DNA from: Bacillota bacterium | GTDB taxonomy: Bacteria; Bacillota; Clostridia; DUPQ01 | Assembly: GCA_036743175.1 (NCBI GenBank) | Contig: DAINQB010000002.1 | Span: forward strand, 26,757 to 90,756 | Reading direction: 5' to 3' | DNA: 64,000 bases | Shown here: positions 1 through 64,000 of the stretch, in pieces | Numbering within the stretch: the stretch's first letter is position 1 | Layout of the letters: each line of letters begins with the position of its first letter | Notes under the pieces: generated by a model | The model's input: only the letters and a program-made list of their open reading frames with translations | The model's database searches: none | Told to the model about the DNA's origin: nothing | Position numbers and translations under genes: made by a program

Positions 1-372
1 TTTTTTTAATTGTTCCTGCTTCAATGAGAATCCCGCATGATCATCTGACAGCGTCCCAAGCCTCAGGGCAAATTTTCTTTTTTCTTTCAATTTAGTAAAA
101 AATTCATAGGTCCATGAATAAGTAATACTTTTGGCGAAGTATATGTTTTTCTTCAGAAATGGATGAAAGACTGTAGAATCCAGAGGCGGACAGTCATAAT
201 AGAATATTCGATAGAGATATCTTTCATCTTTCAAATCATAAGTATCCTTGATGTGGGCTATGCAATAAGTATTAAGCTCATTTGCACGATCTTCAGGAGA
301 TTTCCTGCCCCACAGATAAGCGGCTCTTTTTCTGTAAAAACCACCATCAACCAATATTGCTGTATGAATCAT
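1..372 (-). CDS. hypothetical protein, NYN/LabA-like fold suspected; partial, 3' end runs off the window start
   Basis: Minus-strand ATG at 372 is preceded by GGAG 10 nt upstream, and the reading frame stays open to position 1. The translation begins MIHTAILVDGGFYRKRAAYLWG. The listed plus-strand ORF 163-462 is its antisense shadow. Confidence 0.4.
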   Translation of the reverse strand, partial: MIHTAILVDGGFYRKRAAYLWGRKSPEDRANELNTYCIAHIKDTYDLKDERYLYRIFYYDCPPLDSTVFHPFLKKNIYFAKSITYSWTYEFFTKLKEKRKFALRLGTLSDDHAGFSLKQEQLKK

Positions 373-479
373 ATAAATTTCTCCATGTACAATAAAGCTC
401 CTGACCTCGACAATTCCCATATCATTGGGATGTCTAATATCAGGAGCTTACTAATAAATTAAACCTTTCGGTTACCAGT

Positions 480-508
480 ATATTATTCCTGAACCGGACA
501 ATTGTCAA
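480..508 (-). promoter_or_regulatory. sigma70-like promoter (TTGACA-N17-TAATAT) for the NYN-like gene
   Basis: Read on the minus strand: TTGACA at 508-503, a 17-nt spacer, and TAATAT at 485-480. This sits about 100 nt upstream of the ATG at 372. Confidence 0.35.
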
Positions 509-606
509 TAGCTGTTGTATGGGGACGTGGGTTCATAACTGAACCTATAAGCACAATCCAGACCCTGGCTTTTCTGTTAGGTTAATACAATTTATCTAAA
601 TCAATT

Positions 607-1251
607 TCAACGCCCTATAAACTCATATTCACTTATTTGTTCAAGGAAAGCAATTGCCTCATCCACTTGTTTTGGAACACAGACACTTACATATTCAGCC
701 TGGTCACCGGCTGTCTTGCTTATATGGTTGATATAGAGGTCATTTATCAGAATCCCCGGTGATTTACCTTTGATGAAACGTGAGTATCCTACCAGCATCT
801 CATTGAGCCATACTATCTGATAATTTTCCAGCTTGTTAAAATCAGGCAGGAAGTATATGTCAACGATGTCTCCTGCCGACATGCATCCTGCATTGAAATT
901 ATCTCCGTCAACCTTCAGTGCAACATACCTGTCATCCCCCCTATTCACGGAACTGTCATATACCGATGCAGCCGTAATGATCCCACCTTTTTCCACATCT
1001 CCTGTAAGTGTCATTCCAACAAGGGAATCCTTTCCCGGAGAAATCGGGGCAGAATCACCTTTATCAGTATAAATCACAAGTTCCCTGAGATATGACTCCT
1101 GAAGAACCGTACCTTTTCCATAATCATCCGTTGCAACAAATACCGTTGTTTCATTGCTCCTGGCAGCTGACTTTGCAATTGCTGCCTGTACAATTGTCAG
1201 AACAGCAGCCAGCAAAACTGCGATAATAATATAAATACTTTTTTTCATCAT
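607..1251 (-). CDS. cpaB: Flp pilus assembly protein CpaB/RcpC-like (SAF domain)
   Basis: An N-terminal signal/TM segment (MMKKSIYIIIAVLLAAVLTIVQA) is followed by a beta-rich SAF-like domain. It is the last gene of a tad-type operon and overlaps the upstream gene in an ATGA junction. Confidence 0.65.
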   Translation of the reverse strand: MMKKSIYIIIAVLLAAVLTIVQAAIAKSAARSNETTVFVATDDYGKGTVLQESYLRELVIYTDKGDSAPISPGKDSLVGMTLTGDVEKGGIITAASVYDSSVNRGDDRYVALKVDGDNFNAGCMSAGDIVDIYFLPDFNKLENYQIVWLNEMLVGYSRFIKGKSPGILINDLYINHISKTAGDQAEYVSVCVPKQVDEAIAFLEQISEYEFIGR

Positions 1252-1706
1252 TCCATCCTTATGCAGGGAATCTCAACATCCCTGTGAATATAGAACTGCA
1301 CCCTGTCACCATTGATTCTTCTGAAGGTAACCTTGACCAGCAGATGTATGAAGTCATACTGTGATGTATTTCCGAGCTCGCATCTTTCTCCTGCCTCATG
1401 TACACCGGCATCACACTCCTTTATCTTTATTCCTGCGGGAGTATTCTCCTCAAGGTATTCATGGATTTTGTTTTCAAGGCTTTCATCATCCGGGAATATT
1501 ATGTCTCCTGAAGCAAGACTTTCATCATCAATCTCCCAGTAGGCCGACATTGCGGCAAGGTCTGCAGTTTCGTTCATGATATTGACAACATACTTCATGT
1601 AGATTTTCTCTGTCATGCATGTAAAGAGAGGTATCATAAGGAAAACCAGAAAACCCAGCAAAACAATGCTCTGTCCCACGCCAAAACCTTTGTTCCACCG
1701 GATCAT
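1248..1706 (-). CDS. TadE/TadF-like minor pseudopilin (putative)
   Basis: A 152-aa protein with a single N-terminal TM helix (GQSIVLLGFLVFLMIPLF) and an acidic extracellular part. It sits in the tad operon between the pilin and cpaB. Confidence 0.45.
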   Translation of the reverse strand: MIRWNKGFGVGQSIVLLGFLVFLMIPLFTCMTEKIYMKYVVNIMNETADLAAMSAYWEIDDESLASGDIIFPDDESLENKIHEYLEENTPAGIKIKECDAGVHEAGERCELGNTSQYDFIHLLVKVTFRRINGDRVQFYIHRDVEIPCIRME

Positions 1707-2083
1707 CTGTTGACCACCTTTCTTGCAACCGTATTTCTTTCATATGACATTTCATAATCACGGCCGGTTCTTTGCAATATGCCGAACAACCCATTCTGTG
1801 TATATACCACACTTACAGAAAGCGTCATGACGGAGCCTGCCTTTGCCGAAGCAGGAGCGGATATGCTTATTTCACTGAATCCCATTGACTCAAGCTCAGT
1901 CCTCAGTTCGTTGCAGGCTGAACTTCCAAGCCCGGAATTATACTCCATTCTCATCAGGTAGTCCCTGCAGGTATCACGAAAATCCATGTTCCTTCCTATC
2001 GGGACAAAGCACTCCGTCATGTAAATGCATATGCTCATTACGATTACCAGCAAAACTGCCGATATCAAAGCTCTCTCTGCCAT
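1703..2083 (-). CDS. TadE-like/DUF4320-like pseudopilin (putative)
   Basis: A 126-aa protein with an N-terminal hydrophobic helix (ISAVLLVIVMSICIYM). Its position and size match the pseudopilins of Firmicutes tad loci. Confidence 0.4.
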   Translation of the reverse strand: MAERALISAVLLVIVMSICIYMTECFVPIGRNMDFRDTCRDYLMRMEYNSGLGSSACNELRTELESMGFSEISISAPASAKAGSVMTLSVSVVYTQNGLFGILQRTGRDYEMSYERNTVARKVVNR

Positions 2084-2301
2084 CAGCTTGCAGGAAATAT
2101 CTTCCCGATGATGCTGTCATTGACCCAGTTGTCCATCTGACCCATTATCCCCTGGGCAAAGTTCCTGAACCCCGGAATGACCACAAAGGCCGCAACAATC
2201 AGAACTGCTGCAATCCCGATTACTTCATACAGTCCGAAACCCTTTGTGTTCCTCATGTAACCCAGGTTTTTCAAAAACCATACCTTGATCTTCTTTTTCA
2301 T
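2083..2301 (-). CDS. flp: Flp/type IV-like prepilin (class III signal peptide)
   Basis: The internal start MKKKIKVWFLKNLGYMRNTKG/FGLYEVIGIAAVLIVAAFVV has a KG/F cleavage-type motif with Glu at +5 and a hydrophobic helix. ATG at 2301 has GGAGGA upstream. The mature protein is about 50 aa. Confidence 0.6.
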   Translation of the reverse strand: MKKKIKVWFLKNLGYMRNTKGFGLYEVIGIAAVLIVAAFVVIPGFRNFAQGIMGQMDNWVNDSIIGKIFPAS

Positions 2302-2311
2302 AACTTCCTCC

Positions 2312-3088
2312 TCATGTAAATATACTGTCCAGAGCACTTTGCACATCCATGATTGTTGGTACAAGGACCATACAGACAACGATGCCACAAAGAAGAACCA
2401 CCGTAACAAGACATCGGGTCTTCAATGAGTCCGTCATTCGCTGTATGTATGCAAAGTATCTGTTGAACATCATTTGTTCCAGCCTGCCCAATAGCTCCTC
2501 ATCCCGGCTTTCAAACAGACCGTCCTTGATAGACATAGTAAAATTCCTTGATTCCGGTGTGTCTATCCTTTTTGATATATCATCAGCAAGCCTGGCATTG
2601 TCATATGTAACCGAATAGGCAGCACATGCTTCGGTAAAAATCTTTGACAGATCCCTGTCCTCAATAACCTCATGCATGTTCCTTAGTGCATCGGCAGGTC
2701 TTACTCCCGCTGCAATCTGATTCAGGATGTATTTATAAATGCGATAGGCATTACGCTGGAACAATGAATCATGTTTTCTTTTTCTGAATCGAAGCAATAA
2801 TCCCGAAAGAAAGGCAGGGGCCGTCATCAGCAATATTCCTCCGGCTGAATCAACAAAGACAGCTGTCAGAATACCAACAGGCAGCATTGCCATGGGAAGG
2901 AGAACATAGAATACAATGTCTGCCTTTGAATGCACCCCTGCCTTTTCCAATCTGTGGTATAACACAGGAAACAGTGGCTTAACTCTTTTGATGGTCTTGT
3001 TTGTTTCAACTCTCAGGCCGGCAGCCCTCGCATGATTCAAAAGAATCACTGCTGCTGATAAATTAAAAATGAAGATTGCAATTATCAT
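2312..3088 (-). CDS. tadC: TadC-like type II secretion system F-family membrane protein
   Basis: T2SS-F-like topology with two TM blocks flanking a cytoplasmic helical domain. It is adjacent to tadB and cpaF. Confidence 0.75.
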   Translation of the reverse strand: MIIAIFIFNLSAAVILLNHARAAGLRVETNKTIKRVKPLFPVLYHRLEKAGVHSKADIVFYVLLPMAMLPVGILTAVFVDSAGGILLMTAPAFLSGLLLRFRKRKHDSLFQRNAYRIYKYILNQIAAGVRPADALRNMHEVIEDRDLSKIFTEACAAYSVTYDNARLADDISKRIDTPESRNFTMSIKDGLFESRDEELLGRLEQMMFNRYFAYIQRMTDSLKTRCLVTVVLLCGIVVCMVLVPTIMDVQSALDSIFT

Positions 3089-3091
3089 GTC

Positions 3092-3889
3092 TTACCTTCC
3101 AGTCATGAACAGCAGGGCTGCTGCAAAAACAGTTGAAAATACAAGCAGCAGACTGTTGCCAAAAGATGTATTGAGATAAAACTCTCCTGCAGTAGGGTTG
3201 TTCAGCAAAAACCAGAATGCAGTCGCTATTACAATGATGACTGTAATGTATACAGCGCCCCTGTCCCTGACCGTTGATATCTTTCTTTTGAAAGTTTCCT
3301 CGTCTATTCTGAAGTACTGCTGCTCCATCCCGGTAAAGAGCTTATGAAGGTTGCCTCCCTTTTCAGCAGCAAACCGAATGCTTCTGCTAAGATATCTCAT
3401 GTCCTCACTGCTGCTTTCTTTTTCAAGGATTGAAAACGCCTTGATTATATCCATCCCGCCGTTTATCCTTCCAAGTGTTCTGTCAACAAGCGTTCCCAGA
3501 GGTCTTTCGATGCCTGCCTCTGACGTTTTTCTAAGACAGAACACCATGTCGTTCCTTACTGCGCTCCATTTTGACATTGTCATAAGAAAGTATGTAATTT
3601 GGCAGGACTCCTTGTTCTGCCTTGCCCGTGAAACCATGTCAAAGGCACCATATACACAAAAAGCGGGTAACACTGAAATGGATATTGCAGCAGCAGTACT
3701 TCCTGTAACCAAATTGAAAATCATATAAGATACAACGAATGCAAATAAGGAGGCCAAGTATTCATTTTTCCTGTCAAAACGAATTCCAACGCCTTTGTTT
3801 CTTCCGGTAATCTTATCCCATATATCAGAATTGATATACACTGTGTATAAAACAAACACAGCAATGAGATTAATAACAAAATAAATCAT
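3092..3889 (-). CDS. tadB: TadB-like type II secretion system F-family membrane protein
   Basis: Paralogous to the following gene, with a T2SSF-like domain and N- and C-terminal TM segments. It sits immediately downstream of the CpaF ATPase. Confidence 0.75.
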   Translation of the reverse strand: MIYFVINLIAVFVLYTVYINSDIWDKITGRNKGVGIRFDRKNEYLASLFAFVVSYMIFNLVTGSTAAAISISVLPAFCVYGAFDMVSRARQNKESCQITYFLMTMSKWSAVRNDMVFCLRKTSEAGIERPLGTLVDRTLGRINGGMDIIKAFSILEKESSSEDMRYLSRSIRFAAEKGGNLHKLFTGMEQQYFRIDEETFKRKISTVRDRGAVYITVIIVIATAFWFLLNNPTAGEFYLNTSFGNSLLLVFSTVFAAALLFMTGR

Positions 3890-5070
3890 GGCATTTCCCT
3901 TTTGTAAATATTTTCATAATCAAGTTCCCGGCCGGTTGCTCCGAATACCGAAATGATCTCCATAACCTTGAATTGCTTCAGATAAACAACATAGTCAATG
4001 CCGGAGGCAGCGGATTCCATAAGTCTTTCAACGGAATCACCGGAACCGGCTCCTGCGGCAAGTGAAACTATCCTTCCTATGGCCTCACCGGCACTCTTTG
4101 AATGAATGGTTCCAAGCATTCTATGACCGGTGCATGATGCTTTTATGAACGAGTATGCCTCTTCGCCAACCAGTTCACCGACACAGTAAGTGTCAAGGGA
4201 CATTGTAAGTCCGTCCCTGACGAGTTTTTCAAGGGGAACAGGTTTGCCGCCTTCTTCAGGCCTCTTGGTTCTTTGCTCAATGCAGAAGGCCTTCTGCGGA
4301 TATATTTCAGCATCAGACTCTACAACCAGTACTCTTTCAAGTTCAGGCAGTCTATTGAGGAATGCCCTCATAAGTGTGGTTTTGCCTGCAGCTCCTTTCC
4401 CGCAGAACAGAATGCTTTGGCCGCTCTTCGAGAGTTCCGTCAGTATTTCAAAGGCCTTTTCATCAAGCATTCCGAGCATATGCAGGTCCTCCATTGTATA
4501 GGGAGAATGTCTGTGCTTCCTTATACTTATTGCCGGACCTGATACGTTGCGTGGTGGAATGGAAACATTTATTCTAAGATGTTTTTCCAGGTCAGCGGTC
4601 CTGCAGTGGGTATCATCTTCATTCAGGAACCCTCCGCTCCTTACCGCCACAAGACGGCAGTATGTCTCAAACGCCTTCATGCTGCCGAAATCAACATCAA
4701 TCCGCGACCTGATACCTAGACGTTTTATCGTGAATTCGTTGTATCTTGTTCCATCAATGTCACTGATGTCCTCATCATCTATGTATTTTTGCAGCACTCC
4801 GTAGCCGAACATGAAGTCGAATATACCTCTGATCAACTCATCCCTGTCAACTGAAAAATACAGGTTGTCCCTGTCCAGTATCCGAACTATTTCCCTGCGA
4901 AGGCCATCATTGTCATCCTTTGATCCAAATGCATTCATGACAAAGTAAGGTTTGTCCTCTATTATTTCCGCAGTTATTTTCATTGCGAGGCTTTCCGTTG
5001 AAACCGGCATTCCCGTTTTTTTCTCAACCATGCTGCTTACAGGCTCAAAAAGGGTTTTTACCAAAGGCAT
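3886..5070 (-). CDS. cpaF: CpaF/TadA secretion ATPase (VirB11/GspE family)
   Basis: Walker A reads GKGAAGKTT and Walker B reads LVVESDAEIY. The Asp box and His box are typical of TadA/CpaF. Confidence 0.9.
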   Translation of the reverse strand: MPLVKTLFEPVSSMVEKKTGMPVSTESLAMKITAEIIEDKPYFVMNAFGSKDDNDGLRREIVRILDRDNLYFSVDRDELIRGIFDFMFGYGVLQKYIDDEDISDIDGTRYNEFTIKRLGIRSRIDVDFGSMKAFETYCRLVAVRSGGFLNEDDTHCRTADLEKHLRINVSIPPRNVSGPAISIRKHRHSPYTMEDLHMLGMLDEKAFEILTELSKSGQSILFCGKGAAGKTTLMRAFLNRLPELERVLVVESDAEIYPQKAFCIEQRTKRPEEGGKPVPLEKLVRDGLTMSLDTYCVGELVGEEAYSFIKASCTGHRMLGTIHSKSAGEAIGRIVSLAAGAGSGDSVERLMESAASGIDYVVYLKQFKVMEIISVFGATGRELDYENIYKREMP

Positions 5071-6281
5071 CAGAACACCTCCAGTTTCTTCAAAGTCCTG
5101 GTCATATATTTACCACTTCGGCTTTTGTCCGATGGAATATAGGCGTTTCCGTTCCTGACCGCAGCTGCCCTCCCGGACTCAAAAGGCATGTTTCCAAGCC
5201 ATCTGATTTCAGATGACAGCCGTGCCATTGAGGGATCGGCAGCCTTGTCACTCAATCCATATCCCATAATATTGAGTCTCTTTGTATTTACTCCCTGCCG
5301 TCTCACAAAATGCAATGTAAGTGCATTGATTTTTCTTATATCAAAAGGGCCCTTTTCAACGGTGAAGATAATCTGGTCACATACAAAAAGTGATTCGATG
5401 AATATACTGTCATATGGAAACGGATTGCAGCATAAGACAATGGCATCATAACTGTTCTTCAATCTTCCGGAAATTTTTCTTATCAATCCATCAGAGCAGC
5501 CTTCATATGCATCAAAACTGTTCAGACATGGCAGTATATCGGGTTTACCGGGCTTGGAACCTGCTATGATTCCAAATCCATCTTCAATCCCCCCCTCAAA
5601 TCCGTATTCATGGGATGATCCGCTCATCTTCTTTATTCCCATCAGCATGTCAATCCCGGGAGCAAGTAAATCAAGGTCTGCAAGGAGAGTTTTGACATTG
5701 AGTGAAATGACTGATGCAATTTCACAGGCAAGAAAGGGGTTGCCCGGTATACATATAAGATAAGGATATGATTCAGCATCCTCTCCCCCGGTTTTTTTCC
5801 TGAGGAACCTTTGCAGCTCATTGGCCATCTCACTGGCAGATGAATACCTGTCCTTTGGAAGTTTCATCAAGGCTCTGTCTATCAATGGCCACATTCCCTT
5901 GTCAATGCCTTTCATGCTCCTGTCAAAGAGCTTCCTTGTCCTTCCTGTAAGACAGTAATGCATCAACTGACCCACTGAATAGATGTCGGATTGTTCCGTG
6001 GCTTCAAATCCCGCAAGTTTTTCCGGTGCGCAAAAACCAGACGATCCGTTTTCACCGGAGGTGGAACCGAAATCAATCAATATCGCTCTGTTTTCCCTTA
6101 TCATTATGTTGGAAGGTTTTATGTCTCCATGAATCATAGGAACGGGCCTTATGGAATGCATGTTAACAAGAATCCCAAGAAGATCCAGTATATAACCCAT
6201 GATTCTGAATTCCTCAGGTTTTTCATCCCTCAGGACATCCTCAAGGGTTCTGCCCTCGATCAGTTCCATTACAACAAACAA
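5070..6281 (-). CDS. Ser/Thr protein kinase-like domain fused to a TadZ/CpaE-like MinD-fold domain (atypical P-loop). The true N-terminus probably extends to about 6509.
   Basis: Hanks kinase motifs are present: VMELIEG, HGDIKPSNIM, DFGST and CAPE. The C-terminal 200 aa has a ParA/MinD-like fold (YDAIVLCCNPFPYDSIFIESLFVCDQIIFTVEK) with a degenerate Walker A (ICIPGNPFLACEIAS). The frame is open in-frame upstream to 6509 and encodes a kinase N-lobe, but it contains no ATG, GTG or TTG. The listed ORF starts at TTG 6281. Confidence 0.65.
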   Translation of the reverse strand: MFVVMELIEGRTLEDVLRDEKPEEFRIMGYILDLLGILVNMHSIRPVPMIHGDIKPSNIMIRENRAILIDFGSTSGENGSSGFCAPEKLAGFEATEQSDIYSVGQLMHYCLTGRTRKLFDRSMKGIDKGMWPLIDRALMKLPKDRYSSASEMANELQRFLRKKTGGEDAESYPYLICIPGNPFLACEIASVISLNVKTLLADLDLLAPGIDMLMGIKKMSGSSHEYGFEGGIEDGFGIIAGSKPGKPDILPCLNSFDAYEGCSDGLIRKISGRLKNSYDAIVLCCNPFPYDSIFIESLFVCDQIIFTVEKGPFDIRKINALTLHFVRRQGVNTKRLNIMGYGLSDKAADPSMARLSSEIRWLGNMPFESGRAAAVRNGNAYIPSDKSRSGKYMTRTLKKLEVF

Positions 6282-6585
6282 GGATGATTCCGTTTCAAAG
6301 GCATCATAGATTTCCGGAATACCGGGATGCCTGAGTTTTCTCAGGGATGAATAATCATTGGCTGAATTTCTGGCATTGCCCTTGATTTCCTTGACTATTC
6401 TTTCTGCTCCGGTAATCTCATCGTATGCAATATATACAACACGATTTTTATGTGATGAAATTTCCTTTAGTATTCGATATCTGTCATTCAGCTTTTTGAT
6501 GGTTTTGCCTCACTGGTATTTTTTGTCATTTATAAATTAACATATTTTACCATTTTGCGCAATACCTCTTCAATCATTTTTTTCT

Positions 6586-6613
6586 TTGAAACATTATGCA
6601 ACTATTGTATAAT
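6586..6613 (+). promoter_or_regulatory. sigma70 promoter with extended -10 (TTGAAA-N16-TGTATAAT) for the ECF-DUF62 operon
   Basis: TTGAAA lies at 6586-6591 and TGnTATAAT at 6606-6613. This is about 85 nt upstream of the ATG at 6699, which has an AAGGAGA RBS. Confidence 0.5.
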
Positions 6614-6698
6614 GGACACAGGAATTTATTACGAAGTCATAGGAGCTGGATGTCAATGACCGTGGTAAACTCAAATTATCATGAAGGAGACTATATAA

Positions 6699-7259
6699 AT
6701 GAAAAAATTATTCAAGGTTACAACGAAGACAATTGTTGCAACAGGTCTTGGGGCAGCCCTTTTTACACTGCTGTTCATGTGGGTGAAGATACCTTCCCCG
6801 ATCCCTGAGACAAGTTTCCAGACTGCATACGGACTCGGTGGTATGTTTGCTGCTTTGTTCGGTCCCATTGCCGGTGCACTCATAGCTTTCATAGGCCACG
6901 CACTCAGTGATGCAATCCAGTATGGATCACCATGGTGGAGCTGGGTCATTGCAAGTGGAGTAGCCGGTTTTGTATTTGGTTTTGCATATCTCAAGTGCAG
7001 GGCTGAAGAGGGAATATTCACATGGAAGGATGTCCTCAATTTCAATATCATCCAGATAATAGGTAATGTAATTGCCTGGATAATTGTAGCTCCTGTCCTT
7101 GACATAGTCATCTATGCCGAACCGGTGAACCTTGTATTCACACAGGGTGCAGTTGCATGCCTTATGAACGTAATAAGTGCAGGTGTATTTGGATCATTGC
7201 TTCTTTGGGCATATTCACTTACAAGAACCAAAAAGGGAAGCCTTAAGAAAGAGGACTAG
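6699..7259 (+). CDS. ECF transporter S component (substrate-capture subunit), substrate unknown
   Basis: A 186-aa protein with six predicted TM helices. It is followed directly by ecfA-ecfA' and ecfT, which is the arrangement of a dedicated group I ECF module. Confidence 0.7.
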   Translation: MKKLFKVTTKTIVATGLGAALFTLLFMWVKIPSPIPETSFQTAYGLGGMFAALFGPIAGALIAFIGHALSDAIQYGSPWWSWVIASGVAGFVFGFAYLKCRAEEGIFTWKDVLNFNIIQIIGNVIAWIIVAPVLDIVIYAEPVNLVFTQGAVACLMNVISAGVFGSLLLWAYSLTRTKKGSLKKED

Positions 7260-7267
7260 TTTACTTA

Positions 7268-8980
7268 ATGAAAAAAGAACCGATTATCGCGTTCCGTGGG
7301 TTTTCATTCCAATACTTCAGCCAGTCTGAGCCCACACTGCACGATATAAACCTGGAAATCAATCCGGGAGAGAAAATAATGATAGCAGGGCCCAGTGGCA
7401 GCGGAAAAAGCACCCTGGGCCATTGCTTGAATGGACTTATTCCCTTTGCTTACAAAGGAGAAATTTCCGGGAGCCTGCAAGTCGGCGGAACAGAAACCCG
7501 GGATATGGATATCTTCACACTTTCAAAGACTCTTGGTACTGTTCTTCAGGATGCAGATGGTCAGTTCGTGGGACTGACCGTAGGTGAAGACATCGCTTTT
7601 TCAATGGAGAATGACAGGATACCCCAGTCAGAGATGAAGGAACGTGTAAGGAAGGTCGCAAAGATGGTTGACATGGACAGGTGGCTCACCAACTCTCCAT
7701 ATGAATTATCCGGAGGCCAGAAACAACGGACTGAGCTGGCAGGCGTCATGATAGATGACGTTGATGTGCTGCTCTTTGATGAGCCCCTTGCCAACCTTGA
7801 CCCAGCCACCGGAAGACAGGCCATTGAAATCATTGATGACATCCACAGGGAATCCGGAAAAACAATCATAATAATTGAACACAGGCTTGAGGATGTCCTC
7901 CACAGGCCCATTGACAGAATCATTGTTCTTGATGAGGGGCGGATTGCAGCCGACATGAATCCCCATGAATTGATTTCCTCAGCGATTCTCAAGGAAACCG
8001 GGATTCGTGAACCTCTTTATGTAACTGCACTGAAGTTTGCAGGTGTGAAGGTTACCCCAGAAATGAAGCCGGGACACATTACGACACTTTCCATCAATGA
8101 TGATGAAAAAGAAGCAGTAAAGCTTTGGTACCAGTCAGTGGAACCGGATTTCCCGCCGATATCCAATGACAATGTACTTGAACTGGAAGGCATTTCCTTC
8201 AGCTATGATGAAGGAGTGGAGGTTCTGCATGATGTCAGTTTTGGAATCAGGCAGGGTGAAATGCTGTCATTGGTGGGAATGAACGGAGCCGGCAAGTCCA
8301 CCATCGCAAAACTGATGTGCGGATTCGAGAAAGAAAGCAAGGGGCGGATCCTTTATATGGGAGATGATATCGCAGATGAAAGCATCAAGGAGAGAGCCGA
8401 GAGAATAGGCTATGTGATGCAAAATCCAAATCAGATGCTTTCACAGCCCATGATCTTTGATGAAGTTGCACTGGGACTTAAACTCAGGAACCTGCCTGAA
8501 GAGGAAATTGACATAAGGGTACGAAAGGCGCTGGAAATCTGCGGGTTGCTTCCCTTCATCAAATGGCCTGTATCTGCATTAAGCTACGGTCAGAAGAAAA
8601 GGGTTACCATAGCTGCAATACTCGCCCTTGACCCGAAGCTGATTATCCTGGATGAACCGACGGCAGGACAGGATTACAGACATTATACAGAAATCATGGA
8701 ATTTCTAAGGACCATAAACCATTCCGGTGTTACAGTTCTTATGATTACCCATGATATGCATCTTATGCTGGAATACACAGCAAGGTCATTGGTTGTCACT
8801 GATGGTCGTCTGATATGTGACCAGCCTGCTTCCGTTGTTCTTACTACACAGGAGGTAATTGAATCAGCCAATCTGAAGGAAACATCATTGTTCACGCTGG
8901 CACAGATGGTTGGAATAGACGACGAAACATCATTTGTACAAAGATTCATAGATTATGAAAGGCAGGTGGAGAAAAAATGA
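7268..8980 (+). CDS. ecfA: ECF transporter ATPase, fused tandem ABC domains (EcfA-EcfA')
   Basis: There are two Walker A motifs (GPSGSGKST and GMNGAGKST), two LSGGQ-type signatures (LSGGQKQR and LSYGQKKR) and two Walker B motifs. Confidence 0.9.
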   Translation: MKKEPIIAFRGFSFQYFSQSEPTLHDINLEINPGEKIMIAGPSGSGKSTLGHCLNGLIPFAYKGEISGSLQVGGTETRDMDIFTLSKTLGTVLQDADGQFVGLTVGEDIAFSMENDRIPQSEMKERVRKVAKMVDMDRWLTNSPYELSGGQKQRTELAGVMIDDVDVLLFDEPLANLDPATGRQAIEIIDDIHRESGKTIIIIEHRLEDVLHRPIDRIIVLDEGRIAADMNPHELISSAILKETGIREPLYVTALKFAGVKVTPEMKPGHITTLSINDDEKEAVKLWYQSVEPDFPPISNDNVLELEGISFSYDEGVEVLHDVSFGIRQGEMLSLVGMNGAGKSTIAKLMCGFEKESKGRILYMGDDIADESIKERAERIGYVMQNPNQMLSQPMIFDEVALGLKLRNLPEEEIDIRVRKALEICGLLPFIKWPVSALSYGQKKRVTIAAILALDPKLIILDEPTAGQDYRHYTEIMEFLRTINHSGVTVLMITHDMHLMLEYTARSLVVTDGRLICDQPASVVLTTQEVIESANLKETSLFTLAQMVGIDDETSFVQRFIDYERQVEKK

Positions 8981-9810
8981 GAACAGGCTTCTTCACCGCC
9001 CAGAAATCCGATTCACCGATACACAGGCTTTCAGGATTCACAAAGCTCATATGCTTCCTTATTCTGACCGGAGCAGTAATGTATTCATATGACCTGCGTG
9101 TGATTCTTTGTGTCATGGTATTTTCATTCATCATACTGAAGATATCAAAGATACGGTTCAGCCAGATTAAACTGATGGTGATATATGTAGTCGTATTCCT
9201 TGCCATAAATGCAATACTGACCTTTCTTTTTTCTCCGGGATACGGTACCGAAATCTATGGCACACGGCATGTCCTTTTGAAATTATTCGGAAGATATGAC
9301 ATAACTGCAGAAACGCTTTTCTTCATTGCTACTAAGTTCATGAAGTACTCTTCCGTTATCCCGCTTGGTATGATATTCCTGCTTACTACTGACCCCAGCG
9401 AGCTGGCATCTTCACTGAATGCCGTCGGAGTACATTACAAGATTGCATTTTCCTTCTCACTTACACTGAGGTACTTTCCTGATATTCAAAGGGACTACCG
9501 GGATATTTCCCAGGCACAGCAGGCAAGGGGTCTTGAGATGTCTGGTAAGGCCAGGATGTGGGACAGGTTCAAAAGGGCACTTGCAATTTTGCTGCCATTG
9601 ATTCTATCAACACTCGATAGAATAGAGACAATAACCAACGCAATGGATCTGAGGGGTTTTGGAAAACACAGGAAAAGAACGTGGTACAGCAGGAAGAGGA
9701 TGACCAGGGCTGATTTCATTGCACTTGCAGTTTCACTTATTATCCTTTCGGCAACACTTTTGGTTGCATTTTTCATTAACAATGGAAGGTTCTACAATCC
9801 CTTCATTTAG
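8977..9810 (+). CDS. ecfT: ECF transporter transmembrane component EcfT (CbiQ family)
   Basis: A polytopic membrane protein with the C-terminal coupling helices typical of EcfT. It overlaps the ecfA stop in an ATGA junction. Confidence 0.85.
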   Translation: MRTGFFTAQKSDSPIHRLSGFTKLICFLILTGAVMYSYDLRVILCVMVFSFIILKISKIRFSQIKLMVIYVVVFLAINAILTFLFSPGYGTEIYGTRHVLLKLFGRYDITAETLFFIATKFMKYSSVIPLGMIFLLTTDPSELASSLNAVGVHYKIAFSFSLTLRYFPDIQRDYRDISQAQQARGLEMSGKARMWDRFKRALAILLPLILSTLDRIETITNAMDLRGFGKHRKRTWYSRKRMTRADFIALAVSLIILSATLLVAFFINNGRFYNPFI

Positions 9811-9837
9811 GGTAAATCATATACAGGAGGATGACCT

Positions 9838-10686
9838 ATGAAATCACTTATGGTTTTTCAAACGGATTTTACATACAAGGAAGGTGCGGTTTGTGCAATG
9901 TACGGGGTAGTCAAGAGTGTCGACCGGGAACTTGAGATTCTCGACGGAACCCATGAAATCCCTCAGTATGATACATGGAGTGCTTCCTACAGGCTGTATC
10001 AGTCAATGAAGTTCTGGCCCCGGGACACGGTTTTTGTTTCAGTCGTGGACCCCGGTGTAGGTACTCCCAGAAAGGCATCAGTTGCAAGAACCAGTGACGG
10101 TTACTATGTGGTTACTCCGGACAACGGCTCACTGACCCACCTGAAGAGACTTGCAGGGATTGAAGAAATACGCGAAATAGATGAAAGGATAAACAGGCTC
10201 AGGGGAAAAGGGACAGAGGAAGTTGCAATTTTCCATGGCCGGGATGTATTCGCATATTGCGGAGCAAGGCTCGCTGCCGGAATCATCAGTTTTGAGGAAG
10301 TCGGTCCATCATATCCGGTTGATGAAATAGTAGAGCACGAGATGCATAAACCGGAAATTTCCATGAACAGTGTCAGTGGCATAATAGAAATACCTGATCC
10401 AAACTTCGGCAACTCCTGGACAAATATCCCTCTCAAGGATTTCAGAACAGCTGGTTTTGAATATGGAGATATGGTTGACGTAGTTATAAAGAACAAGGAT
10501 GATGTGGTCTTTGATAAGAAAATCCTTTTCCACCAATCATTTGGGTTCGCACAAAAGGGTCAGCCGATGATATATAACAATGAACTCATGAACATTGCCT
10601 TTGCGGTCAACCAGGGAAGTTTCCTTGAAACTTATGGTATAGGTTATGGCAGTGACTGGACTGTCCGGTTCACAAAGGAGATATGA
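9838..10686 (+). CDS. SAM hydroxide adenosyltransferase family protein (DUF62, fluorinase/chlorinase-like fold), copy 1
   Basis: Hallmark motifs are present: FQTDFTYKEG, VFVSVVDPGVGT and FHGRDVFAY. The protein is 282 aa long, which is canonical for this family. Confidence 0.85.
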   Translation: MKSLMVFQTDFTYKEGAVCAMYGVVKSVDRELEILDGTHEIPQYDTWSASYRLYQSMKFWPRDTVFVSVVDPGVGTPRKASVARTSDGYYVVTPDNGSLTHLKRLAGIEEIREIDERINRLRGKGTEEVAIFHGRDVFAYCGARLAAGIISFEEVGPSYPVDEIVEHEMHKPEISMNSVSGIIEIPDPNFGNSWTNIPLKDFRTAGFEYGDMVDVVIKNKDDVVFDKKILFHQSFGFAQKGQPMIYNNELMNIAFAVNQGSFLETYGIGYGSDWTVRFTKEI

Positions 10687-11528
10687 CCATGAAGAAATTA
10701 TTGGTTTTTCAAAGTGACTTCGGTCTTGTTGACGGTGCTGTTGCAGCAATGTACGGAGTTGCCTTTGAAATAGATGAAAATCTAAGGGCATACAATCTCA
10801 CTCACGATATACCTCCATATAACGTATGGGAAGCATCTTACAGACTTTTTCAGGCAATGGAATACTGGCCCAGGGAAACGGTCTTTGTTTCCGTGGTGGA
10901 TCCCGGAGTCGGAAGCGGAAGGAAGAGTGTGGTAGCAAGAACAGTAAAGGACCAGTACGTGGTCACCCCTGACAATGGAACGCTGACACACCTTAAAAAA
11001 TATGTCGGCATCGCCAAAGTAAGGGAAATTGAGGAAAGCAGACACAGGCGGAAGGAATCAGAGCACTCACATACATTCCATGGCCGGGACGTCTATGCAT
11101 ATACAGGAGCAAAACTGGCTTCGGGCATCATATCATTTGAGGAAGTAGGTCCGGAACTGGATACCAATGGAATCATTGAACTTGAAACAGGCGATGTCAC
11201 AGTTTCAAGCGACAGTATAACCGGTTCAATAGACATTCTGGATGTGCGGTTCGGGTCTCTTTGGACAAATATCTCAAGGGAGGATTTCCTTGGACTTGGA
11301 TTCCAGTATGGAGACAAGGTCGAAGTTATAATCAGAAACGGTTCAAGAACCATATACAACAACAGGATCAGATTCGGAAAATCCTTTGCAGATGTTTATA
11401 TCAGTGAACAGATAATATATGTAAATTCGTTGTATAGGATGGCAATTGCAATAAACCAGGGCAATTTTGCAAAGGCATACAATATATCAACTGATCCCAG
11501 CTGGACAGTGGAGTTCAGGAAAGTATAG
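10683..11528 (+). CDS. SAM hydroxide adenosyltransferase family protein (DUF62), copy 2
   Basis: It carries FQSDFGLVDG, VFVSVVDPGVGS and FHGRDVYAY, and is a paralogue of the preceding gene. The two genes overlap by 4 nt. Confidence 0.85.
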   Translation: MTMKKLLVFQSDFGLVDGAVAAMYGVAFEIDENLRAYNLTHDIPPYNVWEASYRLFQAMEYWPRETVFVSVVDPGVGSGRKSVVARTVKDQYVVTPDNGTLTHLKKYVGIAKVREIEESRHRRKESEHSHTFHGRDVYAYTGAKLASGIISFEEVGPELDTNGIIELETGDVTVSSDSITGSIDILDVRFGSLWTNISREDFLGLGFQYGDKVEVIIRNGSRTIYNNRIRFGKSFADVYISEQIIYVNSLYRMAIAINQGNFAKAYNISTDPSWTVEFRKV

Positions 11529-11530
11529 AC

Positions 11531-12697
11531 TCAGTATCTTCCATAGGTCCTGGCGGTTTCAACCATTGCATGGATATTCTCAAAGGGAGTATCCCTTCCG
11601 CACTGGTCTCCAGTTGAAAGTATGAATCTGCCTCCTTCGGCAGCGTCGTCAATTGCGGCTTTACAGGCATCAACAACCTGCTTTGTTGTCCCATGCAGCA
11701 TAATATCAGTGGTATGAAGATTTCCCTTCAGTACCAGCTCATGTCCAAATTCTCTTTTCAGATCCCTGAGATTACAGTCTCCCATCGGTGAGATTTCAAG
11801 AGGGTCTATTACTGTCAGATCGGTCTCCTCGGCACAAATCCTGACCAGCTCCTTTTCAGGACCGCATGAATGAACATGAGATGGGATGCCGTGATCCTTA
11901 CATAGTTTTGCAATATGCTTTACAATTGGAAGTCCCAGGTCCCTGAAGATTTCCGGAGTCTGGAATACAAGGGTTCCGCTTGCTCCTGTGCAGATGAAAT
12001 CCGGAGGTTCTTGAAGCTCCATCAGCCAATTGAATCTTTTTGTAAACAACTCGATTTTCCTATCCCTTAATTCCCTGTATTTATTTGGATTATCATAATA
12101 CTCATATATCTGCGAAGGATTTCCAAGCAAGGCGGATGTACCACAGAAAACTCCAACCAAGCCCTGGATGCCCATTTTTCTCTTAACTGCTGCAAGAAGC
12201 TCAGCGCTTCTGTACTCTTTTTTAACATCATGGATTCTTATGGGATTAACGGGAGTCCGGGAAAGACCTATGGATTCAGGATCAAGCCTGTGTGTCGGTG
12301 GGTTGTCCCTGTAATATACTGTGACGGTATCTTCCCATGCCCTATTGTGAGTTTTGGACCTGCTAAGGTCATATCTCTGGGTTACTATTCTCTCATCATT
12401 TTGGAAAACTATCATCTCTTCCATGTTGTCTTCATATTCATCATGCATACGGACCGGAGCATACCCGTCCATAAGGGAATCAATGTCAAAATACTTTGCA
12501 GCATCAATATATGCCATATATATCGGGGGATCCTTGTAAAGATACAGCTGCCAGAAGGGTTTGCCTGTCAGCTTTGCAGGAATCATGTTTGATATGTCCG
12601 GAGCAACAGGAACACAGTCGGGAATACTACCAACAAGCGTAATTTCCAGTCTTTTCCTTGAATTCATTCTGTCCATATCCGTTAACCTCTGTTCCAT
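11531..12697 (-). CDS. uroporphyrinogen decarboxylase (URO-D) family protein, MtaA/CmuA-like methyltransferase fold
   Basis: The 388-aa protein has a URO-D-like TIM-barrel signature. It is paralogous to 49386-50420 and 61530-62675. Confidence 0.65.
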   Translation of the reverse strand: MEQRLTDMDRMNSRKRLEITLVGSIPDCVPVAPDISNMIPAKLTGKPFWQLYLYKDPPIYMAYIDAAKYFDIDSLMDGYAPVRMHDEYEDNMEEMIVFQNDERIVTQRYDLSRSKTHNRAWEDTVTVYYRDNPPTHRLDPESIGLSRTPVNPIRIHDVKKEYRSAELLAAVKRKMGIQGLVGVFCGTSALLGNPSQIYEYYDNPNKYRELRDRKIELFTKRFNWLMELQEPPDFICTGASGTLVFQTPEIFRDLGLPIVKHIAKLCKDHGIPSHVHSCGPEKELVRICAEETDLTVIDPLEISPMGDCNLRDLKREFGHELVLKGNLHTTDIMLHGTTKQVVDACKAAIDDAAEGGRFILSTGDQCGRDTPFENIHAMVETARTYGRY

Positions 12698-12833
12698 TAT
12701 ATATACTTTTCCACAAACATATGTGGATATCCATGTAAATCCTGTGCAAAGATTCGTCTCAAAACATTAAATACTGCATTTTATGTGGAAAACCTGTTTG
12801 TATCCTTGTATATCCTGTTCACATCAAATAATC

Positions 12834-12894
12834 ACCTGTCAGGAAAATATTTTCCTGACAGGTAGATATTTTCCTGACAGGTAGATATTTTCTT
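12834..12894. repeat. palindrome/tandem array, copy a: a 30-bp perfect palindrome followed by three 19-bp-period units of the AGGAAAATATTTTCCT family
   Basis: Positions 12834-12863 form the perfect palindrome CCTGTCAGGAAAATATTTTCCTGACAGG. Three 16-bp units lie at 12841, 12860 and 12879: AGGAAAATATTTTCCT, AGGTAGATATTTTCCT and AGGTAGATATTTTCTT. Confidence 0.8.
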
Positions 12895-12898
12895 TTCA

Positions 12899-12926
12899 TG
12901 AAAAAAGAGCCCCGGTACCGGGGCCC
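12899..12926 (-). terminator. intrinsic terminator of the carbamate kinase gene
   Basis: A 16-bp GC palindrome (GCCCCGGTACCGGGGC, 12909-12924) is followed on the minus strand by TTTTTT. Confidence 0.7.
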
Positions 12927-12941
12927 CATGATTGCTATAAG

Positions 12942-13892
12942 TCAGTGCGTGATAATTGTACCGGCTTCACCACGGATTGCCTTTTGCAGATTGTCGGGTG
13001 ATGTGATGATTGCTTTGCTTCCACCCTTTTCAAGGAACTGCAAAGCGGCTTCAATCTTGGGAAGCATGCTGCCCGGGGCAAAGTGTCCTTCATCTCTAAG
13101 CTTCTTCAGTTCCTTTACAGTGATTTCATGCAGCTTCAGTTCATTGGGCTTACCAAAATCTATACATACATTCTGTACAGCCGTCGAGATGATGAACACA
13201 TCGGCATTGAGAAGGTTCGCAAGCATTCCTGATGCATGGTCCTTGTCTATTACCGCATTTATTCCTGTGTAATGACTGTTCTCATCTATTGTCACAGGAA
13301 TTCCACCTCCGCCTACTGCAATTACTGTAAATCCGGACTTAACCAGCTTATCTATTGCGTCAATTTCGACTATGCTCTTTGGCATGGGTGAAGGAACAAC
13401 CCTTCTGTATCCCCTGTTGGAGTCTTCAATCACAACCCAGTCGGGATGGTCGTTTCTTATTTTTTCAATCTGCTCCGGTCCGTAGAATGAACCGATTGGT
13501 TTTGCAGGATTCTCAAAGGCCGGGTCATTGGCATCAACCTCAACCTGTGTAACGATGGTAACGGCATTTTTGACAATGTTCCTTCTGGCAAACTCATTGT
13601 GCAGCGCCTGCTGTATCTGGTATCCGAGTGCTCCCTGGGTATCTGCATCGCAGCTAACCAATGGAACGGGATGCATATGTTCAACTTCTTCGGCAATCTC
13701 GGAACGTCTCATTATGAATCCTACCTGAGGCCCGTTTCCATGGGTGACAACTACCTCATATCCCTCCTCAATCAGATCCACAATATAGCGGACCGTTTCA
13801 CATATCGCATCATATTGATCCGACACATTGACATGATCCTTGTCTCTTATCAGTGAGTTCCCGCCTATTGCAATGACGGCAAGTCTTGACAT
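12942..13892 (-). CDS. arcC: carbamate kinase
   Basis: The protein begins MSRLAVIAIGGNSL and has a carbamate kinase-like amino acid kinase fold over about 316 aa. It is adjacent to the ygeW-like gene. Confidence 0.9.
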   Translation of the reverse strand: MSRLAVIAIGGNSLIRDKDHVNVSDQYDAICETVRYIVDLIEEGYEVVVTHGNGPQVGFIMRRSEIAEEVEHMHPVPLVSCDADTQGALGYQIQQALHNEFARRNIVKNAVTIVTQVEVDANDPAFENPAKPIGSFYGPEQIEKIRNDHPDWVVIEDSNRGYRRVVPSPMPKSIVEIDAIDKLVKSGFTVIAVGGGGIPVTIDENSHYTGINAVIDKDHASGMLANLLNADVFIISTAVQNVCIDFGKPNELKLHEITVKELKKLRDEGHFAPGSMLPKIEAALQFLEKGGSKAIITSPDNLQKAIRGEAGTIITH

Positions 13893-13900
13893 AAAACCTC

Positions 13901-14884
13901 CTATTTGCCACCCATTGTCAGGGTCATAACCGCTTTTGCTGTATGCAATCTGTTTTCTGCCTCGTCATATACTATGGAATGGGGTCCGTCGATTACGGAA
14001 TCCACAACTTCATTGCCTCTATCAGCAGGAAGTGCATGCATGTACATTACATCACGGCTTGCCAAGTCCATCATTTCCTCAGTACACTTCCATCCCCTGT
14101 AGGACTCAAGGAGGTCATCGACTACAGCTGTGCTTTGGTTGTTGACCCAGCTTCCCCAGTTCTTCGGAATGACAACATCCGCATCCTTGTATGCTTCCTC
14201 CATGTTGTGGGTTATCCTGAATTTACCATTGTTCAGCCTTGCATTTTCCTTTGCCTGCTCAATTGCCCAGTCAGGAAGGTCATAGCCTTCGGGATATGCC
14301 AGTGTTACATCCATGCCGTACCTCGGGAATAGGAGTGCCTGTGTCAGCGGGACAGATATCGGCTTCTTATGACTTGTTGCATAAGCCCAGATTATTGAAA
14401 CCTTCAGGTTCCTTGTAGTCTCGGTTTTCTCCTTTATGGTCATGAGGTCCGCAATTCCCTGCATCGGATGATAAATGTCGCACTGCAGGCTCATAATGGG
14501 AACCGTTGCATGTTCTGCCATGCCTCTGAGATATTTGTTCCCAACTTCCCAGTAACAGTTCCTGCATGCAATGGCATGACCATATCTTGAAAGAATAATT
14601 GCCGTATCCTTTGCTGATTCCCCATGGGATATCTGCATGGTGCTTGTATCAAGGAAGTTTGCATGTCCTCCAAGCTGCGCAATACCGGCTTCCATGGAAT
14701 TCCTTGTCCTCGTGGACTGTTCAAAGAACATGAGGAACATGGTCTTTCTAAGGAGATATGGAGTATCAAGGCCCATGGCGTATTTTCTCTTCAAATCGAA
14801 GGATACGTCCAGGAGCGTGTCCAGTTCTTCCTTGTTCCAGTCCTGCAATGTTATGAAATGCTTCCCTTTGAATTCTGTTTTCAT
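13901..14884 (-). CDS. ygeW: YgeW-like carbamoyltransferase (ornithine/aspartate carbamoyltransferase superfamily)
   Basis: The STRTR carbamoyl-phosphate motif and an HPxQ motif are present. The start was chosen at MKTEFKGKHFITL, which has a GAAGGGGA RBS. It is next to arcC and the ygeY-like gene. Confidence 0.85.
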   Translation of the reverse strand: MKTEFKGKHFITLQDWNKEELDTLLDVSFDLKRKYAMGLDTPYLLRKTMFLMFFEQSTRTRNSMEAGIAQLGGHANFLDTSTMQISHGESAKDTAIILSRYGHAIACRNCYWEVGNKYLRGMAEHATVPIMSLQCDIYHPMQGIADLMTIKEKTETTRNLKVSIIWAYATSHKKPISVPLTQALLFPRYGMDVTLAYPEGYDLPDWAIEQAKENARLNNGKFRITHNMEEAYKDADVVIPKNWGSWVNNQSTAVVDDLLESYRGWKCTEEMMDLASRDVMYMHALPADRGNEVVDSVIDGPHSIVYDEAENRLHTAKAVMTLTMGGK

Positions 14885-14897
14885 ATAATCTTCCCCT

Positions 14898-16103
14898 TCA
14901 TTTTGCGTATTTTTTTGTATATACAGATGGTATCGCTGCATACATTGCCGCAGCCTTTACCAATTCATCCTTCCAGGTCCTCTCGTTGGGAGCGTGGGCC
15001 TGGTCTTCATGTCCCGGACCGAACCCTACACAAGGTATCCCGAAACGGCCCATTATTGAAACTGCATTGGTTGAGAAAGTCCATTTATCAACCAGAGGCT
15101 TTTTGTCGAATAGATTTTCATATGCGTCGACCAGGGTCCGGCAGGCCGGATGATCTTCATCGAGGACCCATGTCGGGAAATAACTTTTTGTGGGATATGA
15201 AAGCCCTGTAAATGAAGGTCTTTCATAATCATACATTTCAACGGTTGCTCCGGCTTCTTTTACAGATTTCAGATTCCTGATCTGTTCCAGTGCATACTCC
15301 CATGTCTCACCGTCTGTCAGCCTTCTGTCTATGGAAATTGAACATCCGTCAGCCACGGCACATCTTGAAGGCGAGCTGAAGAAAATTTCTGAAACCGTAA
15401 GACTGCCTTTTCCAAGAAAAGCATTATCCATCAGAACCTCATGAAGTTCCTTGAGTTCTGATATTATGGGAGCCATCTTATATATTGCATTGTCTCCTCG
15501 CTCGGGAGCGGAACCATGGCAGCTTATACCGGAAGTTGAAACCTTTATTTCCATCCTTCCCCTATGGCCTCTGTATATGTTGAGTGATGTCGGCTCTGTT
15601 ATTACCACGAACTCAGGTCGTATGTCGCTCTGCTCAATCATGTACTGCCAGCAAAGACCATCACAGTCTTCTTCCTGTACAGTACCTGTTACCAGAAGTG
15701 TATAATCATCCAGCAGGTCCAGGTCCTTTATGATTTTACCGGCATAAACCATGGAAGCCATTCCACCTTCCTGGTCACTTCCTCCTCTGCCGATTATTAC
15801 TTCATCATCTTCATATCCTTCGTAAGGGTCATAATCCCAGAGCTTCCTGTCTCCTATTCCAACGGTGTCTATATGTGCATCCATGGCTATCAGGTGTCTG
15901 CCATGGCCTATGTATCCAAGCACATTTCCCATGGGGTCGATTTCAACCCTGTCGAAACCCACCTTCTCCATCTCTTCCTTGATCCTTAGGATGACCTTCT
16001 CCTCATCACAGCTCTCACTGGGAATCCTGATCATATCCCTGAGGAACGCTGACATCTCACCACGGTATTCCTCTGCCTTTTCCATTATCTTATTGAAATC
16101 CAT
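14898..16103 (-). CDS. ygeY: M20 family peptidase, YgeY-like
   Basis: M20 dimetallopeptidase signatures and a GGAGGA RBS. It lies in a ygeW/ygeY/hydantoinase context. Confidence 0.85.
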
Positions 16104-16123
16104 CTGTATGTCCTCCGCTTCAC

Positions 16124-17476
16124 TCAGCGCATCTTCAAGATCATTTCATCATAGTGTTTGATCTTATTATATTCATCGTCCCAGAAATCCTGGCTTTTCA
16201 TGGAATCCATATATTCCTTAGTATATCCGAAAGGAATCCAGTCCCTTTCCTTCTGGTCAAAGAGCTGCTGCTTCTTTTCCGGCCTTCTGAAATCATAAAT
16301 ATCTTCCATGTCGGCCTTGTCGAAGATATCACGTTTCCATCTTCTTAGAACGAAATCCTCTGTTTCAAGCGAACGCCTGTCAAGATCTTCTATTACGGAA
16401 TCATACCGGTCAAAGCCATCCGTTGCAATGGTTACAACGTTGTCACCGGGGCCCAGTCTCAGGAACTTGGCCATCTTGATTGCACCTATTATATTACAGA
16501 TTCCGGAAACACCGAACTTGTCCCTGAGATACAGGGCTGTATCCATCGGTATCCCGGATTCAACCAGTATATCCGTTCCGTCATGTATTACCTTAAGGCC
16601 TTTTACAGAATCATCATCATGTATAAGAACTACAAAGTCTGTATTCAGTACATTGTGGATAAGGGTGCACATTTTATCACCGATTCCTTCAATGCGATGC
16701 TGGCCTCTTCCTCCGTTGGTCAGGGTTGAGCACTCATAAGGTTCAAGGGCTGCAACCTTTGCTTCGGGGAATGCATTCTTGATTTCATCACCTGCGGCTA
16801 TGGTTCCTGCTGAACCCGGTGCGCTTGCAAAACATGCTATTCTTCCATTCCCGATTCCTTTTACGGCTTCAATGGCCGAATTACCGGTAACATATCTGTG
16901 GAACCTGTAGTTTGGAAGCAATTCAAACTGGGCAAGGCTCCTGTTCTTTGGTTCCTTCATCAACTCATATGTTCTTTGAAGTGTCAGAATTACATCGGAT
17001 TCCGTTCCTGGAGTGAGGTCAAGTTTTGCTCCGTATTTCTTAATACGGTCGTAGCGTTCCTTGCTCATATTGTCTGGCATGATTACTATTGAATCATATC
17101 CCATCAGATTGCATATATATGAGACTCCGATTCCGAAATTTCCTGTGGAAGGGCCCAGAATCGTATGCTCACCGGGAAGAATCGTTCCATCTACACAACC
17201 TTCTATCAATGTGGAATATGCAGGGCCGACCTTGTGTGAACCTGATGGAAAATATTTCCCCAGCATTACCACAATATTGGCATCTACGCCGGTCAGTTCC
17301 TGCGGAAGCACCACCTTCATCACACTGTTGTCTTCATCCTTCCAGGTAATGTTGAAGAGATTGATGGGATCCAGTTCGTTTTCCCTGGCCCCCAAAGCCC
17401 TGGCCTTGACACCGGGATCGATTTTATCCCTTTCAAGCATTTCCTCATAAGTAGGTCCAAAAGGTATCTTGTTCAT
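16124..17476 (-). CDS. PLP-dependent enzyme, tryptophan-synthase-beta (fold type II) superfamily, with an N-terminal extension
   Basis: The likely PLP-lysine block is SGSHKVG, followed by Gly-rich loops ([10 protein letters not shown]). The start was chosen at MNKIPFG, which has an AGGAGG RBS. Confidence 0.65.
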
Positions 17477-17496
17477 GTATATCCTCCTATGGATGT

Positions 17497-18729
17497 TCAT
17501 TCATCCATGTATTTTTCCAATTCCTTCATGTCAGGTTCCATATAAATAGGTTTTCCGGCAGCCTTCATGACATTCTTTACATCCTTCAAACCATTTCCCG
17601 TCACTATAGTACAAACTGATTCACCGGGCTTTATTATTCCCATTTCCACTGCAGCCTCAACGCCTGCATATCCAGTGGCTCCTGCGGGTTCTGCAAATAT
17701 ACCTTCTTCTTTTCCGAGAAGATTCATGGCTTTCAATATATGCTGGTCTGATACAGCCACCCATTCCCCCTTTGATTTTTCCACTGCATTCATGGCCTTG
17801 ACCGGGTTTCTGGGTATTCCAACCGATATACTGTCTGCTATTGTGTTTTCTTCGGCTTTCCTGAGTAGTTCATGGTTTATTGCTGCAGTGACAAAAGGGC
17901 TGCATCCATCTGACTGAACTCCCAGAATCCTTGGGATTCTGTCAGTTATTCCAAGTTGAAGCAAATCGAAAAAGCCCTTGTATACACCGGCAATCGTGCA
18001 ACCGTCCCCTACTGAAACCGCCACCCAATCGGGAACATTCCATCCAAGTTGTTCTGCGATTTCAAGTGCAACTGTCTTTTTACCTTCCACGAGGTGTGGA
18101 TTGATTGCTGCATTCCTGTTGTACCATCCCCATTTATCTATCGCCGCCTTTGAAAGGTTGAAGGCATCACCATAATCTCCCCTGACCACGATTACCCTTG
18201 CCCCGAACAATAAAAGTTGTGCGAGTTTTCCTTCGGGAGCTCTTTCCGGCACGAAAATGACCGTCCGAAGTCCCATCCTGGCTGCATTTCCAGCCAATGA
18301 TGATGCTGCGTTTCCCGTTGAACTGCATGCGATTGTGTGGTTTTTGGTTTCAATGGCACCGGCCACAGCAACTGCAGACGCCCTGTCCTTCAATGAAGCC
18401 GTCGGATTGATCCCATCATCTTTTATATATAGATTCTTTATTCCAGTATGTGCCATGATCCTGTTTGCCTTGTAAACAGGGGTCCATCCTACACGCAGGA
18501 ACTCAGAGGATCTTGATAAATCAACGGAAATCAAGGGACTGTACCGGAACATTGACAAATCCCTGTTCCGGATAAAATATTCCCTGCCCATGATTTTTTT
18601 GATTGCTGTATAGTCAAATACGACATCAAGGATTCCTTTTTCTCCGCAGGACCTGCAGGTGAAGATTCCTTCATCCTTTCCATATTCCCTGCCACACAGT
18701 GTACACCGGAAACCCTCAATATATGTCAC
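17497..18729 (-). CDS. threonine synthase-like PLP enzyme with N-terminal zinc ribbon
   Basis: An N-terminal CTLCG..CRSCG zinc ribbon is present. The SLKDRAS PLP-lysine motif resembles the threonine synthase and cysteine synthase families. Confidence 0.7.
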   Translation of the reverse strand: MTYIEGFRCTLCGREYGKDEGIFTCRSCGEKGILDVVFDYTAIKKIMGREYFIRNRDLSMFRYSPLISVDLSRSSEFLRVGWTPVYKANRIMAHTGIKNLYIKDDGINPTASLKDRASAVAVAGAIETKNHTIACSSTGNAASSLAGNAARMGLRTVIFVPERAPEGKLAQLLLFGARVIVVRGDYGDAFNLSKAAIDKWGWYNRNAAINPHLVEGKKTVALEIAEQLGWNVPDWVAVSVGDGCTIAGVYKGFFDLLQLGITDRIPRILGVQSDGCSPFVTAAINHELLRKAEENTIADSISVGIPRNPVKAMNAVEKSKGEWVAVSDQHILKAMNLLGKEEGIFAEPAGATGYAGVEAAVEMGIIKPGESVCTIVTGNGLKDVKNVMKAAGKPIYMEPDMKELEKYMDE

Positions 18730-18807
18730 ACATTACTCCTTATATCAGTTTAACGAAATTAAACATGTTTAGTGCCATTAAATTCTATCACAACTGATAT
18801 TCTTTTA

Positions 18808-20529
18808 CTATTCCTCTGTTTCAATAAATCCAAAACTGTTTACATCAAACAAACCCTTGTCAGTCAGCTTGATTTCCGGTATTACCGGGAGAGCAAGAAA
18901 TGAAAGCGTAATAAAGGGATCGAGATTCCTGCTGACCCCCAGGGAAAGGGCAATTTCATTCATTAGGTCTATCTTCTCCTCGACTTCCTCTATCGGAGAA
19001 TCGGTCATCAGTCCCCCGACTTCCAGTACAAGGGTTCCAAGTATTTTACCTCCGGAGGAAATTGTCATGCCACCCTTGCATTTCCTTAGCTCACTGACAG
19101 CTGCCAGCATATCCGTATCATTGTCCCCGATTACAATTATGTTATGTGAGTCATGTGCAATCGTCAGTGCAATTGCGCCATTCCTCAGACCGTATCCTTC
19201 AACCAGGCCAATCCCTATGTTACCTGTGCCCTTATGTCTTTCAATTACAGCAAGCTTCAGTATGTCAAGTTTTGGATTATTGCAATACAATCCGTTCTTT
19301 GTTTCTACCTTCCTTATGACTTTCTTTGTGACTATGTTGTCACTTACAATCTGAATCACCTTTACAATGTCAGATTCAAGAGGCATGTCGAAATTGATCT
19401 CCATGCCTTTTTTCAGCCTGACAGTATCAAGGACCCTTTCATCTTTATATGGAGGTGCCTCGAAAAGGGCAATTCCTTCCTCTGCCACCAGTTTCCCTGC
19501 CTTGAAAACCTTGTCAACCTCGAATGCTTCAAGATCATTCAGAACAACCATGTCCGCCTTGAAACCCGGTGCAATTGCTCCCCTGTCAGAAAGACTGTAG
19601 CACTCGGCTGTATTCAAGGTTGCCATTGTAATTGCTTCAATGGCATTGATACCGTTTCTGACCGCCTTTTTGACATTGAAATTGATATGTCCTTCATTCT
19701 TGATGTTCTTCGGATGCTTGTCGTCCGTACAGAACATAATCCTCCGCAGGTTATTTCTATTTACACCTTTTATCAGTGTCTTGAGATTCCTTGTTGCCGA
19801 TCCCTCCCTGATATGTATGTACATTCCTTTGCTTAATTTCTCTGTCATTTCCTCAACGGTTGTACACTCATGGTCAGTTCGTACTCCTGTCGAAATATAT
19901 GCATTAAGGTCTTTGCCCGTCAATCCCGGTGAATGTCCGTCAATCCTCACTTCCTTGAAGTCCTCAAGCTTCCGGTGAACATCCCTGTTTCCCCTGACAA
20001 CACCCGGATAATTCATCATTTCACCCAACCCCAGTACCCTGTCCCTTTTCTTCAAAGGAACAAGATCATCTGCGGTAAGGATTGCTCCGGAATTTTCAAA
20101 ATCAGTGGAAGGGACACAGGAAGGAAGCATTATGAAAACATCCAGTGGAAGCTCCTCGCTGCTGTCCAGCATGAATTCAATTCCTGCAATACCACAGACA
20201 TTTGCTATTTCGTGGGGATCCGCCACTACTGTGGTGGTCCCCTTCACGATTACGGACTTTGCAAACTGCGGAGGGGTGAGCATTGAAGATTCAATATGAA
20301 CATGTCCGTCTATGAAACCGGGACTGACATATTTCCCCTGTACATCAATTTCAATTTTTCCATGGTACTCACCGACACCTGCAATATATCCATCATATAC
20401 TGCTATGTCCCCACGGTCTATTTCACCCGTAAAGACATTGACTACCATACAGTTCTTCAAAACCAGGTCTGCCTTTGCGTCTCCCCTTGCCACCTTGACC
20501 ATCTGAATTGTATTCATGATATCCTCCAA
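18808..20529 (-). CDS. ade: adenine deaminase
   Basis: A 573-aa amidohydrolase with the HxH metal motif (GFIDGHVHIESS). It has the length and architecture of AdeC-type adenine deaminase. Confidence 0.85.
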   Translation of the reverse strand: MEDIMNTIQMVKVARGDAKADLVLKNCMVVNVFTGEIDRGDIAVYDGYIAGVGEYHGKIEIDVQGKYVSPGFIDGHVHIESSMLTPPQFAKSVIVKGTTTVVADPHEIANVCGIAGIEFMLDSSEELPLDVFIMLPSCVPSTDFENSGAILTADDLVPLKKRDRVLGLGEMMNYPGVVRGNRDVHRKLEDFKEVRIDGHSPGLTGKDLNAYISTGVRTDHECTTVEEMTEKLSKGMYIHIREGSATRNLKTLIKGVNRNNLRRIMFCTDDKHPKNIKNEGHINFNVKKAVRNGINAIEAITMATLNTAECYSLSDRGAIAPGFKADMVVLNDLEAFEVDKVFKAGKLVAEEGIALFEAPPYKDERVLDTVRLKKGMEINFDMPLESDIVKVIQIVSDNIVTKKVIRKVETKNGLYCNNPKLDILKLAVIERHKGTGNIGIGLVEGYGLRNGAIALTIAHDSHNIIVIGDNDTDMLAAVSELRKCKGGMTISSGGKILGTLVLEVGGLMTDSPIEEVEEKIDLMNEIALSLGVSRNLDPFITLSFLALPVIPEIKLTDKGLFDVNSFGFIETEE

Positions 20530-20530
20530 A

Positions 20531-21067
20531 TCAAAATACCGGCGGTGTTATGGTAGAAATAAATCTAAGCATACTATCCCCATTGTTCACAATCCTGTGC
20601 GGTATACTGGAAAAATAGTATATGGTGTCTCCCTCTTCCAGAATGTATTCATCATCGCCAATCTGTATCCACATGCTGCCCTCAAGAACATGGGTAACTT
20701 CCTCACCTGTGTGCGACAGCGGTTCATCACAGGTTTCCGCTCCCGGTTCAAGGGTCGCCATGAACATCTCCATCTGTCTGTTAAGATCAGGGGACAGCAG
20801 CTCATAGGTAAGATGTGATTTGCGGAAATTCCGGCTTTGCCTATTGTCCTTCCTGACTACGATTCCAGTGTTCTTTTCCTCAGTGAAAAAGAAAAATACA
20901 GCCACATCAAGGGCCTCTGCAATTTTTCTCAGGGAGGTAATGGACGGTTCAGCCAGTTCCCTCTCAACCTGACTGATGAAACCTGATGTCAGTCCTGTTT
21001 TCTCAGCAAGCATCTTCATGCTCATTCCAAGTTCATTTCTTTTTCTTCTTATTTTTTCACCTATCAC
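20531..21067 (-). CDS. XRE-family HTH transcriptional regulator with C-terminal cupin domain
   Basis: The HTH_3 segment reads LAEKTGLTSGFISQVERE, and the C-terminal part is a cupin. Confidence 0.8.
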   Translation of the reverse strand: MIGEKIRRKRNELGMSMKMLAEKTGLTSGFISQVERELAEPSITSLRKIAEALDVAVFFFFTEEKNTGIVVRKDNRQSRNFRKSHLTYELLSPDLNRQMEMFMATLEPGAETCDEPLSHTGEEVTHVLEGSMWIQIGDDEYILEEGDTIYYFSSIPHRIVNNGDSMLRFISTITPPVF

Positions 21068-21915
21068 TTGCTATCCCCCGCCTTGTCAAAGAATTCATCC
21101 AATATATTCATGCATACTTTTTTCCTGTAAACCGCTGTAGATCTCTGGTCATCGATGGGTCTTATCAACTCATTGTACCCGTGCTTTACTTCATTTCTGA
21201 CTGACTCAATTCCTTCAGTGCCAAGACCTTTCATTGAAGCTTCCAGACTTCTGCTCCTGACAACCGTCGGTGCCACAGCACCAAAGGCACACCTGAATTC
21301 CTCTATCCTGCCCTTCCTGTATGAGATTCCTCCTGCAAAGGAAACCTTTGATATGGCATCGGATTTTCTTCCACCTATCTTACAATAATGCAGCTTGTCA
21401 AATCTTACATCATTGATGACTATTTCCTTGATCATTTCCCTGTCTGCAAGCACAGTCTTGCCCGGGCCGACAATGAACTCTTCTATGGGAACCATTCTTT
21501 CCGTTCCTTTCCCATCGATGACAATCTTTGCATCAAGGATATACAGAACCGGAAGTGAATCACCCGCAGGTGATGCATTGCCTATGTTGCCCCCGATTGT
21601 TGCTATATGCCTTATTCCCGGGGATGCCATCAGGCGTACTGCCACTTTTAGTATTTCCGGAATCTGTTTATGTACAAGGATGTCTTCAAGGGTAGTCATT
21701 GAACCGATATGCAAAAAGCCTCCGCTTTTTCTAATGTATTTTAGCTCAGCCAGTTCTGATATGAACAAAACATCCCTGTCAAACAATGGAGACAATCCGG
21801 CCCAGTTCCTTTTTTTCACCATAAGGTCCGTGCCGCCTGCCATCAGGATCATTTTGTTTTCATCAAGCAAACCAAGGGCTTCCTCATAGGTCCCGGGAAT
21901 GAATGACCTTACCAT
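21064..21915 (-). CDS. xdhB: molybdenum hydroxylase FAD-binding subunit (XdhB/CoxM-like), triad 1
   Basis: FAD-binding motifs include ATIGGNIGNASPAGD. The start was chosen at MVRSFIPGTYEEAL, which has an AAAGGGGGAGGGG RBS. Confidence 0.85.
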   Translation of the reverse strand: MVRSFIPGTYEEALGLLDENKMILMAGGTDLMVKKRNWAGLSPLFDRDVLFISELAELKYIRKSGGFLHIGSMTTLEDILVHKQIPEILKVAVRLMASPGIRHIATIGGNIGNASPAGDSLPVLYILDAKIVIDGKGTERMVPIEEFIVGPGKTVLADREMIKEIVINDVRFDKLHYCKIGGRKSDAISKVSFAGGISYRKGRIEEFRCAFGAVAPTVVRSRSLEASMKGLGTEGIESVRNEVKHGYNELIRPIDDQRSTAVYRKKVCMNILDEFFDKAGDSK

Positions 21916-22382
21916 AATCCCCTCCCCCTTTCTGCAGCCCGCAGAACCGCTGTGACAATCATGTTGTATCCTGTACATCTGCAAAGATTCCCTGAAAGCG
22001 CATCACGTATTTCTTCTTCAGTTGGATTGGGGTTCTTGTTCAGTAGCGATTCCGTTGCAATTACCATTCCGGGAATACAAAAACCACACTGTACGGCACC
22101 TTCATCTTCATATGCACCATGGATGACCCTGTATCTTTCAGTCTTTGAAAATCCGTCTATGGTGACAATGTCCTTTCCAATGGCATTGCCAACAGGCATA
22201 AGACATGAACTTACAATCTCGTTGTCAACCAGAACCGAGCAGGCTCCGCATTCACCTTCTCCGCAGCCTTCCTTCACACCCGTAAGTCCGAAATCCTCCC
22301 TTAGCACATCCAGAAGTCGTTTCGTGGGATCAACATCAATGGTTACATTTTCACCATTCAAAACAAATTTAATCTCTGTCAT
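21909..22382 (-). CDS. xdhC: molybdenum hydroxylase [2Fe-2S] subunit (XdhC/CoxS-like), triad 1
   Basis: Two 2Fe-2S motifs are present: CGEGECGACSV and CGFCIPGM...CRCTGY. Confidence 0.9.
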   Translation of the reverse strand: MTEIKFVLNGENVTIDVDPTKRLLDVLREDFGLTGVKEGCGEGECGACSVLVDNEIVSSCLMPVGNAIGKDIVTIDGFSKTERYRVIHGAYEDEGAVQCGFCIPGMVIATESLLNKNPNPTEEEIRDALSGNLCRCTGYNMIVTAVLRAAERGRGLW

Positions 22383-24465
22383 TTTCCAATAGCTCCATTA
22401 TGTATTCCGGCGTTGCCGGTATCTTCATGACATTTCTGTCGATTGCATTTTCAATAGCCAGTGCAACCGCAGGTGCTCCTCCGACAAGGGGGAGTTCCCC
22501 GGCACCCTTTGCTCCATATGGTCCAAGGGGAAAAGGATTGTCCATTATAACTGATTCAACGGGAGCACTGTCACATGCTGTGGGAATTATATAATCCGTG
22601 ACATTCCGCTGTCTCAGCTTCCCGTCCTTTGCATCCATTACTTCAATGGTTCCATATGCAACACCCTGGAGCAAACCACCTTCTATCTGACCTATGATGA
22701 TTCTTTCATCAATTGCCTTTCCTACATCATAGACTCCCCAGAGTTTTTTGACAGTAACCTCATACGTTGCCCTGTCCACCTCAACCTCAGCAACATTGAC
22801 ACCCCATGAATATGCCGGATAGGCATCCCCCGTAAGGGTTTCATCGTCCCACTCAACATAATCAGGTTGTCTGTATCTTTCCTCAACAAGGATTTCCTTT
22901 CCGTCAATCCATTGTTCCTTGAGTTTCAATGCAGCCCTTGCAATCAATCCGCCTACAACCATAATTGTCCTTGAGGCAACGGTAGGTCCTGAATCAGGAA
23001 CCAGGTCGGTATCCGGATTGTTGTAAATCACTCTGTCCACGGGAATTTCCAGTATCCCCGCGGCTATCTTTCTAAGTGTTGTAAATGCACCCTGGCCCAT
23101 TTCGGTGTTTGCTGCCAGAACGGTAACGGTATCATCCTTGTTCTTCTGAAGCCTGACGACTCCCTTTATGTGTTTTTGTTCACCGCTCCCCGTAAAACCG
23201 CAGCCATGGAGGAACCAGGACATCCCAATACCTCTGAAATCACCCGGTTTCGAATATTCCATGACCTTTTCCCTGTAACCGGAAATTTCCATGACCTTTT
23301 CAATCATTTCATTCATTATGATGGGATCCCTGAATTTACCTCCCGTGGATGTTGCATCCCCTTGTCTGGCAAGGTGCCTCTTTCTGAATGCCAGGTTATC
23401 TTCACCCAGTTCCTTCGCAATATGATTGATGAACATCTCAATGGCAAAGAACATCTGTGGTGCTCCGAATCCCCTGAAGGCTCCGTTTGGAACTGTGTTT
23501 GTTTCATATACATCACCGGAGACGCTTAAATTGTCAATTGTATAGACCCCGCTGGCGGCAATCATTGCCCTTTGGAGCACAACACCAGAAAGACCTATAT
23601 ATGCACCGCTGTCCAATGAAACATGAACCCTCATTGCACTTATGTTGTTGTCCCCGTCGATGGCTGCCTGGAATTTAATAAGGGAAGGATGTCTTTTGGT
23701 GGTTGATTCAATGTCTTCGACCCGGTCATATATGAGTCTTACAGGTCTGCCGGTCTTCATTGATGCCACTGCAACCTGGCAGCCTATCAAAGATGGGAAC
23801 TCCTCCTTGCCGCCGAATGCCCCGCCGGTTGCTGCCTGTTGGATCCTTACCTTGTCAGGCTCCAGTCCCATGGCCTGTACCACGGCATTCTTTATATAGT
23901 ATGGGCATTGCATGGACCCGATTACCGTGGATTTACCATCTTCAAAGATCCCGATTATACCCTGGGGTTCAAGATATATATGTTCCTGATACCCAGTCCT
24001 GTATTCACCGTTGACAATGCGTTTGTCCCCGGCGAAATATTCATCTGCATTCCCCTTTTCATAGTCATAATGAACTACACTTTTAACATAATCAAATTCA
24101 GGAACCAAGGGCTCGTACTCTACTTTTATCCCTTCTACTATTTCCCTGATTACCCCTCTGTCCTCACCGACTACCATAAGAATCGGTTCTCCTATGTACC
24201 TGACCTCTTCCTCAGCAAAGACAGGCATATCGTCAAAGATTATCTTCACCCTGTTCCTTCCGGGTACATCATTTCGGTCAATGATGTAATATCCATCGGG
24301 AATCTCCGGAAACCTGATTTCCCTGATCCTGGCCCTTGCCATGGTCGACCGAAGGGTCCTTGCGTGAAGTGCGCCTTCAACCTTCATATCGCCTATATAC
24401 TCAATGCTTCCGGAAGTCTTTCCATATGTATCAAGTTTGTTTATAGGTCTGCTGATATCATTCAT
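22369..24465 (-). CDS. xdhA: molybdopterin-binding large subunit of xanthine dehydrogenase-family hydroxylase, triad 1
   Basis: The a/b hammerhead and MoCo-binding domains are present, including the GGAFGGKE motif. The start was chosen at MNDISRP, which has an AAGGAGG RBS. Confidence 0.9.
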   Translation of the reverse strand: MNDISRPINKLDTYGKTSGSIEYIGDMKVEGALHARTLRSTMARARIREIRFPEIPDGYYIIDRNDVPGRNRVKIIFDDMPVFAEEEVRYIGEPILMVVGEDRGVIREIVEGIKVEYEPLVPEFDYVKSVVHYDYEKGNADEYFAGDKRIVNGEYRTGYQEHIYLEPQGIIGIFEDGKSTVIGSMQCPYYIKNAVVQAMGLEPDKVRIQQAATGGAFGGKEEFPSLIGCQVAVASMKTGRPVRLIYDRVEDIESTTKRHPSLIKFQAAIDGDNNISAMRVHVSLDSGAYIGLSGVVLQRAMIAASGVYTIDNLSVSGDVYETNTVPNGAFRGFGAPQMFFAIEMFINHIAKELGEDNLAFRKRHLARQGDATSTGGKFRDPIIMNEMIEKVMEISGYREKVMEYSKPGDFRGIGMSWFLHGCGFTGSGEQKHIKGVVRLQKNKDDTVTVLAANTEMGQGAFTTLRKIAAGILEIPVDRVIYNNPDTDLVPDSGPTVASRTIMVVGGLIARAALKLKEQWIDGKEILVEERYRQPDYVEWDDETLTGDAYPAYSWGVNVAEVEVDRATYEVTVKKLWGVYDVGKAIDERIIIGQIEGGLLQGVAYGTIEVMDAKDGKLRQRNVTDYIIPTACDSAPVESVIMDNPFPLGPYGAKGAGELPLVGGAPAVALAIENAIDRNVMKIPATPEYIMELLENDRD

Positions 24466-24476
24466 GGAAACCTCCT

Positions 24477-25550
24477 TCAGGACAATGCCCCGACGGGACA
24501 TTTTGAAATACAAAGTCCGCATCCGAAACACTTGTCTTTGTCTATTATTATTTTTTCGTCATAGGTTATGGCAAAGTACGGACATATCCGTTCACAAAGC
24601 CTGCAGTGTGTACACTTGTCTTCATCCAGTACTGTTGCTGTTGGTTCATATACGGTTTCAATTGAAAGTCCGGTGTCATATACTTCCTTCACATCACTGA
24701 ACCCATATTTGTCCAGGACAGCAGGCAGCTCCTTTATTATCTTTGAGTACAGGTCCTTGCCTTTCAGCAAAGCTCCGGAAAGCATCTGTACTCCGCTGGC
24801 TCCGGCAAGAAGGAACTGCAGTATGTCATCTGCATTCTGTACTCCTCCCGTTCCGATCACAGTAAAATCAGGCAGTGCTTTCTTGATGGTATAAACTATA
24901 CCCAGGGCCAGATTCCTGATGACAGGACCCGATGTCCATACGAATCCACTCTCCCCGCAATATTCAAGGCTTCTTTTTGATATGTTTATGTTCATGGTTG
25001 GTCCAAGGGAATTGATTGCCGCAACACCGGTGGCTCCCGCTTCCCTCACGGCTTCTGCAAATTTTACAGGTTCGGGTATATGGGGGCTTATCTTCATATA
25101 AATCGGCTTTTTCGTATTGCTTCTTATTGCCCTCACTGTGTTTGAAATCACCGAAAGGTCCTTGCCTACATAATGGGTTGAAACTTCAAATGCATCTGCA
25201 AATGCATCAAGCCTCGGGACAAGAATCTCCATGTCCTCCCTTGTATATCCCATGCTGACGATCAATGGTTTGGTTTTTATCTTCATGAACTCCGGTAGAA
25301 TTTCATCAGTCCATTTTTCCATGGGAAATTCAGACCATAGTTCTGAATTCATGACATGGCTTCGGTCACCGTATATACATGGACGCGGTACCCTGGCGGC
25401 CTTGACTGAGATGGTCTTTGTTACAACTGCACCGACTCCCTGTTCCTGGATGAACTTCATTTTCTCAAGGTCACCTGTCAGTGGACCGGAGGCAGGCATA
25501 AGTGGATTATCCAATATCAATCCGTCGAATTCAGTCTTCAATCTGTTCAT
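24477..25550 (-). CDS. dihydroorotate/dihydropyrimidine dehydrogenase family protein (PreA-like) with C-terminal 2x[4Fe-4S] ferredoxin domain
   Basis: A DHOD-like TIM barrel is followed by CTHCRLCERICP and CFGCGLCISKCP motifs. Confidence 0.8.
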   Translation of the reverse strand: MNRLKTEFDGLILDNPLMPASGPLTGDLEKMKFIQEQGVGAVVTKTISVKAARVPRPCIYGDRSHVMNSELWSEFPMEKWTDEILPEFMKIKTKPLIVSMGYTREDMEILVPRLDAFADAFEVSTHYVGKDLSVISNTVRAIRSNTKKPIYMKISPHIPEPVKFAEAVREAGATGVAAINSLGPTMNINISKRSLEYCGESGFVWTSGPVIRNLALGIVYTIKKALPDFTVIGTGGVQNADDILQFLLAGASGVQMLSGALLKGKDLYSKIIKELPAVLDKYGFSDVKEVYDTGLSIETVYEPTATVLDEDKCTHCRLCERICPYFAITYDEKIIIDKDKCFGCGLCISKCPVGALS

Positions 25551-25553
25551 AAA

Positions 25554-26816
25554 TCAGCTCCTGTTCAATCTGTCCCACAGTTTACCTGCGGTTTTTACTG
25601 CTTTTACAATTTCCTCGTTTGCAACGGTGCTGCAAATACAGTTCTCAACAATCCTCTTTCCGTTCTTCCATACATCTGCCGGTTTGAGGCTGCCGGACAA
25701 TCCAAAAAGGATATGCCCGAATGCATTGCTTTCATCCATTGGTGAAATGGGTTCATAGCAGACCTTGATGATATCTGCATCATAACCTTCCTTTATACGC
25801 CCAATTTTCAATCCCATATATTCATTCATATACTTATAATTTTCATTCACCAATTCAAGAAGTCCGCCAAGACCGAAGGCAACAGGGGAACTGTACTTAT
25901 GTTTCATTGCCAGCAGCAGGCTCATCCATTCAGATGCTATTCCCATCGACATGCCGTCATTTCCTATAAGACACCGGACATTATGCTTTTTCAACATTCT
26001 GACATCAGGCAGTCCGACAGCATTGTTCATGTTTGACTGAATGTTGAGTGCCACATAACATTGGTTCTTCGCTATAAGGTCTGCTTCATCCTCATTTATG
26101 TGTATGCAGTGGGATAGAATCGATCCCTTGTTCAGAAGTCCGAAATCATAAAGCCTTTGGACAACTCTCATGCCGTGATAATCCATGCAGCTTTCCTGGT
26201 CAAGCCAGCTTTCCGCTGCATGTATATGAATGGGTCTGTTTCCAAGCACCTTCTTCACTTTTTCAAGGGTTTCATCCGAAAGGGACATTGAAGCATGAAG
26301 TCCGAACATATCACCGTTTTCAAGGTTTTCGGCAATGCAGTCATCAATATCAAACCGGTCGCTGGTCTCAAAACAAAGTGAACCCGTAAGTCCCGCCTTT
26401 TCAAATGCAGATTTTATCAATCCAAGTGAGCCCCTGATGTATCCGCTGGCATGATGGTCAATTACAGTGGTAACCCCGTTCAATAAGTACTCACGGGCAG
26501 CCGTCAGTGCGCTGTAATAAATATCATCCTTTTCAAGATGCGAATCTATCTTCCACCAAAGCTGGTCAAGCAGTTCCTGGAAGTTTGCAGGGTTGAACGG
26601 AAGGGCCAGTCCCCGTGAAAAGGTTGAATAGATGTGTGTATGGGCTACGGTAAGACCGGGCATGACCAGCGCTCCCCGGCAATCAGTTATATCGTATCCT
26701 TTGTCCCTGAAGGTCTTCATGTCCCCGACCATTTCTATTTTTTCATCAAATACAACAAAACCATTTTCAATATAGTTTTCAAAGTCATATATCCTTGCAT
26801 TTGTCAGAGCAAACAT
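25554..26816 (-). CDS. ssnA: SsnA-like amidohydrolase (chlorohydrolase/aminohydrolase family)
   Basis: An amidohydrolase fold with an HxH motif (TVAHTHIYS). It occupies the conserved position of ssnA in purine-catabolic clusters. Confidence 0.7.
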   Translation of the reverse strand: MFALTNARIYDFENYIENGFVVFDEKIEMVGDMKTFRDKGYDITDCRGALVMPGLTVAHTHIYSTFSRGLALPFNPANFQELLDQLWWKIDSHLEKDDIYYSALTAAREYLLNGVTTVIDHHASGYIRGSLGLIKSAFEKAGLTGSLCFETSDRFDIDDCIAENLENGDMFGLHASMSLSDETLEKVKKVLGNRPIHIHAAESWLDQESCMDYHGMRVVQRLYDFGLLNKGSILSHCIHINEDEADLIAKNQCYVALNIQSNMNNAVGLPDVRMLKKHNVRCLIGNDGMSMGIASEWMSLLLAMKHKYSSPVAFGLGGLLELVNENYKYMNEYMGLKIGRIKEGYDADIIKVCYEPISPMDESNAFGHILFGLSGSLKPADVWKNGKRIVENCICSTVANEEIVKAVKTAGKLWDRLNRS

Positions 26817-28120
26817 TTTCCGTTTCCTCCTTTCAGTAATTCATTCTCTATTACAAACTGACCCTTTGACATTACTGAAACCACCTTTATCATGGATGCA
26901 AATACTCCTGAACCCTGTCTGTAAATGGAATAATCCGAGGCCGAATGGTCATCTTTCTTCAGATAAGGACCATTGTCATCAATTATCACAAGGTCAGCAT
27001 CGGATTCCTCCCGGATCACTCCCTTCCTGGGGTAAAGTCCGAAGATCCTGGCAGGGTTCTCGCTCATCCTGTCAATGGCATCGTTTCCCAATAATCCATA
27101 CATTACAGTGAAGGAATATTCCACGGAACCAACTCCCATAGGTATGTCAATCAGGTTTTCCCTTTTCTTTTCAGCTCTCATATATGCGCAGTGATCGGTT
27201 CCGATTGTTTCTACAAACATAACATTGTTCAACAGCAATCCCTGTGCACGATGACTGCGAAGAGGAGGTATCATTGTATAGAGGTAACCGTCGGCATTGT
27301 CATATTCATGAAGGTTGAAATAAAAATAGTGCGGACAGCTCTCAATGTGAAATTTATCTCCAAGGAGATGGGGATATCTGCTTGCCAGGGCCCGTACCGT
27401 ATGACCGCTGCTGACATGAACCATATAAAGGTTCCCGCCTGTTTCCTCAGTCATTTTCGCAAGGGACAGTGCCTCGGATATCTCAGCTTCCTCATTCCGG
27501 GCATAGGTGATGTCCCATACTTTATGCCCCGGCATTATTCCGACCATGTTGTCGTTCTCTGCATGGACAAGGAGAGTGAAACCAAGTTCCTTTGAAAGAC
27601 CCAGGAGTTCATATATCTCCCTGGTATATGTCCGTCTGCCTGATTCTGAATATGTTGTGAATATCTTTATTGAATCCAGGCCCATTGATTTCGATGCCTT
27701 TGTCAGTTCCCTGGTATGACCGACGGGATTTGCAAGAGTTGCATGGAATTTATAATCAACCACACTTTTTGAAGCAAGATCCATTCTTTTCTCAAGGGCT
27801 TTTTCCAGGTCATCTGCCTTTGATACGGGATCCAGGAAATCAATGAATGTGGTTATACCACCGAATGCGGCTGAAACCGAACCTGTATGAAAATCATCAC
27901 ATGACACTATGTTCCCTGTGTCAAGTTCAAAGTGAACATGGGGGTCAATGAGCCCGGGAATTATCTTCTTACCCTTTGCGTTGTATGTTTTCCTGCATGG
28001 CAACTCGTCACTGTCAATGCGTTTTATAACATCTCCATCAACATAGATATTGACTTTCCTGAATGCCCTGTCTATATAAGCCAGACCACCCAATATACCA
28101 AAATCATACAAATCTCTCAC
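26804..28120 (-). CDS. hyuA: dihydropyrimidinase/hydantoinase family cyclic amidohydrolase (HyuA/YgeZ-like)
   Basis: The HxH motif is GLIDPHVHFE, and the length and architecture are hydantoinase-like. Confidence 0.85.
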   Translation of the reverse strand: MRDLYDFGILGGLAYIDRAFRKVNIYVDGDVIKRIDSDELPCRKTYNAKGKKIIPGLIDPHVHFELDTGNIVSCDDFHTGSVSAAFGGITTFIDFLDPVSKADDLEKALEKRMDLASKSVVDYKFHATLANPVGHTRELTKASKSMGLDSIKIFTTYSESGRRTYTREIYELLGLSKELGFTLLVHAENDNMVGIMPGHKVWDITYARNEEAEISEALSLAKMTEETGGNLYMVHVSSGHTVRALASRYPHLLGDKFHIESCPHYFYFNLHEYDNADGYLYTMIPPLRSHRAQGLLLNNVMFVETIGTDHCAYMRAEKKRENLIDIPMGVGSVEYSFTVMYGLLGNDAIDRMSENPARIFGLYPRKGVIREESDADLVIIDDNGPYLKKDDHSASDYSIYRQGSGVFASMIKVVSVMSKGQFVIENELLKGGNGKCLL

Positions 28121-28592
28121 CTGTTTCCACTATTTCTATATCTGCGAATCCGTATTTTGCAACTACCTCCTGCAGATTGGTGTCCCTTACAACCAGGACG
28201 GCATCAATGCCTGAATCCGCAATTTTCACAACCGTTTCGTGAAAGCACAAACCTTCAAGCTCAAGGGACCCAATTTCATCAAGGAAAATCGTTCCCACTC
28301 CGCTTTTTATCATCAGGTCAACCCCTGTGCTTACCACGGAAACCGCCTCCCCGGAAAAACTATATGGTCCCAGTGAGCAACTCTCATCCCATTTGGAAGG
28401 CAGTGCGTATTTTCTTCTGGCAAGGGGTATCCTTTCCCCTGATGACAACCTTATCAAATCAAATCCGATTACGATGTCATCATTCATCAATTTCACAGAG
28501 GCAAACCCATCACCATTTTCGCAACGCCTGTATTCATCCATAAGCCTGGTGGTCTTTCCTGAATGAATGGGACCTGTTATCAATGTGATCAT
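28104..28592 (-). CDS. P-loop NTPase, THEP1/MobB-like (putative cofactor-maturation accessory NTPase)
   Basis: Walker A reads GPIHSGKTT and Walker B reads IFLDEIGSLELEG. The protein is small at 162 aa and lies beside an XdhC-like gene. Confidence 0.55.
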   Translation of the reverse strand: MITLITGPIHSGKTTRLMDEYRRCENGDGFASVKLMNDDIVIGFDLIRLSSGERIPLARRKYALPSKWDESCSLGPYSFSGEAVSVVSTGVDLMIKSGVGTIFLDEIGSLELEGLCFHETVVKIADSGIDAVLVVRDTNLQEVVAKYGFADIEIVETGERFV

Positions 28593-29404
28593 GTATAGGT
28601 CACCGGTCTCATATGTCTGTGTCCCGTCCTTTTGTTTTTAACCGCCAGTATTTCAGCGCAGATGGATACTGCTATTTCTTCAGGGGAGCCACCTCCCGTA
28701 TCAAGGCCTACAGGAGAATAAAAGTTTGACAAATCAGGTTCGCCGAATCTCTCCTTTATCCTTTTCATGAATACCGCAAGTTTTTCCATTGAACACAGCA
28801 TGCCTATATATGAAGGCGTCAGTTTAAGTTCAAGTATTTCTTCAATCACGTTATAGTCATACTTGTGTGAGGGTGTGCACACAAGGACGAATCCTCCGTC
28901 CCTGATACCTTCCTTCCTTATGAAGTCCACAAAGGATGAGTTTACCTTTCTGTCAGCTCCCGTAAAAGTGTCTATGACATGTGTTCTGTCATCAATCACC
29001 GTCACATGATAATTCATTGTCTTTAGTACATTCACCGTGGCCTGCCCTACATGACCTGCTCCGAATACATATACATATGCATCCGGACCAATGTATTCAT
29101 AGAACAGGGTCACCGTTCCGCCGCAGATCATTGGCAGTGTTGTGGCATCATCAATTATTTCTCCTTCGTTGAGATAATATTTCTCAAGGAGATTCTGTCC
29201 GGTCTTCATAAGCTCCCTGCATTTTTCGCGGGCATGGAATTCAAGGGCACCGCCCCCTACTGTCCCGGAGGCCTGACCGTCTTCACAGACAATCATTTTC
29301 TTGCCTGCTTCCACAGGTCCCGCTCCCGTCTTGTCAACTGCAGTAACCAGCATGCATGCCATTCCGCTGCCGGACATTCTTGCTATTTCGTCAAAGATCT
29401 TCAT
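28589..29404 (-). CDS. XdhC/CoxI family molybdenum-cofactor insertion accessory protein (YqeB-like)
   Basis: An XdhC_CoxI N-domain (ACMLVTAV...GSAG-like) is followed by a Rossmann C-domain (YVFGAGHVGQA). The start was chosen at MKIFDEIARM, which has a GGAGA RBS. Confidence 0.8.
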   Translation of the reverse strand: MKIFDEIARMSGSGMACMLVTAVDKTGAGPVEAGKKMIVCEDGQASGTVGGGALEFHAREKCRELMKTGQNLLEKYYLNEGEIIDDATTLPMICGGTVTLFYEYIGPDAYVYVFGAGHVGQATVNVLKTMNYHVTVIDDRTHVIDTFTGADRKVNSSFVDFIRKEGIRDGGFVLVCTPSHKYDYNVIEEILELKLTPSYIGMLCSMEKLAVFMKRIKERFGEPDLSNFYSPVGLDTGGGSPEEIAVSICAEILAVKNKRTGHRHMRPVTYT

Positions 29405-29411
29405 GCGTCTC

Positions 29412-30035
29412 CTAAACCAGAAGCTGTATTCCAAGCGCAGCAGCCAGAAGTACCGGTGCATATATGGGCCTGAACTTCGCTTTTATACTTGTCCTTGCTT
29501 CCAGGAGCAGTACACCGTATACAAGGACTGCACTCAGCAAGCCGTTCAAAATCACAAACTCCAGTGTAAGGGCAGGTGATGAAATGAATTTTGTCATACT
29601 GCCCGACACCAGGAACTGTGCAACCATATAGAGTATATATCCAAGCCTCCAGCCCATGCTCACACCAATGCTTCCTGTTATTCTTGCAAACTGTTTTTTG
29701 CTGCTGAGCATTGGAATGGCAACAGCTACAACCAATGACTCAAACATTATTGATATCATCGGGTTTATTGTCTTGAATACGCTGATTCCCGGAAGCAGGA
29801 AGTCAACTGCCTTTATTCCGGCCGCAACCAGTCCAACCAGAACAAGTGCTGACCTTGAGCCTGTTGCCTTGAAGGCTTTCATAAGTATGTACACCGCAAT
29901 CGGGAACATTACAAGACCGGCCACCAAAGGCGGGAGAAAGTGCAGCAGATACCCAAGTGATGCTTCTGCCAACCCCCAAACAGCTCCAAAAAACACAATC
30001 TGTGCCGCAAGTTTCATTATCTTCTTCATACTCAT
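29412..30035 (-). CDS. polytopic membrane protein, ECF-transporter S-component-like
   Basis: A 207-aa protein with 5-6 TM helices and no ABC partner nearby. It is embedded in the purine cluster. Confidence 0.45.
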   Translation of the reverse strand: MSMKKIMKLAAQIVFFGAVWGLAEASLGYLLHFLPPLVAGLVMFPIAVYILMKAFKATGSRSALVLVGLVAAGIKAVDFLLPGISVFKTINPMISIMFESLVVAVAIPMLSSKKQFARITGSIGVSMGWRLGYILYMVAQFLVSGSMTKFISSPALTLEFVILNGLLSAVLVYGVLLLEARTSIKAKFRPIYAPVLLAAALGIQLLV

Positions 30036-32356
30036 TTCTTATCTCCTTCTTGCCTTGTTTTCATTATTCCGGTCAGAATCTTCTCGCCTGTGACCGGCAG
30101 GGAATTTATCCTGACTCCCGTAGCATTGTATATTGCATTTGTTATGGCAGCAGGTGGTGTGTCTATTCCGATTTCTCCGACTGATTTTGCACCAAAGGGT
30201 CCCGACGACTCATAACTTTCTGCGAACTCAACCTGTATTTTTTTGATTTCCTTCCTTGTCGGAATCCTGTAGGTCATCATGTTGTTTGTTATCATCCTGC
30301 CTGAGTTTGAGTAAACCACATCCTCGTAGAGAGTCATTCCTATGCCCTGTACAAGACCTCCTTCAACCTGCCCTTTTGCCAGGTTGGGACTTATGGTTGT
30401 TCCACAGTCAACCACCGCAACATAGTCCATGAGTTCCACCTGTCCTGTTTCAGTATCAACTTCCACTTCTGCAAACCCGGCCATGAAAGGCGGCGGTGAC
30501 TTTGTTCCCACATATGAATCAACGGCCACAAGCTGTTTCTGGTCTTCATTGTAGTAAAGCCTGTTGGAAAGATCCCTAAGTGATATGGATTTGTCGCCAT
30601 GGCTTATTGTATCACCATCAAAGTCAGTTCCTTCCACCGGAACCTTCAGGGCATGGGCTCCTTCTTCGATTATCATCTGTTTCATCTTTTCAGAAGCTTT
30701 TATGACTGCATTACCGGAAACATATGTCGTACTGGAAGCATATGCTCCTGTATCAAAGGGTGTAAGGTCTGAATCAGAAGAGTAGATTACTATTTTGTCA
30801 GGATGCACACCAAGACTTTCAGCTGCTATCTGCGCAAGTATGGTGTCACTGCCCTGGCCGATTTCCGTTGCCCCGACCATAAGATTGAAGAATCCATCAT
30901 CATTGAGTTTTATCATTGCAGAGCCCATGTCAATGTATGGAATTCCTGAGCCCTGCATTGCAATGGCCATACCTACGCCCCTGACCTTTCCATTGCCCAT
31001 ATCTTTCCTTGGATATTTGCTGTTCCAGTCAATGAGCTCCATTCCCCTTTCGATACAGTAATCCAGTTTGCAGGTTTCCATTATCATGGCGGTTCCTTCG
31101 GTTCCTTCACCCATGATTTCAAATATTGGGGATGTCTCACCTTCTTGTATCATGTTCTTCTGTCTGAACTCCACCGGACTCATCCCAATCTTATGGCAAA
31201 GGACATCTACTGCAGACTCAAGGGCATAATTGCCCTGGATTGCACCATAGCCCCTGAATGCACCTGCCGGTGTCCTGTTGGTATATACTACTTTTCCACC
31301 GAAACGGATTGAGTCAACCTTGTTGTAAAGGGGAAATACCTTTGAGCCTGCAACCATGAATACCGTAAGAGCATGCTCTCCATAGGCTCCGGTATCGGAT
31401 AACACTTCTACATCAATTGCCTTCAGTGTTCCATCCTTCATTGCACCGAGTTTGATGTCAAATCTCATGGGATGCCTTGAGAAGGTTGACTCAAAAACTT
31501 CCTGCCTTGTATAAACCATCTTGGAAGGTTTGCCTGTCCTAAGGGTCACAGCAGATACAAGCATTTCTCCATGTACGCACTGTTTGCCTCCGAATCCTCC
31601 GCCGACCCTTGGTTTTATTACCCTTATCTTGCTCATCGGATACGAAAGCGCTTCGGCAACTATCCTTCTCGTGTGGAAGGGTGTCTGTGTTGATGAATAG
31701 AGAACAAGTCTTCCCGTATAGTCCATTCTTGCATTGACTGTGTGGGGTTCCATCATTGTATGAGCCTGGGCCTGGGTGTAAAACGTCGTTTCAACGACTG
31801 TATCACATTCCTTCAGTGATTTTTCCACATTCCCGACATGCATAAGGTATGCCGCAGCTACGTTCTTCTTTGGTTCAAACCCTATGGGAAACATTTCATG
31901 TATTTCCGGTTCATCATGGATTATGGTTTTGTTTTCATAAGCTTTTTCAAAGTCCAGAACAGGTTCAAGTACTTCATAATCCACTACCAGAAGTTCCAGT
32001 GCCTTTTCAGCGGTTTCCCTGTCTATGGCTGCAACAGCCGCAACTTCATCACCCACATGCCTTACAAAGTTATCAAGTACAAATTTGTCATGCGGTGACG
32101 GTTCGGGATATCCCTGGCCTGCCCTGGTTACAGGTATTCTTTTGAAGTCTTCATAGGTAAGGACCAGTTCGACACCTTCAAGGGCCTCGGCCTTTGATTT
32201 ATCTATTGATTTAATCCTGGCAAACGCATGGGGACTTCGAAGAACCTTGACAATGAGGGAATTCTGTTCCGCAAGATCATCAGTATAACCCGGCTTTCCC
32301 ATCATAAGGCCTTTTCCGTCGATGGATGGTCTTTCATAATTTACATATTTCATCAT
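30032..32356 (-). CDS. molybdopterin-binding large subunit of xanthine dehydrogenase-family hydroxylase, triad 2
   Basis: The a/b hammerhead and MoCo domains are present, including GGGFGGKQ. The start was chosen at MMKYVNYERPSIDG, which has a GGAGGTGG RBS and forms an ATGA overlap with the upstream [2Fe-2S] gene. Confidence 0.85.
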   Translation of the reverse strand: MMKYVNYERPSIDGKGLMMGKPGYTDDLAEQNSLIVKVLRSPHAFARIKSIDKSKAEALEGVELVLTYEDFKRIPVTRAGQGYPEPSPHDKFVLDNFVRHVGDEVAAVAAIDRETAEKALELLVVDYEVLEPVLDFEKAYENKTIIHDEPEIHEMFPIGFEPKKNVAAAYLMHVGNVEKSLKECDTVVETTFYTQAQAHTMMEPHTVNARMDYTGRLVLYSSTQTPFHTRRIVAEALSYPMSKIRVIKPRVGGGFGGKQCVHGEMLVSAVTLRTGKPSKMVYTRQEVFESTFSRHPMRFDIKLGAMKDGTLKAIDVEVLSDTGAYGEHALTVFMVAGSKVFPLYNKVDSIRFGGKVVYTNRTPAGAFRGYGAIQGNYALESAVDVLCHKIGMSPVEFRQKNMIQEGETSPIFEIMGEGTEGTAMIMETCKLDYCIERGMELIDWNSKYPRKDMGNGKVRGVGMAIAMQGSGIPYIDMGSAMIKLNDDGFFNLMVGATEIGQGSDTILAQIAAESLGVHPDKIVIYSSDSDLTPFDTGAYASSTTYVSGNAVIKASEKMKQMIIEEGAHALKVPVEGTDFDGDTISHGDKSISLRDLSNRLYYNEDQKQLVAVDSYVGTKSPPPFMAGFAEVEVDTETGQVELMDYVAVVDCGTTISPNLAKGQVEGGLVQGIGMTLYEDVVYSNSGRMITNNMMTYRIPTRKEIKKIQVEFAESYESSGPFGAKSVGEIGIDTPPAAITNAIYNATGVRINSLPVTGEKILTGIMKTRQEGDKK

Positions 32357-32802
32357 TCCACCTCCAGGTATGCTTTTATGGCCCTGTGCTGGCCCTGATA
32401 CCCTGAACATCTGCAAAGGTTGCCCACAAGATATGACCGTATGTCATCATCAGTCGGATTCACAAGTTCCTTCTTCATTGCATATATAGTAAGGGCCATG
32501 GATGGATTGCAGTATCCGCACTGGTCTGCACCTTCCCTGCCAAAACAGTCTGCTATCTTTGCAGCTTCTTCAGGAATACCTTCGACTGTGGTTACTTCCT
32601 TACCTTCGGTCCTGCACGCCAGATAACTGCATGATGCCACCGGAGCTCCGTCAACCAGAACCGTACATACTCCGCAGGACGTATTGTCACAGCCCCTTCT
32701 TACACTTACATAATTGTTTTTTCTGAGTGTATCAAGCAGATATTCATCAGCCTTTACATCAAACACCTTGTTTTCACCGTTTACCTTCAGTCTGACCTTC
32801 AT
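32353..32802 (-). CDS. molybdenum hydroxylase [2Fe-2S] subunit, triad 2
   Basis: Two 2Fe-2S motifs are present: CDNTSCGVCTV and CGYCNPS...CRCSGY. Confidence 0.9.
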   Translation of the reverse strand: MKVRLKVNGENKVFDVKADEYLLDTLRKNNYVSVRRGCDNTSCGVCTVLVDGAPVASCSYLACRTEGKEVTTVEGIPEEAAKIADCFGREGADQCGYCNPSMALTIYAMKKELVNPTDDDIRSYLVGNLCRCSGYQGQHRAIKAYLEVE

Positions 32803-33593
32803 GACATCACCTCCCGCAGTCCTCTTTTTACAAGGGCTTCACAGAGCTTCTTTCTGTATGCTGCAGAACCCCGGGAATTGCTTCCGAACTTTATCTCCGC
32901 TGCAGCTGTTGCAGCAGCCCTTTCAGCGCAATCAGCATCATGTTTTCCACATGTGTCAACGTATGCCATTGCCATTTCCGCAAGAACCGCCTTGTATGGT
33001 CTGGAACCTACGGCAATCTTTGTTTTTCCATCTATACGGGTTACAGCTGCATTCAGTATCGGGAAATCGATTGCAGTAATCTTGATGGTTTCATACCATC
33101 CCCTGCCTTCCTTCATGGGAATCCTGACCTTAAGAAGAATGTCCCCTGATTTTGCAGTCTCATCCATGAACTCGACAAGGCTTACCCTGCCTCTTTTGTA
33201 AAATTCAAGTTCAGTGTCCAGGACCATAAGTGGAGTAATCAAATCCGAGAAACCATACTTGCCGGAAATTGTTCCGCCTATTGTAGCGATGTTTCTTACG
33301 GTTACCCCCATGATCTTTTCTACTGCAGTGCAGACAATCCCATTGCACAATGCTTTCACAATATCGCTTTTTTCTACCTGTCTCAGTGTTGTCATTGAGC
33401 CGATTTCAACAAATCCATCAACTACATCAATGGAATCAAGGCCAAGGCCCGAAAGGTCGACTGCTTCGTCAACTTCCGTCGGTGTAAGCCTGAGCCAGGC
33501 CCCCCCTGCGATTATTGCAGCCTTGCTGTTACCCTCCAGGATTGAATATGCTTCTTCGACAGAGCTGACCTTAACATAATTATTTATTTTCAA
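32799..33593 (-). CDS. molybdenum hydroxylase FAD-binding subunit, triad 2
   Basis: An FAD-binding PCMH-type domain (AGGAWL, ATIGGTISG). Confidence 0.85.
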   Translation of the reverse strand: MKINNYVKVSSVEEAYSILEGNSKAAIIAGGAWLRLTPTEVDEAVDLSGLGLDSIDVVDGFVEIGSMTTLRQVEKSDIVKALCNGIVCTAVEKIMGVTVRNIATIGGTISGKYGFSDLITPLMVLDTELEFYKRGRVSLVEFMDETAKSGDILLKVRIPMKEGRGWYETIKITAIDFPILNAAVTRIDGKTKIAVGSRPYKAVLAEMAMAYVDTCGKHDADCAERAAATAAAEIKFGSNSRGSAAYRKKLCEALVKRGLREVMS

Positions 33594-33600
33594 GCCTGTT

Positions 33601-34170
33601 TCATCTCCCCTCTGCTTTTTTTCTTATTTCAAAAAGATCCTCCGGCGTATCAACATCCAGAAGGATTCCTTCATCATCAACATCAATATATTCAACATTC
33701 TGCATGTCCCTGAAAACCTTGAGGTTTGAATCAATTGGCTCCCGGAGCAAGGGTGCTATAAGGTTTTGTCTTATCAGTACAGGATGTCCCTTTCTTCCAT
33801 TGTATACGGGGACAATCATTTCGCCGGTCCCATCCATAAGCTTATGGTATGTTTCTTTTCCTATCAGTGGATAATCCCCCGGGACCAAAAAGAAATCATG
33901 ATTCATTTCACTGACTCCACGTTTAACAGAACTAAACATTCCACTATCGTAATCTTCGTTGACAACCATTGTAACATTTGGGTATTTTTTGATGATAAGG
34001 GCCGTGGATTCCCGGTGATGACCGGCTACTACCACTATTTGGCCGCAGATTTCCGTAAGAGTGTCCAGAACTCTCCCAAGAACGGTGCTGCCACCAATGG
34101 TCATTGCCATTTTGTCAGAACCCGCGCGGCTTGAGTATCCTGCCGCCAAAACTACGGAATCATACTGCAT
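33601..34170 (-). CDS. mocA: MobA-like NTP transferase (molybdenum cofactor cytidylyl/guanylyltransferase, MocA-like)
   Basis: The N-terminal nucleotide-binding motif is LAAGYSSRAG.DK. The protein is 189 aa and has a GGAGG RBS. It is the first gene of the long minus-strand cluster. Confidence 0.8.
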   Translation of the reverse strand: MQYDSVVLAAGYSSRAGSDKMAMTIGGSTVLGRVLDTLTEICGQIVVVAGHHRESTALIIKKYPNVTMVVNEDYDSGMFSSVKRGVSEMNHDFFLVPGDYPLIGKETYHKLMDGTGEMIVPVYNGRKGHPVLIRQNLIAPLLREPIDSNLKVFRDMQNVEYIDVDDEGILLDVDTPEDLFEIRKKAEGR

Positions 34171-34712
34171 GAAGCCTCCAAATGGTAAAAAAAACGGCCT
34201 TCCCGTATGCCTGTCCGGCTCTTTGCTGATTGCTTTTCATATTATGTTGTTGAACCGGTGTGCCTCGTACATCAAGTATACTGTCTTTGGCCTGCTTTTT
34301 CAAATGTTTATATCAGGAATTCTTTATAATCAGCTTATGAACTTATATATAATATTTTCACATATAAAGATACCCGATATAGAGTCAGAAGTTTAGTGAC
34401 ACTTAATTGCCGATGATAATATATAGCTTCAATCAAAGTCCGGGTTTTGTCCGTACCCCCAAATCAGTGTGCTCTGTATGCCGGTTGCACTAATATTGTG
34501 GTGTAAATTCTATAAAGTCGATGGAAAACAGGCATTCTGTTGACAATAAAAGGATTCCAGTGGCAAAGCTACGAAGTGTTAACAGCAGCTCACTTTTGCA
34601 TCAAAATTATTTAACACCGTACCTCAATTTACTTAAATGATATTCCTCAATTGTCTTAAAGTCTCATTGCCAATATATGTATTCATGCTATAATGCATAT
34701 GAGGTAATCATA

Positions 34713-35981
34713 ATGGCTGAAAAATATTTGAAAAGGTGTATTGATTCAGTTCTTGAGATGTATTTGGAGACTTTTGGAGCTGTGTTGATTGAGGGTCCGA
34801 AGTGGTGTGGAAAGACCACAACCGCGTCCATGCAATCAGAAAGTATAATAAAACTACAAGATCCACGAAAATTCAATGATTATATAAAGCTTGCTGAAAT
34901 AAATCCAAAGGCTTTGTTAGATGGTAAGACCCCCCGATTGATTGATGAATGGCAACTGGCACCTATATTGTGGAATGCCATACGGGCAGAAGTTGATGAG
35001 CGTAACAAGGAGGGTTTGTTTATATTAACTGGCTCTACTACCTTAAAAAATGATGATACAATGCATTCCGGGACAGGTCGTATTGCTCGTTTGTTGATGA
35101 GACCGATGAGCTTATACGAATCACTTGATTCAAGCGGCCAAATATCACTATCAGACCTATTTAAACAAAACACTGAGATAGACGGAATAACCACCAGCAC
35201 ATCAATTGAGGATATATCAAAATACATCTGCAGAGGTGGATGGCCATCAACCATAGGTAAAAGTGAAAAAAGCTCACAATTAATTGCAGAAGATTATGTG
35301 AATTCAATTTGTGAAAGCGAGGCCTCCAGTGTTGATGGTTTTGAAAAAAACCCAAATAGAGTAAGGGCTGTATTACGTTCATATTCACGTAACATCTCAA
35401 CATTAGCAACAAATAGGACCATTTTAAACGACATTGCAGCAAACGATATGCAGATATCAGAACCTACTTTATATTCATACTTAAATGCTTTGAACAGGCT
35501 TTTTGTTATTGAAGACATCCCAGCTTGGAGTCCCTCCATACGCTCAAAAACCGTTATCCGCTCTTCAAATAAAAAGGGGATTGTCGATCCTTCGCTGGCA
35601 GCCGCTTCCCTGGGAATAACTCCTGGTAATATTTTTGACGATATGAAAACTTTCGGATTCCTTTTTGAATCTCTCTGCATTCGAGATTTAAGAATATATT
35701 CTCAGGAGATTGGTGGAAAAGTTTATTATTATCGCGATCGCTATGGACTGGAATGCGACGCAGTCATCAGACTAAATGACGGTAAATACTGCTTGATTGA
35801 AATAAAACTTGGAAACACTGATATTGATAAGGGAGCTGAGAATCTAACTAAGCTTAGCAATTTATTAATGGAAAACGGTAAAAAACCTCCTCAGTTCCTA
35901 GCAGTTGTCAGCGGTGGAAATATTGCTTATACCAGAGCTGATGGTGTCAAAGTTATTCCAATTTCTTGTCTGAAAAATTAG
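34713..35981 (+). CDS. AAA ATPase with DUF4143 domain (ATP-binding protein, accessory/mobile-associated family)
   Basis: Walker A reads GPKWCGKTT and Walker B reads RLIDEWQ. The DUF4143-like C-terminal region is present. It is the only plus-strand gene in an AT-rich 1.9-kb gap. Confidence 0.8.
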   Translation: MAEKYLKRCIDSVLEMYLETFGAVLIEGPKWCGKTTTASMQSESIIKLQDPRKFNDYIKLAEINPKALLDGKTPRLIDEWQLAPILWNAIRAEVDERNKEGLFILTGSTTLKNDDTMHSGTGRIARLLMRPMSLYESLDSSGQISLSDLFKQNTEIDGITTSTSIEDISKYICRGGWPSTIGKSEKSSQLIAEDYVNSICESEASSVDGFEKNPNRVRAVLRSYSRNISTLATNRTILNDIAANDMQISEPTLYSYLNALNRLFVIEDIPAWSPSIRSKTVIRSSNKKGIVDPSLAAASLGITPGNIFDDMKTFGFLFESLCIRDLRIYSQEIGGKVYYYRDRYGLECDAVIRLNDGKYCLIEIKLGNTDIDKGAENLTKLSNLLMENGKKPPQFLAVVSGGNIAYTRADGVKVIPISCLKN

Positions 35982-36070
35982 CAAGCGCCCTTATATAAAG
36001 CCATTACACAATATTCACCATTACTTATAAGAGATGGAAAATCATATAGCCGGAGATTATTACGTTGCTC

Positions 36071-36796
36071 TTATTCAATATCGCTCAGACTGAGTCTTAT
36101 ATCCGTATTTTCATACTGAACCGGATACCTGTTTTCGTCGTTTGTATACCACATATACATCCTGGGTTTCGGTCCCAGAACAAGACCGGTATATTTCATT
36201 TCCACCTTTATGCACTCGAATGTACCATATGGTGATTCGATGCTCTCGATTCCTTGGTATGAAACCCTGAAAGGAATGATTTCACCTGCATCAATTATTG
36301 ATATGTTTATATCCTTTTCAAATCCCTCTTCCAATGACAAAGCACCTATGGTAAACAAAAGGCCCTCATTGTCAAGGTAATGTTCCGGAAGCTCAAGGGA
36401 TTTTGTTTCTCTCTCTGCGGCAGTACCTGCCACCATTTCAAGGGTAATGCCATATTGAGCATCTATCTCCCAGCTTTGTTCCGGATCAAGGGCATATGTG
36501 TTGCTCTTATATGCACTGATTGGAATAAGTGTATCTGCGGCAAATGTCGAGGCTGATATGAACTCTCCTTCATCAAAACTTATTTCAACCCTTGTTGAAA
36601 CTAGACCGTTTTCAACTGTGACCTCATATATTACAGCATTGACACTTTCGTCTTCTGTTCTTTCATATGTAAATGTGTGGCTTTCCCTGAAGATGTCATT
36701 TGTTTCATATGTATCCTCGCTGAATCCCGGCTTACATCCTGTAAACAGCAAAGCAATGATTATTGCAAGCACCATGTATTTGTAATATCTTTTCAT
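36071..36796 (-). CDS. lipoprotein, hypothetical
   Basis: A signal peptide with a lipobox (LLFTGC). The mature protein is beta-rich. Confidence 0.6.
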   Translation of the reverse strand: MKRYYKYMVLAIIIALLFTGCKPGFSEDTYETNDIFRESHTFTYERTEDESVNAVIYEVTVENGLVSTRVEISFDEGEFISASTFAADTLIPISAYKSNTYALDPEQSWEIDAQYGITLEMVAGTAAERETKSLELPEHYLDNEGLLFTIGALSLEEGFEKDINISIIDAGEIIPFRVSYQGIESIESPYGTFECIKVEMKYTGLVLGPKPRMYMWYTNDENRYPVQYENTDIRLSLSDIE

Positions 36797-36797
36797 G

Positions 36798-37058
36798 TCA
36801 AACCTCTATTTCAAGTATAAATTTATCAAAGTAGACCTCTTCGATGAACTGCTCCTTATCGAAGAATGTCTTTCTATACCTCGAAATCTCCCTTGTATTT
36901 TTCTTCAGCCAGATCGGAACAGGAATTTCAAGCTGCCGACAGAGCAATACAAAGGCCTCCTCCATGATATCATGAAAAGGCTTTTCAGTGTCTGTTCCTT
37001 CTGTCTTTGCTTCTTTGATAAATGTATTGCCTATGACGAGCTTCCCATAAAGAACCAT
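36798..37058 (-). CDS. hypothetical small protein
   Basis: An 86-aa ORF starting MVLYGKLVIG, immediately downstream of the cimA stop. It has no recognisable motif. Confidence 0.35.
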   Translation of the reverse strand: MVLYGKLVIGNTFIKEAKTEGTDTEKPFHDIMEEAFVLLCRQLEIPVPIWLKKNTREISRYRKTFFDKEQFIEEVYFDKFILEIEV

Positions 37059-37059
37059 G

Positions 37060-38643
37060 TCAACCGTCCTGACACATGCAATATTCGATGGAATCCACCA
37101 GTGCAATCCAGCTGGCTTCGATTATATCCGTTGAAACACCAATGGTAGTCCACTCGTTCTTTCCGTCGGTTGATTCAATCAGTACCCTTACCTTTGCGGC
37201 AGTTGCCATTTCCGAATCCAGGACACGGACCTTGTAGTCAGTGAGTTTGATTTTCCCGAGGTCCGGATAGAACTTTGTAAGAGCTTTTCTAAGGGCACCA
37301 TCAAGTGCATCGACAGGTCCGTCTCCCTCGGCGGCAGTGACTTCATATTCATCCCTTACCTTGATTTTTATCATTGCCGTTGAGTTCATGTTTGTTACAT
37401 TGGGTTCATTTACCATGACCTTGAACTCAACCAGTTCAAATGACGGATTGTATAGACCAAGTATTCTCCTGATTATCAGTTCAAAGCTTGCCTCAGCTGC
37501 CTCGTATTGATATCCGAGGAATTCCATCTCCTTCATTCTGTCAATTATTTCCCTGGTCCTTGGGTCTTTCTTTGTAACCGTAGGGTCTATCTTACCCAGG
37601 AGCTTCATTACAGAACTTCCGCCGGCTACTTCACTCATCAGTATATGTCGTTTGTTTCCTACTTCCGAGGGGTCAAACAGTTCATATGATTTTGTGTTTT
37701 TTGTAAGAGCATCAGTATGCATTCCGCCTTTGTGTGAAAATGCCGCGGACCCTACAAAAGGAGCATCATCATGAAGTGCAAGATTGGCTACTTCACTTAT
37801 AAACACTGCTGTCTCAGACCATGAAGCCATGCTTTTTTCAGGAATGCAGTCATAGTTTTTCAAAAGCTGAAGATTCGGAACTATGGTCGTAAGATTGGCA
37901 TTTCCGCATCTTTCCCCCAGTCCGTTCATTGTTCCCTGTACCTGGATTGCGCCCGCTTCAACAGCAGCAATGGAAGAGGACACAGCCATACCGTTATCAT
38001 TATGGCAATGTATGCCTATCTCAACATCAAATTTCTCAACCACAGCCTTGGTCATATCATATGTTTCCGTAGGGAATGTACCGCCGCGGGTGTCGCAAAG
38101 GCATATTGAGAATGCACCGCTTTCAACTGCCGCTTCAAGTGTCTTCATTGCATAATCAGGATTTGCCTTGTACCCGTCAAAGAAATGCTCTGCATCAAAT
38201 ATTACGTCAAATCCCTTTTTTACCAGAAAGCTGATTGAATCCCTGATCATTTCAAGATTTTCATCAAGTGTTGTCTTAAGGATGTCAGTGACATGGAAAT
38301 CCCAGCTCTTTCCGAATACTGCCGCCGTTTTCACCCCTGACTCAACTATATGTCTCAGATTTATGTCCTCTGAAGCCTTTATGCCGGGTCTTCTTGTGCT
38401 TCCGAATGCCACAATCCTTGAATTATTGAGCTCCACATCCTTTATGCTGTTGAAGAACTCAGCATCCTTTGGATTGGACCCGGGATTGCCGGCTTCAATA
38501 TAGTCTATTCCGGCATCATCGAGTTTTTTTACAATCTTTATCTTGTCCTTGACTGTAAAGGAAACATTCTTGCCCTGTGCCCCATCCCTGAGTGTAGAGT
38601 CATAGATATATATCTTATTCATCCTGCTCACCTTGTCCAACAC
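37060..38643 (-). CDS. cimA: (R)-citramalate synthase
   Basis: An HMGL-like N-domain (LRDGAQG...HCHNDNGMA) plus a LeuA-dimer C-domain over about 527 aa. It is paralogous to leuA. An alternative start at 38622 is possible. Confidence 0.8.
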   Translation of the reverse strand: MLDKVSRMNKIYIYDSTLRDGAQGKNVSFTVKDKIKIVKKLDDAGIDYIEAGNPGSNPKDAEFFNSIKDVELNNSRIVAFGSTRRPGIKASEDINLRHIVESGVKTAAVFGKSWDFHVTDILKTTLDENLEMIRDSISFLVKKGFDVIFDAEHFFDGYKANPDYAMKTLEAAVESGAFSICLCDTRGGTFPTETYDMTKAVVEKFDVEIGIHCHNDNGMAVSSSIAAVEAGAIQVQGTMNGLGERCGNANLTTIVPNLQLLKNYDCIPEKSMASWSETAVFISEVANLALHDDAPFVGSAAFSHKGGMHTDALTKNTKSYELFDPSEVGNKRHILMSEVAGGSSVMKLLGKIDPTVTKKDPRTREIIDRMKEMEFLGYQYEAAEASFELIIRRILGLYNPSFELVEFKVMVNEPNVTNMNSTAMIKIKVRDEYEVTAAEGDGPVDALDGALRKALTKFYPDLGKIKLTDYKVRVLDSEMATAAKVRVLIESTDGKNEWTTIGVSTDIIEASWIALVDSIEYCMCQDG

Positions 38644-40153
38644 CCTGAAACACGGAATATGCCCTGTTGGCTGCGTTCAGATATGCTTTGATACTGGCTT
38701 CAATTATATCCGTCGATACGCCATGTCCTGCAAAACGGTGTCCGTTCTTCAGCACCTTTACATTGACTTCACCCATGGCATCCTTTCCACCGGTGACAGC
38801 CTTTATGGTATAGTCCTCAAGGGTCATGGGGAATTCCATGCATCTTTCAATTGCGTTCAAAGAGGCATCGATTGGGCCATCCCCCGTTGCTGCTTCAGTG
38901 ATATATTCATCACCTTTTTTCAACCTCAATGTTGCGGTTGAAATCAGCTTGTTTCCGCTGCTTATCTGGAAACTGTCGAGTTCAAACACTTCCTCGACCC
39001 TGAACATTTTTTCAAGAAGTATGGCTTCAATGTCTTCGGTCAGAACCTGCTTCTTCTTGTCAGCCAGGTCCTTGAATTTAAGGAAGGCATCATTGAGGTC
39101 ATCTTTGCCAAGGTCATAACCCATTTCCTTCAGTCTGTCTTCAAAAGCATGCCTTCCGGAATGCTTTCCAAGCACCATATTATTATGCTTGAGCCCTATT
39201 GATTCAGGGGTCATAATTTCATATGTGCTTTTTTCAGCAAGGATTCCATGCTGATGAATTCCTGATTCATGGGCGAATGCATTCTTGCCGACTATTGCCT
39301 TGTTGGGCTGAACATTTATGCCAGTAAGCGAGCTTACCAGATTGCTGGTCTTGCTTATCAATGTAGTATTTATTCCATGTGTGAATTCATAGAAATCCTT
39401 CCTGGTGTCAATGGCCATTATTATTTCCTCAAGGGCAGCATTTCCTGCTCTTTCACCAAGGCCATTTATTGTACACTCAATCAGGTCTGCTCCGTTTTGT
39501 ATTGCTGCAAGGGAATTGGCCACTGCCAGTCCGAGGTCATTGTGGCAATGCACGGATATTCCTACTTTTTCTATTCCCTTTACATTGGCCTTGATGTCCC
39601 TTATCAGGCTTCCGAATTCATCGGGTGTTGTATATCCGACGGTATCGGGAACGTTCAGCATGATTGCTCCTGCCTCAATGGCTGCTTCATATACCCTGTA
39701 CAGGAATTCCCGTCTTGACCTGCTGGCATCCTCAGCTGAGAATTCAACGTAATCAGTATATGACTTTGCCCTTTTGACCATGGCTGTTGTTCTTTCAAGG
39801 ACCTCTTCCTCGGTCATCCTGAGCTTGTACTTCATATGTATGTCGCTGGTTGCAATGAAAGTATGAATCCCCGGGTTCCTGGCACCTTTTACGGCCTCCC
39901 ATGCTGTGTCAATGTCCTTTTCCACTGCTCTTGCAAGACTTGTCACCGTACAATTCTTAACTGTTTCCGCAACAGCTTTTACAGCTTCAAAGTCTCCCTT
40001 TGATGTAATTGCAAACCCTGCTTCAATGGTATCCACGCCAAGTAGTTCAAGCTGCCTTGCTATTGCAGTTTTTTCCTCTAGATTCAGGCTTACTCCGGGA
40101 GTCTGTTCGCCGTCTCTAAGTGTCGTGTCGAGTATCCTTATTCTTCTTGTCAT
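38615..40153 (-). CDS. leuA: 2-isopropylmalate synthase
   Basis: Motifs LRDGEQ and HCHNDLGLAVANS are present. The start was chosen at MTRRIRIL, which has a GAAGGTGG RBS. Confidence 0.9.
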   Translation of the reverse strand: MTRRIRILDTTLRDGEQTPGVSLNLEEKTAIARQLELLGVDTIEAGFAITSKGDFEAVKAVAETVKNCTVTSLARAVEKDIDTAWEAVKGARNPGIHTFIATSDIHMKYKLRMTEEEVLERTTAMVKRAKSYTDYVEFSAEDASRSRREFLYRVYEAAIEAGAIMLNVPDTVGYTTPDEFGSLIRDIKANVKGIEKVGISVHCHNDLGLAVANSLAAIQNGADLIECTINGLGERAGNAALEEIIMAIDTRKDFYEFTHGINTTLISKTSNLVSSLTGINVQPNKAIVGKNAFAHESGIHQHGILAEKSTYEIMTPESIGLKHNNMVLGKHSGRHAFEDRLKEMGYDLGKDDLNDAFLKFKDLADKKKQVLTEDIEAILLEKMFRVEEVFELDSFQISSGNKLISTATLRLKKGDEYITEAATGDGPIDASLNAIERCMEFPMTLEDYTIKAVTGGKDAMGEVNVKVLKNGHRFAGHGVSTDIIEASIKAYLNAANRAYSVFQGVGQGEQDE

Positions 40154-40213
40154 GAATTCCACCTTCTTTCCTTTTATAAACAATACCCGGCTGTTTCGCC
40201 GGGTATCAGTTCC

Positions 40214-41245
40214 TTATTTCTTGAGCCAACTCATCATTTTCCTTAATTCCGCCCCGACGGTCTCGAGCTGATGCTCCGCTTCCTTTCGCCGGGTTGCAAG
40301 GAACCTTGCCCTTCCGCCGGCTTTGTTTTCAGATACCCATGCTCCTGCAAAGGTACCTGTTTGTATGTCTGATAGGATTTCCCTCATCCTGGCCCTTGTT
40401 TCCTGGGTGATAATCTTTTTCCCTGTAATATAGTCACCGTATTCGGCAGTATCGCTTACAGAATATCTCATATATCCGAACCCACCTTCGTTAATAAGGT
40501 CGATTATAAGCTTCATCTCATGTATGCATTCAAAGTATGCTATCTCGGGCTGGTATCCGGCTTCAACCAGGGTTTCGAATCCGGCTTTCATCAATTCAGT
40601 GACACCACCGCATAGTACAGCCTGTTCGCCGAACAAATCAGTTTCAGTTTCTTCCCTGAATGTTGTTTCCAGGATACCCGCTCTTCCGGCACCGATTCCG
40701 CAGGCATATGCAAGGGCATATTCCTTGGCTTTTCCTGTTTCATCCTGGTAAATGGCTATAAGTGCGGGAACCCCTCTGCCTTCAACATACTGGCTTCTTA
40801 CAGTATGTCCCGGTCCCTTGGGAGCTACCATTATTACATCAGTTCCCTTTGGTGCAATTATCTGCTGGAATGTTATATTGAAACCATGTGCAAACATGAG
40901 GACATTTCCCTCTTCAAGATATGGTTCTACATCAGCCTTGAAAATATCCGCCTGCAGTTCATCAGGAACCAGCATCATTATGAGATCCCCTGCCTTTGCA
41001 GCTTCGGCCGGTTCTGCAACTGCAAGACCTGCTCCGGAGGCAAGCGCCCATCTCTTTGAGTCTTTCCTGAGTCCGACTACCACATCGTATCCGCTTTCAT
41101 GCAGGTTGAGTGCATGGGCATGACCCTGGCTCCCATATCCGATGATGGCTATCTTCTTACCCTTAAGTATTTCAGGATTGCTGTCCTTGTCGTAATACAT
41201 TTTTGCCACTTGTATTTCCTCCTTACAATATGTGGTTGTCGCCAC
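40214..41245 (-). CDS. ilvC: ketol-acid reductoisomerase
   Basis: The NADPH-binding motif [15 protein letters not shown] and the conserved C-terminal knotted domain are present. Confidence 0.95.
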
Positions 41246-41723
41246 TGCCCCTCTCGATTGCTATGACCCCGGTTCTTACAACTTCAAGTATTCCATATGG
41301 TTCAAGCAATGAGGAAAGCGCGTTTATTTTTTCCTGATCCGCAGATATTTCAACGGTCATGGATTCAGGCGCAACATCAACGATGTTTGCCCTGAATATA
41401 TCAACAAGCTGAATTATTTCAGTCCTGGTTCCGGCATTTGCCTTTACTTTGATAAGGACCAGTTCGCGTCCGACGAACTCAGATGTCTTGAATACCTTGA
41501 TCTTAATTACATCAACAAGTTTGTTCAATTGCTTGCTTACCTGGTCGATTATATAATCATCACCGTTCACTACTATTGTTATCCTGGATATTCCGGGATC
41601 GCTGGTTTCACCAACGGCCAGACTGTCAATGTTGAATCCCCTTCTGCTGAACAGACCTGCAACCCTCGAGAGCACTCCTGCGTGGTTCTCCACGAGTACG
41701 GATAAAGTATGTCTTTGTTCCAT
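41223..41723 (-). CDS. ilvH: acetolactate synthase small (regulatory) subunit
   Basis: An ACT domain reads [28 protein letters not shown]. The protein is 166 aa. Confidence 0.9.
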
Positions 41724-41786
41724 CAGTGCACCTCCTGTTTAATTGCCCTATATAATATCACAATTCGGTTAGTGTAGTATTAAAAA

Positions 41787-41815
41787 ATAATAATGAATAA
41801 ATATGCAATTGTCAA
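41787..41815 (-). promoter_or_regulatory. sigma70-like promoter (TTGACA-N17-TATTAT) for the ilvH-ilvC-leuA-cimA operon
   Basis: Read on the minus strand: TTGACA at 41815-41810 and TATTAT at 41792-41787. The leader is about 60 nt with no attenuator. Confidence 0.45.
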
Positions 41816-41909
41816 GAAAACACTGTGCTTTACGGACTTCATTATGTGGTTTTTCAGCCTTACACTTTCTTGGTTTGATTTCTTTAGTATCAGATGATAT
41901 ATTCACTGT

Positions 41910-42284
41910 ATGTTTTATATCATTCCCGTACTGCTTGATATATTGAAATATTTTGTGCTTTACATACTGCACCTTGGTGGTATGGATGGCAAAACGGCAA
42001 GGACGAATGCACTGTGGTTCGGTGGAGTGTTTTTCATCACAAAGATGGTACCGTTCTTTTTTCTTCCGGATGAAAACCTGATTTCAATCGTAACGGGCTT
42101 TCGTGGATTTGCTTTCATATCGACCTTCGGATTCATAGGAATATTCATATCCACTGCAGTAGCAACCTTTATTATCTATGGAATGTTCAGACTCAAAGCA
42201 AGAATCAATGAAACTGGTGGAAAACTGGGTGACATCCTATACCTGCTGTTGCTTTTGTTTTTGTTGTTTGTTCAGTTGATATAG
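41910..42284 (+). CDS. small membrane protein, hypothetical
   Basis: A 124-aa protein with 3-4 hydrophobic helices and no recognisable motif. Confidence 0.35.
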   Translation: MFYIIPVLLDILKYFVLYILHLGGMDGKTARTNALWFGGVFFITKMVPFFFLPDENLISIVTGFRGFAFISTFGFIGIFISTAVATFIIYGMFRLKARINETGGKLGDILYLLLLLFLLFVQLI

Positions 42285-42330
42285 CTGCTTTGTACATATT
42301 TGAAAACGCTTATATCCGGGATTATAAATT

Positions 42331-42609
42331 TCAATCGAACAAATCTGAGTGTGAACCTGTTCGGATAAGGTACAGCGTCATATCACAATTCGATACTTCA
42401 TATATAAGAAGCCAGTCAGGCATTAGATGACATTCTCTTTTTGTATGAAAGATGCCTGATAATCTGTGATCCCTGTTTTTTTCAGGCAGCTTTTCACCTT
42501 TTGCAAGTTTTTCAATAATCCGGGTCAACTCTCTGAGGTCATAACCCCTTTTACCCATTCTTTTCAAATCTTTTTGAAACTTTGAGGTGGGCTTGATGAT
42601 ATATTTCAT
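42331..42609 (-). CDS. yafQ: type II toxin-antitoxin system YafQ/RelE-family toxin
   Basis: A 92-aa RelE/YafQ-like protein. It overlaps the upstream antitoxin gene by 4 nt. Confidence 0.7.
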   Translation of the reverse strand: MKYIIKPTSKFQKDLKRMGKRGYDLRELTRIIEKLAKGEKLPEKNRDHRLSGIFHTKRECHLMPDWLLIYEVSNCDMTLYLIRTGSHSDLFD

Positions 42610-42881
42610 TCCTGAATATCATTAAGCATACTATCGACATCATAGTATCCTTTATATGATTCCGGATCTGCCTTCATTTTCTCTACTTCTCTTATTGCGG
42701 CAATGGTTTCGGTATTGGGGACCCTTTTGGAAATAATAAAGGGAATTGCCTGTTCTCTCACAGCTTGCTTTGTAAAAGCAATTATTGCAGTGGTCATGGA
42801 CAACCCAAGCTCTGAAAACAATTCCTCTGCCTGTCTTTTCAGTTCCTCGTCCATTCTGATTGTAATGTTTTTGGTAGCCAT
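42606..42881 (-). CDS. dinJ: type II antitoxin, DinJ/RelB family
   Basis: The protein begins MATKNITIRMDEELKRQAEE, a ribbon-helix-helix N-terminus. The RBS is AGGGGAAAGAAGG. Confidence 0.7.
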   Translation of the reverse strand: MATKNITIRMDEELKRQAEELFSELGLSMTTAIIAFTKQAVREQAIPFIISKRVPNTETIAAIREVEKMKADPESYKGYYDVDSMLNDIQE

Positions 42882-43036
42882 AATAACCTTCTTTCCCCTC
42901 AATTATAATACCTGTATTGCAATTGTCAATGCATTATAATTACATAGCGCATATTTTGCACACTTAATCTCATCATCATATTGCTTTTGTCAAATGATAT
43001 AAAGCTTTCCAATAGAATATGTTCATTGGTGGCGTT

Positions 43037-44557
43037 TCAGTTGCCATTGATCAATGCAAGCTCATCAATCCACCCATGCCTTGAATTTGTCCTTGCAATA
43101 TAATCATCCACGGCAGCACTGATGTCTGCATCATCATATAGAATATTTCTGAAGAGTTCAGCAGTATCACTGAATAAAGCTGCATTCAGTTCTTCAACTT
43201 CAATCCTGATTCTGTCAAATGGTACATAGTATGACAAACTGCTTCCAAAATTTGCAGAGAGCTCTTCCTTGATTCGATTGTCTTCTTCATATCTTACCTT
43301 GATTTTCTCTGCAACTATATGATTGTCACCGGGATATACAGGCTTAATTTCATTGATTCCGCCTATGTTGACATAAATGTCAATGTCAGCTCTGTTCAGT
43401 GTATCCATATAATCCCCCAACAGGGAATAATAGGTAATCCTATCCTCATAATTCTTATTTTCAAAACCATAGACCAGATCAACATATCCATCTGTATTGC
43501 CGACAGCCAGGTCAAGGAAATCCGCAAGCTTATCCTTTGGATTTTCTGTGTCAGACATGACAGCAACGGCAAGGCACTGATATTTTTCAGGTATCAGATA
43601 CCTTTCATTAAGCCCGGCTATATAAAATGAGTATGCATTGTTGCTGTATGTGCCGGTCGACTGCATGGAGTACATCGATGCAGTATTATAATCATCTTCA
43701 ATACGATTCCACTCGATTATCAGATTTTCATCAAAAAGTAATTTGATGAATGTCATTGCTTCAACAAAGTTTTCTTTGTTCACAAAATTTTCAAACTTGT
43801 TGCTGTATGGATTGTACTGTATAGGTTCCCCTGGTGAACCATAGCAGCCAAAAGCTCTGAAAATATCATTAAAAGAGGAGATGACATATTCAGAACCTTC
43901 AAACAGATGAAATCTTCCATTAAGAATAAATTCAAACAGATATGTATCATTCACACCGTTCCCATCAAAATCCTCCCTTGCCACAACCTTTGCATATTCA
44001 TAAAGTTCCTCGATTGTCCTGGGCACTTCAACTCCTGCAGCATCAAGCATATCCTTGTCAAAGATACGAAACCCCGAGAGTATATTGTCAGTCAGGGGGA
44101 CAGCCCATGTATTTTCGGATGAATCTGAAAACGCATCCAGTGTTCCCATGCTTAAATTACCAAGGCCCGGTAGTCCGTCAATGAATGAATCAACAGGTCT
44201 AATTAGATGGGCATCCATTAGTTGATTGAGGATTTCGAAATCCGTAATATATATAAGTCCCTCTGTTTCATACTTTCTTACAAAATCCTCTATATCCATC
44301 TGTCCCTTGTTCCAAAATGCACCGCCGCTCTTAAGTCGGATATATTCCAGATCGATGTCATATCCATATTTATTATCCATGTAGTCTTCCCAGTCCGTGA
44401 CATAGTAATCTTCGGGGATCTGCTCCCTTCTGGGATAGTATATTTTTATTGTCTTTTTTTCAGAGGAGTTTTGTTTATAGGTATCAAGGTTTCTTGTATT
44501 CGAGCAGCCTGATAATAACAAACCAATTACCAATAGAATTGAAAATATTTTTTTCAT
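43037..44557 (-). CDS. extracellular solute-binding lipoprotein (ABC transporter family 1 SBP), orphan
   Basis: A signal peptide with the lipobox LLSGC, and a 506-aa SBP_bac_1-like fold. There are no adjacent permease or ATPase genes. Confidence 0.75.
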   Translation of the reverse strand: MKKIFSILLVIGLLLSGCSNTRNLDTYKQNSSEKKTIKIYYPRREQIPEDYYVTDWEDYMDNKYGYDIDLEYIRLKSGGAFWNKGQMDIEDFVRKYETEGLIYITDFEILNQLMDAHLIRPVDSFIDGLPGLGNLSMGTLDAFSDSSENTWAVPLTDNILSGFRIFDKDMLDAAGVEVPRTIEELYEYAKVVAREDFDGNGVNDTYLFEFILNGRFHLFEGSEYVISSFNDIFRAFGCYGSPGEPIQYNPYSNKFENFVNKENFVEAMTFIKLLFDENLIIEWNRIEDDYNTASMYSMQSTGTYSNNAYSFYIAGLNERYLIPEKYQCLAVAVMSDTENPKDKLADFLDLAVGNTDGYVDLVYGFENKNYEDRITYYSLLGDYMDTLNRADIDIYVNIGGINEIKPVYPGDNHIVAEKIKVRYEEDNRIKEELSANFGSSLSYYVPFDRIRIEVEELNAALFSDTAELFRNILYDDADISAAVDDYIARTNSRHGWIDELALINGN

Positions 44558-44674
44558 ATGCCCCCTTTTGAAGAATTTTATATGCTTTACAGCAAGACTA
44601 TTTCTTTTTCTCTTCAGTCAAACATAGTGCAGAGCTGCCAATCTGTATACATTCCTCAGAATCCGTTGTTCAAT

Positions 44675-45010
44675 TTACACTTTTACCAATACAATTTCCT
44701 GGTTTTCGTCGTGAGTTCCCCTTGGATACACTTTAATTTCCATGCCCATACCAAGTTCATTCATATAGTTTATCAGGGTTGATATTTTTACATCCTTTCT
44801 GGATTCAAGTTTTGAAATACCGGATTGTGAAAATGATTTTATCTCATCCTGCCTGATTCCCTGCATTTTTCTGAGCTCTGAAAGCTTTATCAGGAAAATA
44901 TCATGTGCAGCTTCACGTTTTGCCTGCTCTGTTTCCGCAATGCTTAGCTCACCTTCCAGTTTGCTTATATAATCCTCATATATCTTCATACTATTCACCT
45001 TCATCTGCAA
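44675..45010 (-). CDS. XRE-family HTH protein, HigA-like antitoxin
   Basis: A C-terminal HTH (ISKLESRKDVKISTLINYMNELG). It lies downstream of a RelE/HigB-like toxin gene, in toxin-first order. Confidence 0.6.
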   Translation of the reverse strand: MQMKVNSMKIYEDYISKLEGELSIAETEQAKREAAHDIFLIKLSELRKMQGIRQDEIKSFSQSGISKLESRKDVKISTLINYMNELGMGMEIKVYPRGTHDENQEIVLVKV

Positions 45011-45085
45011 AATAATTGCTATAAATATTATCTGCTGTTTTGATCATAGTGTTATAGAATCTTTTATTCCCCGACTTATTTCCAC

Positions 45086-45334
45086 CTATAAGTAAAAGAT
45101 CTCCCTGTTTCTATCAATCACATAGAATATCCGAATTTCCTGATTCAATGCACTTATTCTTAGTTCTTTCAAATTAGAAAAAAGGCTTCCATTTATTGAG
45201 TCCGCGTACGGTCGCCCGAGTTGCGGGCCAAACCTTTTCAGCAAATATAGTCGTGAAAGGATTTTTACCTTTATTTTTGTGTCAAGGATTTCTATCCAAC
45301 AGTCGAATTCCTGAGTTGCATTTACTTTCCACAT
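45086..45334 (-). CDS. RelE/ParE-superfamily toxin, HigB-like
   Basis: An 82-aa protein starting MWKVNATQEFDCW, typical of the HigB/Gp49-like family. Confidence 0.55.
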   Translation of the reverse strand: MWKVNATQEFDCWIEILDTKIKVKILSRLYLLKRFGPQLGRPYADSINGSLFSNLKELRISALNQEIRIFYVIDRNREIFYL

Positions 45335-45438
45335 CTATATTACCACCATAAAATATGAAGTCAAGTGAATTTTTTCTCATGAATGATTCACCTGATTGAC
45401 ATTATATGACATATGTTGCCAGTTGACAATTATTGTTA

Positions 45439-46281
45439 TTATATTATTACTCTGTTCAAAAACTTTTTCGCTATCCTCTGCAGCTCTATGAGTTTCCTGA
45501 AATTCTGCAAAGGCCTGTCTGTCATCTTATACATCGGTCTGAATGGTATTATGTGAAAAGGAATGTTTTTATCCACTGATGCAAGCCAGCTGCTCATCTT
45601 TTCCATTTCTTCTTCGGAGTCATTGAGCCCTGGAATTGATAGGTTCGTTATTTCGACATGGCACTTCTTTACTGCGGCTTTTATTGTTTCCTTGACAGGT
45701 TCAAGGTGTCCTCCACAGATATTTCGGTAAAACTCATCATTGAAAGCTTTCAGGTCTATGTTCATTGCATCAACATATTGTATGATCTCTTCAAGCGGCT
45801 CAGGATTGATATAGCCATTTGTAACCAGAACAACCTTCAACCCCAGTTCTTTCGCCAGCCTTGAAGTGTCAAGCACATATTCATACCAGATTATCGGTTC
45901 ATTATATGTAAAGGCAATTCCGATATTGTTTTTAAGATTACCGGCTGCTTCACAGAGCTCCGAGGGACTCAGTTCCCGGACAGCCGGCATTTCCCTTGAA
46001 ATATGATAATTCTGGCAGAATGAGCACTTGAAATTGCAGCCGAATGTTCCAACGGAAAGAATATGGCTTCCGGGCATGAAATAATCAAGGGGCTTTTTTT
46101 CGATTGGATCCAGTGCCAGGGATGATACCTTACCATAGGTCAGTGTTTCGAGAACTCCTCCTGTGTTTTTCCTGGCATTGCAAAGTCCCCTGGAACCATC
46201 ATTCAACAGGCAGTTACTGGGGCACAGATTGCATCTGACCTTTTTACCACCGGCCTTTACATAGAACAATGCTTCCTTCAT
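45439..46281 (-). CDS. amrS: AmmeMemoRadiSam system radical SAM enzyme (AmrS; PFL-activase-like)
   Basis: The CX3CX2C motif is CNFKCSFCQN, with an additional N-terminal Cys cluster (CNLCPSNC...GLC). It is adjacent to the Memo/AMMECR1 gene. Confidence 0.85.
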   Translation of the reverse strand: MKEALFYVKAGGKKVRCNLCPSNCLLNDGSRGLCNARKNTGGVLETLTYGKVSSLALDPIEKKPLDYFMPGSHILSVGTFGCNFKCSFCQNYHISREMPAVRELSPSELCEAAGNLKNNIGIAFTYNEPIIWYEYVLDTSRLAKELGLKVVLVTNGYINPEPLEEIIQYVDAMNIDLKAFNDEFYRNICGGHLEPVKETIKAAVKKCHVEITNLSIPGLNDSEEEMEKMSSWLASVDKNIPFHIIPFRPMYKMTDRPLQNFRKLIELQRIAKKFLNRVII

Positions 46282-47669
46282 TTGAATCTCTCTACCTTGA
46301 ATCTCTCCATTTCATATTTTTCATTATCGTGGATTCCCGCTTTCCTAAGAGCAATTTCCACCTGTTCCTCCACTGTATCTATCCCCTCAAGATTTGGAAG
46401 CAGCAATCCGCTTTTATATCCGCTTCGGACAATCACCCCATACTCAATTACATTCAACTCATCAATGGATTCAATGGGTTCAGGCTCATGAAGCAGGTCC
46501 ACACTTATTTCCAGGTCGTCCAATTCCCACTCTTCTATGGGATTGAACCTTGGATCCCTTGTAGCTGCACTTATGGCGTTGTTTATAATTTCTTTTTCAA
46601 CGCATGATGCAGTAGGTGATATGGTTCCTATGCAGCCCCTCAGACTTCCGTGTTTCTTGATGGATACAAAGACGCCTTTCTTCATTTCACTTTTTTTGTC
46701 CGGGTTGATTACATATCCGTACTTTACATATTCCTCGATGGTTCTTCTTGCCAGTTTTACATATTCCGATTCATTCTTACCCGCCTCGGTCTTCGCTTCA
46801 GCCATACGCCTTATATATTTGTCCATGCTGCTTATTGCTCCGGGACCTTCGTCAACTATTGAAGCAGTCAAGTACCCTACCCCGAAAGGACCCTCATATG
46901 AATGGACTGTCTGGCTGGTCCGCCTGTTTTCATATATGCCCAGTAGTATGGTGATGGATCGGTGCCCGCACTCACCTGCATTGTTCTGTATCTTTTCGTC
47001 AATGGCCAGGAACTCGGAAAAATCACCTTTTCGCAATGCATCTGCAACCATTTTGTCATATACGGGACCATCAGCATTGAAGTCATAGGGTCCGTCATCC
47101 TTAAGTCTATGGGACAGGTCGGAACTCGCTATGACAACAGCTTTTCTTCCTGTCTTTTCAATTGCTTCCCTGAGTGCAATTCCGCAATTATATAATTTCT
47201 CCGGACCCAGGGTTCCATAGGTAAGGTGTATGAGTTTGAATTCCTCAAGCCTTTCATTTATGAAATAAAGGGGGACCAGAACACCGTGGTCAAGTTCCTT
47301 GTCCAGGTGATAGTGGTGTGATGAGTTCCGGTCATTTATGACTACCTCAATGGAAGCGGCATCAAGTCTTTCACAGAATTCTTCCATCAATTCAATATCG
47401 TTCTGATATGAAAACTCCATGTCATTTCGCCCGAATCTACCGAGATTCCCCACCAGTGTCTTTCCTGCATTTATACACACGGCATCCCTGAAGACCGGAC
47501 CATGGGGTGTAATTACGACAATTGTCCCGGGTTCCTCGGCCTCTATTTCACGTGCTATCTTTCTACAGCCCTCTATGGTTGCAGAAGCCTTCTTCTCCTC
47601 GCCTCTTCCTATTTCAGGAAGTATGATCGGAGGATGGGGCATTATATATCCGTTTATCCTATGGTCCAT
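46278..47669 (-). CDS. fused AmmeMemoRadiSam system protein B (Memo/LigB-like) and protein A (AMMECR1 domain)
   Basis: An N-terminal LigB/Memo-like domain of about 270 aa (MPHPPIILPE...ITPHGP) is followed by a C-terminal AMMECR1 domain carrying LRGCIGTISP. Confidence 0.8.
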   Translation of the reverse strand: MDHRINGYIMPHPPIILPEIGRGEEKKASATIEGCRKIAREIEAEEPGTIVVITPHGPVFRDAVCINAGKTLVGNLGRFGRNDMEFSYQNDIELMEEFCERLDAASIEVVINDRNSSHHYHLDKELDHGVLVPLYFINERLEEFKLIHLTYGTLGPEKLYNCGIALREAIEKTGRKAVVIASSDLSHRLKDDGPYDFNADGPVYDKMVADALRKGDFSEFLAIDEKIQNNAGECGHRSITILLGIYENRRTSQTVHSYEGPFGVGYLTASIVDEGPGAISSMDKYIRRMAEAKTEAGKNESEYVKLARRTIEEYVKYGYVINPDKKSEMKKGVFVSIKKHGSLRGCIGTISPTASCVEKEIINNAISAATRDPRFNPIEEWELDDLEISVDLLHEPEPIESIDELNVIEYGVIVRSGYKSGLLLPNLEGIDTVEEQVEIALRKAGIHDNEKYEMERFKVERFK

Positions 47670-47683
47670 ATAATCCTCCCGAC

Positions 47684-47706
47684 AAAAAAAGCCCCGCAGG
47701 GCTTTT
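47684..47706 (-). terminator. intrinsic terminator after the Gfo/Idh/MocA gene
   Basis: A GCCCCGCAGGGC hairpin is flanked by A7 and T5 and immediately follows the stop at 47707. Confidence 0.65.
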
Positions 47707-48600
47707 TCAGTATTTCATCAGTTTCTCTGTTTTTCCACTCTTCATTGCCTTTACCGTGGCATCAAGCAGGTTCATGATCTCAAGGGTATCCTCAAACCCG
47801 ACAGGAGCCGGCCCTCCCTTGAAGAACCTGACTATTCTTTCAAGCAAGCCCTTGTATGCGTATGTCATATCTGCAATGAATACCCTCTTGTCATCATTGC
47901 TCCTTACAGAACCACCATAAACAAAAGCTCCTTCTGCCAGTTCAACGACGCCTCTTCTTCCATCCTTGTATCTGACTACGGTGACAACACCTTTGTCATC
48001 ATTGACGACCGAGACTTCCTCAGCTCCACATCCCATCATTCTTTGAAGCATTTCAAATGCATGGACCCCATACCAAATGACTGATTCACCGGCCGCTGCT
48101 ATACCAAGTGGTCCAAAGACACTTGCACACTGTATGTCACTGACTGAATCAACAGCCTGCTCCATGTTCTGGATGAATCTCAGGGATGACGCGGAGAACA
48201 TCCTTGCATCATACTTTTCAACGAGCCTTTTGATTTCCAGGCCATTTTCCATGGTATCAGCAAGGGGCTTGTCAAGAAACATCGGGAGCCCCAGTTTTGC
48301 TGCTCTTTCAAAATATTCCACATGGAGTGTCGGATCGTTGACTTCAAGCAACAGAGCTTCTGCTCCTTCAACTGCCTTGTCAAAATCCTCATATACCTTT
48401 ACTCCCCACTGTTCAAGCTGGGCTGTTCTTTCGTCAAGCCCCTTCTTGTCCTGGAAAGGCGTTTCAAACCTCATGCAGCTGATTATCTCAAGGCCTTCCA
48501 CCTTCTGGCTGCTTTCACACTCCGGGGCCTGTGTCCTCATTGTAAATTGAATTGAATGACTGGTGTCCAGACCGATTATTGCTGTCTTGATTTTTTTCAT
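47707..48600 (-). CDS. Gfo/Idh/MocA family oxidoreductase
   Basis: An N-terminal Rossmann motif (KTAIIGLDTSH) and a GFO_IDH_MocA-like fold. Confidence 0.8.
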   Translation of the reverse strand: MKKIKTAIIGLDTSHSIQFTMRTQAPECESSQKVEGLEIISCMRFETPFQDKKGLDERTAQLEQWGVKVYEDFDKAVEGAEALLLEVNDPTLHVEYFERAAKLGLPMFLDKPLADTMENGLEIKRLVEKYDARMFSASSLRFIQNMEQAVDSVSDIQCASVFGPLGIAAAGESVIWYGVHAFEMLQRMMGCGAEEVSVVNDDKGVVTVVRYKDGRRGVVELAEGAFVYGGSVRSNDDKRVFIADMTYAYKGLLERIVRFFKGGPAPVGFEDTLEIMNLLDATVKAMKSGKTEKLMKY

Positions 48601-48708
48601 CGTTTTTCCTCCCCATCAGATGAAATCAGTTTACCACCGGCACAGGTGTCTTTCAATAGAATGAAACCGAATTTGTAGTATACTTCTATCAGAAAGGAAA
48701 ATACGCAC

Positions 48709-49392
48709 ATGACTCTGACAATAATCTCCCTTGCATTGATTCCGGTAATAATCCTGGTTGTTATGCTTGTCTATACTGACAGGCATAACAGGGAACCTGC
48801 AGGCCTCCTTGCGAAGGTTTTCTTATTTGGTCTGCTTGCCTCCGTTCCTGTCCTGATCATACAGGTAATACTGAACTCCGTAAGTGCTGCCACAGGTATA
48901 TACGGGATTATATTCCAGTCATTCATTGTTGCCGGACTCACGGAAGAATTTATGAAGAGGCAGGTTGTCCTGAGATTTGCATTCAGGAATCCTGCCTTTG
49001 ATGAGAAGCTTGATGGAATCATCTACTGTGCGTTTGCTGCACTTGGTTTCGCAGCGATAGAAAATGTACTTTATCTTTTCAGCTATTACCCGACCACACC
49101 TTCCGTTGCACTTTACAGGGCGGCATTTTCCGTTCCTGCGCATATGCTTTTCGGTATTACGATGGGATACTATCTTTCTCTTTCGAAATATTGCAATAAT
49201 CCGGTTCTGTGCAGAAAATACTTCAACCGCTCCCTTGTATATCCGGTCCTGATGCATGGGACTTTCAATTTTCTGCTCAGCATTAATCTGCCAATGCTAC
49301 TGGCCTTTGTCCCATTCGTCATTTTCCTATGGATATACAATATGAAAAAACTCAACAGATTCTATAAAGAATCAAGGGAGATGAGTCAGTAG
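48709..49392 (+). CDS. prsW: PrsW family intramembrane metalloprotease
   Basis: The EExxK (TEEFMKR), FxxxH and HxxxN (HGTFN) motifs are present across multiple TM helices. Confidence 0.8.
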   Translation: MTLTIISLALIPVIILVVMLVYTDRHNREPAGLLAKVFLFGLLASVPVLIIQVILNSVSAATGIYGIIFQSFIVAGLTEEFMKRQVVLRFAFRNPAFDEKLDGIIYCAFAALGFAAIENVLYLFSYYPTTPSVALYRAAFSVPAHMLFGITMGYYLSLSKYCNNPVLCRKYFNRSLVYPVLMHGTFNFLLSINLPMLLAFVPFVIFLWIYNMKKLNRFYKESREMSQ

Positions 49393-50420
49393 GCAGCCGC
49401 AATCATTGCCATGTAATTTTCAAAGGGAACATATTCAGGGATACTGTTTCCTGAACCCAGTGCATATCCCTTTGGAGATGATTCAACCATCCTCCTGCTT
49501 CTTTCATGTACCTCGTCGGGTGTCGCCCTGCAGACGAAGTCGAGGTCTATGCCCCCAAGAACTGAAATTCTGTTCTTATACTTGGGGTAAAATTTCTCAA
49601 CAGGCATTATATTGTCTTCATATGAATGTTTTGCATCATATCCTACATTGATTATGTCATCCATCAGGTTCTCGAGATTGCCGCAGGAATGAAGTATAGC
49701 AGGTTTTCCCGCTTCATGGATTACTTTTACTATTTCCCTGTGCCAGGGTATTACAAATTTTCTCATGTGTTCAAGCGACATCATCGGCTGAGTGTTGAAT
49801 CCCCAGTCATCATTTGAGATTACTGCGGCAACATCCTCTCTGGGAGAAACAATCCTATAATAGTCCACAAGGGTTTGTCCGACTTTTTCAAATATATCAT
49901 GTACCAGGGTTTCATCATCGTAGACTGCATAGCAGAGGTTGTCGTAACCCATCAGTGATATTACATTTTCCAATACCCCTCCGGGTCCATAGGGTATTAT
50001 CTTCATTCCGGCCGGCAGTCTCTGTCCGACATAATCAAGTCTTCCATAGTCAAAGCCACCGGCCACCGGCCAGTTGAATGCATCAAATGAATTCCTGTCC
50101 TTTACAACAACCGCATCATTGAGTGATTTGGTCTTGATGCTGTGGGGATCGTTTGGATTGAATACCAAATCACAGGCCAGGATGGTTATATAGTCATAGC
50201 CTGCGGTTTCATAGGCCAGGGTTCTTTCCATATAGTATTCATTGATATCATTGAACTGCAACCGGTCTTTCTGAAGCAGGAATGCATACAGGGGGTCGTT
50301 CAAAAAGAACTCAAAGAGAGTTGGTCTTGACAGCGCACCTCCTTCAAGAACCTTAAGGAGGTTCCTGTAATCCGGTCTTCTGTTTATTCTTCTGACATCA
50401 TATTTCATAAATGAATACAA
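49386..50420 (-). CDS. uroporphyrinogen decarboxylase (URO-D) family protein
   Basis: A URO-D-like TIM-barrel protein of 344 aa. It is the second paralogue in the window. Confidence 0.65.
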   Translation of the reverse strand: MYSFMKYDVRRINRRPDYRNLLKVLEGGALSRPTLFEFFLNDPLYAFLLQKDRLQFNDINEYYMERTLAYETAGYDYITILACDLVFNPNDPHSIKTKSLNDAVVVKDRNSFDAFNWPVAGGFDYGRLDYVGQRLPAGMKIIPYGPGGVLENVISLMGYDNLCYAVYDDETLVHDIFEKVGQTLVDYYRIVSPREDVAAVISNDDWGFNTQPMMSLEHMRKFVIPWHREIVKVIHEAGKPAILHSCGNLENLMDDIINVGYDAKHSYEDNIMPVEKFYPKYKNRISVLGGIDLDFVCRATPDEVHERSRRMVESSPKGYALGSGNSIPEYVPFENYMAMIAAAY

Positions 50421-50461
50421 AAAAAGAGCCTTCGTTATGAAAGCTCTTCATCAGTCAATCC

Positions 50462-50794
50462 TTAAAAAATCCTTGATATGAATTTAATCAAATCATTGTC
50501 ACATGCGTTCTCAACAAAGTTCTCATCATCGGTATCATAAGCAAACAATACTATTGTGTAACCAAGTGTGATGAGTCCTTCCCAATAATGCATGCAATCC
50601 TTCTTTGAAAACTTGGTTTTCTTGATGAATTTCGCCAAGCCGTTGAGGTCTGCGCATGAAGCTATAACGCCATCAAAGAAATCCTTGTATGCCGAAGCTT
50701 CCTTGGGCATCAGCTTCTTACCTTCAGTTATAACTTTAACTGTATTATCATAATCTTTGACTGCTACAACATATCTATTCTTTTTCTTTGCCAT
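50462..50794 (-). CDS. hypothetical protein
   Basis: The start was chosen at MAKKKNRYVV, which has a GGGGGA RBS. No recognisable motif. Confidence 0.4.
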   Translation of the reverse strand: MAKKKNRYVVAVKDYDNTVKVITEGKKLMPKEASAYKDFFDGVIASCADLNGLAKFIKKTKFSKKDCMHYWEGLITLGYTIVLFAYDTDDENFVENACDNDLIKFISRIF

Positions 50795-50929
50795 TGGAAA
50801 TCCCCCAATCAAGTTGTTTTATTCTATAACATTATAACATACTGTGTATTTCTTTCCATATCTATTTATCTAAAATTTCCACTGCCTTTTTGTGGAAAGT
50901 ATACATACCCGGCAGTTACAGGTATATTT

Positions 50930-53152
50930 TCAGCCGCACTTTGAATAACCGCAGTTTCTGCATATGATACAACCGCCCTCGTGTTCAACGGAACTTCCGC
51001 ACTCGGGACACGCAATTGCACCTTCAATGAACTCTTCTGTCTGCGTTTCGCCAACGGTCAGATCCACTTCATCGACAATATCACTGCGATTCATCCGGTC
51101 AACCTTCTCTATGAGCCTGCCGATGGCATCAGGGCACGAAAGTACCTTCATGTCCTTTTGTTTTATGGTAGACGGACATCTGATTCCTTTCAACTGCTCT
51201 ACTATTGCCTTGGTGTCAACACCGGATCGAAGTGCAATTGATACAAGCCTGCTGGTTGCCTCAGACTGGGAAGGACACCCCCCGTTCCTGCCTGTATTGG
51301 TGAAAACTTCACAGATCTTTCCGTTTTCATCATAATTGACTGTTATGTAAAGGTTTCCGCAACCAATCTTCACTTTCTGGGTAAATCCTGTTGTAACCTC
51401 CGGCCTCTCCCTTGGAGTCAGTTTTTTCCCTGTTTCCCGTGCATTCCCGACTCCGCTGATGTTGAGTACCTGATACTCCCTGCTTCCGTCACGATAAAGG
51501 GTTACCCCTTTGCAACCAAGTGAATACGCCTTCATGAACACTTCACTTACATCATCAATGGTCGCCTCATTTCTAAGGTTCACGGTCTTTGAAACTGCGT
51601 TATCCGTATACTCCTGGAACACTGCCTGCATCTTGATATGCCATTCAGGGCTTATGTCATGGGCAGTAACGAATATCCTTTTGGTTTCATCGTCGATTTC
51701 ATCCATATCGGCGACAGTCCCTTTCAAGGCAATGTCCCTTATTAGACCGGGTGAGTAAAGGTTTGTCTTTCTAAGATGATCTTCAAGCACGGAATTTGCT
51801 TCAACCATCTCATCACCATCCATTGTGTTCCTAATATAGGACAGTCCAAAGACAGGTTCAACCCCGCTTGATACTCCCGCAATGATACTAAGCGTTCCTG
51901 TCGGAGCAATTGTTGTCGTCGTTGCATTTCTAATAAGTATGTCCTGGTCCTTGAATATACTCTTTTCGTAATATGGAAAAACACCTTTTATCTGTGCCAG
52001 GTTCATGGATGCCCTCTTTGATTCTCCATCCAGGAATTTCATAAGGTTTCTTCCCAGCTCAAGAGCTTCCTGTGAATCATATGCAATCTGCATTGTAAGC
52101 AAGGCATCAGCCCACCCCATGACTCCGAGTCCAATTTTCCTTGTGGAGCGGGTCCTTTCAGTTATCATCGGATGAGGATACATACTTACATCGATTACAT
52201 TATCAAGGAAGTGTACTGCCTTTTTGATTGTGTCCCTTAGTTTTTCATAATCAAATGCCGTTTTATCCCCGTTCAGCATCTGCATGAGATTGATTGAACC
52301 AAGGTTGCACGACTCATATGGAAGAAGGGGCTGTTCTCCGCAGGGATTCGTGCTTTCGATGTCCCCTGCCCCGGGAACTGTATTTGTCCTGTTGATCCTG
52401 TCAAGGAATATTATTCCGGGTTCTCCGTTTTTCCATGCGTTGCTGACAATCAGGTTGAATATTTCCCTGGCATTCTCCCTTTTGACCACACGCCTGCTCT
52501 TGGGATGTATCAACTCATATTCCCCGTTGTTTTCAACTGCTTCCATGAACTCTTCAGTGACCCCGACACTGATATTGAAATTTGTAATTTCACTGTTATC
52601 CTGCTTGCAGGTTATGAACTCCCTGATGTCAGGATGGTCGACTCTGAGGATACCCATGTTTGCGCCTCTTCTTGTTCCACCCTGCTTAATTGCTTCCGTA
52701 GCGGAATTGAAAACCTTCATGAAACTTATGGGTCCGCTGGCAACCCCACTGGTTGATCTTACCATTGACCCTGCCGGCCTGATATTAGAAAAGCTGAAAC
52801 CGGTACCTCCGCCGCTTTTGTGAATCAATGCAGCATTCTTTATAGCTTCAAATATTGCTTCCATTGAATCATCGATTGGAAGGACGAAGCATGCTGCAAG
52901 CTGTCCAAGGGGCGTACCGGCATTCAAAAGTGTAGGTGAATTTGGGAGAAACTCGAGTTTTGTCATCATTTGATAAAAGTCATTCTCGGTTTTGGCGACT
53001 TCATCACGACCGAAATATTTCAGATCTGCCTCGGCAATGGCATGGGCAACCCTCCTGAACATTTCATCGGGCGTTTCCATTATGTTGCCAAACTCATCCC
53101 TGGCAAGATATCTTTTTTCCAAAACTTTTACTGCATTTTCGGACAGAATCAT
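50930..53152 (-). CDS. nrdJ: adenosylcobalamin-dependent ribonucleotide reductase (class II, NrdJ) with C-terminal zinc ribbon
   Basis: A 740-aa RNR alpha-like protein with the C-terminal CPECG...CRNCG ribbon typical of class II RNRs. The RBS is GGTGGAGG. Confidence 0.9.
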   Translation of the reverse strand: MILSENAVKVLEKRYLARDEFGNIMETPDEMFRRVAHAIAEADLKYFGRDEVAKTENDFYQMMTKLEFLPNSPTLLNAGTPLGQLAACFVLPIDDSMEAIFEAIKNAALIHKSGGGTGFSFSNIRPAGSMVRSTSGVASGPISFMKVFNSATEAIKQGGTRRGANMGILRVDHPDIREFITCKQDNSEITNFNISVGVTEEFMEAVENNGEYELIHPKSRRVVKRENAREIFNLIVSNAWKNGEPGIIFLDRINRTNTVPGAGDIESTNPCGEQPLLPYESCNLGSINLMQMLNGDKTAFDYEKLRDTIKKAVHFLDNVIDVSMYPHPMITERTRSTRKIGLGVMGWADALLTMQIAYDSQEALELGRNLMKFLDGESKRASMNLAQIKGVFPYYEKSIFKDQDILIRNATTTTIAPTGTLSIIAGVSSGVEPVFGLSYIRNTMDGDEMVEANSVLEDHLRKTNLYSPGLIRDIALKGTVADMDEIDDETKRIFVTAHDISPEWHIKMQAVFQEYTDNAVSKTVNLRNEATIDDVSEVFMKAYSLGCKGVTLYRDGSREYQVLNISGVGNARETGKKLTPRERPEVTTGFTQKVKIGCGNLYITVNYDENGKICEVFTNTGRNGGCPSQSEATSRLVSIALRSGVDTKAIVEQLKGIRCPSTIKQKDMKVLSCPDAIGRLIEKVDRMNRSDIVDEVDLTVGETQTEEFIEGAIACPECGSSVEHEGGCIICRNCGYSKCG

Positions 53153-53193
53153 GATTCCTCCACCTTGTTCCCTTTATGTGCTGTGTATAGTAA

Positions 53194-53221
53194 ATTGTAT
53201 CACCGGCAGTACATAAGTCAA
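53194..53221 (-). promoter_or_regulatory. sigma70-like promoter (TTGACT-N16-TACAAT) for nrdJ
   Basis: Read on the minus strand: TTGACT at 53221-53216 and TACAAT at 53199-53194. The UTR is about 35 nt. Confidence 0.5.
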
Positions 53222-53237
53222 ATTTATCTACCATCCT

Positions 53238-53286
53238 AATAATTACCTGTCAGGAAAATATTTTCCTGACAGGTAATTATTTAGTC
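53238..53286. repeat. palindrome/tandem array, copy b: a 44-bp perfect palindrome centred on AGGAAAATATTTTCCT plus one degenerate 19-bp-period unit
   Basis: Positions 53238-53281 form the perfect palindrome AATAATTACCTGTCAGGAAAATATTTTCCTGACAGGTAATTATT. A degenerate unit AGGTAATTATTTAGTC lies at 53271. Confidence 0.8.
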
Positions 53287-53289
53287 GGG

Positions 53290-53323
53290 TAAAAAAGGAT
53301 GCCGGTTCTATATTCCGGCATCC
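53290..53323 (-). terminator. intrinsic terminator of the secreted-protein gene
   Basis: A GGATGCCGG...CCGGCATCC hairpin is followed by TTTTTT on the minus strand. Confidence 0.7.
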
Positions 53324-53355
53324 CAATAGTGTTATGATCTGTGGCATTCAGATTT

Positions 53356-54015
53356 TTAATTACCGTCGGTTTCCCTGTCAACACCAGGGAATCTTCCACG
53401 CGGGCCACCAAACGAATCCATGTCACAGCCTGCAAAGGGAACTCTTCCACCCATCATGAACCCTGCGGTTCCTTCAGGCAGTTCTCCATTATCAATTTTT
53501 TCCTGAACAAGTGCTTCATGGAAATCCCTTATCTCAACCATCGCCGCTTCCAGGGCAGCTCTGGTCTCTTCATCTGCATCCCTGACAAGCAACCAGAATC
53601 CCATCGGTCTGTCATCCAATGCTTCCACTTCTTCCTGGGTAATGTAGCCTTCGATTACAAGTCCTGCGACCACTTCATCAACCTTGGCTTCCATAGCTTC
53701 GTGTATTTCTTCTGCAACAGCCCTTGCCTGTGCTAATGCTTCCTCATCAAATTCAGGTCTGGTTCCTCGTGGAAGACCACCCATTCTGCCGGGGCTACAG
53801 AAACCATCTTCATCTCTGTCACCTTTTATTGCATCCCACACCTTGCTGAAGATACCCGCTTCATCTGCAGTTATTGTTCCATCTTCTACCTTTTCTTCGA
53901 GAACTCTGCTGAAGGGATTAACCCACTGTCCGTCTGCAGTTGCGGCAAGCGCGATTGAACCTCCCAATGCAAATACTGCTATCAATGAAATTATAATAAT
54001 TACTTTTTTCTTCAT
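53356..54015 (-). CDS. secreted acidic protein, hypothetical (signal peptide). It is GC-rich relative to its neighbours.
   Basis: The signal peptide is MKKKVIIIISLIAVFALGGSIALAA, and the mature part is rich in Glu, Asp and Ala. It lies downstream of the histidine kinase and response regulator in the same orientation. Confidence 0.55.
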   Translation of the reverse strand: MKKKVIIIISLIAVFALGGSIALAATADGQWVNPFSRVLEEKVEDGTITADEAGIFSKVWDAIKGDRDEDGFCSPGRMGGLPRGTRPEFDEEALAQARAVAEEIHEAMEAKVDEVVAGLVIEGYITQEEVEALDDRPMGFWLLVRDADEETRAALEAAMVEIRDFHEALVQEKIDNGELPEGTAGFMMGGRVPFAGCDMDSFGGPRGRFPGVDRETDGN

Positions 54016-54069
54016 AAAAACCTCCTTATACGAATACTATATATATCATTTGTGGAGATTTTATGCAGA

Positions 54070-55401
54070 TTACAGATATTTTTTGGGGAAAGTTATGGTA
54101 ATCCTGGATCCTTCACCTTTCTTGCTTTCCACCTTGATGTCCCCGCCATGGGCTCCCATTACAGCCTTGGCTATGGACAACCCTATACCGGCTCCTCCGG
54201 TCTCCCTGCTCCTGGATTCATCTCCCCTGTAGAATCTGTTGAATATAAACGGCAGATCCTTTTCATCTATTCCAATACCTGTGTCTTCCACTACGCAAAC
54301 CGATTCATTTGGCCGGTCATAAAGACCAATCGTTATTGTCCCCCCTGTGTCTGTGTACTTGAATGCATTGGATAAGACATTTACAAATACCTGAAGCAGC
54401 CTGTCCTTGTTACCCGATATATGGCTGTCCGCTTCTATATTTTTTATGAAAGCAATATTCCTGTCATCTGCAACCGGTGCATAAACCATATAAAGGCTTT
54501 CGATTATTTCGGAAAGACTGACATCCTCAAATTTCATGTTCGCATAATCCGTTTCCAACAGTGTCAGGTCGGATAAATTGTTTACAAGACGTGTCAGTCT
54601 GTTGATCTGATCCAGCAGCACTGACATACGTTCATCGTCAGCCTTGTATATTCCATCCAGTATGGCTTCAATGTTGGTAGACAGAACCGCAATGGGTGTC
54701 TTTAGTTCGTGTACTATATCGTTGGACAAACGCTTTCTCATTTCCTCTTCGCGTTCCATCTGTCCTGCAAGCCTGTCAATGTCATCAGAGAGCTCCTTCA
54801 GCTCTCTTGCCCTGGAATCGGGCTTGGTCATTTTGTCAAATCTGTTCATTGCTATGTTGTTTACATTGTCCTTCAGCTGCATGATCGGTCTGTTGAATCT
54901 TCCGGAGAGCACGAATGCAGTGAATGTTGCAATCAGCATTGATATTACAAAGAGTACAGCATACATTATGTTGAGGGTTCTTACAAATTCAGCGTTACCG
55001 ATGTCATAAAGAGGGTCCTTTGCCCTTCCTATTATCAATGTATAGTCACCGATGTTATATTCAAGATTGACATACTCCGGCGAAGTGCCATCATCAGATT
55101 CTGATTGTATGACATTGGATTTGAAAATAACATCATCATCCTTTGAAAAAAGAATGTTTACCTCCTGCTGCCTGGACAGCATACCAAGGACCATGGGATA
55201 TGCATTCTGCGGGAAGTCTTCATCCAGAACCATGACCTCAACGACCTCCACTATTCTTTCATTCCTTTCAATATTGGATGCCTTTATAAACTCACGGAAG
55301 AATATCGAGGCACCGAAATTGGATACAAGTGTTGTAAGCAACAGCACTATCGCAACTGTTACAATGAAATATCTTGCAAACAATTTGTTCAGACTGGTCA
55401 T
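54070..55401 (-). CDS. sensor histidine kinase (two TM, HAMP, HisKA, HATPase_c)
   Basis: The H-box is VHELKTPIAV, followed by N, G1 and G2 boxes (GGAGIGLSIAK). Confidence 0.9.
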   Translation of the reverse strand: MTSLNKLFARYFIVTVAIVLLLTTLVSNFGASIFFREFIKASNIERNERIVEVVEVMVLDEDFPQNAYPMVLGMLSRQQEVNILFSKDDDVIFKSNVIQSESDDGTSPEYVNLEYNIGDYTLIIGRAKDPLYDIGNAEFVRTLNIMYAVLFVISMLIATFTAFVLSGRFNRPIMQLKDNVNNIAMNRFDKMTKPDSRARELKELSDDIDRLAGQMEREEEMRKRLSNDIVHELKTPIAVLSTNIEAILDGIYKADDERMSVLLDQINRLTRLVNNLSDLTLLETDYANMKFEDVSLSEIIESLYMVYAPVADDRNIAFIKNIEADSHISGNKDRLLQVFVNVLSNAFKYTDTGGTITIGLYDRPNESVCVVEDTGIGIDEKDLPFIFNRFYRGDESRSRETGGAGIGLSIAKAVMGAHGGDIKVESKKGEGSRITITFPKKYL

Positions 55402-56078
55402 TGTTCCTCCACGTATTTGTATCCAACACCAAATACAGTCCTTATGAACTCAGGTCTAGAAGGATCTGTTTCCACCTTCTGCCTTATGTTCTTTATATGG
55501 GAATCTATGGTTCTGCTCATTCCTTCATACTCATAACCAAGGGCATAAGTGATAAGCTGTTCCCGTGTATATGTCCTTCCCGGATTCCTGTACATGGTTG
55601 AAAGAATCTTGAACTCAATGGGAGTAAGGTCAATGGCCCTTCCCTCTTTTTTTACAGTGTAAAGGTTCTCATCAATCTCAATTCTTTTAGATGTATGTCT
55701 TTCTGGTGACTGGGATGTGCCTGCCCTTCTGAATATTGCCTTAACCCTGGCAACAAGTTCCTTGGGACTGAATGGTTTGGTCATATAATCATCAGCTCCC
55801 ATTTCAAGTCCGCTTATTTTTGAGTCCTCACCGCTTTTTGACGTCAGCATGATTATTGGAGTGTTATGGTTTTCCCGTATTACATTGCATACCTTCTCAC
55901 CCGGTATGTCGGGGAGCATCAGATCAAGTACAACAAGATCCGGCTTTTCATCATGAAAAACCTTGACGGCAGTAACCCCGTCACCTGCCTGGAGAACCTT
56001 GAAACCTTCTTTTTCAAGATAAAGGGAAGCAACTTCCCTGAGTTCCCTCTCATCATCTACCACTAGTATCTTGGTCAT
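55398..56078 (-). CDS. OmpR-family response regulator
   Basis: The receiver domain has the conserved Asp in VLDLMLPD, and the C-terminal domain is a winged helix. The start was chosen at MTKILVVDDE, which has an AGGAAG RBS. Confidence 0.9.
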   Translation of the reverse strand: MTKILVVDDERELREVASLYLEKEGFKVLQAGDGVTAVKVFHDEKPDLVVLDLMLPDIPGEKVCNVIRENHNTPIIMLTSKSGEDSKISGLEMGADDYMTKPFSPKELVARVKAIFRRAGTSQSPERHTSKRIEIDENLYTVKKEGRAIDLTPIEFKILSTMYRNPGRTYTREQLITYALGYEYEGMSRTIDSHIKNIRQKVETDPSRPEFIRTVFGVGYKYVEEQ

Positions 56079-56146
56079 AACATCACAACTTCCTGTTTGC
56101 ATCCACTGTTATTTTATCACTTGAATGAGGAATTTTTCAGTCCTAA

Positions 56147-58048
56147 TCATAGAACAGGCTTCTTGCTTCTGATGACTTCCCTCACATTATCTTCATACTG
56201 ACAGTAAAGCCTTCCCTTTTGATCAAATTCAAGGAGATTGACCAGTTTTTCCTCCAGCTGTTCGAATATCATTTCATCGGGGTCAAAACTGAACAGCTTA
56301 TTGGCTGTGACTATATAATACAGCCTGCCCGGACCTTTTCTTATAAACGAGACTTCCCATTTATAATCCTTTGACCTATTGAACTCAGCTAGTTTTTTCG
56401 TATATTCAACCGCTCCGGTTTGACTGTCCATTATGAAGAATGTGCTGTCTGCACAACCAAGCATCCTGCCGTCAGGCATCATGCAAAGTCCCCCTGCATT
56501 CTTGCAGCCCCTGACAGGCTCAACTTCGTAAATATATCTGTCATTTACTGTGTCAAAGGCAAAGACCGTACCGCTTTCATGCTTTGTATAACTGCCCAGT
56601 CCACCGCATACGGTTGTACCTCCGTAAAGAATTCCATCTTTGAATTCAAAGGAAACGATGCTTCTGGAATCCGAAAAGTCCTTTCTTACTGTATGTTCCT
56701 CACTGTTGATATCATAAACGGTAAGGGCTCCCTGCACATCCCCATAGTTGGGAATTGTTCCGATGTACAGTTTTTCATCGAAGACCTTCAGTGCAAAGGG
56801 CCTGTCCTGGTTTGCAGAGGTTTTCAAGTTGAATAGTTCCCTGGGATTACCCGGCATATCCCATGGTTCAGCGGGATCAAATTCATATATATATGCTCCG
56901 GGATATTTGCCGAAGTATACTTTTCCACAACCCGATGTTATGCCCTCACTCTGTCCGACTCCGTCATATTGGACTCCCGTATCAGTCTCAGGGTCATAGA
57001 TACAGATTCCACCACGAAGATATCCGCTGGCGTATATTTTACCTGACTCATGAAGATGAAGCTGTCGGATTTCGATTGATTTCCTCGGGATCTCAACATC
57101 AATAACTGATTTTTCATCAGTCCTTGAATTGTAAAGGTATATATAGCCTTCGAAACTGCTCACAAGTATAGATTCACCATCTGAATAAGGCCATATCCCC
57201 ATTATCACATCATCAAGATTGCTTATGAAATGATAAATTTGACGGTTTTCAGGGTCCACGGCATATCCGCCGTTCCTGCTTCCAATGATGAGCCTGTTCA
57301 GGTCAACACCCTTCGGAAGTATTTCCTCATGCTCACCAGGACATTTTATCCTGTCAACGATTTCACCGCTGTCCAGGTCAATGGCAATCATTTCCGATGA
57401 AAGGGACATATACGTATAAAGGGAATTATCGTGGAATCCAAATATTCTTGCAAAAGGCTCACGGCTGTATTCCAAAGGGAATATGTCTTTTACCGGACCT
57501 TCACCCTCCCTGTATTCAATTATATGACTATGGGATGATATGCTGGTATAGATGCTTTTACGCTCACGGTTATAAAGGACCAGCCTGACATAGTCTTCAG
57601 TCGGAACAATCTTTTCATCATAAAAGTCCAGACATTCATTGTTACCATTGTATTTGAATACAGCACAGTTGGGCCATGTGCCACCATAGACATTGTTTTC
57701 ATCATCTGCATCCAGGCTGAATATGAACTTTGCATTGGGCATGCTTTCAAAAAGGGTTTCGATTTTCTCTTCTACCGGGTTGAATCTATACAGCCCGCCA
57801 TTGACATAAGATCCAAAATAAATCCTGCCGTCGCTGGCTTCGCAGACACCCCATGATCCCGTAGCTCCAGGAGCATCCCCCCTGAACAGAATCTCTTTTC
57901 TATCCAGGCTTATGACCACGAAGGTCGCACACTCACCCTCAGCCAGAACACCATAGATTCTGTTATCACCCTTGTATACAGAATAACAGACTCCCTGCAT
58001 CAGGGTTTTCCTTACATTTACTGCCGTCTTTTCAAATTCAATCATCAC
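56147..58048 (-). CDS. beta-propeller repeat protein, hypothetical. It uses a GTG start.
   Basis: The 633-aa protein has recurring Y/W-rich blade-like segments (IYFGSY, VYGGTW, IYHF, LYIGT). It has a GGAAGGCGGAG RBS and a GTG/ATG start. Confidence 0.45.
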   Translation of the reverse strand: MMIEFEKTAVNVRKTLMQGVCYSVYKGDNRIYGVLAEGECATFVVISLDRKEILFRGDAPGATGSWGVCEASDGRIYFGSYVNGGLYRFNPVEEKIETLFESMPNAKFIFSLDADDENNVYGGTWPNCAVFKYNGNNECLDFYDEKIVPTEDYVRLVLYNRERKSIYTSISSHSHIIEYREGEGPVKDIFPLEYSREPFARIFGFHDNSLYTYMSLSSEMIAIDLDSGEIVDRIKCPGEHEEILPKGVDLNRLIIGSRNGGYAVDPENRQIYHFISNLDDVIMGIWPYSDGESILVSSFEGYIYLYNSRTDEKSVIDVEIPRKSIEIRQLHLHESGKIYASGYLRGGICIYDPETDTGVQYDGVGQSEGITSGCGKVYFGKYPGAYIYEFDPAEPWDMPGNPRELFNLKTSANQDRPFALKVFDEKLYIGTIPNYGDVQGALTVYDINSEEHTVRKDFSDSRSIVSFEFKDGILYGGTTVCGGLGSYTKHESGTVFAFDTVNDRYIYEVEPVRGCKNAGGLCMMPDGRMLGCADSTFFIMDSQTGAVEYTKKLAEFNRSKDYKWEVSFIRKGPGRLYYIVTANKLFSFDPDEMIFEQLEEKLVNLLEFDQKGRLYCQYEDNVREVIRSKKPVL

Positions 58049-58066
58049 TCCGCCTTCCGATAATCA

Positions 58067-58126
58067 CCTCTCAGGAAAATATTTTCCTGAGAGGAGAATA
58101 TTTTCCTCTGAGGTGAATATTCTCCT
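58067..58126. repeat. palindrome/tandem array, copy c: a 28-bp perfect palindrome followed by three 19-bp-period units
   Basis: Positions 58067-58094 form the perfect palindrome CCTCTCAGGAAAATATTTTCCTGAGAGG. Units lie at 58073, 58092 and 58111: AGGAAAATATTTTCCT, AGGAGAATATTTTCCT and AGGTGAATATTCTCCT. Confidence 0.8.
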
Positions 58127-58143
58127 CTGATGTAATTATTCCG

Positions 58144-58171
58144 AAAAAAACAACCCCGGTTTCCCGGGGTT
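58144..58171 (-). terminator. intrinsic terminator of kdgK
   Basis: A CCCCGG-TTTC-CCGGGG hairpin is followed by TTGTTTTTTT on the minus strand. Confidence 0.7.
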
Positions 58172-58175
58172 CTGG

Positions 58176-59204
58176 TTATCGCTGTACTCGTCCGGAACCG
58201 TCTCCGCCCATCAGGCTTACTACATCCTTGACGGATACCCTGTTGAAGTCCCCCGAAATAGTATGCTTCAGGCAGCTGGCTGCCACTGCAAACTCAAGGG
58301 CATCCTGAGGATCTTCATATTTTCTCAATCCGTAGATCAATCCACCGGCAAATGAATCACCACCGCCGACACGGTCTATGATATGGGTCATATCGTACTT
58401 CTTGCTGAGATAGAACTTTTTACCGTCGTTCAGACAAGCACTCCAGCCGTTGTGATCTGCACTCTTGCTTTCCCTCAGGGTTATTGCCATGTACTTAAGT
58501 GACGGATATTCCGCCATGACCTTATTGGAAAGAGCCTTATACTTTGAAGTATCAAGATGTCCGCCTTCTACATCAGCATCAATGCTTATACCGAGTGATT
58601 TCTGACAATCCTCCTCATTTGCAATGCCAACATTCACATATTTAACAAGTTCAGGCATCACTTCAGTGGCTTTTTTCCCATACTTCCAGAGTTTGTTCCT
58701 GAAGTTGAAATCACAGGATATGGTAATGCCTTTGTCAGCTGCTGCTTTTACAGACTCAAATGCCAGCTGTCTTGCAGAATCGCTTATTGCAGGCGTAATA
58801 CCCGTGATATGGAACCAGTCAACTCCATCGAAGACTTCATCCCAGTCTATGTCACCTGGTTTTGCAAGTGAAACAGCTGAATACGAACGGTCATATATTA
58901 CCTTGGAAGGCCTTTGTACAGAACCTGCCTCAAGATAATATATCCCGAGCCTGCCTTCGCCTGTTTTTATAAGTGAAACATCAACTCCAAAGCTCCGAAG
59001 CTCCCTTTTGCAGGCGTCCGCTATCTCATTGTCCGGCATGACCGTTACAAATGCCGCATCCATGCCAAAGTTTGCAAGGGAAACTGCCACATTGGCTTCT
59101 CCGCCGCCGAATGTCGCCTCAAACTTGGCACTTTGGAAGAATTTCTCTCTTTCCGGTGCCTTGAGCCTAAGCATTATCTCTCCGAAAGTCACCACTTTTT
59201 TCAT
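58176..59204 (-). CDS. kdgK: 2-dehydro-3-deoxygluconokinase (PfkB family sugar kinase)
   Basis: The PfkB signatures GGGEANVA and [12 protein letters not shown] are present. It is adjacent to the KDPG aldolase gene. Confidence 0.85.
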
Positions 59205-59848
59205 AATGCCTCCCTCGCTTCCTTTATCTTTTTGAGAAATTCCTTTGCTGTAGCAGTAATTGCAGCATAATCACCTGTTTTAGCTCCTTTTGTAAGACTG
59301 CTTCCTGCTCCTACCGCAACCGCTCCGGCTTTGATCCATTCCTCGACGTTGTCAACTTCAACACCTCCCGTCGGCATCATCTGCGCCTGCGGGATGGGAC
59401 CTTTTACTGATTTGATTATGGAAGGTCCGAAAAGATTACCGGGGAATATCTTGATTATGTCCGCTCCGGCTTCCATTGCTAGAATTATTTCATTTATGGT
59501 CATGGCTCCCGGCATTGACGGGACCTGATATCGATTGCATAACTTGATTGTTTCCAGATTAATATTCGGGCTTACGATATACTGTGCTCCTGAAAGTATT
59601 GCAATTCTTGCAGTCTCAGGATCAAGTACCGTTCCCGCACCCAGTATAATCTCACCGGACTGATACTTTGATGAAAGGTCCTCGATTATCTTATGGGCTC
59701 CCGGAACCGTGAAGGTTATTTCAATGGCAGCAACTCCGCCTTCTATGCAGGCATCGAATATCCTGTATGCTTTCTCTGCAGATTCCGCCCTCACAACCGC
59801 AACAAGGCCGTTGTCTGTGATTCTTGTAACCAGTTTTTGTCTGTTCAT
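59201..59848 (-). CDS. eda: KDPG/KHG aldolase (Eda family)
   Basis: An Eda-like TIM barrel with AVVRAES and IEITF motifs and the catalytic Lys region. The start was chosen at MNRQKLV, which has an AAGGAAG RBS. Confidence 0.85.
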
Positions 59849-59863
59849 GATTCTTCCTTTCAA

Positions 59864-60490
59864 TTACTCTTCAAAGTTATCTGCTTCCACCATTGCACAC
59901 AGTGCATGATATATGGGCAGGTGATATTCCTGGACCCTGTAGGTTTCCGTTGCAGGAGCCTTTATGACAACCGTACAATTTTCCACCAATTTACCGCCTT
60001 TTTTGCCGGTAAGACCTATTGTCTTCATTCCGAATGCATTGGCCACCCTGGCCGCATTATTGACATTTGATGCATTGCCCGAAGTTGAAATGGCAACAAG
60101 TACATTGTTCGGGTTCCTGTATCCATAGACCTGCTGGGCATATACCATGTCAGGCTCAACGTCATTCATGAAGGCTGTGGCTATGGAAGTCTGGCTGACC
60201 AATGATACTGCCGGCAAGGTGCCCTGGAGGTTATTATATAAATATTCATCACCCAGCAAATCCTTGTCCGCCTCTGGAAGCGGTCTTTTCTTAAGAAAGC
60301 CTTTCATTAGTTCGCCGACAATATGCTCGCTGTCAGCTGCACTGCCACCGTTGCCGCATACAAGTACCATCCCTTTATTCCTGTAGCATTCCGCAATGAT
60401 TTCAAATGCCGTCAGAATATCATCCCTGCATTCGGCCAGGGCGGGATTATCAAGAATAGTCTTTTCAAGTATCCTCATTGATTCTTTCAT
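59864..60490 (-). CDS. SIS domain protein (phosphoheptose isomerase-like)
   Basis: The SIS motif VCGNGGSAADSEH is present. The start was chosen at MKESMRIL, which has an AAAGGAA RBS. Confidence 0.7.
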   Translation of the reverse strand: MKESMRILEKTILDNPALAECRDDILTAFEIIAECYRNKGMVLVCGNGGSAADSEHIVGELMKGFLKKRPLPEADKDLLGDEYLYNNLQGTLPAVSLVSQTSIATAFMNDVEPDMVYAQQVYGYRNPNNVLVAISTSGNASNVNNAARVANAFGMKTIGLTGKKGGKLVENCTVVIKAPATETYRVQEYHLPIYHALCAMVEADNFEE

Positions 60491-60491
60491 A

Positions 60492-61490
60492 TTATAATTC
60501 CTTTGCCATTTCATAGGCTGCTATGGACAATGCCTCAAGGTCACCTATCTTTTCCCCCAGTGCGGCAGGAACCACCTTGCATACTTTCCTTGAGTGTACC
60601 AATGTTTCCCTTTCAATTACTTCCTTTGCATGGGGCCATAAAATATCGGTGCTTCTTGCAAAAATGCTTCCTATTGCTATTATCTCCGGGTTCAGGATAT
60701 CTATGAAAATGGAGAGTGCCTTACCCAGATATTCTCCGCTGATTTTATATATTTCGAGGCCCAGTTCGTCCCCGGCCTCTGCTGCATCTCCAACAATCTT
60801 GGCAGTCAGACCATCAAGGTCATCAATGGATTTGCAAAATGACACCTTTCCCCCCATCTGAAGCTTCTCAAGCACCTTTGTCCTTGCTATCTGGACTATT
60901 CCTCCGCCACTGCAGAATCCCTCACAGGATCCCGCCTTTCCAAACCCAACGGGACCATTGTCAGCAAGCCTTACATGTCCCACTTCACCGGCCATATCGT
61001 TTGTTCCCGAGTAAAGTCTGCCGTCAAGTATAAGTCCTGCTCCAAAGCCTGTTCCAAAGGTAATGAACATTACATTGCGATAGCCTTTGCCGGCTCCGTA
61101 AAGCCACTCTGCAAGCGCGCCTGCATTGGCATCATTCTGAAGCTTGCTTCTTATGCCGAACCTCTTTTCAAATATATCCACTATCGGAATCTCATCCCAT
61201 CCCAGAAGATTGGGAGGTGAAAGTATCATACCATTTCTGCTGTCGACAGGACCACCGCAGTTTATACCTATGCATGCAATATCATTGTTTTCAAGGTTAT
61301 TACGTTCAAGCATTGCCTCGGTTTCAAAACAGAATCTTTCAATCACATCATAAGGAGTTCCTTCAGTGGGGAATTTCACCTTGTCAATTACAACAGGTTC
61401 CTTTTCAAGGAAATCCCTGTCATCCCCGGTTTTACCAAGGACGACCGCACATTTAGTTCCACCTATGTCAATTCCGACCAAATACATCAA
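60492..61490 (-). CDS. ROK family sugar kinase
   Basis: The ROK motifs are GIDIGGTK, a Cys-rich zinc motif (CEGFCSGGG) and GEVGH. Confidence 0.8.
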   Translation of the reverse strand: MMYLVGIDIGGTKCAVVLGKTGDDRDFLEKEPVVIDKVKFPTEGTPYDVIERFCFETEAMLERNNLENNDIACIGINCGGPVDSRNGMILSPPNLLGWDEIPIVDIFEKRFGIRSKLQNDANAGALAEWLYGAGKGYRNVMFITFGTGFGAGLILDGRLYSGTNDMAGEVGHVRLADNGPVGFGKAGSCEGFCSGGGIVQIARTKVLEKLQMGGKVSFCKSIDDLDGLTAKIVGDAAEAGDELGLEIYKISGEYLGKALSIFIDILNPEIIAIGSIFARSTDILWPHAKEVIERETLVHSRKVCKVVPAALGEKIGDLEALSIAAYEMAKEL

Positions 61491-61529
61491 AAGTACCCCT
61501 TCTTAAACAGCAATTAATATATATTAACA

Positions 61530-62675
61530 CTATTTTTGTGTCAACTTCTTCCATTCATCCACAAGTGCCAGTGTATTCTTCCAGTTGAAGTGCTGCCTGA
61601 TGCTGTTTGTAACCCCAAGGACAAAACGCTTCCCCTGGAATACCTCCATTGCATCCCTTACGGCCTTTCTTGTACTATCCTCATTGTCTGAGGCAAGGCA
61701 CACCGGACTGCTGACCCCTGTCCATATCGCTGAAATATCTGAAAGTCCTTCCATGACATCCAGGTTTGAACAGTTTGAAAGTTCAGGTTCAAAACCCTCA
61801 ACTATATCGAATCCGATTTCTGCAATATCACAAAGCAATGGCTTCATTCCAGTCACTACCCTATAGTACATGGGTCTTTTAAATTCCCTTGCCTTTGCCA
61901 CTTCCCTCCTGGCAAACGGTGAAACCACATCCCTGTATATTGACGGTGAAAAGAAATTTGTCTGTTCATAACCACCAAACCTCTTGAACAAGTCTATGTC
62001 GTAATAGTCTGCAATCCTCATTCTTTCCTGGGTCATTTCATGTTCATATTCAGCAAGCATTGCAAATTCTTCGGGATAATCCATCGCAAACAGTACAAAG
62101 TTTTCCGCTCCCATGCAAAACATCAGGACGGCAAGGCCCTGTCCGACCGTCGCCCTTGTAAGCACCTGGTATCTGTCAGCAATATCAAAAAGCCTTCTGT
62201 TCTGCTTTTTTACCTTCTCAATATCATCCGTTGAAGGCGGATACCAGAGATATTTGAATGCCTTTATATCTTCAGGCCCCTTTACCAGTGGTTCATAATT
62301 GTTGCTCGCACAGTGATCATTTCCGGGGAACGGTATATCATCCCCATAAGGCCAGTCATGTGTTCTTCGAACCCCCTGACGTAAAATTCCTTCCGGAGTA
62401 ATGTATTCCTTGAAAATCACCGGATACTTTTCACCCTCGACTTCTTCGGTCCACACCCTGGTTCTTACATCAGGCCAGGTGCCAAAATCAGGCAAAGCTA
62501 TATCAATGACGGGTTCCGTACCAAGGTCCAGATAACACCTTACCCTGTCCTCAGGGTCAGAAAGATTGTAACCCTCTACTCGCAGAGCATTGTTGAAATA
62601 TATGCTGCATGGAACATAGTCCTTTTCTTTTCCGGAAAAAGCCGCGAGCATTCTTTCCTTTGATGTCATCCTCAT
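61530..62675 (-). CDS. uroporphyrinogen decarboxylase (URO-D) family protein
   Basis: The third URO-D-like paralogue. The start was chosen at MRMTSKERMLAAF, which has an AAAGGGG RBS. Confidence 0.65.
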   Translation of the reverse strand: MRMTSKERMLAAFSGKEKDYVPCSIYFNNALRVEGYNLSDPEDRVRCYLDLGTEPVIDIALPDFGTWPDVRTRVWTEEVEGEKYPVIFKEYITPEGILRQGVRRTHDWPYGDDIPFPGNDHCASNNYEPLVKGPEDIKAFKYLWYPPSTDDIEKVKKQNRRLFDIADRYQVLTRATVGQGLAVLMFCMGAENFVLFAMDYPEEFAMLAEYEHEMTQERMRIADYYDIDLFKRFGGYEQTNFFSPSIYRDVVSPFARREVAKAREFKRPMYYRVVTGMKPLLCDIAEIGFDIVEGFEPELSNCSNLDVMEGLSDISAIWTGVSSPVCLASDNEDSTRKAVRDAMEVFQGKRFVLGVTNSIRQHFNWKNTLALVDEWKKLTQK

Positions 62676-62798
62676 TGTTGTCCCCTTTCTATGCAATACA
62701 TTTTACACCAACAGGATGTTTCTGTATCGATGATTACAAATCAAATTCTTGATTTTCCTGATTGATATGATAAAATAAGAACATATGTTCGGTGTATT

Positions 62799-64000
62799 AT
62801 GAATAGAATGATTTTTCACATAGACTGCAATAATGCATTTCTGTCATGGGAGGCGGCATACCGGCTGACAAAGGGAGAAACCCTGGACATCAGGACAATA
62901 CCGGCGGTCATCGGCGGAAACAGGGAAAAACGCAAGGGCATTGTTCTTGCAAGCTCTTATCCTGCAAAGAAATTCGGCATCCGTACCGGAATGTCACTGA
63001 TGGAAGCCTGCAAACTGTGCCCGAACCTTGACATAAATCCTCCCGATTACGATCTTTATGTACAGTGTTCTGATGAACTTATGGCACTTCTTTCAAGATA
63101 CACCCCCCTTGTTGAGCGTTACAGCATTGATGAGTGTTTTGCCGATGTCACCGGCTGCTTCACCGGTACGGCAAGGGATTTTGCAGACATGCTCAGGAAT
63201 GAAGTCTCCTCAACCCTTGGTTTCACTGTAAACATCGGGGTCTCTGATTCCAAGCTGCTTGCCAAGACAGCCTCCGGATTCTCAAAACCCGACAAAACCC
63301 ATGAACTCTATTCAAGCGAACTTGAGGAAAAATACTTTCCCCTTCCCATACACAAGCTTTTTATGATAGGCTTTCGCACCTGCATGAAGCTTTATAACCT
63401 TGGCTACAGAAAAATAGGTGATGTGGCCCATGAAGACCCGAAGCTCCTTAGAAAACATTTCAAACTGTTCGGTCTTCTCATATGGTCCAATGCAAACGGT
63501 GTGGATCATTCCCTCGTAAGACCATATGACGAACGCCCCAAGGGAATCGGAAACGGAATGACCCTTCCCGCAGATGCAGCGACACCTGATGACGCCTATC
63601 CTTTCATTCTTTCACTGTGTGAGATTTCATCCCAGAGACTTCGCGCTGCGGGCATGCAGGCCTACACCGTATCCCTTGGCATCAGAACCAGTGATTTCCG
63701 CTTCAACTCCCACCAGCGTAAACTGATATCCCCTACACAAAGCACCATGGAAATATATGGGATATGCAGGATGCTGTATAATGAGTTATGGGACGGGACA
63801 CCGGCAAGAGGTCTTTCGGTCAGACTGGCGGATCTTGTACCCGGCGGCACCATACAGCTTGACATGCTTGGAAACCAGGAAGCACGCCAGCAGAAGATTG
63901 ACAGTTGTATAGATGACATAAGGGGAAAATACGGCGACAGCTGCCTCATGAGGGCCAGCACAATAAATACGGGGGCTGAGCCGGTTGCGGTTACGACACA
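62799..64000 (+). CDS. dinB: DNA polymerase IV (Y-family), 3' end truncated by the window
   Basis: The protein begins MNRMIFHIDCNNAFLS and contains SIDECF and the ERPKG-like block PYDERPKGIG. The frame is open to 64000. Confidence 0.85.
   Translation, partial: MNRMIFHIDCNNAFLSWEAAYRLTKGETLDIRTIPAVIGGNREKRKGIVLASSYPAKKFGIRTGMSLMEACKLCPNLDINPPDYDLYVQCSDELMALLSRYTPLVERYSIDECFADVTGCFTGTARDFADMLRNEVSSTLGFTVNIGVSDSKLLAKTASGFSKPDKTHELYSSELEEKYFPLPIHKLFMIGFRTCMKLYNLGYRKIGDVAHEDPKLLRKHFKLFGLLIWSNANGVDHSLVRPYDERPKGIGNGMTLPADAATPDDAYPFILSLCEISSQRLRAAGMQAYTVSLGIRTSDFRFNSHQRKLISPTQSTMEIYGICRMLYNELWDGTPARGLSVRLADLVPGGTIQLDMLGNQEARQQKIDSCIDDIRGKYGDSCLMRASTINTGAEPVAVTT

Follow-up and report, generated by a model that had tools for sequence, protein, structure and literature searches.

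Tad pilus building depends on TadZ/CpaE, which determines both its site and its occurrence. To our knowledge, the control of adhesion pili in Gram-positive gut Clostridia is essentially unknown. In the H1 type VI secretion system of P. aeruginosa, assembly of the machine is licensed by a Hanks kinase in the PpkA-Fha1-PppA threonine-phosphorylation pathway: the membrane kinase PpkA, a protein of its own, works by way of an FHA protein, and a PP2C phosphatase undoes its action. In Caulobacter, CpaE dimers form a ring around the CpaF motor, and the contacts between dimers have been proposed to run via the REC domains (PMC13170226). The Walker A-like consensus of TadZ is given as K/RGGxGxS/T in a preprint (bioRxiv 10.64898/2026.07.08.737194).

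Here we analyse a window of 64,000 nucleotides (the whole stretch of DNA studied, from a Bacillota bacterium; contig DAINQB010000002.1), which contains a Tad operon whose first gene encodes a Hanks-type kinase domain fused to a MinD-like domain (Table 1). Residues of the fusion are numbered by the 479-aa reading of positions 6509..5073 on the minus strand.

Results

Genomic context of the kinase fusion

The TadA-type ATPase and the two platform genes by which a Tad/Flp (type IVc) locus is recognized are all present. The original prediction had placed the kinase gene at the TadZ/CpaE position, directly upstream of cpaF, and the T2SSE/TadA ATPase gene does follow at once, its ATG overlapping the stop of the kinase gene (TGATG) with a one-base coding overlap and its Shine-Dalgarno sequence (GGAGGTG) lying within the 3′ end of the kinase gene. 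At this junction the fusion is translationally coupled to tadA. The 72-aa prepilin candidate has the G/FGLYEV junction followed by a hydrophobic helix and matches neither Flp nor any other HMM; related loci carry a gene of 68–83 aa at the same position. The 126-aa and 152-aa genes, also without an HMM match, are by position and size candidate TadE/F-type minor pilins, and SAF matches recur at the position of the last operon gene in three related loci (L003, L088 and L089). A prepilin peptidase (TadV/CpaA) was sought in the operon and in 30 of the window's 40 ORFs of 180 aa or longer at 16–59 kb, and none was seen. Neither in the operon nor among the larger ORFs of the window is there a gene for an FHA protein, a PP2C phosphatase or an evident substrate. 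Searching plasmids with the operon DNA gave zero matches, as did Rfam across the whole window.

Table 1. Features of the Tad operon and of the kinase-MinD fusion gene
Feature	Position	Strand	Basis or remark
Whole gene, Hanks kinase and P-loop-less MinD-like domain, 476 aa	5070..6500	-	open frame; putative start ATC 6500..6498; stop TGA 5072..5070
Shine-Dalgarno-like GAGG (6511..6508), 7-nt spacer and putative non-canonical start ATC (6500..6498)	6498..6511	-	arrangement recurs across lineages
Promoter-like TTGAAG-18-TAAAAT with upstream TG	6544..6573	-	consensus scan, consensus match only
Hanks-type Ser/Thr kinase domain, about residues 8–240	5790..6488	-	Pfam, NCBIfam, Foldseek, model
β1-β2 turn ISSHKN, residues 17–22, at the place of GxGxxG	6444..6461	-	translation, near-clade alignment
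β3 catalytic lysine K40 in IVKEI	6390..6392	-	I/V-K-E conserved in all near-clade members
Catalytic loop HGDIKPSN, residues 127–134, non-RD; catalytic Asp, Lys and Asn kept	6108..6131	-	invariant columns
Activation segment, DFG (146–148) to APE (161–163; CAPE 160–163)	6021..6074	-	near-clade alignment
MinD/ParA-fold domain without nucleotide-binding motifs, about residues 250–479	5073..5762	-	
Walker A remnant ICIPGNPFLACE, residues 252–263; β1 to α1 via two-residue turn G-N	5721..5756	-	model secondary structure, HMM alignments
Walker B-equivalent strand AIVLCCNPFPYD, Cys at the Asp position	5409..5444	-	alignment
TadA/CpaF-type secretion ATPase	3886..5070	-	Pfam T2SSE E 3.9e-23; TIGR03819 E 1e-36
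TadB-like platform protein	3092..3889	-	Pfam T2SSF E 6.4e-7
TadC-like platform protein	2312..3088	-	weak Pfam T2SSF E 0.02; second-platform position in all related loci
Flp-type prepilin candidate, 72 aa, ...NTKG/FGLYEV..., mature part about 51 aa	2083..2301	-	read from sequence
Two small genes (126 and 152 aa), both with a hydrophobic segment at the N-terminus	1248..2083	-	position and size conserved in related loci
CpaB/RcpC-like SAF-domain protein, last operon gene	607..1251	-	TIGR03177 pilus_cpaB E 4e-6; Pfam SAF E 0.005

The same fusion was inspected at 11 distinct loci, which represent four kinase sub-clades. In all 11, tadA lies directly downstream, and the order after the fusion is T2SSE ATPase, tadB, tadC, pilin and SAF protein. 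These loci come from clades as low as 25% identical, with differing flanks (ECF transporter, sortase, arginine or purine catabolism, SecA, FtsH), and loci of Lachnospiraceae and Saccharofermentanales type are among those of the family. A profile search gave 1,957 hits. The family comprises at least 56 kinase-fused clusters at 50% identity; only four true members, together with many unrelated kinases, came from a GTDB genome scan, which used near-clade-specific patterns and underestimates the distribution of the family. The tadA-upstream slot can also be taken by a form of the fusion's C domain that carries no kinase. The N-terminal domains of the non-kinase relatives measure 120–230 aa; for two of these relatives (P0129 and P0255) Pfam gave no match to that domain, and no sequence link to TadZ (PDB 3FKQ) was found. 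Since cell division in Firmicutes involves both MinD/ParA-fold proteins and PknB-like kinases, the fusion might be a general polarity or division regulator that happens to be encoded beside the tad genes, with no role in the pilus. We give this idea almost no credence, as the adjacency to tadA holds in every locus despite such divergence and unlike flanks, and the coding regions of the kinase and tadA overlap by one base.

Start codon and N-lobe

The in-frame N-lobe had been read as part of the gene, with the translation taken from 6509. The N-lobe belongs to the coding region, but 6509 is simply the first codon past a TGA stop at 6512..6510, and the minus-strand frame has no ATG, GTG or TTG between that stop and TTG 6281. 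Translation most likely starts at ATC 6500..6498, 7 nt past GAGG. The arrangement GAGG-N7/8-AT(C/T/A) occurs in seven diverged lineages that have no usable canonical start, and the full-length relatives (about 481 aa) have N-termini that begin at the aligned position of the fusion gene. The promoter-like site lies within a block of about 60 nt that is conserved in nucleotide sequence at orthologous loci; a conserved RNA structure was sought in the conserved leader and not found (alifold energy about 0; single folds −3 to −4 kcal/mol).

All orthologues have the 80 codons upstream of Met-81 open, with a conserved protein sequence, whereas both other frames are rich in stops. Among orthologues, pN of the N-lobe is 0.08–0.20 against pS of 0.59–0.89 (dN/dS 0.04–0.09); because of this ratio the N-lobe is, by its pattern of substitution, coding despite the missing canonical start, and a pseudogene reading of it is ruled out. 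Frameshift routes into the N-lobe fail as well: a GTG start at 6513 with a +1 shift is excluded by GCG at that codon in L004, and a short ORF from an upstream ATG at 6529 with a −1 slip at A-AAA-AG by TTG in L004 and L005, the latter of which also lacks the slippery run. In addition, distant homologues have complete N-lobes.

As the start codon is non-canonical, gene callers shorten the protein N-terminally, and products of 399 aa are annotated for three relatives (P0001, P0003 and P0005). These annotations, like the lack of an ATG, GTG or TTG from the TGA to TTG 6281, are what one would see if the gene were decaying or an artefact, its N-lobe an untranslated remnant and its only product a 399–403-aa protein from Met-81 or the TTG, comprising the kinase C-lobe and the MinD-like domain. 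This is very improbable in view of the purifying selection on 80 open codons, the conserved ATC, ATT or ATA that seven lineages have 7–8 nt past a GAGG, the complete N-lobes of distant homologues and the failure of both frameshift routes.

The kinase domain

The motifs quoted in the original prediction (VMELIEG, HGDIKPSN, DFG, CAPE, ISSHKN and ICIPGNPFLACE) are all in the translation of 6509..5073 on the minus strand, the hinge VMELIEG being residues 80–86. A Pfam search of this translation, set beforehand as the result on which the prediction would stand or fall, gave a clear kinase match with the N-lobe as part of the gene (Pkinase PF00069, residues 24–236, E 3.5e-23, 82.8 bits against a gathering cut-off of 31.7). 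The best partial NCBIfam match of the kinase half is PknB_PASTA_kin (NF033483), and the top PDB matches by Foldseek, at 26–27% identity, are the kinase domains of M. tuberculosis PknB; the full-length model of the fusion has a pLDDT of 81. Together with the MinD/ParA fold of the C-terminal half, these matches bear out the proposed fusion of a kinase to a MinD fold. TadZ_N and Response_reg, sought with Pfam in the N-terminal half, gave no match, in keeping with the claim that a kinase module replaces the receiver.

Seven columns of the catalytic loop are invariant (H127, G128, D129, I130, K131, P132 and N134). Among relatives of 36–64% overall identity, K40, D129, N134, D146 and APE are invariant, and HGDIKPxN, DFGS and SSGFCAPE are unchanged. 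The Gly-rich loop is absent, as predicted: the motif is missing throughout the near clade, which has S-[SGA]-[HRG]-[KR] instead, whereas the sister clade has LGKGGMxTVY. At the αC position aligned to the Glu of the Lys–Glu salt bridge, the entire near clade has Asp (NDY) where the canonical clade has Glu, and the gap from DFG to APE is 12 residues, against 22 in the canonical sister clade. The lost Gly-rich loop, the αC Asp and the trimmed P+1/activation segment are each common among pseudokinases and could abolish phosphotransfer.

Pseudokinases are defined by loss of the VAIK Lys, the HRD Asp or the DFG Asp (bioRxiv 10.1101/2025.01.12.632604). All three are kept here, and invariantly so at 36–64% identity, and the label of pseudokinase, under which the gene had been introduced, does not apply: by its motifs, the kinase half is an atypical kinase, possibly weakened, and not a pseudokinase in the usual definition. 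Canonical sister clades, such as those of P0016 and P0020, have LGKGGM, AIKEI, the αC Glu, YRDMKPSN and DFG; because the spectrum of sister clades includes such wholly canonical motif sets, the comparison implies that the ancestral kinase of the fusion was active. Other sub-clades of the fusion are further degraded, with DFD, DFS or DFA in place of DFG and HLEISTDT as the catalytic loop.

The MinD-like domain

The deviant Walker A motif, (K)GGxxGK[ST], is absent from the C-terminal half, and PGNPFLACE stands in its stead. In the model, the β1 strand (14–19 of the domain) is followed by the α1 helix (22–32), and the HMM alignments to MinD begin past its GKT. The Walker B-equivalent strand reads AIVLCC-NPFPYD, in which FPYD is invariant in the near clade; a distant clade has A/V-N or V-G at the position of the Walker B Asp. 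With its P-loop deleted and Cys in place of the Walker B Asp, the MinD-like half cannot act as an ATPase. The original prediction, in which both halves looked impaired, is borne out for the MinD half but not, in that form, for the kinase half, with its invariant K40, D129, N134, D146 and APE.

The comparison with TadZ agrees in gene position and not in the curated TadZ/CpaE models: the sole match among these is to TIGR03815 (CpaE_hom_Actino), whose score of 13.6 bits (E 0.027) falls far below the cut-off of 154. The C domain is no nearer to TadZ than to MinD, FleN or ParA. In the comparison with the PDB, which is based on a profile search, the C-domain profile did not reach TadZ 3FKQ at E up to 10; a single-sequence search of the PDB with the C domain gave noise only.

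Discussion

We favour, with a probability of about one half, the reading of the fusion as an accessory protein in the TadZ slot of a Gram-positive Tad (type IVc) pilus machine, in which a static MinD-like adaptor is joined to an ATP-binding kinase of low or altered activity. The domains, motifs, gene order, coupling and selection described above are seen directly, and what follows on docking, substrate and activity is our interpretation of them. With its P-loop and Walker B Asp lost, the MinD-like domain cannot pass through an ATP-dependent dimerisation cycle as in MinD, ParA and TadZ; most likely it would be a static adaptor, bound to the TadA motor or to the TadB/C platform in the manner of CpaE/TadZ, the docking to TadA being suggested by gene position. 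The PknB-like kinase domain would substitute for the atypical receiver of TadZ and supply a nucleotide-dependent regulatory input. Because Lys, Asp, Asn and DFG are kept and the Gly-rich loop, αC Glu, HRD and activation segment are changed, we expect a constitutively folded kinase that still binds ATP with low or altered activity, and not a fully dead scaffold. Its target may be the fusion itself or a component of the Tad machine, with TadA the most plausible, and this phosphorylation would license assembly. Two things would set the expression level: the conserved weak AUC start that follows GAGG, and the translational coupling with tadA. Taken together, the arrangement suggests that a kinase module is linked directly to pilus assembly.

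The strongest competitor, to which we grant an appreciable chance that is well short of even, makes the kinase half a dead pseudokinase kept for protein-protein contacts, like EssB/YukC, and the whole protein a nucleotide-independent Tad adaptor. Such a scaffold would fit the lost Gly-rich loop, the change of the αC Glu to Asp and an activation segment of 12 residues where the canonical sister clade has 22; decay to pseudokinases is recurrent in the family (DFD, DFS, DFA and HLEISTDT in other sub-clades), and EssB is a precedent for a pseudokinase as a structural part of a Gram-positive secretion machine (PMC11217815). The invariance of the defining triad, the Mg-binding Asn and APE down to 36% identity is unexpected, however, if catalysis is irrelevant, and the substitute loop, S-x-[HR]-K, is conserved too.

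It is also conceivable, if unlikely, that the kinase half acts as a nucleotide switch with no protein phosphorylation, as an ATPase or an ATP-driven conformational switch like the minimal kinases Bud32 and RIO, and replaces the switch of the MinD half. Retention of the catalytic residues beside a substrate-binding activation segment cut to 12 residues, the loss of the ATP site of the MinD half and weak, second-rank matches to the HMMs of Bud32 and RIO1 all point this way. Yet the best matches in sequence and structure are PknB-type protein kinases and not Bud32 or RIO, the domain lacks the Gly-rich loop, by which the phosphates of ATP are normally held, and the idea is wholly inferential.

More broadly, and only tentatively, a clostridial Tad lineage may have exchanged TadZ's ATP-switch logic for a different one. 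Its MinD-type domain would have become a nucleotide-free adaptor and the fused Hanks kinase the regulatory and nucleotide-sensing module, active, remodelled (as here) or dead depending on the clade, with the operon throttled by the conserved AUC, AUU or AUA start of its first gene. If true, this would be the first Ser/Thr kinase as a core component of a type IV filament machine.

We found no paper in the searchable literature that describes a kinase-MinD fusion at the TadZ slot, and our results suggest a variant TadZ undescribed there, with a putative role in pilus assembly. At least 56 kinase-fused clusters put a Hanks kinase at the TadZ control point and offer a testable link between Ser/Thr phosphosignalling and type IV filaments. 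The family also forms a natural gradient between canonical kinases and pseudokinases, in which the evolution of a kinase into a scaffold can be traced. Because of the non-canonical start codon, its closest relatives in databases are N-terminally shortened entries named 'protein kinase' or 'BcsQ', and Tad detection models built on TadZ would overlook the kinase-fusion loci.

Comparison with known systems

The fusion shares its tadA-upstream slot with TadZ/CpaE (E. rectale TadZ, PDB 3FKQ; C. crescentus CpaE; A. actinomycetemcomitans TadZ), but where these have an N-terminal atypical receiver it has a kinase domain, and the Walker A-like motif that binds ATP in TadZ is absent from it. MinD, FleN and ParA have a signature-lysine P-loop and a Walker B Asp, whereas the fusion has a two-residue β1-α1 turn and Cys, and its clade has no separate C-terminal amphipathic membrane-targeting helix; therefore, neither ATP-driven dimerisation nor membrane or DNA cycling is expected.

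With the PknB/Stk1-type kinases, its best matches in structure and sequence, the fusion shares the catalytic Lys, Asp and Asn, DFG and APE. It differs from them in having no transmembrane segment, PASTA repeats or Gly-rich loop, in HGD for HRD and in the αC Asp, and its activation loop is about 10 residues shorter and free of phospho-acceptor threonines. EssB/YukC of type VIIb secretion and the STK/PPM pairs of T7SSc and T7SSd likewise place a kinase-fold module within or alongside a Gram-positive envelope nanomachine, where its part is structural or regulatory (PMC11217815). EssB/YukC belongs to a different machine, and the fusion differs from it in its intact catalytic triad, its MinD-fold partner and the lack of a membrane anchor. 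With the PpkA pathway the fusion shares the concept, though no FHA or PP2C gene lies in its operon or among the larger ORFs of the window. In Bdellovibrio TadZA, the TadZ moiety is fused to TadA, keeps the Walker A-like motif, has lost the receiver and has no kinase (bioRxiv 10.64898/2026.07.08.737194); the TadZ slot thus tolerates domain swap or fusion and receiver loss, a precedent for the N-terminal modularity seen in the kinase fusion.

Operon position of the fusion gene

The fusion gene lies directly 5′ of a gene for a TadA/CpaF-type ATPase, with the stop codon of the former overlapping the ATG of the latter (TGATG), and the Shine–Dalgarno sequence of the ATPase gene (GGAGGTG) sits within the 3′ end of the fusion gene, which couples the two translationally and bears out the assignment of the fusion gene to the TadZ/CpaE position. 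Past tadA, the operon encodes two T2SSF platform proteins, a 72-residue prepilin (G/FGLYEV), two small proteins with hydrophobic N-termini and a CpaB/RcpC-like SAF protein, an order that we take to be that of Gram-positive tad loci, with the fusion gene in place of tadZ. Because the ECF transporter upstream is divergent, the fusion gene opens the operon. The same gene arrangement was found in every homologous locus fetched, i.e., 11 distinct loci (L001, L002, L004/L008, L005, L009–L011 and the window from the near clade, the window's own kinase sub-clade; and L003, L089 and the contig of protein P0020 from the sister sub-clades YCD, HLD and canonical YRD, respectively), and beyond it the flanking genes of these loci are otherwise unrelated. 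Genes for an FHA protein, a PP2C phosphatase or a prepilin peptidase were found neither in the operon nor among the larger ORFs of the window, most of which belong to purine catabolism, branched-chain amino-acid synthesis, ribonucleotide reductase and a two-component pair.

Several features of the surroundings were recorded (see table). Behind the ECF transporter follows a tandem pair of paralogues (282 and 281 residues), which are SAM hydroxide adenosyltransferases (SAM_HAT) by synteny with L001, and part of the purine/xanthine catabolism gene set also adjoins the tad operon in L002. Two stretches of G+C 0.38–0.39, against ~0.45 elsewhere, may be insertions.

Coordinates of the features in the window and in homologous loci
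Feature	Locus	Position	Strand	Remarks
Open frame of the fusion	window	6509 (first codon after TGA 6512..6510) to TGA 5072..5070	minus	479-aa translation
Putative ATC start codon	window	6500..6498	minus	
Start codon with conserved leader	window	6498..6573	minus	
Start codon with conserved leader	L001	5700-5775		
Start codon with conserved leader	L002	6215-6290		
Start codon with conserved leader	L004	330-410		
Start codon with conserved leader	L005	760-835		
Start codon with conserved leader	L010	8915-9000		
Start codon with conserved leader	L011	330-410		
Promoter-like TTGAAG-18-TG-TAAAAT	window	6573..6544	minus	inside conserved leader block
ECF transporter and the two SAM_HAT paralogues	window	6699..11528	plus	S component, fused double ATPase, T component
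Large purine or xanthine catabolism cluster	window	12942..33593	minus	two xanthine-dehydrogenase-type molybdoenzymes with FAD subunits, XdhC, adenine deaminase, several amidohydrolases, dihydroorotate-dehydrogenase-like Fe-S protein, two PLP enzymes, M20 peptidase, OTCase-like protein, carbamate kinase
Low-G+C stretch	window	34000..36000		plus-strand AAA_14/DUF4143 ATPase gene amid minus-strand region
Low-G+C stretch	window	42000..46000		506-aa ORF (43037..44557) without Pfam match
Gene of non-kinase member P0129	L088	7001-8314		heads tad-like operon
Tcp-type conjugation genes and P0129 operon	L088	1-14000		TcpC, TcpE, AAA_10 ATPase, M23 peptidase; P0129 operon follows directly

Start codon and conserved leader

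The fusion frame contains no ATG, GTG or TTG from 6509 until TTG 6281, and for this reason ORF calling gives a protein of 403 residues and the closest database relatives, P0001 (99%), P0003 and P0005, are annotated as 399-residue proteins starting MEL or MEF. The 80 'missing' N-terminal codons nevertheless form an open, conserved frame in each of three diverged orthologues (pN 0.08–0.20 against pS 0.59–0.89; dN/dS 0.04–0.09), and the other two frames across them are full of stops. Distant homologues of 481–482 residues start exactly at the aligned position (MRAIKKLNERY, aligned with GKTIKKLNDRY of the fusion protein). The near-clade loci share a leader, ...ATACCAGTGAGGCAAGACTATCAAAAAG..., in which GAGG is followed after seven bases by ATC; the variants are GGGGAGGG-7-ATC in L011, GAGG-8-ATT in L002 and GAGG-8-ATA in L010. 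In total, five lineages carry ATC as the putative start codon, one carries ATT and one ATA. We conclude that the fusion protein has 476 residues and is most likely initiated at this conserved, non-canonical AUC, AUU or AUA codon. Frameshift entry from a nearby GTG or an upstream ATG fails in L004 and L005. Public calls for P0001, P0003, P0005, P0002 and P0150 (L006/L007, L001, L005, L004, L011) lack the kinase N-lobe, beginning at MEL/MEF (399 residues) or at internal TTG codons, and one is named 'BcsQ'; these gene calls are N-terminally truncated because the start codon is non-canonical.

About 60 nt 5′ of the start show unusually high nucleotide-level conservation across loci whose proteins share only 38–64% identity, the consensus TCTTGC-N6-ATGGTAAwwTATGTTAAT...TGACAATAAATACCA being conserved far above the protein level. 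Folding of this block revealed no conserved RNA structure, and it may therefore act as promoter or operator, or as an unstructured leader assisting a weak start.

The kinase half

All motifs quoted in the original prediction (VMELIEG, HGDIKPSN, DFG, CAPE, ISSHKN in place of the Gly-rich loop, and ICIPGNPFLACE) are present in the 479-residue translation, by which residues are numbered here. Pfam Pkinase spans residues 24–236 (E 3.5e-23, far beyond the gathering score), the top partial NCBIfam match is the PknB/Stk1 PASTA-kinase model, and a Foldseek comparison of the full-length AlphaFold model (pLDDT 81, pTM 0.77) with the PDB ranks kinase domains of M. tuberculosis PknB first, at 26–27% identity. 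The N-terminal half is therefore a kinase domain standing where a receiver-like module was expected. The description 'pseudokinase-like' does not hold under the definition for bacterial kinomes, which rests on the catalytic triad (bioRxiv 10.1101/2025.01.12.632604), since Lys40, Asp129 and DFG are invariant.

Across the kinase fusions, the catalytic motifs grade from canonical to dead. The canonical clade combines LGKGGMxTVY, AIKEI, αC Glu, YRDMKPSN and DFG with an activation segment of 22 residues; the window's clade lacks the Gly loop and has a segment of 12 residues, with the Lys kept alongside αC Asp, HGD and DFG; in the HLD clade, DFG is frequently replaced by DFD, DFS or DFA, and some of its kinases are clearly dead (HLEISTDT). 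The main rival reading, in which the kinase half is purely a pseudokinase scaffold by analogy with EssB of T7SSb (PMC11217815), is quite possible in view of the missing Gly loop, the Asp in αC and the shortened segment of the window's clade. However, Lys40, Asp129, Asn134, DFG and APE are invariant among relatives at 36–64% overall identity, and the substitute β1–β2 turn is also conserved among those of the window's clade, from which we think that this clade keeps ATP binding and some phosphotransfer. Such a kinase would be of the non-RD type, independent of activation-loop phosphorylation.

The MinD-like half

Residues ~250–479 have no Pfam match, and their sole NCBIfam signal is the sub-threshold actinobacterial CpaE homologue Ssd (E 0.027). 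The predicted ParA/MinD-like fold was nonetheless recovered, as a profile built from C-domain sequences reaches ParA PF-32 (E 2e-8) and MinD (5e-8) in the PDB. These alignments begin directly past the GKT of the Walker A motif in the target proteins, and in the confident C-domain model from 20 family members (pLDDT 85.8, pTM 0.86) a two-residue turn links β1 (14–19) to α1 (22–32; numbering of the 243-residue construct), in agreement with the claim that Walker A is replaced; as modelled, the eight-residue P-loop is deleted. All family members inspected carry WGN/PGN-x-E-F-x-C-E at this site. The Walker B-equivalent strand reads AIVLCC where an Asp-ending strand is expected, followed by an invariant FPYD. 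Judged by the model and these motifs, the MinD-like half cannot be a MinD-type ATPase, given the missing P-loop and Walker B Asp.

A search of 1.84 billion cluster representatives with the C-domain profile alone matched 116 at E<1e-30, 297 at E<1e-10 and 1,957 at E<1e-3. Among the best 150, 56 carry an N-terminal Hanks kinase domain, 43 an N-terminal domain of 120–230 residues (ten of these were scanned and none matched Pfam) and 21 N-terminal parts of other lengths (40–120 or over 230 residues), and 30 are stand-alone C domains. Relatives are named merely 'protein kinase' or 'BcsQ', and near-clade-specific patterns place the near-clade form in only four uncultured Clostridia MAGs of the GTDB species set. 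The non-kinase member P0129 likewise occupies the tadZ slot. Its operon lies behind conjugation genes and near an IS605 OrfB, which suggests that some pilus operons of this P-loop-less family ride on conjugative elements. In the canonical-kinase sister clade, P0014, P0016, P0017 and P0020 have an amphipathic-looking C-terminal tail of 25–60 residues (e.g., EMLKEWLGMAV, LLHKFRTTFLGNVF) that recalls the membrane-targeting helix of MinD/CpaE, whereas proteins of the window's clade end straight after the last fold helix (…LKKLEVF).

Proposed function and comparison with TadZ/CpaE

The analysis establishes what the two domains are, how far their motifs are kept and their conserved, translationally coupled position at the TadZ slot. 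For the function of the fusion protein, we infer as the best reading that the MinD-like half would act as a static adaptor onto the motor or platform and the kinase half as a regulatory, nucleotide-dependent input. If the kinase is an integral regulator of pilus assembly, the importance of the finding rises. A full-text literature search combining TadZ, CpaE or Tad with kinase, Hanks or pseudokinase, of partial coverage such that an earlier description may exist elsewhere, returned no description of this architecture; the bacterial STK atlas (bioRxiv 10.1101/2025.01.12.632604) has no mention of MinD or pili, and its few word-start matches to 'ParA' showed no link to it. TadZ/CpaE belongs to the ParA/MinD type, carries an atypical receiver domain and dimerizes upon ATP binding (PMC13170226; bioRxiv 10.64898/2026.07.08.737194), and Caulobacter CpaE was fitted as six dimers in a ring around the CpaF motor (PMC13170226). 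In the fusion protein, by contrast, a kinase takes the place of the receiver-type half, and the MinD-type half, without nucleotide binding, is not a functional ParA/MinD ATPase. We classify it as a TadZ-slot protein in a new form, with an architecture not found in the searched literature: judged by HMMs and by the receiver and Walker A features that define the TadZ/CpaE family, it falls outside that family, but it has the same operon position and the same fold class.

Follow-up and report, generated by a model that had tools for sequence, protein, structure and literature searches.

Where does translation begin on a gene whose conserved reading frame opens without a canonical start codon? The question is raised by a protein kinase gene on the minus strand of the window (the whole 64,000-nucleotide stretch of DNA analysed here). 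Its frame reads GGC(6509) AAA ACC ATC(6500) AAA AAG CTG AAT GAC AGA TAT and is translated, directly after an in-frame TGA, as GKTIKKLNDRYRILKEISSHKNRVVYIAYDEITGAERIVKEIKG and onwards. Direct reading of the minus strand bears out the initial annotation, which described this frame as open from 6509 and devoid of ATG, GTG and TTG until a TTG at 6281-6279; an ATG follows at 6269. Start-type codons make up 6.3% of the gene's own codons, and at that rate a run of 73 consecutive codons without one has a probability of about 0.009. The same annotation pointed to an ATG at 6529 that opens a 13-codon ORF in another frame, to an A6 tract just past this ATG and to an A5 tract at about 6490-6499. All three are present (Table 1) and the frame geometry was read correctly: a -1 slip would carry the mini-ORF into the kinase frame, and so would one extra nucleotide inserted after 6510.

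Four explanations had been offered, namely a programmed or phase-variable frameshift, a non-canonical initiation codon, a homopolymer sequencing error and a decayed N-lobe. The second, then listed as one alternative among several, is the one favoured by comparative data, and the other three are not upheld. The missing start of the kinase gene would accordingly be a conserved non-canonical AUH initiation at the ATC of Table 1, a reading to which a probability of about 0.7 is given on the strength of comparative sequence analysis.

Table 1. Positions of the features discussed, numbered on the window
Feature	Position	Strand	Basis or remark
Promoter-like block: -35 TTGCGC 6562-6557, 17-nt spacer with TGGTAAAAT, extended -10 TGTTAATTT 6542-6534	6534..6562	-	Alignment
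ATG mini-ORF MTKNTSEAKPSKS followed by stop; ATG 6529-6527, stop TGA 6490-6488	6488..6529	-	Direct reading
A-tracts A6 6524-6519, A4 6506-6503, A5 6497-6493	6493..6524	-	Direct reading
In-frame TGA, upstream close of kinase frame, overlapping the Shine-Dalgarno core	6510..6512	-	Direct reading
Shine-Dalgarno core GAGG	6508..6511	-	7 nt before ATC; matching cores in all loci
ATC, proposed non-canonical (AUH) initiation codon of kinase gene	6498..6500	-	7 nt after GAGG
Kinase-MinD-like ORF as proposed, 476 codons plus stop	5070..6500	-	Frame and length conserved in relatives
TTG 6281 and ATG 6269, internal starts chosen by ORF and gene callers (403 and 399 aa)	6267..6281	-	
Hanks-type protein kinase domain	5802..6440	-	Pfam PF00069 Pkinase, E 3.5e-23; N-lobe encoded 6470-6270
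MinD/ParA-like C-terminal domain, degenerate Walker A (PGNPxxACE), TadZ/CpaE position	5073..5771	-	PDB MinD 1g3q
CpaF/TadA-like ATPase gene	3886..5070	-	Pfam T2SSE, E 3.9e-23; own GGAGGTG Shine-Dalgarno

The kinase-MinD-like fusion and its operon

The product of the gene is a fusion of a PknB-like kinase with a MinD/ParA-like domain, and the gene stands in the TadZ/CpaE position at the head of a Tad-type operon. The kinase domain scores 82.8 bits against the Pfam PF00069 cut-off of 31.7. In an AlphaFold model (mean pLDDT 78, from an alignment of 13 sequences) the N-lobe is complete with five strands, and Foldseek matches this model to PknB/Stk1 over about 260 residues including the N-lobe. The likeness to PknB/Stk1 extends from the fold to the catalytic motifs, with the IVKEI Lys, HGDIKPxN (H127 G128 D129 and N134 invariant), DFG (D146 F147 G148, also invariant) and APE all present. 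In contrast to PknB/Stk1, the protein has HGD instead of HRD and a degenerate Gly-rich loop (EISSHKNRVVY), carries neither transmembrane nor PASTA domains, and is fused to the MinD-like domain. The GxGxxG nucleotide-binding loop is replaced across the subfamily by ISSHKNRVVY or ISGRKGVNVY, making catalytic competence uncertain.

Full-model Foldseek matches are mostly kinases and thus uninformative on the C-terminal domain, for which a profile-versus-PDB search was used instead. The C-terminal 230 or so residues match the MinD structure 1g3q (E 4.5e-9), Pfam AAA_31 is found in 8 of 10 family members, and a homologue search for the domain yielded at least three proteins. Downstream, the ATG of the ATPase gene overlaps the kinase stop (TAATG). 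It is followed by a T2SSF (TadB/C-like) gene and a second membrane ORF of TadB/C size with no Pfam match, and further members are small ORFs resembling pilins and one with weak matches to SAF/RcpC. The assignment to a Tad-type operon and to the TadZ/CpaE position follows from the MinD match and from the CpaF-like and T2SSF neighbours, which also confirm the pilus context proposed earlier. As in the Tad (Flp) pili, where TadZ/CpaE is encoded, a MinD/ParA-fold domain lies directly upstream of CpaF/TadA and TadB/TadC. Unlike that of TadZ, the N-terminal domain is a Ser/Thr-type kinase and not receiver-like, and the P-loop position reads PGNPxxACE in place of the deviant Walker A lysine motif of TadZ/CpaE.

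The subfamily is small and specific. A protein search yields 13 clusters at E <1e-97, and an exhaustive profile search of 1.84 billion representatives finds only 7 clusters (50% identity) at E <1e-110. Scans of genomes and metagenomes with the family alignment return mostly unrelated kinases, the useful loci being L005-L008 and L085 only. A literature search on kinase-TadZ fusions returned nothing specific. Attention is drawn here to a fusion of kinase and MinD-like domain, so far uncharacterised, that occupies the TadZ position in Tad operons of Clostridia and has a strongly conserved control region ahead of it.

An Ile codon behind a Shine-Dalgarno core

Only four codons separate the in-frame TGA from the conserved KKLN, and ATC is the sole near-cognate start among them. 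The GAGG core precedes it at a gap of 7 nt. Elsewhere in the window the gap between GAGG and start codon is 4-9 nt, in one case 11 nt, so that the core and spacing at the kinase gene are typical of the genome's own genes. Reading TGA as a sense codon under an alternative code was considered and rejected, as the stretch from the upstream TAA to the TGA contains no start. The TGA position is CGA in three relatives (L005, L169, L170), where a canonical start upstream is absent too. The AAG of L003-L005 was likewise rejected as a near-cognate start; the window has AAA at this place, and the Shine-Dalgarno core is only 1 nt away.

DNA was compared from 16 lineages, drawn from different metagenomes and MAGs and sharing 33-99% protein identity: the window with L001 and L002 (counted as one), L003, L004, L005, L169, L170, L007, L085, L008, L165, L166, L172, L167, L168, L171 and L173. 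The codon homologous to position 1 of IKKLNxRY encodes Ile in all 16 (ATC in 11, ATT in three, ATA in two). A Shine-Dalgarno core, GAGG(TG), GGAGG or, once, AAGG, lies 7-9 nt before this codon in every locus. The ORF counted from the Ile codon is 474-480 codons long in the relatives, and the second codon is AAA in most loci.

In ten of the 16 loci the stretch from the upstream stop to IKKLNxRY contains no ATG, GTG or TTG in frame; in the window, L003 and L004 the codons GGC AAR ACY ATC are all that separates stop and motif. The other six do contain such a codon, which either overlaps the Shine-Dalgarno core or begins 2-3 nt past it, leaving no usable canonical start. In L165, L166, L172 and L085 it is the GTG within GAGGTG, that is, the Shine-Dalgarno sequence itself. 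In L167 and L168 this GAGGTG lies in another frame, indicating that it acts as a Shine-Dalgarno sequence and not as a start. In L167 an in-frame ATG begins 3 nt after GAGG, with the Ile codon 9 nt after the core; in L173 an ATG begins 2 nt after AAGG, with the Ile codon at 8 nt. Both ATGs are too close to the core for normal Shine-Dalgarno-directed initiation. The conserved coding region thus opens with a near-cognate codon, at functional spacing from a Shine-Dalgarno core. Members with an in-frame ATG or GTG one to three codons further upstream (L167, L173 and the protein P0126) keep the Ile codon as well, and its conservation could therefore partly reflect a need for Ile at the protein level. 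AUH starts are very rare in bacteria, and the Shine-Dalgarno sequence of the window's clade is only a 4-nt core; both points count against an ATC start.

The initiation region is predicted to be unstructured, its 92 nt giving an MFE of -3.8 kcal/mol and a z of +1.3, a weaker fold than that of shuffled sequences. RNAalifold finds 0 pairs in a 14-locus alignment of the upstream block, and an Rfam scan of 6300-6720 at E<=1 gives no match. These null results lend no support to a riboswitch, a leader RNA or a frameshift stimulator. On the proposed mechanism, the GAGG core would direct the ribosome to the ATC on a short, unstructured, A-rich leader, the initiator tRNA would read this codon as Met, and the product would be a 476-residue protein beginning Met-KKLNDRY. 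Kinase output would be expected to be low, and possibly IF3-sensitive, relative to the downstream ATPase with its own strong ribosome binding site and ATG.

The upstream block, the mini-ORF and the internal starts

The sequence ahead of the kinase gene contains a conserved block of about 55 nt that runs from a -35-like TTGCnn through TGGTAAtaTATGTTAAT to (A/T)TGACAAnAAATACCA. Its mean pairwise identity (0.73) equals that of second codon positions in the N-lobe; third positions reach 0.43 and sequence further upstream 0.40. The block reads as a sigma-70-type promoter and may be either a promoter alone or a promoter with an operator. A promoter scan instead reports an overlapping pair, TTGAAG(6573)-18-TAAAAT(6544) with TG, and under both assignments the predicted transcription start lies at or near the ATG at 6529. 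For this reason the mini-ORF ATG is most simply assigned to a conserved DNA motif located where the transcript begins, and the mini-ORF itself is judged to be a by-product of (A/T)TGACAAnAAATACCA, found at 6529-6514 in the window. A TGGTA...TACCA dyad noted by eye is not claimed as an operator, because its columns barely vary; a repeat search matched it in L008 only (ATGGTAAT/ATTACCAT). Pattern searches of the window for a second copy of the block gave no convincing match.

The behaviour of the mini-ORF among the loci bears on two alternatives to direct initiation at the ATC. It begins with ATG, or with TTG in L004, L005 and L167, and is absent in L008. Its length varies from 6 to more than 20 codons, a Shine-Dalgarno sequence never precedes it, and substitutions between loci are non-synonymous (K/I/N, N/Y). 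In six loci (L170, L165-L168, L172) it ends before the Ile codon. The distance from its ATG to the Ile codon is 29, 31, 32 and 33 nt in L085, L165, L171 and L168, respectively, which means that all three frame relations occur.

The first alternative is some other unusual route of initiation that leads to the same place or close to it, either 70S re-initiation at the ATC after a leaderless mini-ORF, or a start at the GTG at 6513 followed by a +1 shift. The predicted transcription start at or adjoining 6529 means that this ATG could indeed serve as a leaderless start, and GTG AGG (M-R) resembles the called M-R N-termini of the proteins P0008 and P0010. However, the TTG that replaces ATG in three loci is poor for leaderless initiation, and the position of the mini-ORF stop relative to the Ile codon is not kept in most loci. 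The GTG is part of the Shine-Dalgarno sequence and its frame varies between loci, and the site of a +1 shift is not conserved. Routes of this kind are unlikely.

A programmed -1 frameshift is more improbable still. Translation would start at the ATG at 6529 and slip on A AAA AG (6498-6492), with GAGG serving as an internal Shine-Dalgarno sequence. Its product would begin MTKNTSEAKPSKKLNDR, with the trans-frame peptide ...PSKKLNDR. The frame geometry is correct, GAGG lies 9 nt upstream of the A-run, and both the overlap and TCA AAA AG are kept in L003, L005 and L169. This spacing is similar to that of the Shine-Dalgarno sequence in dnaX, and the upstream ORF overlaps in the frame required for -1 entry, again as in dnaX. 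Unlike dnaX, with its A AAA AAG heptamer, upstream Shine-Dalgarno sequence and downstream hairpin, the window has no full slippery heptamer: UCA AAA AGC is not of the X XXY YYZ type in the mini-ORF frame and permits a single P-site slip on A AAA only. The structure predictions given above likewise contain no downstream hairpin or pseudoknot that could stimulate a shift. In a further difference from dnaX, A-run, overlap and frame relation vary among the relatives whose start is likewise missing. The tract region reads GGCAAGACT in L003-L005, and in L004 it reads ATCAATAAATTA, where the A-run is lost (TCAATAAAT). The A-tracts are not conserved in L003, L004, L170 and others; tracts and the slippery A AAA AG are both absent from L004, L170, L007, L008 and L171, none of which has a start either. 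Shift site and ORF overlap are lost in L004, L170, L007, L085, L008, L165-L168 and L171. Added to this are the mini-ORFs that stop short of the Ile codon or are missing, their differing frame relations, their TTG starts and their lack of a Shine-Dalgarno sequence. Since relatives unable to frameshift equally lack a canonical start, frameshifting cannot be the general solution. The phase-variable form of the idea is not supported either. The tracts are only A4-A6, with no long homopolymer of varying length, and the window shares them unchanged with L001 (Logan ERR11283372) and L002 (ENA ERZ18242616), separately assembled contigs that have SNPs close by, differ from the window by 24 codon changes gene-wide and may share one sample with each other.

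The kinase gene could also dispense with its N-lobe altogether, the true product being a truncated protein of 399-403 aa from TTG 6281 or ATG 6269 and the upstream sequence a relic. ORF and gene callers select these codons, and family members often have an M at the MELIEG position. No Shine-Dalgarno sequence is seen before either codon on the minus strand, and starting there would delete the entire conserved N-lobe. Loss of the beta1-beta5/alphaC lobe and of the VAIK Lys would leave a kinase unable to bind ATP. Residues 1-75 of the full-length protein, missing from the truncated form, include VVYIAYDEITGAER. Over the first 80 codons, within the clade that has no canonical starts, dN/dS is 0.01-0.14 where estimable, with synonymous sites saturated. 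Third codon positions vary at 69 of 79 codons, first positions at 42 and second positions at 28. Against the 99% relative, all five differences in the N-lobe are synonymous, with 20 synonymous to 4 non-synonymous over the whole gene. Such strong purifying selection shows that the N-lobe is translated, which rules out a decayed N-lobe or pseudogene and, together with the missing Shine-Dalgarno sequences, speaks against translation beginning solely at one of the internal codons. Nor do the relatives keep any internal start, their first canonical codon being scattered from codon 4 to codon 99. Truncation is accordingly very improbable, and the decayed N-lobe suspected earlier is refuted by the dN/dS values and by the recurrence of the same arrangement in many assemblies.

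That recurrence equally disposes of a sequencing error, and the idea of a homopolymer error, phase variation or recent frameshift pseudogene, in which the A4 or A5 tract would be one A short and the gene would really start at the ATG at 6529, is scarcely credible: an added A in either tract does give a continuous ORF, MTKNTSEAK(T/PS)..KKLNDRY, but the three tracts are short for slipped-strand variation and equal in length in the window, L001 and L002, relatives of 50-65% identity share the stop-GGC-AAR-ACY-ATC layout without the tracts, and the N-lobe is under purifying selection.

Known AUH starts and a possible throttle

Initiation at the ATC would place the kinase gene beside a short list of precedents. 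In E. coli the initiation efficiency of AUA, AUC and AUU is about 1-2% of that of AUG, an AUC-initiated protein bears an N-terminal Met, and the confirmed non-canonical start codons are those of infC and pcnB only (bioRxiv 10.1101/063800). In other systems AUH initiation reaches 5-7.5%, and infC has in its AUU/AUC a conserved start of regulatory function, against which IF3 discriminates (PMC5499595). Like infC (AUU/AUC) and E. coli pcnB (AUU), the kinase gene has an Ile-type near-cognate codon behind a normal Shine-Dalgarno sequence, and here too the codon is conserved across orthologues with no drift to AUG. By analogy with infC, reduced and IF3-discriminated initiation would be expected. For the kinase gene, use of the codon is inferred from comparative anatomy. 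In contrast to infC, the family is an unrelated one (a Hanks kinase with a MinD-like domain in Clostridia Tad operons) and there is no reason to suppose autoregulation by the product. Retention of an Ile codon as the start behind a Shine-Dalgarno sequence, over a range of 33-99% identity, would clearly add a new case to this list.

The Ile codon is one mutation away from ATG, yet none of the 16 deeply diverged lineages has ATG there, suggesting that low output is selected. Low output is plausible for a regulatory kinase or scaffold encoded upstream of an ATPase gene that has a GGAGGTG Shine-Dalgarno sequence and an ATG. It can be suggested, tentatively, that the AUH start is under active maintenance and throttles translation, or acts as a sensor, for the kinase-MinD-like organiser of a Gram-positive Tad pilus. 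If so, the family would join infC and pcnB as the third well-supported and deeply conserved case of an AUH start, and would tie such a start to pilus regulation. The start would then set the level of this organiser and perhaps couple it to IF3 or ppGpp status. On this reading it goes together with the depletion of internal start-type codons in the N-lobe and with the family-specific conserved promoter/operator block.

The absence of a canonical start has consequences for annotation. Gene callers truncate the kinase-MinD-like family, often to 399 aa; called proteins of 399, 377, 370, 442 and 453 aa begin at an internal M or L. Standard callers thereby remove about 25-100 residues, and the "399 aa" forms, seemingly without an ATP-binding lobe, could be misread as pseudokinases or pseudogenes.

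Start-type codons within the N-lobe

Codons 2-70 of the kinase ORF are depleted in start-type codons, which account for 19 of 966 codons (2.0%) as against 363 of 5697 (6.4%) in the remainder when the window is counted together with the equivalent region of 13 related loci; the p-value of this depletion is overstated because the sequences counted are related. In the same set the share of ATG is 0.4% in codons 2-70 and 3.4% in the rest of the ORF, and GTG makes up 9.5% of the valine codons in the N-terminal stretch compared with 24% elsewhere. The depletion could reflect selection against internal initiation behind a weak start, or it could be a mere consequence of N-lobe composition.

Features discussed in this section (window unless a related locus is named)
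Feature	Sequence	Positions	Strand
Region of start-codon count	window	6290-6497	-
Conserved non-coding block	window	6514-6590	-
Conserved non-coding block	L003	2680-2770	
Conserved non-coding block	L005	324-414	
Conserved non-coding block	L165	166-256	
Promoter and start region	L173	1430-1510	
Gly-rich loop of kinase	window	6440-6470	-
MinD/ParA-like domain	window	5073-5771	-
Kinase/cpaF-like junction	window	5068-5072	-
72-aa ORF	window	2083-2301	-
Last ORF	window	607-1251	-
ECF transporter module	window	6699-9810	+

The conserved upstream block

The non-coding block upstream of the kinase gene, found in other related loci besides those tabulated, has an identity of 0.73, on a par with non-synonymous sites. 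It carries tandem ATGkTAAT boxes spaced 10 bp and a TGACAAnAAATACCA box. Most relatives also have a AAATATGTAAA box, absent from the window, which precedes the -35 element by about 8 nt. The block is probably a promoter combined with a regulator-binding site. In the distant locus L173 the TGACAATAAAT box is located within the promoter spacer (TTGATA-17-TAAAAT) and not downstream of the -10 element. The called ATG start of this locus is 2 nt after an AAGG core, and the ATA (Ile) codon lies 8 nt from that core.

Domains of the fusion protein and the downstream junction

The Gly-rich loop of the kinase is degenerate across the whole subfamily (ISSHKNRVVY or ISGRKGVNVY), with the VAIK lysine, HGD, the asparagine, DFG and APE all invariant. 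The kinase may bind ATP in an unusual manner. The MinD/ParA-like domain has an invariant PGNPxxACE in place of Walker A and probably acts as a non-hydrolysing scaffold, joined to the kinase at the position of TadZ. Kinase-MinD-like fusions of 510-590 aa that are more distant (proteins P0014-P0020) have a normal Met start. At the 3′ end the kinase stop overlaps the ATG of the cpaF-like gene (TAATG). The latter has its own Shine-Dalgarno sequence, GGAGGTG, 7 nt upstream and within the last kinase codons, and therefore the downstream ATPase need not share the low translation rate expected of the kinase.

Neighbouring genes

The 72-aa ORF resembles a Flp-type prepilin (KG/FGLYEVIGIAAVLIV) and has no Pfam match, and the last ORF gives only sub-threshold matches to SAF and RcpC/CpaB. 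A divergently transcribed ECF transporter module adjoins the pilus operon. Its S component is of the riboflavin type (PF07155, E 5e-45) and is accompanied by a T component and a fused double ABC ATPase. The module is also found in the 99% relative L001 and partly in L003.

Follow-up and report, generated by a model that had tools for sequence, protein, structure and literature searches.

A conserved ECF transporter-DUF62 operon and its possible role in the salvage of adenosyl-sulfonium compounds

The ECF-DUF62 operon and its protein components

The window, by which we mean the whole 64,000-nucleotide stretch of DNA analysed, carries five open reading frames (S, A-A', T, D1 and D2), all on the plus strand and at the coordinates given in the first-pass annotation. 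The complete ECF module with its promoter and the two full-length DUF62 genes described there are all present, and a large purine-catabolic cluster lies beyond them on the opposite strand:

6586..6613, plus strand: sigma-70-type promoter, TTGAAA-16-TATAAT, 11/12 matches
6699..7259, plus strand: ECF S component, 186 aa, PF07155/COG4720, UPF0397-like subfamily
7268..8980, plus strand: fused A-A' ECF ATPase, 570 aa, two ABC domains joined by DUF3744
8977..9810, plus strand: ECF T component, 277 aa, CbiQ family (E 1e-27)
9838..10686, plus strand: DUF62 paralogue D1, 282 aa, predicted SAM hydroxide adenosyltransferase
10683/10689..11528, plus strand: DUF62 paralogue D2, 281 aa (ATG at 10683) or, more likely, 279 aa (ATG at 10689)
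12942-34170, minus strand: purine/xanthine catabolic cluster (adenine deaminase, two XDH sets, YgeW/YgeY-like proteins, carbamate kinase)
18808-20529, minus strand: adenine deaminase, 7 kb from the operon

The promoter is the top sigma-70 match between positions 6000 and 13000, a region that shows no general excess of promoter-like sites (17, with 14.4 expected). The leader of ∼85 nt that separates it from S matched no Rfam riboswitch family at gathering thresholds, nor at E values up to 10, and its sequence is not preserved even among the nearest relatives. At the A-A'/T junction the start of T overlaps the stop of A-A' by 4 nt (ATGA, 8977-8980). A 4-nt overlap had also been claimed for D1 and D2, but this holds only if D2 begins at the ATG at 10683; an AAGGAG Shine-Dalgarno sequence at 10675-10680 favours the ATG at 10689, as does the N-terminal consensus drawn from 25 orthologues of D2. 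The overlap is therefore probably not real, although the tight packing of the two genes stands, since this ATG is only 2 nt past the D1 stop.

The S protein matches PF07155 (154 bits) and NF010182 (224 bits, cut-off 99), and its AlphaFold model (pLDDT 92) contains the six helices of the S-component fold. Two ABC_tran domains and DUF3744 are found in A-A' (TIGR04520, 393 bits), whose translation retains intact Walker A, signature and Walker B motifs in both halves (GPSGSGKST/LSGGQ/LLFDEP and GMNGAGKST/LSYGQ/IILDEP), and the translation of T shows ARG and LRG motifs. Judged by the S fold, the ATPase motifs and the xRG motifs, the three proteins form a predicted group I (dedicated) ECF module. 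The S family (PF07155/UPF0397-like) occurs in at least 585 GTDB species-representative genomes. S-like domains are also found fused to ATPase, chemoreceptor, cyclase or HD domains, and a search for Rosetta-stone fusions joining S to DUF62 found none. A role in anti-phage defence was rejected, as PADLOC returned nothing except generic ABC ATPase similarity.

D1 and D2 each consist of SAM_HAT_N and SAM_HAT_C domains (E 6e-48 to 8.5e-20). The catalytic triad of PH0463 (D68/R75/H127) aligns with D71/R78/H133 in D1 and D73/R80/H133 in D2, and is invariant among orthologues of D1 (n=47, 58–85% identity) and D2 (n=25). Together with the ribose-binding Asp it is invariant in 72 DUF62 copies, which argues for catalysis, and a third, distant DUF62 type also keeps the Asp-Arg-His triad. 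Among the motifs named in the first-pass annotation FHGRD is conserved, whereas TDFG reads TDFT in D1 and SDFG in D2. The triad is specific to DUF62 hydrolases and missing from halogenases (PMC10491745); its presence, with scores of 66–92 bits against a cut-off of 400 for TIGR04507, speaks against fluorinase or chlorinase activity. D1 is thus predicted to convert SAM to adenosine and methionine. Both proteins also fall far below the NCBIfam equivalog cut-offs (95–135 bits against 350–470). They differ from canonical DUF62 proteins by an inserted residue in the C-terminal D-x-FGN motif and by several fixed, subfamily-specific Trp residues, suggesting that the substrate may be a SAM analogue and not SAM. 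D1 and D2 represent two old orthologous groups. As they are 51% identical to one another but reach only 84–136 bits (E 1e-24 to 1e-38; 1e-33 for D1 with PDB 2zbu) against solved DUF62 hydrolases, they make up an ECF-linked clade of their own.

Conservation of the linkage and SAM-I riboswitches on homologous operons

The comparison covered 54 loci from GTDB species representatives, each spanning 12 kb or more and encoding a close S orthologue (69–92% identity). A-A' and T lie beside S in every one, and 51 (94%) have an adjacent DUF62 gene, with one or two per locus and 74 copies altogether; three have none. The genes occur in three orders, S-AA'-T-D1(-D2), D2-AA'-T-D1-S and AA'-T-D1-S, and in three phyla, Bacillota, Chloroflexota and Spirochaetota, with carriers among the Clostridia, Tissierellia, Christensenellaceae, Lachnospiraceae, Anaerolineae and Treponema. 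Linkage was also recovered from D1 homologues in cultured Lachnospiraceae. Lacrimispora indolis, Faecalicatena contorta, Clostridium grantii and a Treponema sp. are among the cultured carriers. At ∼50% S identity, DUF62 is adjacent in 8 of 16 non-redundant clusters, in the order DUF62-S-AA'-T, and the other half lack it. The co-occurrence check suggested in the first-pass annotation was therefore strongly positive: as the linkage is kept across rearranged gene orders and phyla, the pairing is no local accident, and its persistence at ∼50% S identity further supports the idea that importer and DUF62 enzymes form a functional unit. D1 is the near-universal partner of this ECF subfamily and D2 a facultative second one. 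ORF clustering of the 54 loci revealed an optional GntR/UTRA regulator and a GNAT protein as the only other recurrent neighbours; metK, mtn, nucleosidase and deaminase genes were not among them, and genes for MTA/MTR salvage, SAH or homocysteine methylation do not recur beside the module.

A separate line of evidence comes from two homologous S-A-A'-T operons (loci L094 and L102), which lack DUF62 and whose S component is 49% identical to that of the window. In both, a SAM-I riboswitch (RF00162, gathering score 44.4) lies directly upstream of S (L094:4322-4422, 87.8 bits; L102:5797-5898, 86.8 bits), in the layout promoter-aptamer(-terminator)-gene. A single-sequence nhmmer search for S-boxes picked out these two loci only, and both were then confirmed by Rfam. 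Their S protein (P0125) and the window S agree at the polar and aromatic positions that do not vary in an alignment of seven S sequences (H67, D71, W79, W82, N123, D135, Y139, Q149 and N157). SAM-I is the sole riboswitch type found across the window and 25 related loci, and provides an independent tie of the family to SAM and methionine, lending support to the S-adenosyl-type substrate first proposed from the gene neighbourhood. As neither the window's own operon, where RF00162 is absent and which is thus outside the S-box regulon, nor the 23 other related loci tested have a riboswitch, the S-box link concerns two loci of one clade.

Proposed function and rival explanations

From the gene content and intact motifs, the conserved linkage and the SAM riboswitches on homologous operons we infer the likely identity of the transported molecule, how D1 and D2 may act on it, and why there might be two of them. 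The operon may encode a self-contained salvage module in which a dedicated ECF importer of an adenosyl-sulfonium compound, most likely SAM, is coupled to cytoplasmic hydrolysis by DUF62 enzymes, a reading we favour tentatively, as slightly less than an even call. The S component would capture the compound, S-adenosylmethionine itself or a near analogue, outside the cell, where SAM occurs as both its (S,S) and its (R,S) sulfonium epimer. In the cytoplasm, one or two DUF62 hydrolases would then attack C5' with water to yield adenosine and L-methionine, either recovering methionine and a purine nucleoside or removing the inactive (R,S) epimer that enters with usable SAM; the two paralogues might act on different epimers or analogues, or form a mixed trimer. 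No further enzymes would be needed in the module, which would fit products that are universal metabolites. The 5'-deoxyadenosyl or MTA-type substrate also considered in the first-pass annotation is chemically less likely, because the reactions known for DUF62 depend on a sulfonium as the leaving group. A stronger form of the proposal, which is possible but doubtful, is that this is the first ECF importer of SAM, and that the much-debated physiological task of DUF62 enzymes in bacteria lies in handling SAM taken up in partly racemised form, with D1 and D2 dividing the epimers or forming a mixed trimer; such an importer would be common among free-living and gut anaerobes (Lachnospiraceae, Christensenellaceae, Tissierellia, Anaerolineae and Treponema).

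In favour of SAM import, characterised DUF62 enzymes hydrolyse SAM, selectively as the (R,S) epimer. Against it, hydrolysing an imported, energetically costly cofactor seems wasteful, and extracellular free SAM is both unstable and scarce. The three close loci and the half of the more distant clusters without adjacent DUF62, and the 23 loci without a riboswitch, also weigh against it, as does a published doubt whether every DUF62 protein has SAM hydrolysis as its physiological function (PMC12120602).

A rather unlikely alternative is that the module imports some other compound of the methionine/SAM cycle (a methionine precursor, 5'-methylthioadenosine, SAH, S-ribosylhomocysteine or S-methylmethionine), in line with early predictions for ECF systems of the Mts/Mta type, while DUF62 only clears (R,S)-SAM from the cell's own pool. 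A SAM riboswitch shows membership of the methionine/SAM regulon and not the substrate, DUF62 is documented as a repair enzyme acting on endogenous (R,S)-SAM, half of the more distant clusters lack it, and TCDB includes ECF families named "methionine precursor" and "methylthioadenosine", as well as "unknown-ABC1" (PMC3654945). A housekeeping enzyme, however, would hardly be expected to track one transporter through three gene orders and three phyla, or to be duplicated within its module; the related salvage and methylation genes do not recur there, and the thioethers MTA and SAH are without the leaving group used by DUF62. We consider it improbable that S is a component for riboflavin, or for another B-vitamin such as B6, with the DUF62 genes as unrelated passengers, despite the name of NF010182 ("ECF-type riboflavin transporter substrate-binding protein"), with which that of PF07155 agrees. 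No experimental basis was found for that name, and a score above the cut-off indicates PRK13661/UPF0397 membership and not riboflavin specificity. RibU is the sole PDB sequence detected by a 37-sequence S family profile (3p5n, E 1.6e-5, 27.6 bits), and TmRibU is the top Foldseek match; PF07155/COG4720 is also said to contain PdxU and PdxU2/HmpT (PMC9997740). Yet the pairwise match to RibU 3p5n is insignificant (E 0.37, 13.8 bits), HmpT (4hzu_S) is not detected by sequence, either pairwise or with the family profile, and Foldseek (probability 1.00) places RibU, FolT, BioY, HmpT, PanT and ThiT about level (TM 0.5–0.68, 13–20% identity). Neither a rib-gene context nor an FMN riboswitch (RF00050) accompanies S, the latter being absent, like any other vitamin riboswitch, from the window and 25 related loci, and 94% DUF62 adjacency would be left unexplained. 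S does not, then, cluster with characterised RibU, FolT or BioY by sequence, profile or structure; assignments to riboflavin, folate or B6 were rejected on the remote RibU similarity and equal structural proximity of FolT and BioY, and the database name is unsupported.

The adjacent purine cluster, which the first-pass annotation described as starting with adenine deaminase and as a possible recipient of released adenosine or adenine, is real, but the deaminase is neither its first nor its last gene; the nearest gene to the operon, on which the cluster converges, encodes a URO-D/MtaA-like protein. Adenosine is a predicted DUF62 product, and with so large a cluster nearby the module might belong to one catabolic island and supply adenosine or adenine to purine fermentation. 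Genes for the URO-D-like protein, carbamate kinase, YgeW-like protein, adenine deaminase and XDH are, however, absent from all 92 related loci, even from those of the closest relatives (L013 and L014, S 89–92% identical), and the operon flanks differ between all lineages. ECF importers, moreover, take up micronutrients at low capacity and are ill matched to the supply of a fermentation pathway. Coupling to the purine cluster was rejected on the neighbourhood, which is conserved in none of the more than 80 related loci; with the convergent orientation and the distance of the deaminase, the feeding proposal finds no support, is already largely refuted, and we regard it as highly improbable. We think it equally far-fetched that D1 and D2 are accessory or regulatory transporter subunits sensing SAM or adenosine, or that they neutralise a toxic adenosine analogue brought in by the importer, although the operon is tightly packed, S-like domains act as sensors in chemoreceptors and cyclases elsewhere, and the distances for D1 track those for the transporter subunits. 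This correlation (r 0.61–0.70) is clearly weaker than the one linking S, A and T, which interact physically (0.89–0.91), the invariant active-site residues point to enzymes, and the PADLOC result weighs against this reading as well.

If the SAM-scavenging reading is true, an orphan transporter family would gain a substrate. The substrate of this family, mislabelled "riboflavin" in current annotation, becomes directly testable, and the same small gene set would allow the questioned physiological role of DUF62 SAM hydrolases (PMC12120602) to be tested, together with SAM uptake by free-living bacteria, a trait credited until now to obligate parasites alone (bioRxiv 2025.08.13.670177). Among the carriers are many anaerobes that abound in guts and digesters, so a route for cross-feeding of SAM or methionine would matter for community metabolism and for delivery of SAM-analogue drugs.

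Comparison with known systems

Dedicated ECF importers (group I) in which the ATPase is duplicated, including YkoEDC, MtsTUV, HtsTUV, MtaTUV and CbrTUV, were reportedly described by Rodionov et al. in 2009. The window module has the same composition as these systems (TCDB 3.A.1.29-33), with S, fused A-A' (DUF3744) and T in one operon and, compared by description, may be one of the predicted Mts/Mta/HtsTUV systems (TCDB 3.A.1.29,.33,.31). SEED has a "predicted methylthioadenosine ECF transporter" (TTE1586/TTE1589), with gene numbers that would be compatible with the order AA'-T-DUF62-S. No mention of DUF62 beside an ECF system, or of ECF import of SAM, was found in the accessible literature. 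RibU (S. aureus 3P5N, T. maritima 5KBW) has the six-helix fold of the window S, but at 13–20% identity is structurally no nearer to it than FolT or BioY, and uses a shared energising module, in contrast to the dedicated module and lack of an FMN riboswitch seen here.

The hydrolases PH0463, MJ1651, Salinispora DUF62 and the Sulfolobus and Haloferax SAMH share with D1 and D2 the two-domain fold, the Asp-Arg-His triad and the FHGRD and PDNG motifs, although the archaeal enzyme is encoded in a TTM/NMNAT operon and not with a transporter. The functional logic proposed for the window module is that of yeast SAM3/SAM4 and MMP1/MHT1 and E. coli mmuP/mmuM, in which a permease for SAM or S-methylmethionine stands beside an enzyme disposing of (R,S)-SAM. 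These systems, and the SAM carriers of Rickettsia and Chlamydia (PMC3104491), nevertheless belong to unrelated families (APC/DMT permeases, homocysteine methyltransferases), and bacterial SAM uptake has so far been described only in obligate intracellular bacteria (bioRxiv 2025.08.13.670177). A precedent for the SAM-import reading is QueK-QrtT-QueL of Clostridioides difficile, in which an ECF S component is co-encoded with a hydrolase of the imported nucleoside (PMC11477304). While QrtT belongs to another S family, uses a shared ECF core where the window module has its own A-A' and T, and is paired with another enzyme family under preQ1 riboswitch control, both systems would follow the same salvage logic of import and then cleavage.

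Architecture and conservation of the ECF-DUF62 module

At 6586-11528 on the + strand, five tightly packed ORFs follow a near-consensus promoter. All five are identified by Pfam and NCBIfam, confirming the first-pass annotation's complete ECF importer (substrate-capture component S, fused ATPase A-A', transmembrane component T) with two full-length DUF62 genes, D1 and D2, predicted SAM hydroxide adenosyltransferases.

Elements of the operon
6586-6613, +: promoter TTGAAA-16-TATAAT, 11/12 matches
+: S component, 186 aa, PF07155 (Pfam, NCBIfam)
+: fused A-A' ATPase, 570 aa, two ABC domains and DUF3744, both Walker/signature motif sets intact
+: T component, 277 aa, CbiQ family, ARG and LRG motifs
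9838-10686, +: D1, 282 aa, complete DUF62 (SAM_HAT_N and SAM_HAT_C)
10683-11528 (start more likely at 10689), +: D2, 281 aa from ATG 10683, complete DUF62 (SAM_HAT_N and SAM_HAT_C)

A true ATGA overlap is present at the A-A'/T junction. The 4-nt overlap previously read between D1 and D2 would require D2 to start at ATG 10683; Shine-Dalgarno position and orthologue consensus favour ATG 10689, 2 nt past the D1 stop, so the tight packing stands and the overlap itself probably does not. An Rfam search returned no family match in the 85-nt leader or anywhere else in the window. On the - strand, 5070-6545 encodes a Ser/Thr-kinase-like ORF, fused to a C-terminal extension of ~240 aa and followed by a T2SSE/CpaF-like ATPase (3886-5070). 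Its called start is TTG, upstream of which the N-lobe runs on in frame without any ATG, GTG or TTG; this could reflect an unusual start codon or a decaying gene.

Scanning one genome from each GTDB species by pattern and tblastn confirmed at least 585 S homologues; of these, the 80 closest (69-92% identity) were taken together with 10 kb of sequence on either side. Among the 54 loci that reach 12 kb, tblastn with the window proteins and all-against-all ORF clustering placed A-A' and T in every locus, S in 53 loci and DUF62 in 51 (74 DUF62 copies). Apart from a GntR/UTRA regulator (9/54 loci) and a GNAT protein (5/54 loci), the other recurrent ORF families in these loci are antisense shadow ORFs. 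The order S-AA'-T-D1(-D2) is found in the window, many Clostridia, Tissierellia, some spirochaetes and Anaerolineae (D1 only), D2-AA'-T-D1-S in Christensenellaceae, Treponema and Bianqueaceae, and AA'-T-D1-S in rumen Clostridia. Metagenomic and isolate contigs looked up independently agree. A search begun from the D1 homologues of the cultured Lacrimispora indolis and Faecalicatena contorta leads to the same module, ordered D2-[GNAT-GntR/UTRA fusion]-AA'-T-D1-S. A fourth order, DUF62-S-AA'-T, occurs in 8 of the 16 non-redundant clusters formed by 80 further metagenomic loci around S proteins ~50% identical to that of the window.

The flanking genes differ in every lineage. The pairing is more than local, and its retention through repeated rearrangement in Bacillota, Chloroflexota and Spirochaetota strongly indicates that the ECF transporter and DUF62 are functionally coupled. 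D1 pairwise distances follow those of S, A-A' and T at r 0.61-0.70, a weaker correlation than the 0.89-0.91 among the physically interacting transporter subunits. The window copy is an ordinary member of this widespread module.

Two accessory genes are found in relatives and are missing from the window: the regulator, which is HutC-type, lies at the module 5' end in at least 14 loci overall and is fused to GNAT in Lachnospiraceae, and five loci have a stand-alone GNAT of ~265 aa separating D1 from D2 (examples of the two genes: L098/L099:3846-5339, L100:3821-5398, L035:8130-8864, L074:14013-14810). The gap between S and A-A' is 100-300 nt in Anaerolineae (L004:8558-8831, L015:10555-10763 and others), where it holds no Rfam match, compared with 8-40 nt in Clostridia.

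The S component and relatives with a SAM-I riboswitch

Pfam and NCBIfam label S "riboflavin", a name that finds no support here. Characterised S. aureus RibU matches weakly (E 0.37 pairwise; 27.6 bits with a 37-sequence family profile), the S structure model (pLDDT 92) is about equally near RibU, FolT, BioY, HmpT, PanT and ThiT (TM 0.5-0.68, 13-20% identity), and neither the window nor 25 related loci yielded an FMN riboswitch. PF07155/COG4720 also includes PdxU and PdxU2/HmpT (PMC9997740), and is therefore heterogeneous. Across 48 loci S varies less than the ATPase (mean pairwise distance 0.25 versus 0.32), which is unusual for ECF systems. PF07155 S-like domains also occur fused to HAMP and MCP signalling domains, an adenylate/guanylate cyclase, an HD domain or the A-A' ATPase (proteins P0246, P0172, P0200 and P0166); judging from these fusions, the S fold seems to have been reused as a membrane ligand sensor.

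Two homologous operons are preceded by a SAM-I riboswitch (RF00162). Locus L094, whose S protein (P0125) is 49% identical to the window S, encodes S-AA'-T without DUF62 and carries the riboswitch 137 nt 5' of S (L094:4322-4422; 87.8 bits, E 3e-19). The same arrangement, again with DUF62 absent, is found in a second species (L102:5797-5898; 86.8 bits), laid out as promoter-aptamer-terminator-gene. P0125 and the window S have in common H67, D71, W79, W82, N123, D135, Y139, Q149 and N157, polar or aromatic columns invariant across all seven aligned S sequences. Given these shared columns and the S-box operons, the S family is linked to SAM/methionine homeostasis in two unrelated ways, by a predicted SAM-cleaving enzyme and by a SAM-sensing RNA.

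The DUF62 paralogues and the neighbouring purine cluster

The two paralogues share 51% identity. Orthologues of D1 match the window D1 at 58-85% identity and D2 at 41-51%, and those of D2 match the window D2 at 53-86%, so the duplication is old. Within the close subfamily nearly every module has D1, and D2 is facultative; in Clostridium grantii and the ~50% subfamily the only partner is D2. Four Anaerolinea loci have a third DUF62 type (~31% identical) upstream of S. The Asp-Arg-His triad of Pyrococcus PH0463 is retained in all three types (D68/R75/H127, aligning with D71/R78/H133 in D1 and D73/R80/H133 in D2) and is described as the mark of DUF62 hydrolases versus fluorinase/chlorinase (PMC10491745). 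Thirteen positions are fixed differently between D1 and D2 (e.g. TDFT versus SDFG, DPNFGN versus DVRFGS); such sequence differences would be compatible with distinct substrate or epimer preferences, and prove nothing. A solved DUF62-fold protein, PDB 7ccg_A, deposited as "DNA-directed RNA polymerase subunit delta", has the C-terminal FGNVWTNI and NQGSFLE motifs in common with D1 and Tyr, Thr and Tyr in place of the triad; its name is probably an error, and it is unlikely to be a hydrolase.

The purine cluster that the first-pass annotation suggested the released adenosine or adenine could feed is real, with adenine deaminase, two xanthine-dehydrogenase sets, YgeW/YgeY-like genes and carbamate kinase.

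Genes downstream of the operon
11531-12697, -: URO-D/MtaA-like gene
18808-20529, -: adenine deaminase, 7 kb downstream of D2

The cluster starts 1.4 kb downstream of D2, past the URO-D/MtaA-like gene, on the opposite strand and convergent with the operon; no related locus carries it, even where S is 89-92% identical. Orientation, distance and absence from relatives leave the proposed metabolic link unsupported. The stop codons of D2 and the URO-D/MtaA-like gene are 2 nt apart (11526-11533) with no intrinsic terminator between them; the two converging transcripts must run over or into each other. Upstream of the URO-D/MtaA-like gene (12698-12941), a perfect 30-nt palindrome, ACCTGTCAGGAAAATATTTTCCTGACAGGT (12834-12863), is overlapped by a tandem direct repeat, CCTGACAGGTAGATATTTTC; from their sequence these look like a candidate operator, and the GC-rich terminator of the carbamate kinase gene adjoins them.

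Proposed function and relation to known systems

The simplest common denominator would be capture by S of SAM or of an adenosyl-sulfonium compound very similar to it. Where a riboswitch controls the operon, low SAM would turn on production of the importer; where DUF62 is linked, hydrolysis of the imported compound would yield adenosine and methionine; the lack of a further conserved enzyme fits these products being universal metabolites. Alternatively, (R,S) selectivity being a property of characterised DUF62 enzymes, D1 and D2, if so selective, may remove the inactive (R,S) sulfonium epimer that accompanies aged extracellular SAM. Import of SAM or an analogue followed by DUF62 hydrolysis is, as a whole, a tentative mechanism to which we give slightly less than even weight.

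Its architecture places the module among the group I ECF transporters with a duplicated ATPase. In TCDB (PMC3654945), uncharacterised ECF families going back to Rodionov et al. 2009 are entered as "methionine precursor", "unknown-ABC1" and "methylthioadenosine". The searchable literature makes no connection between ECF transporters and DUF62 or SAM uptake. One of the TCDB families, which also has a SEED name, may be this very module. An import-then-cleave logic is seen in the adjacent yeast SAM3/SAM4 genes and in E. coli mmuP/mmuM. A recent preprint limits known SAM uptake by bacteria to obligate parasites (bioRxiv 2025.08.13.670177). A precedent for importing a compound and then cleaving it is provided by QueK-QrtT-QueL (PMC11477304).
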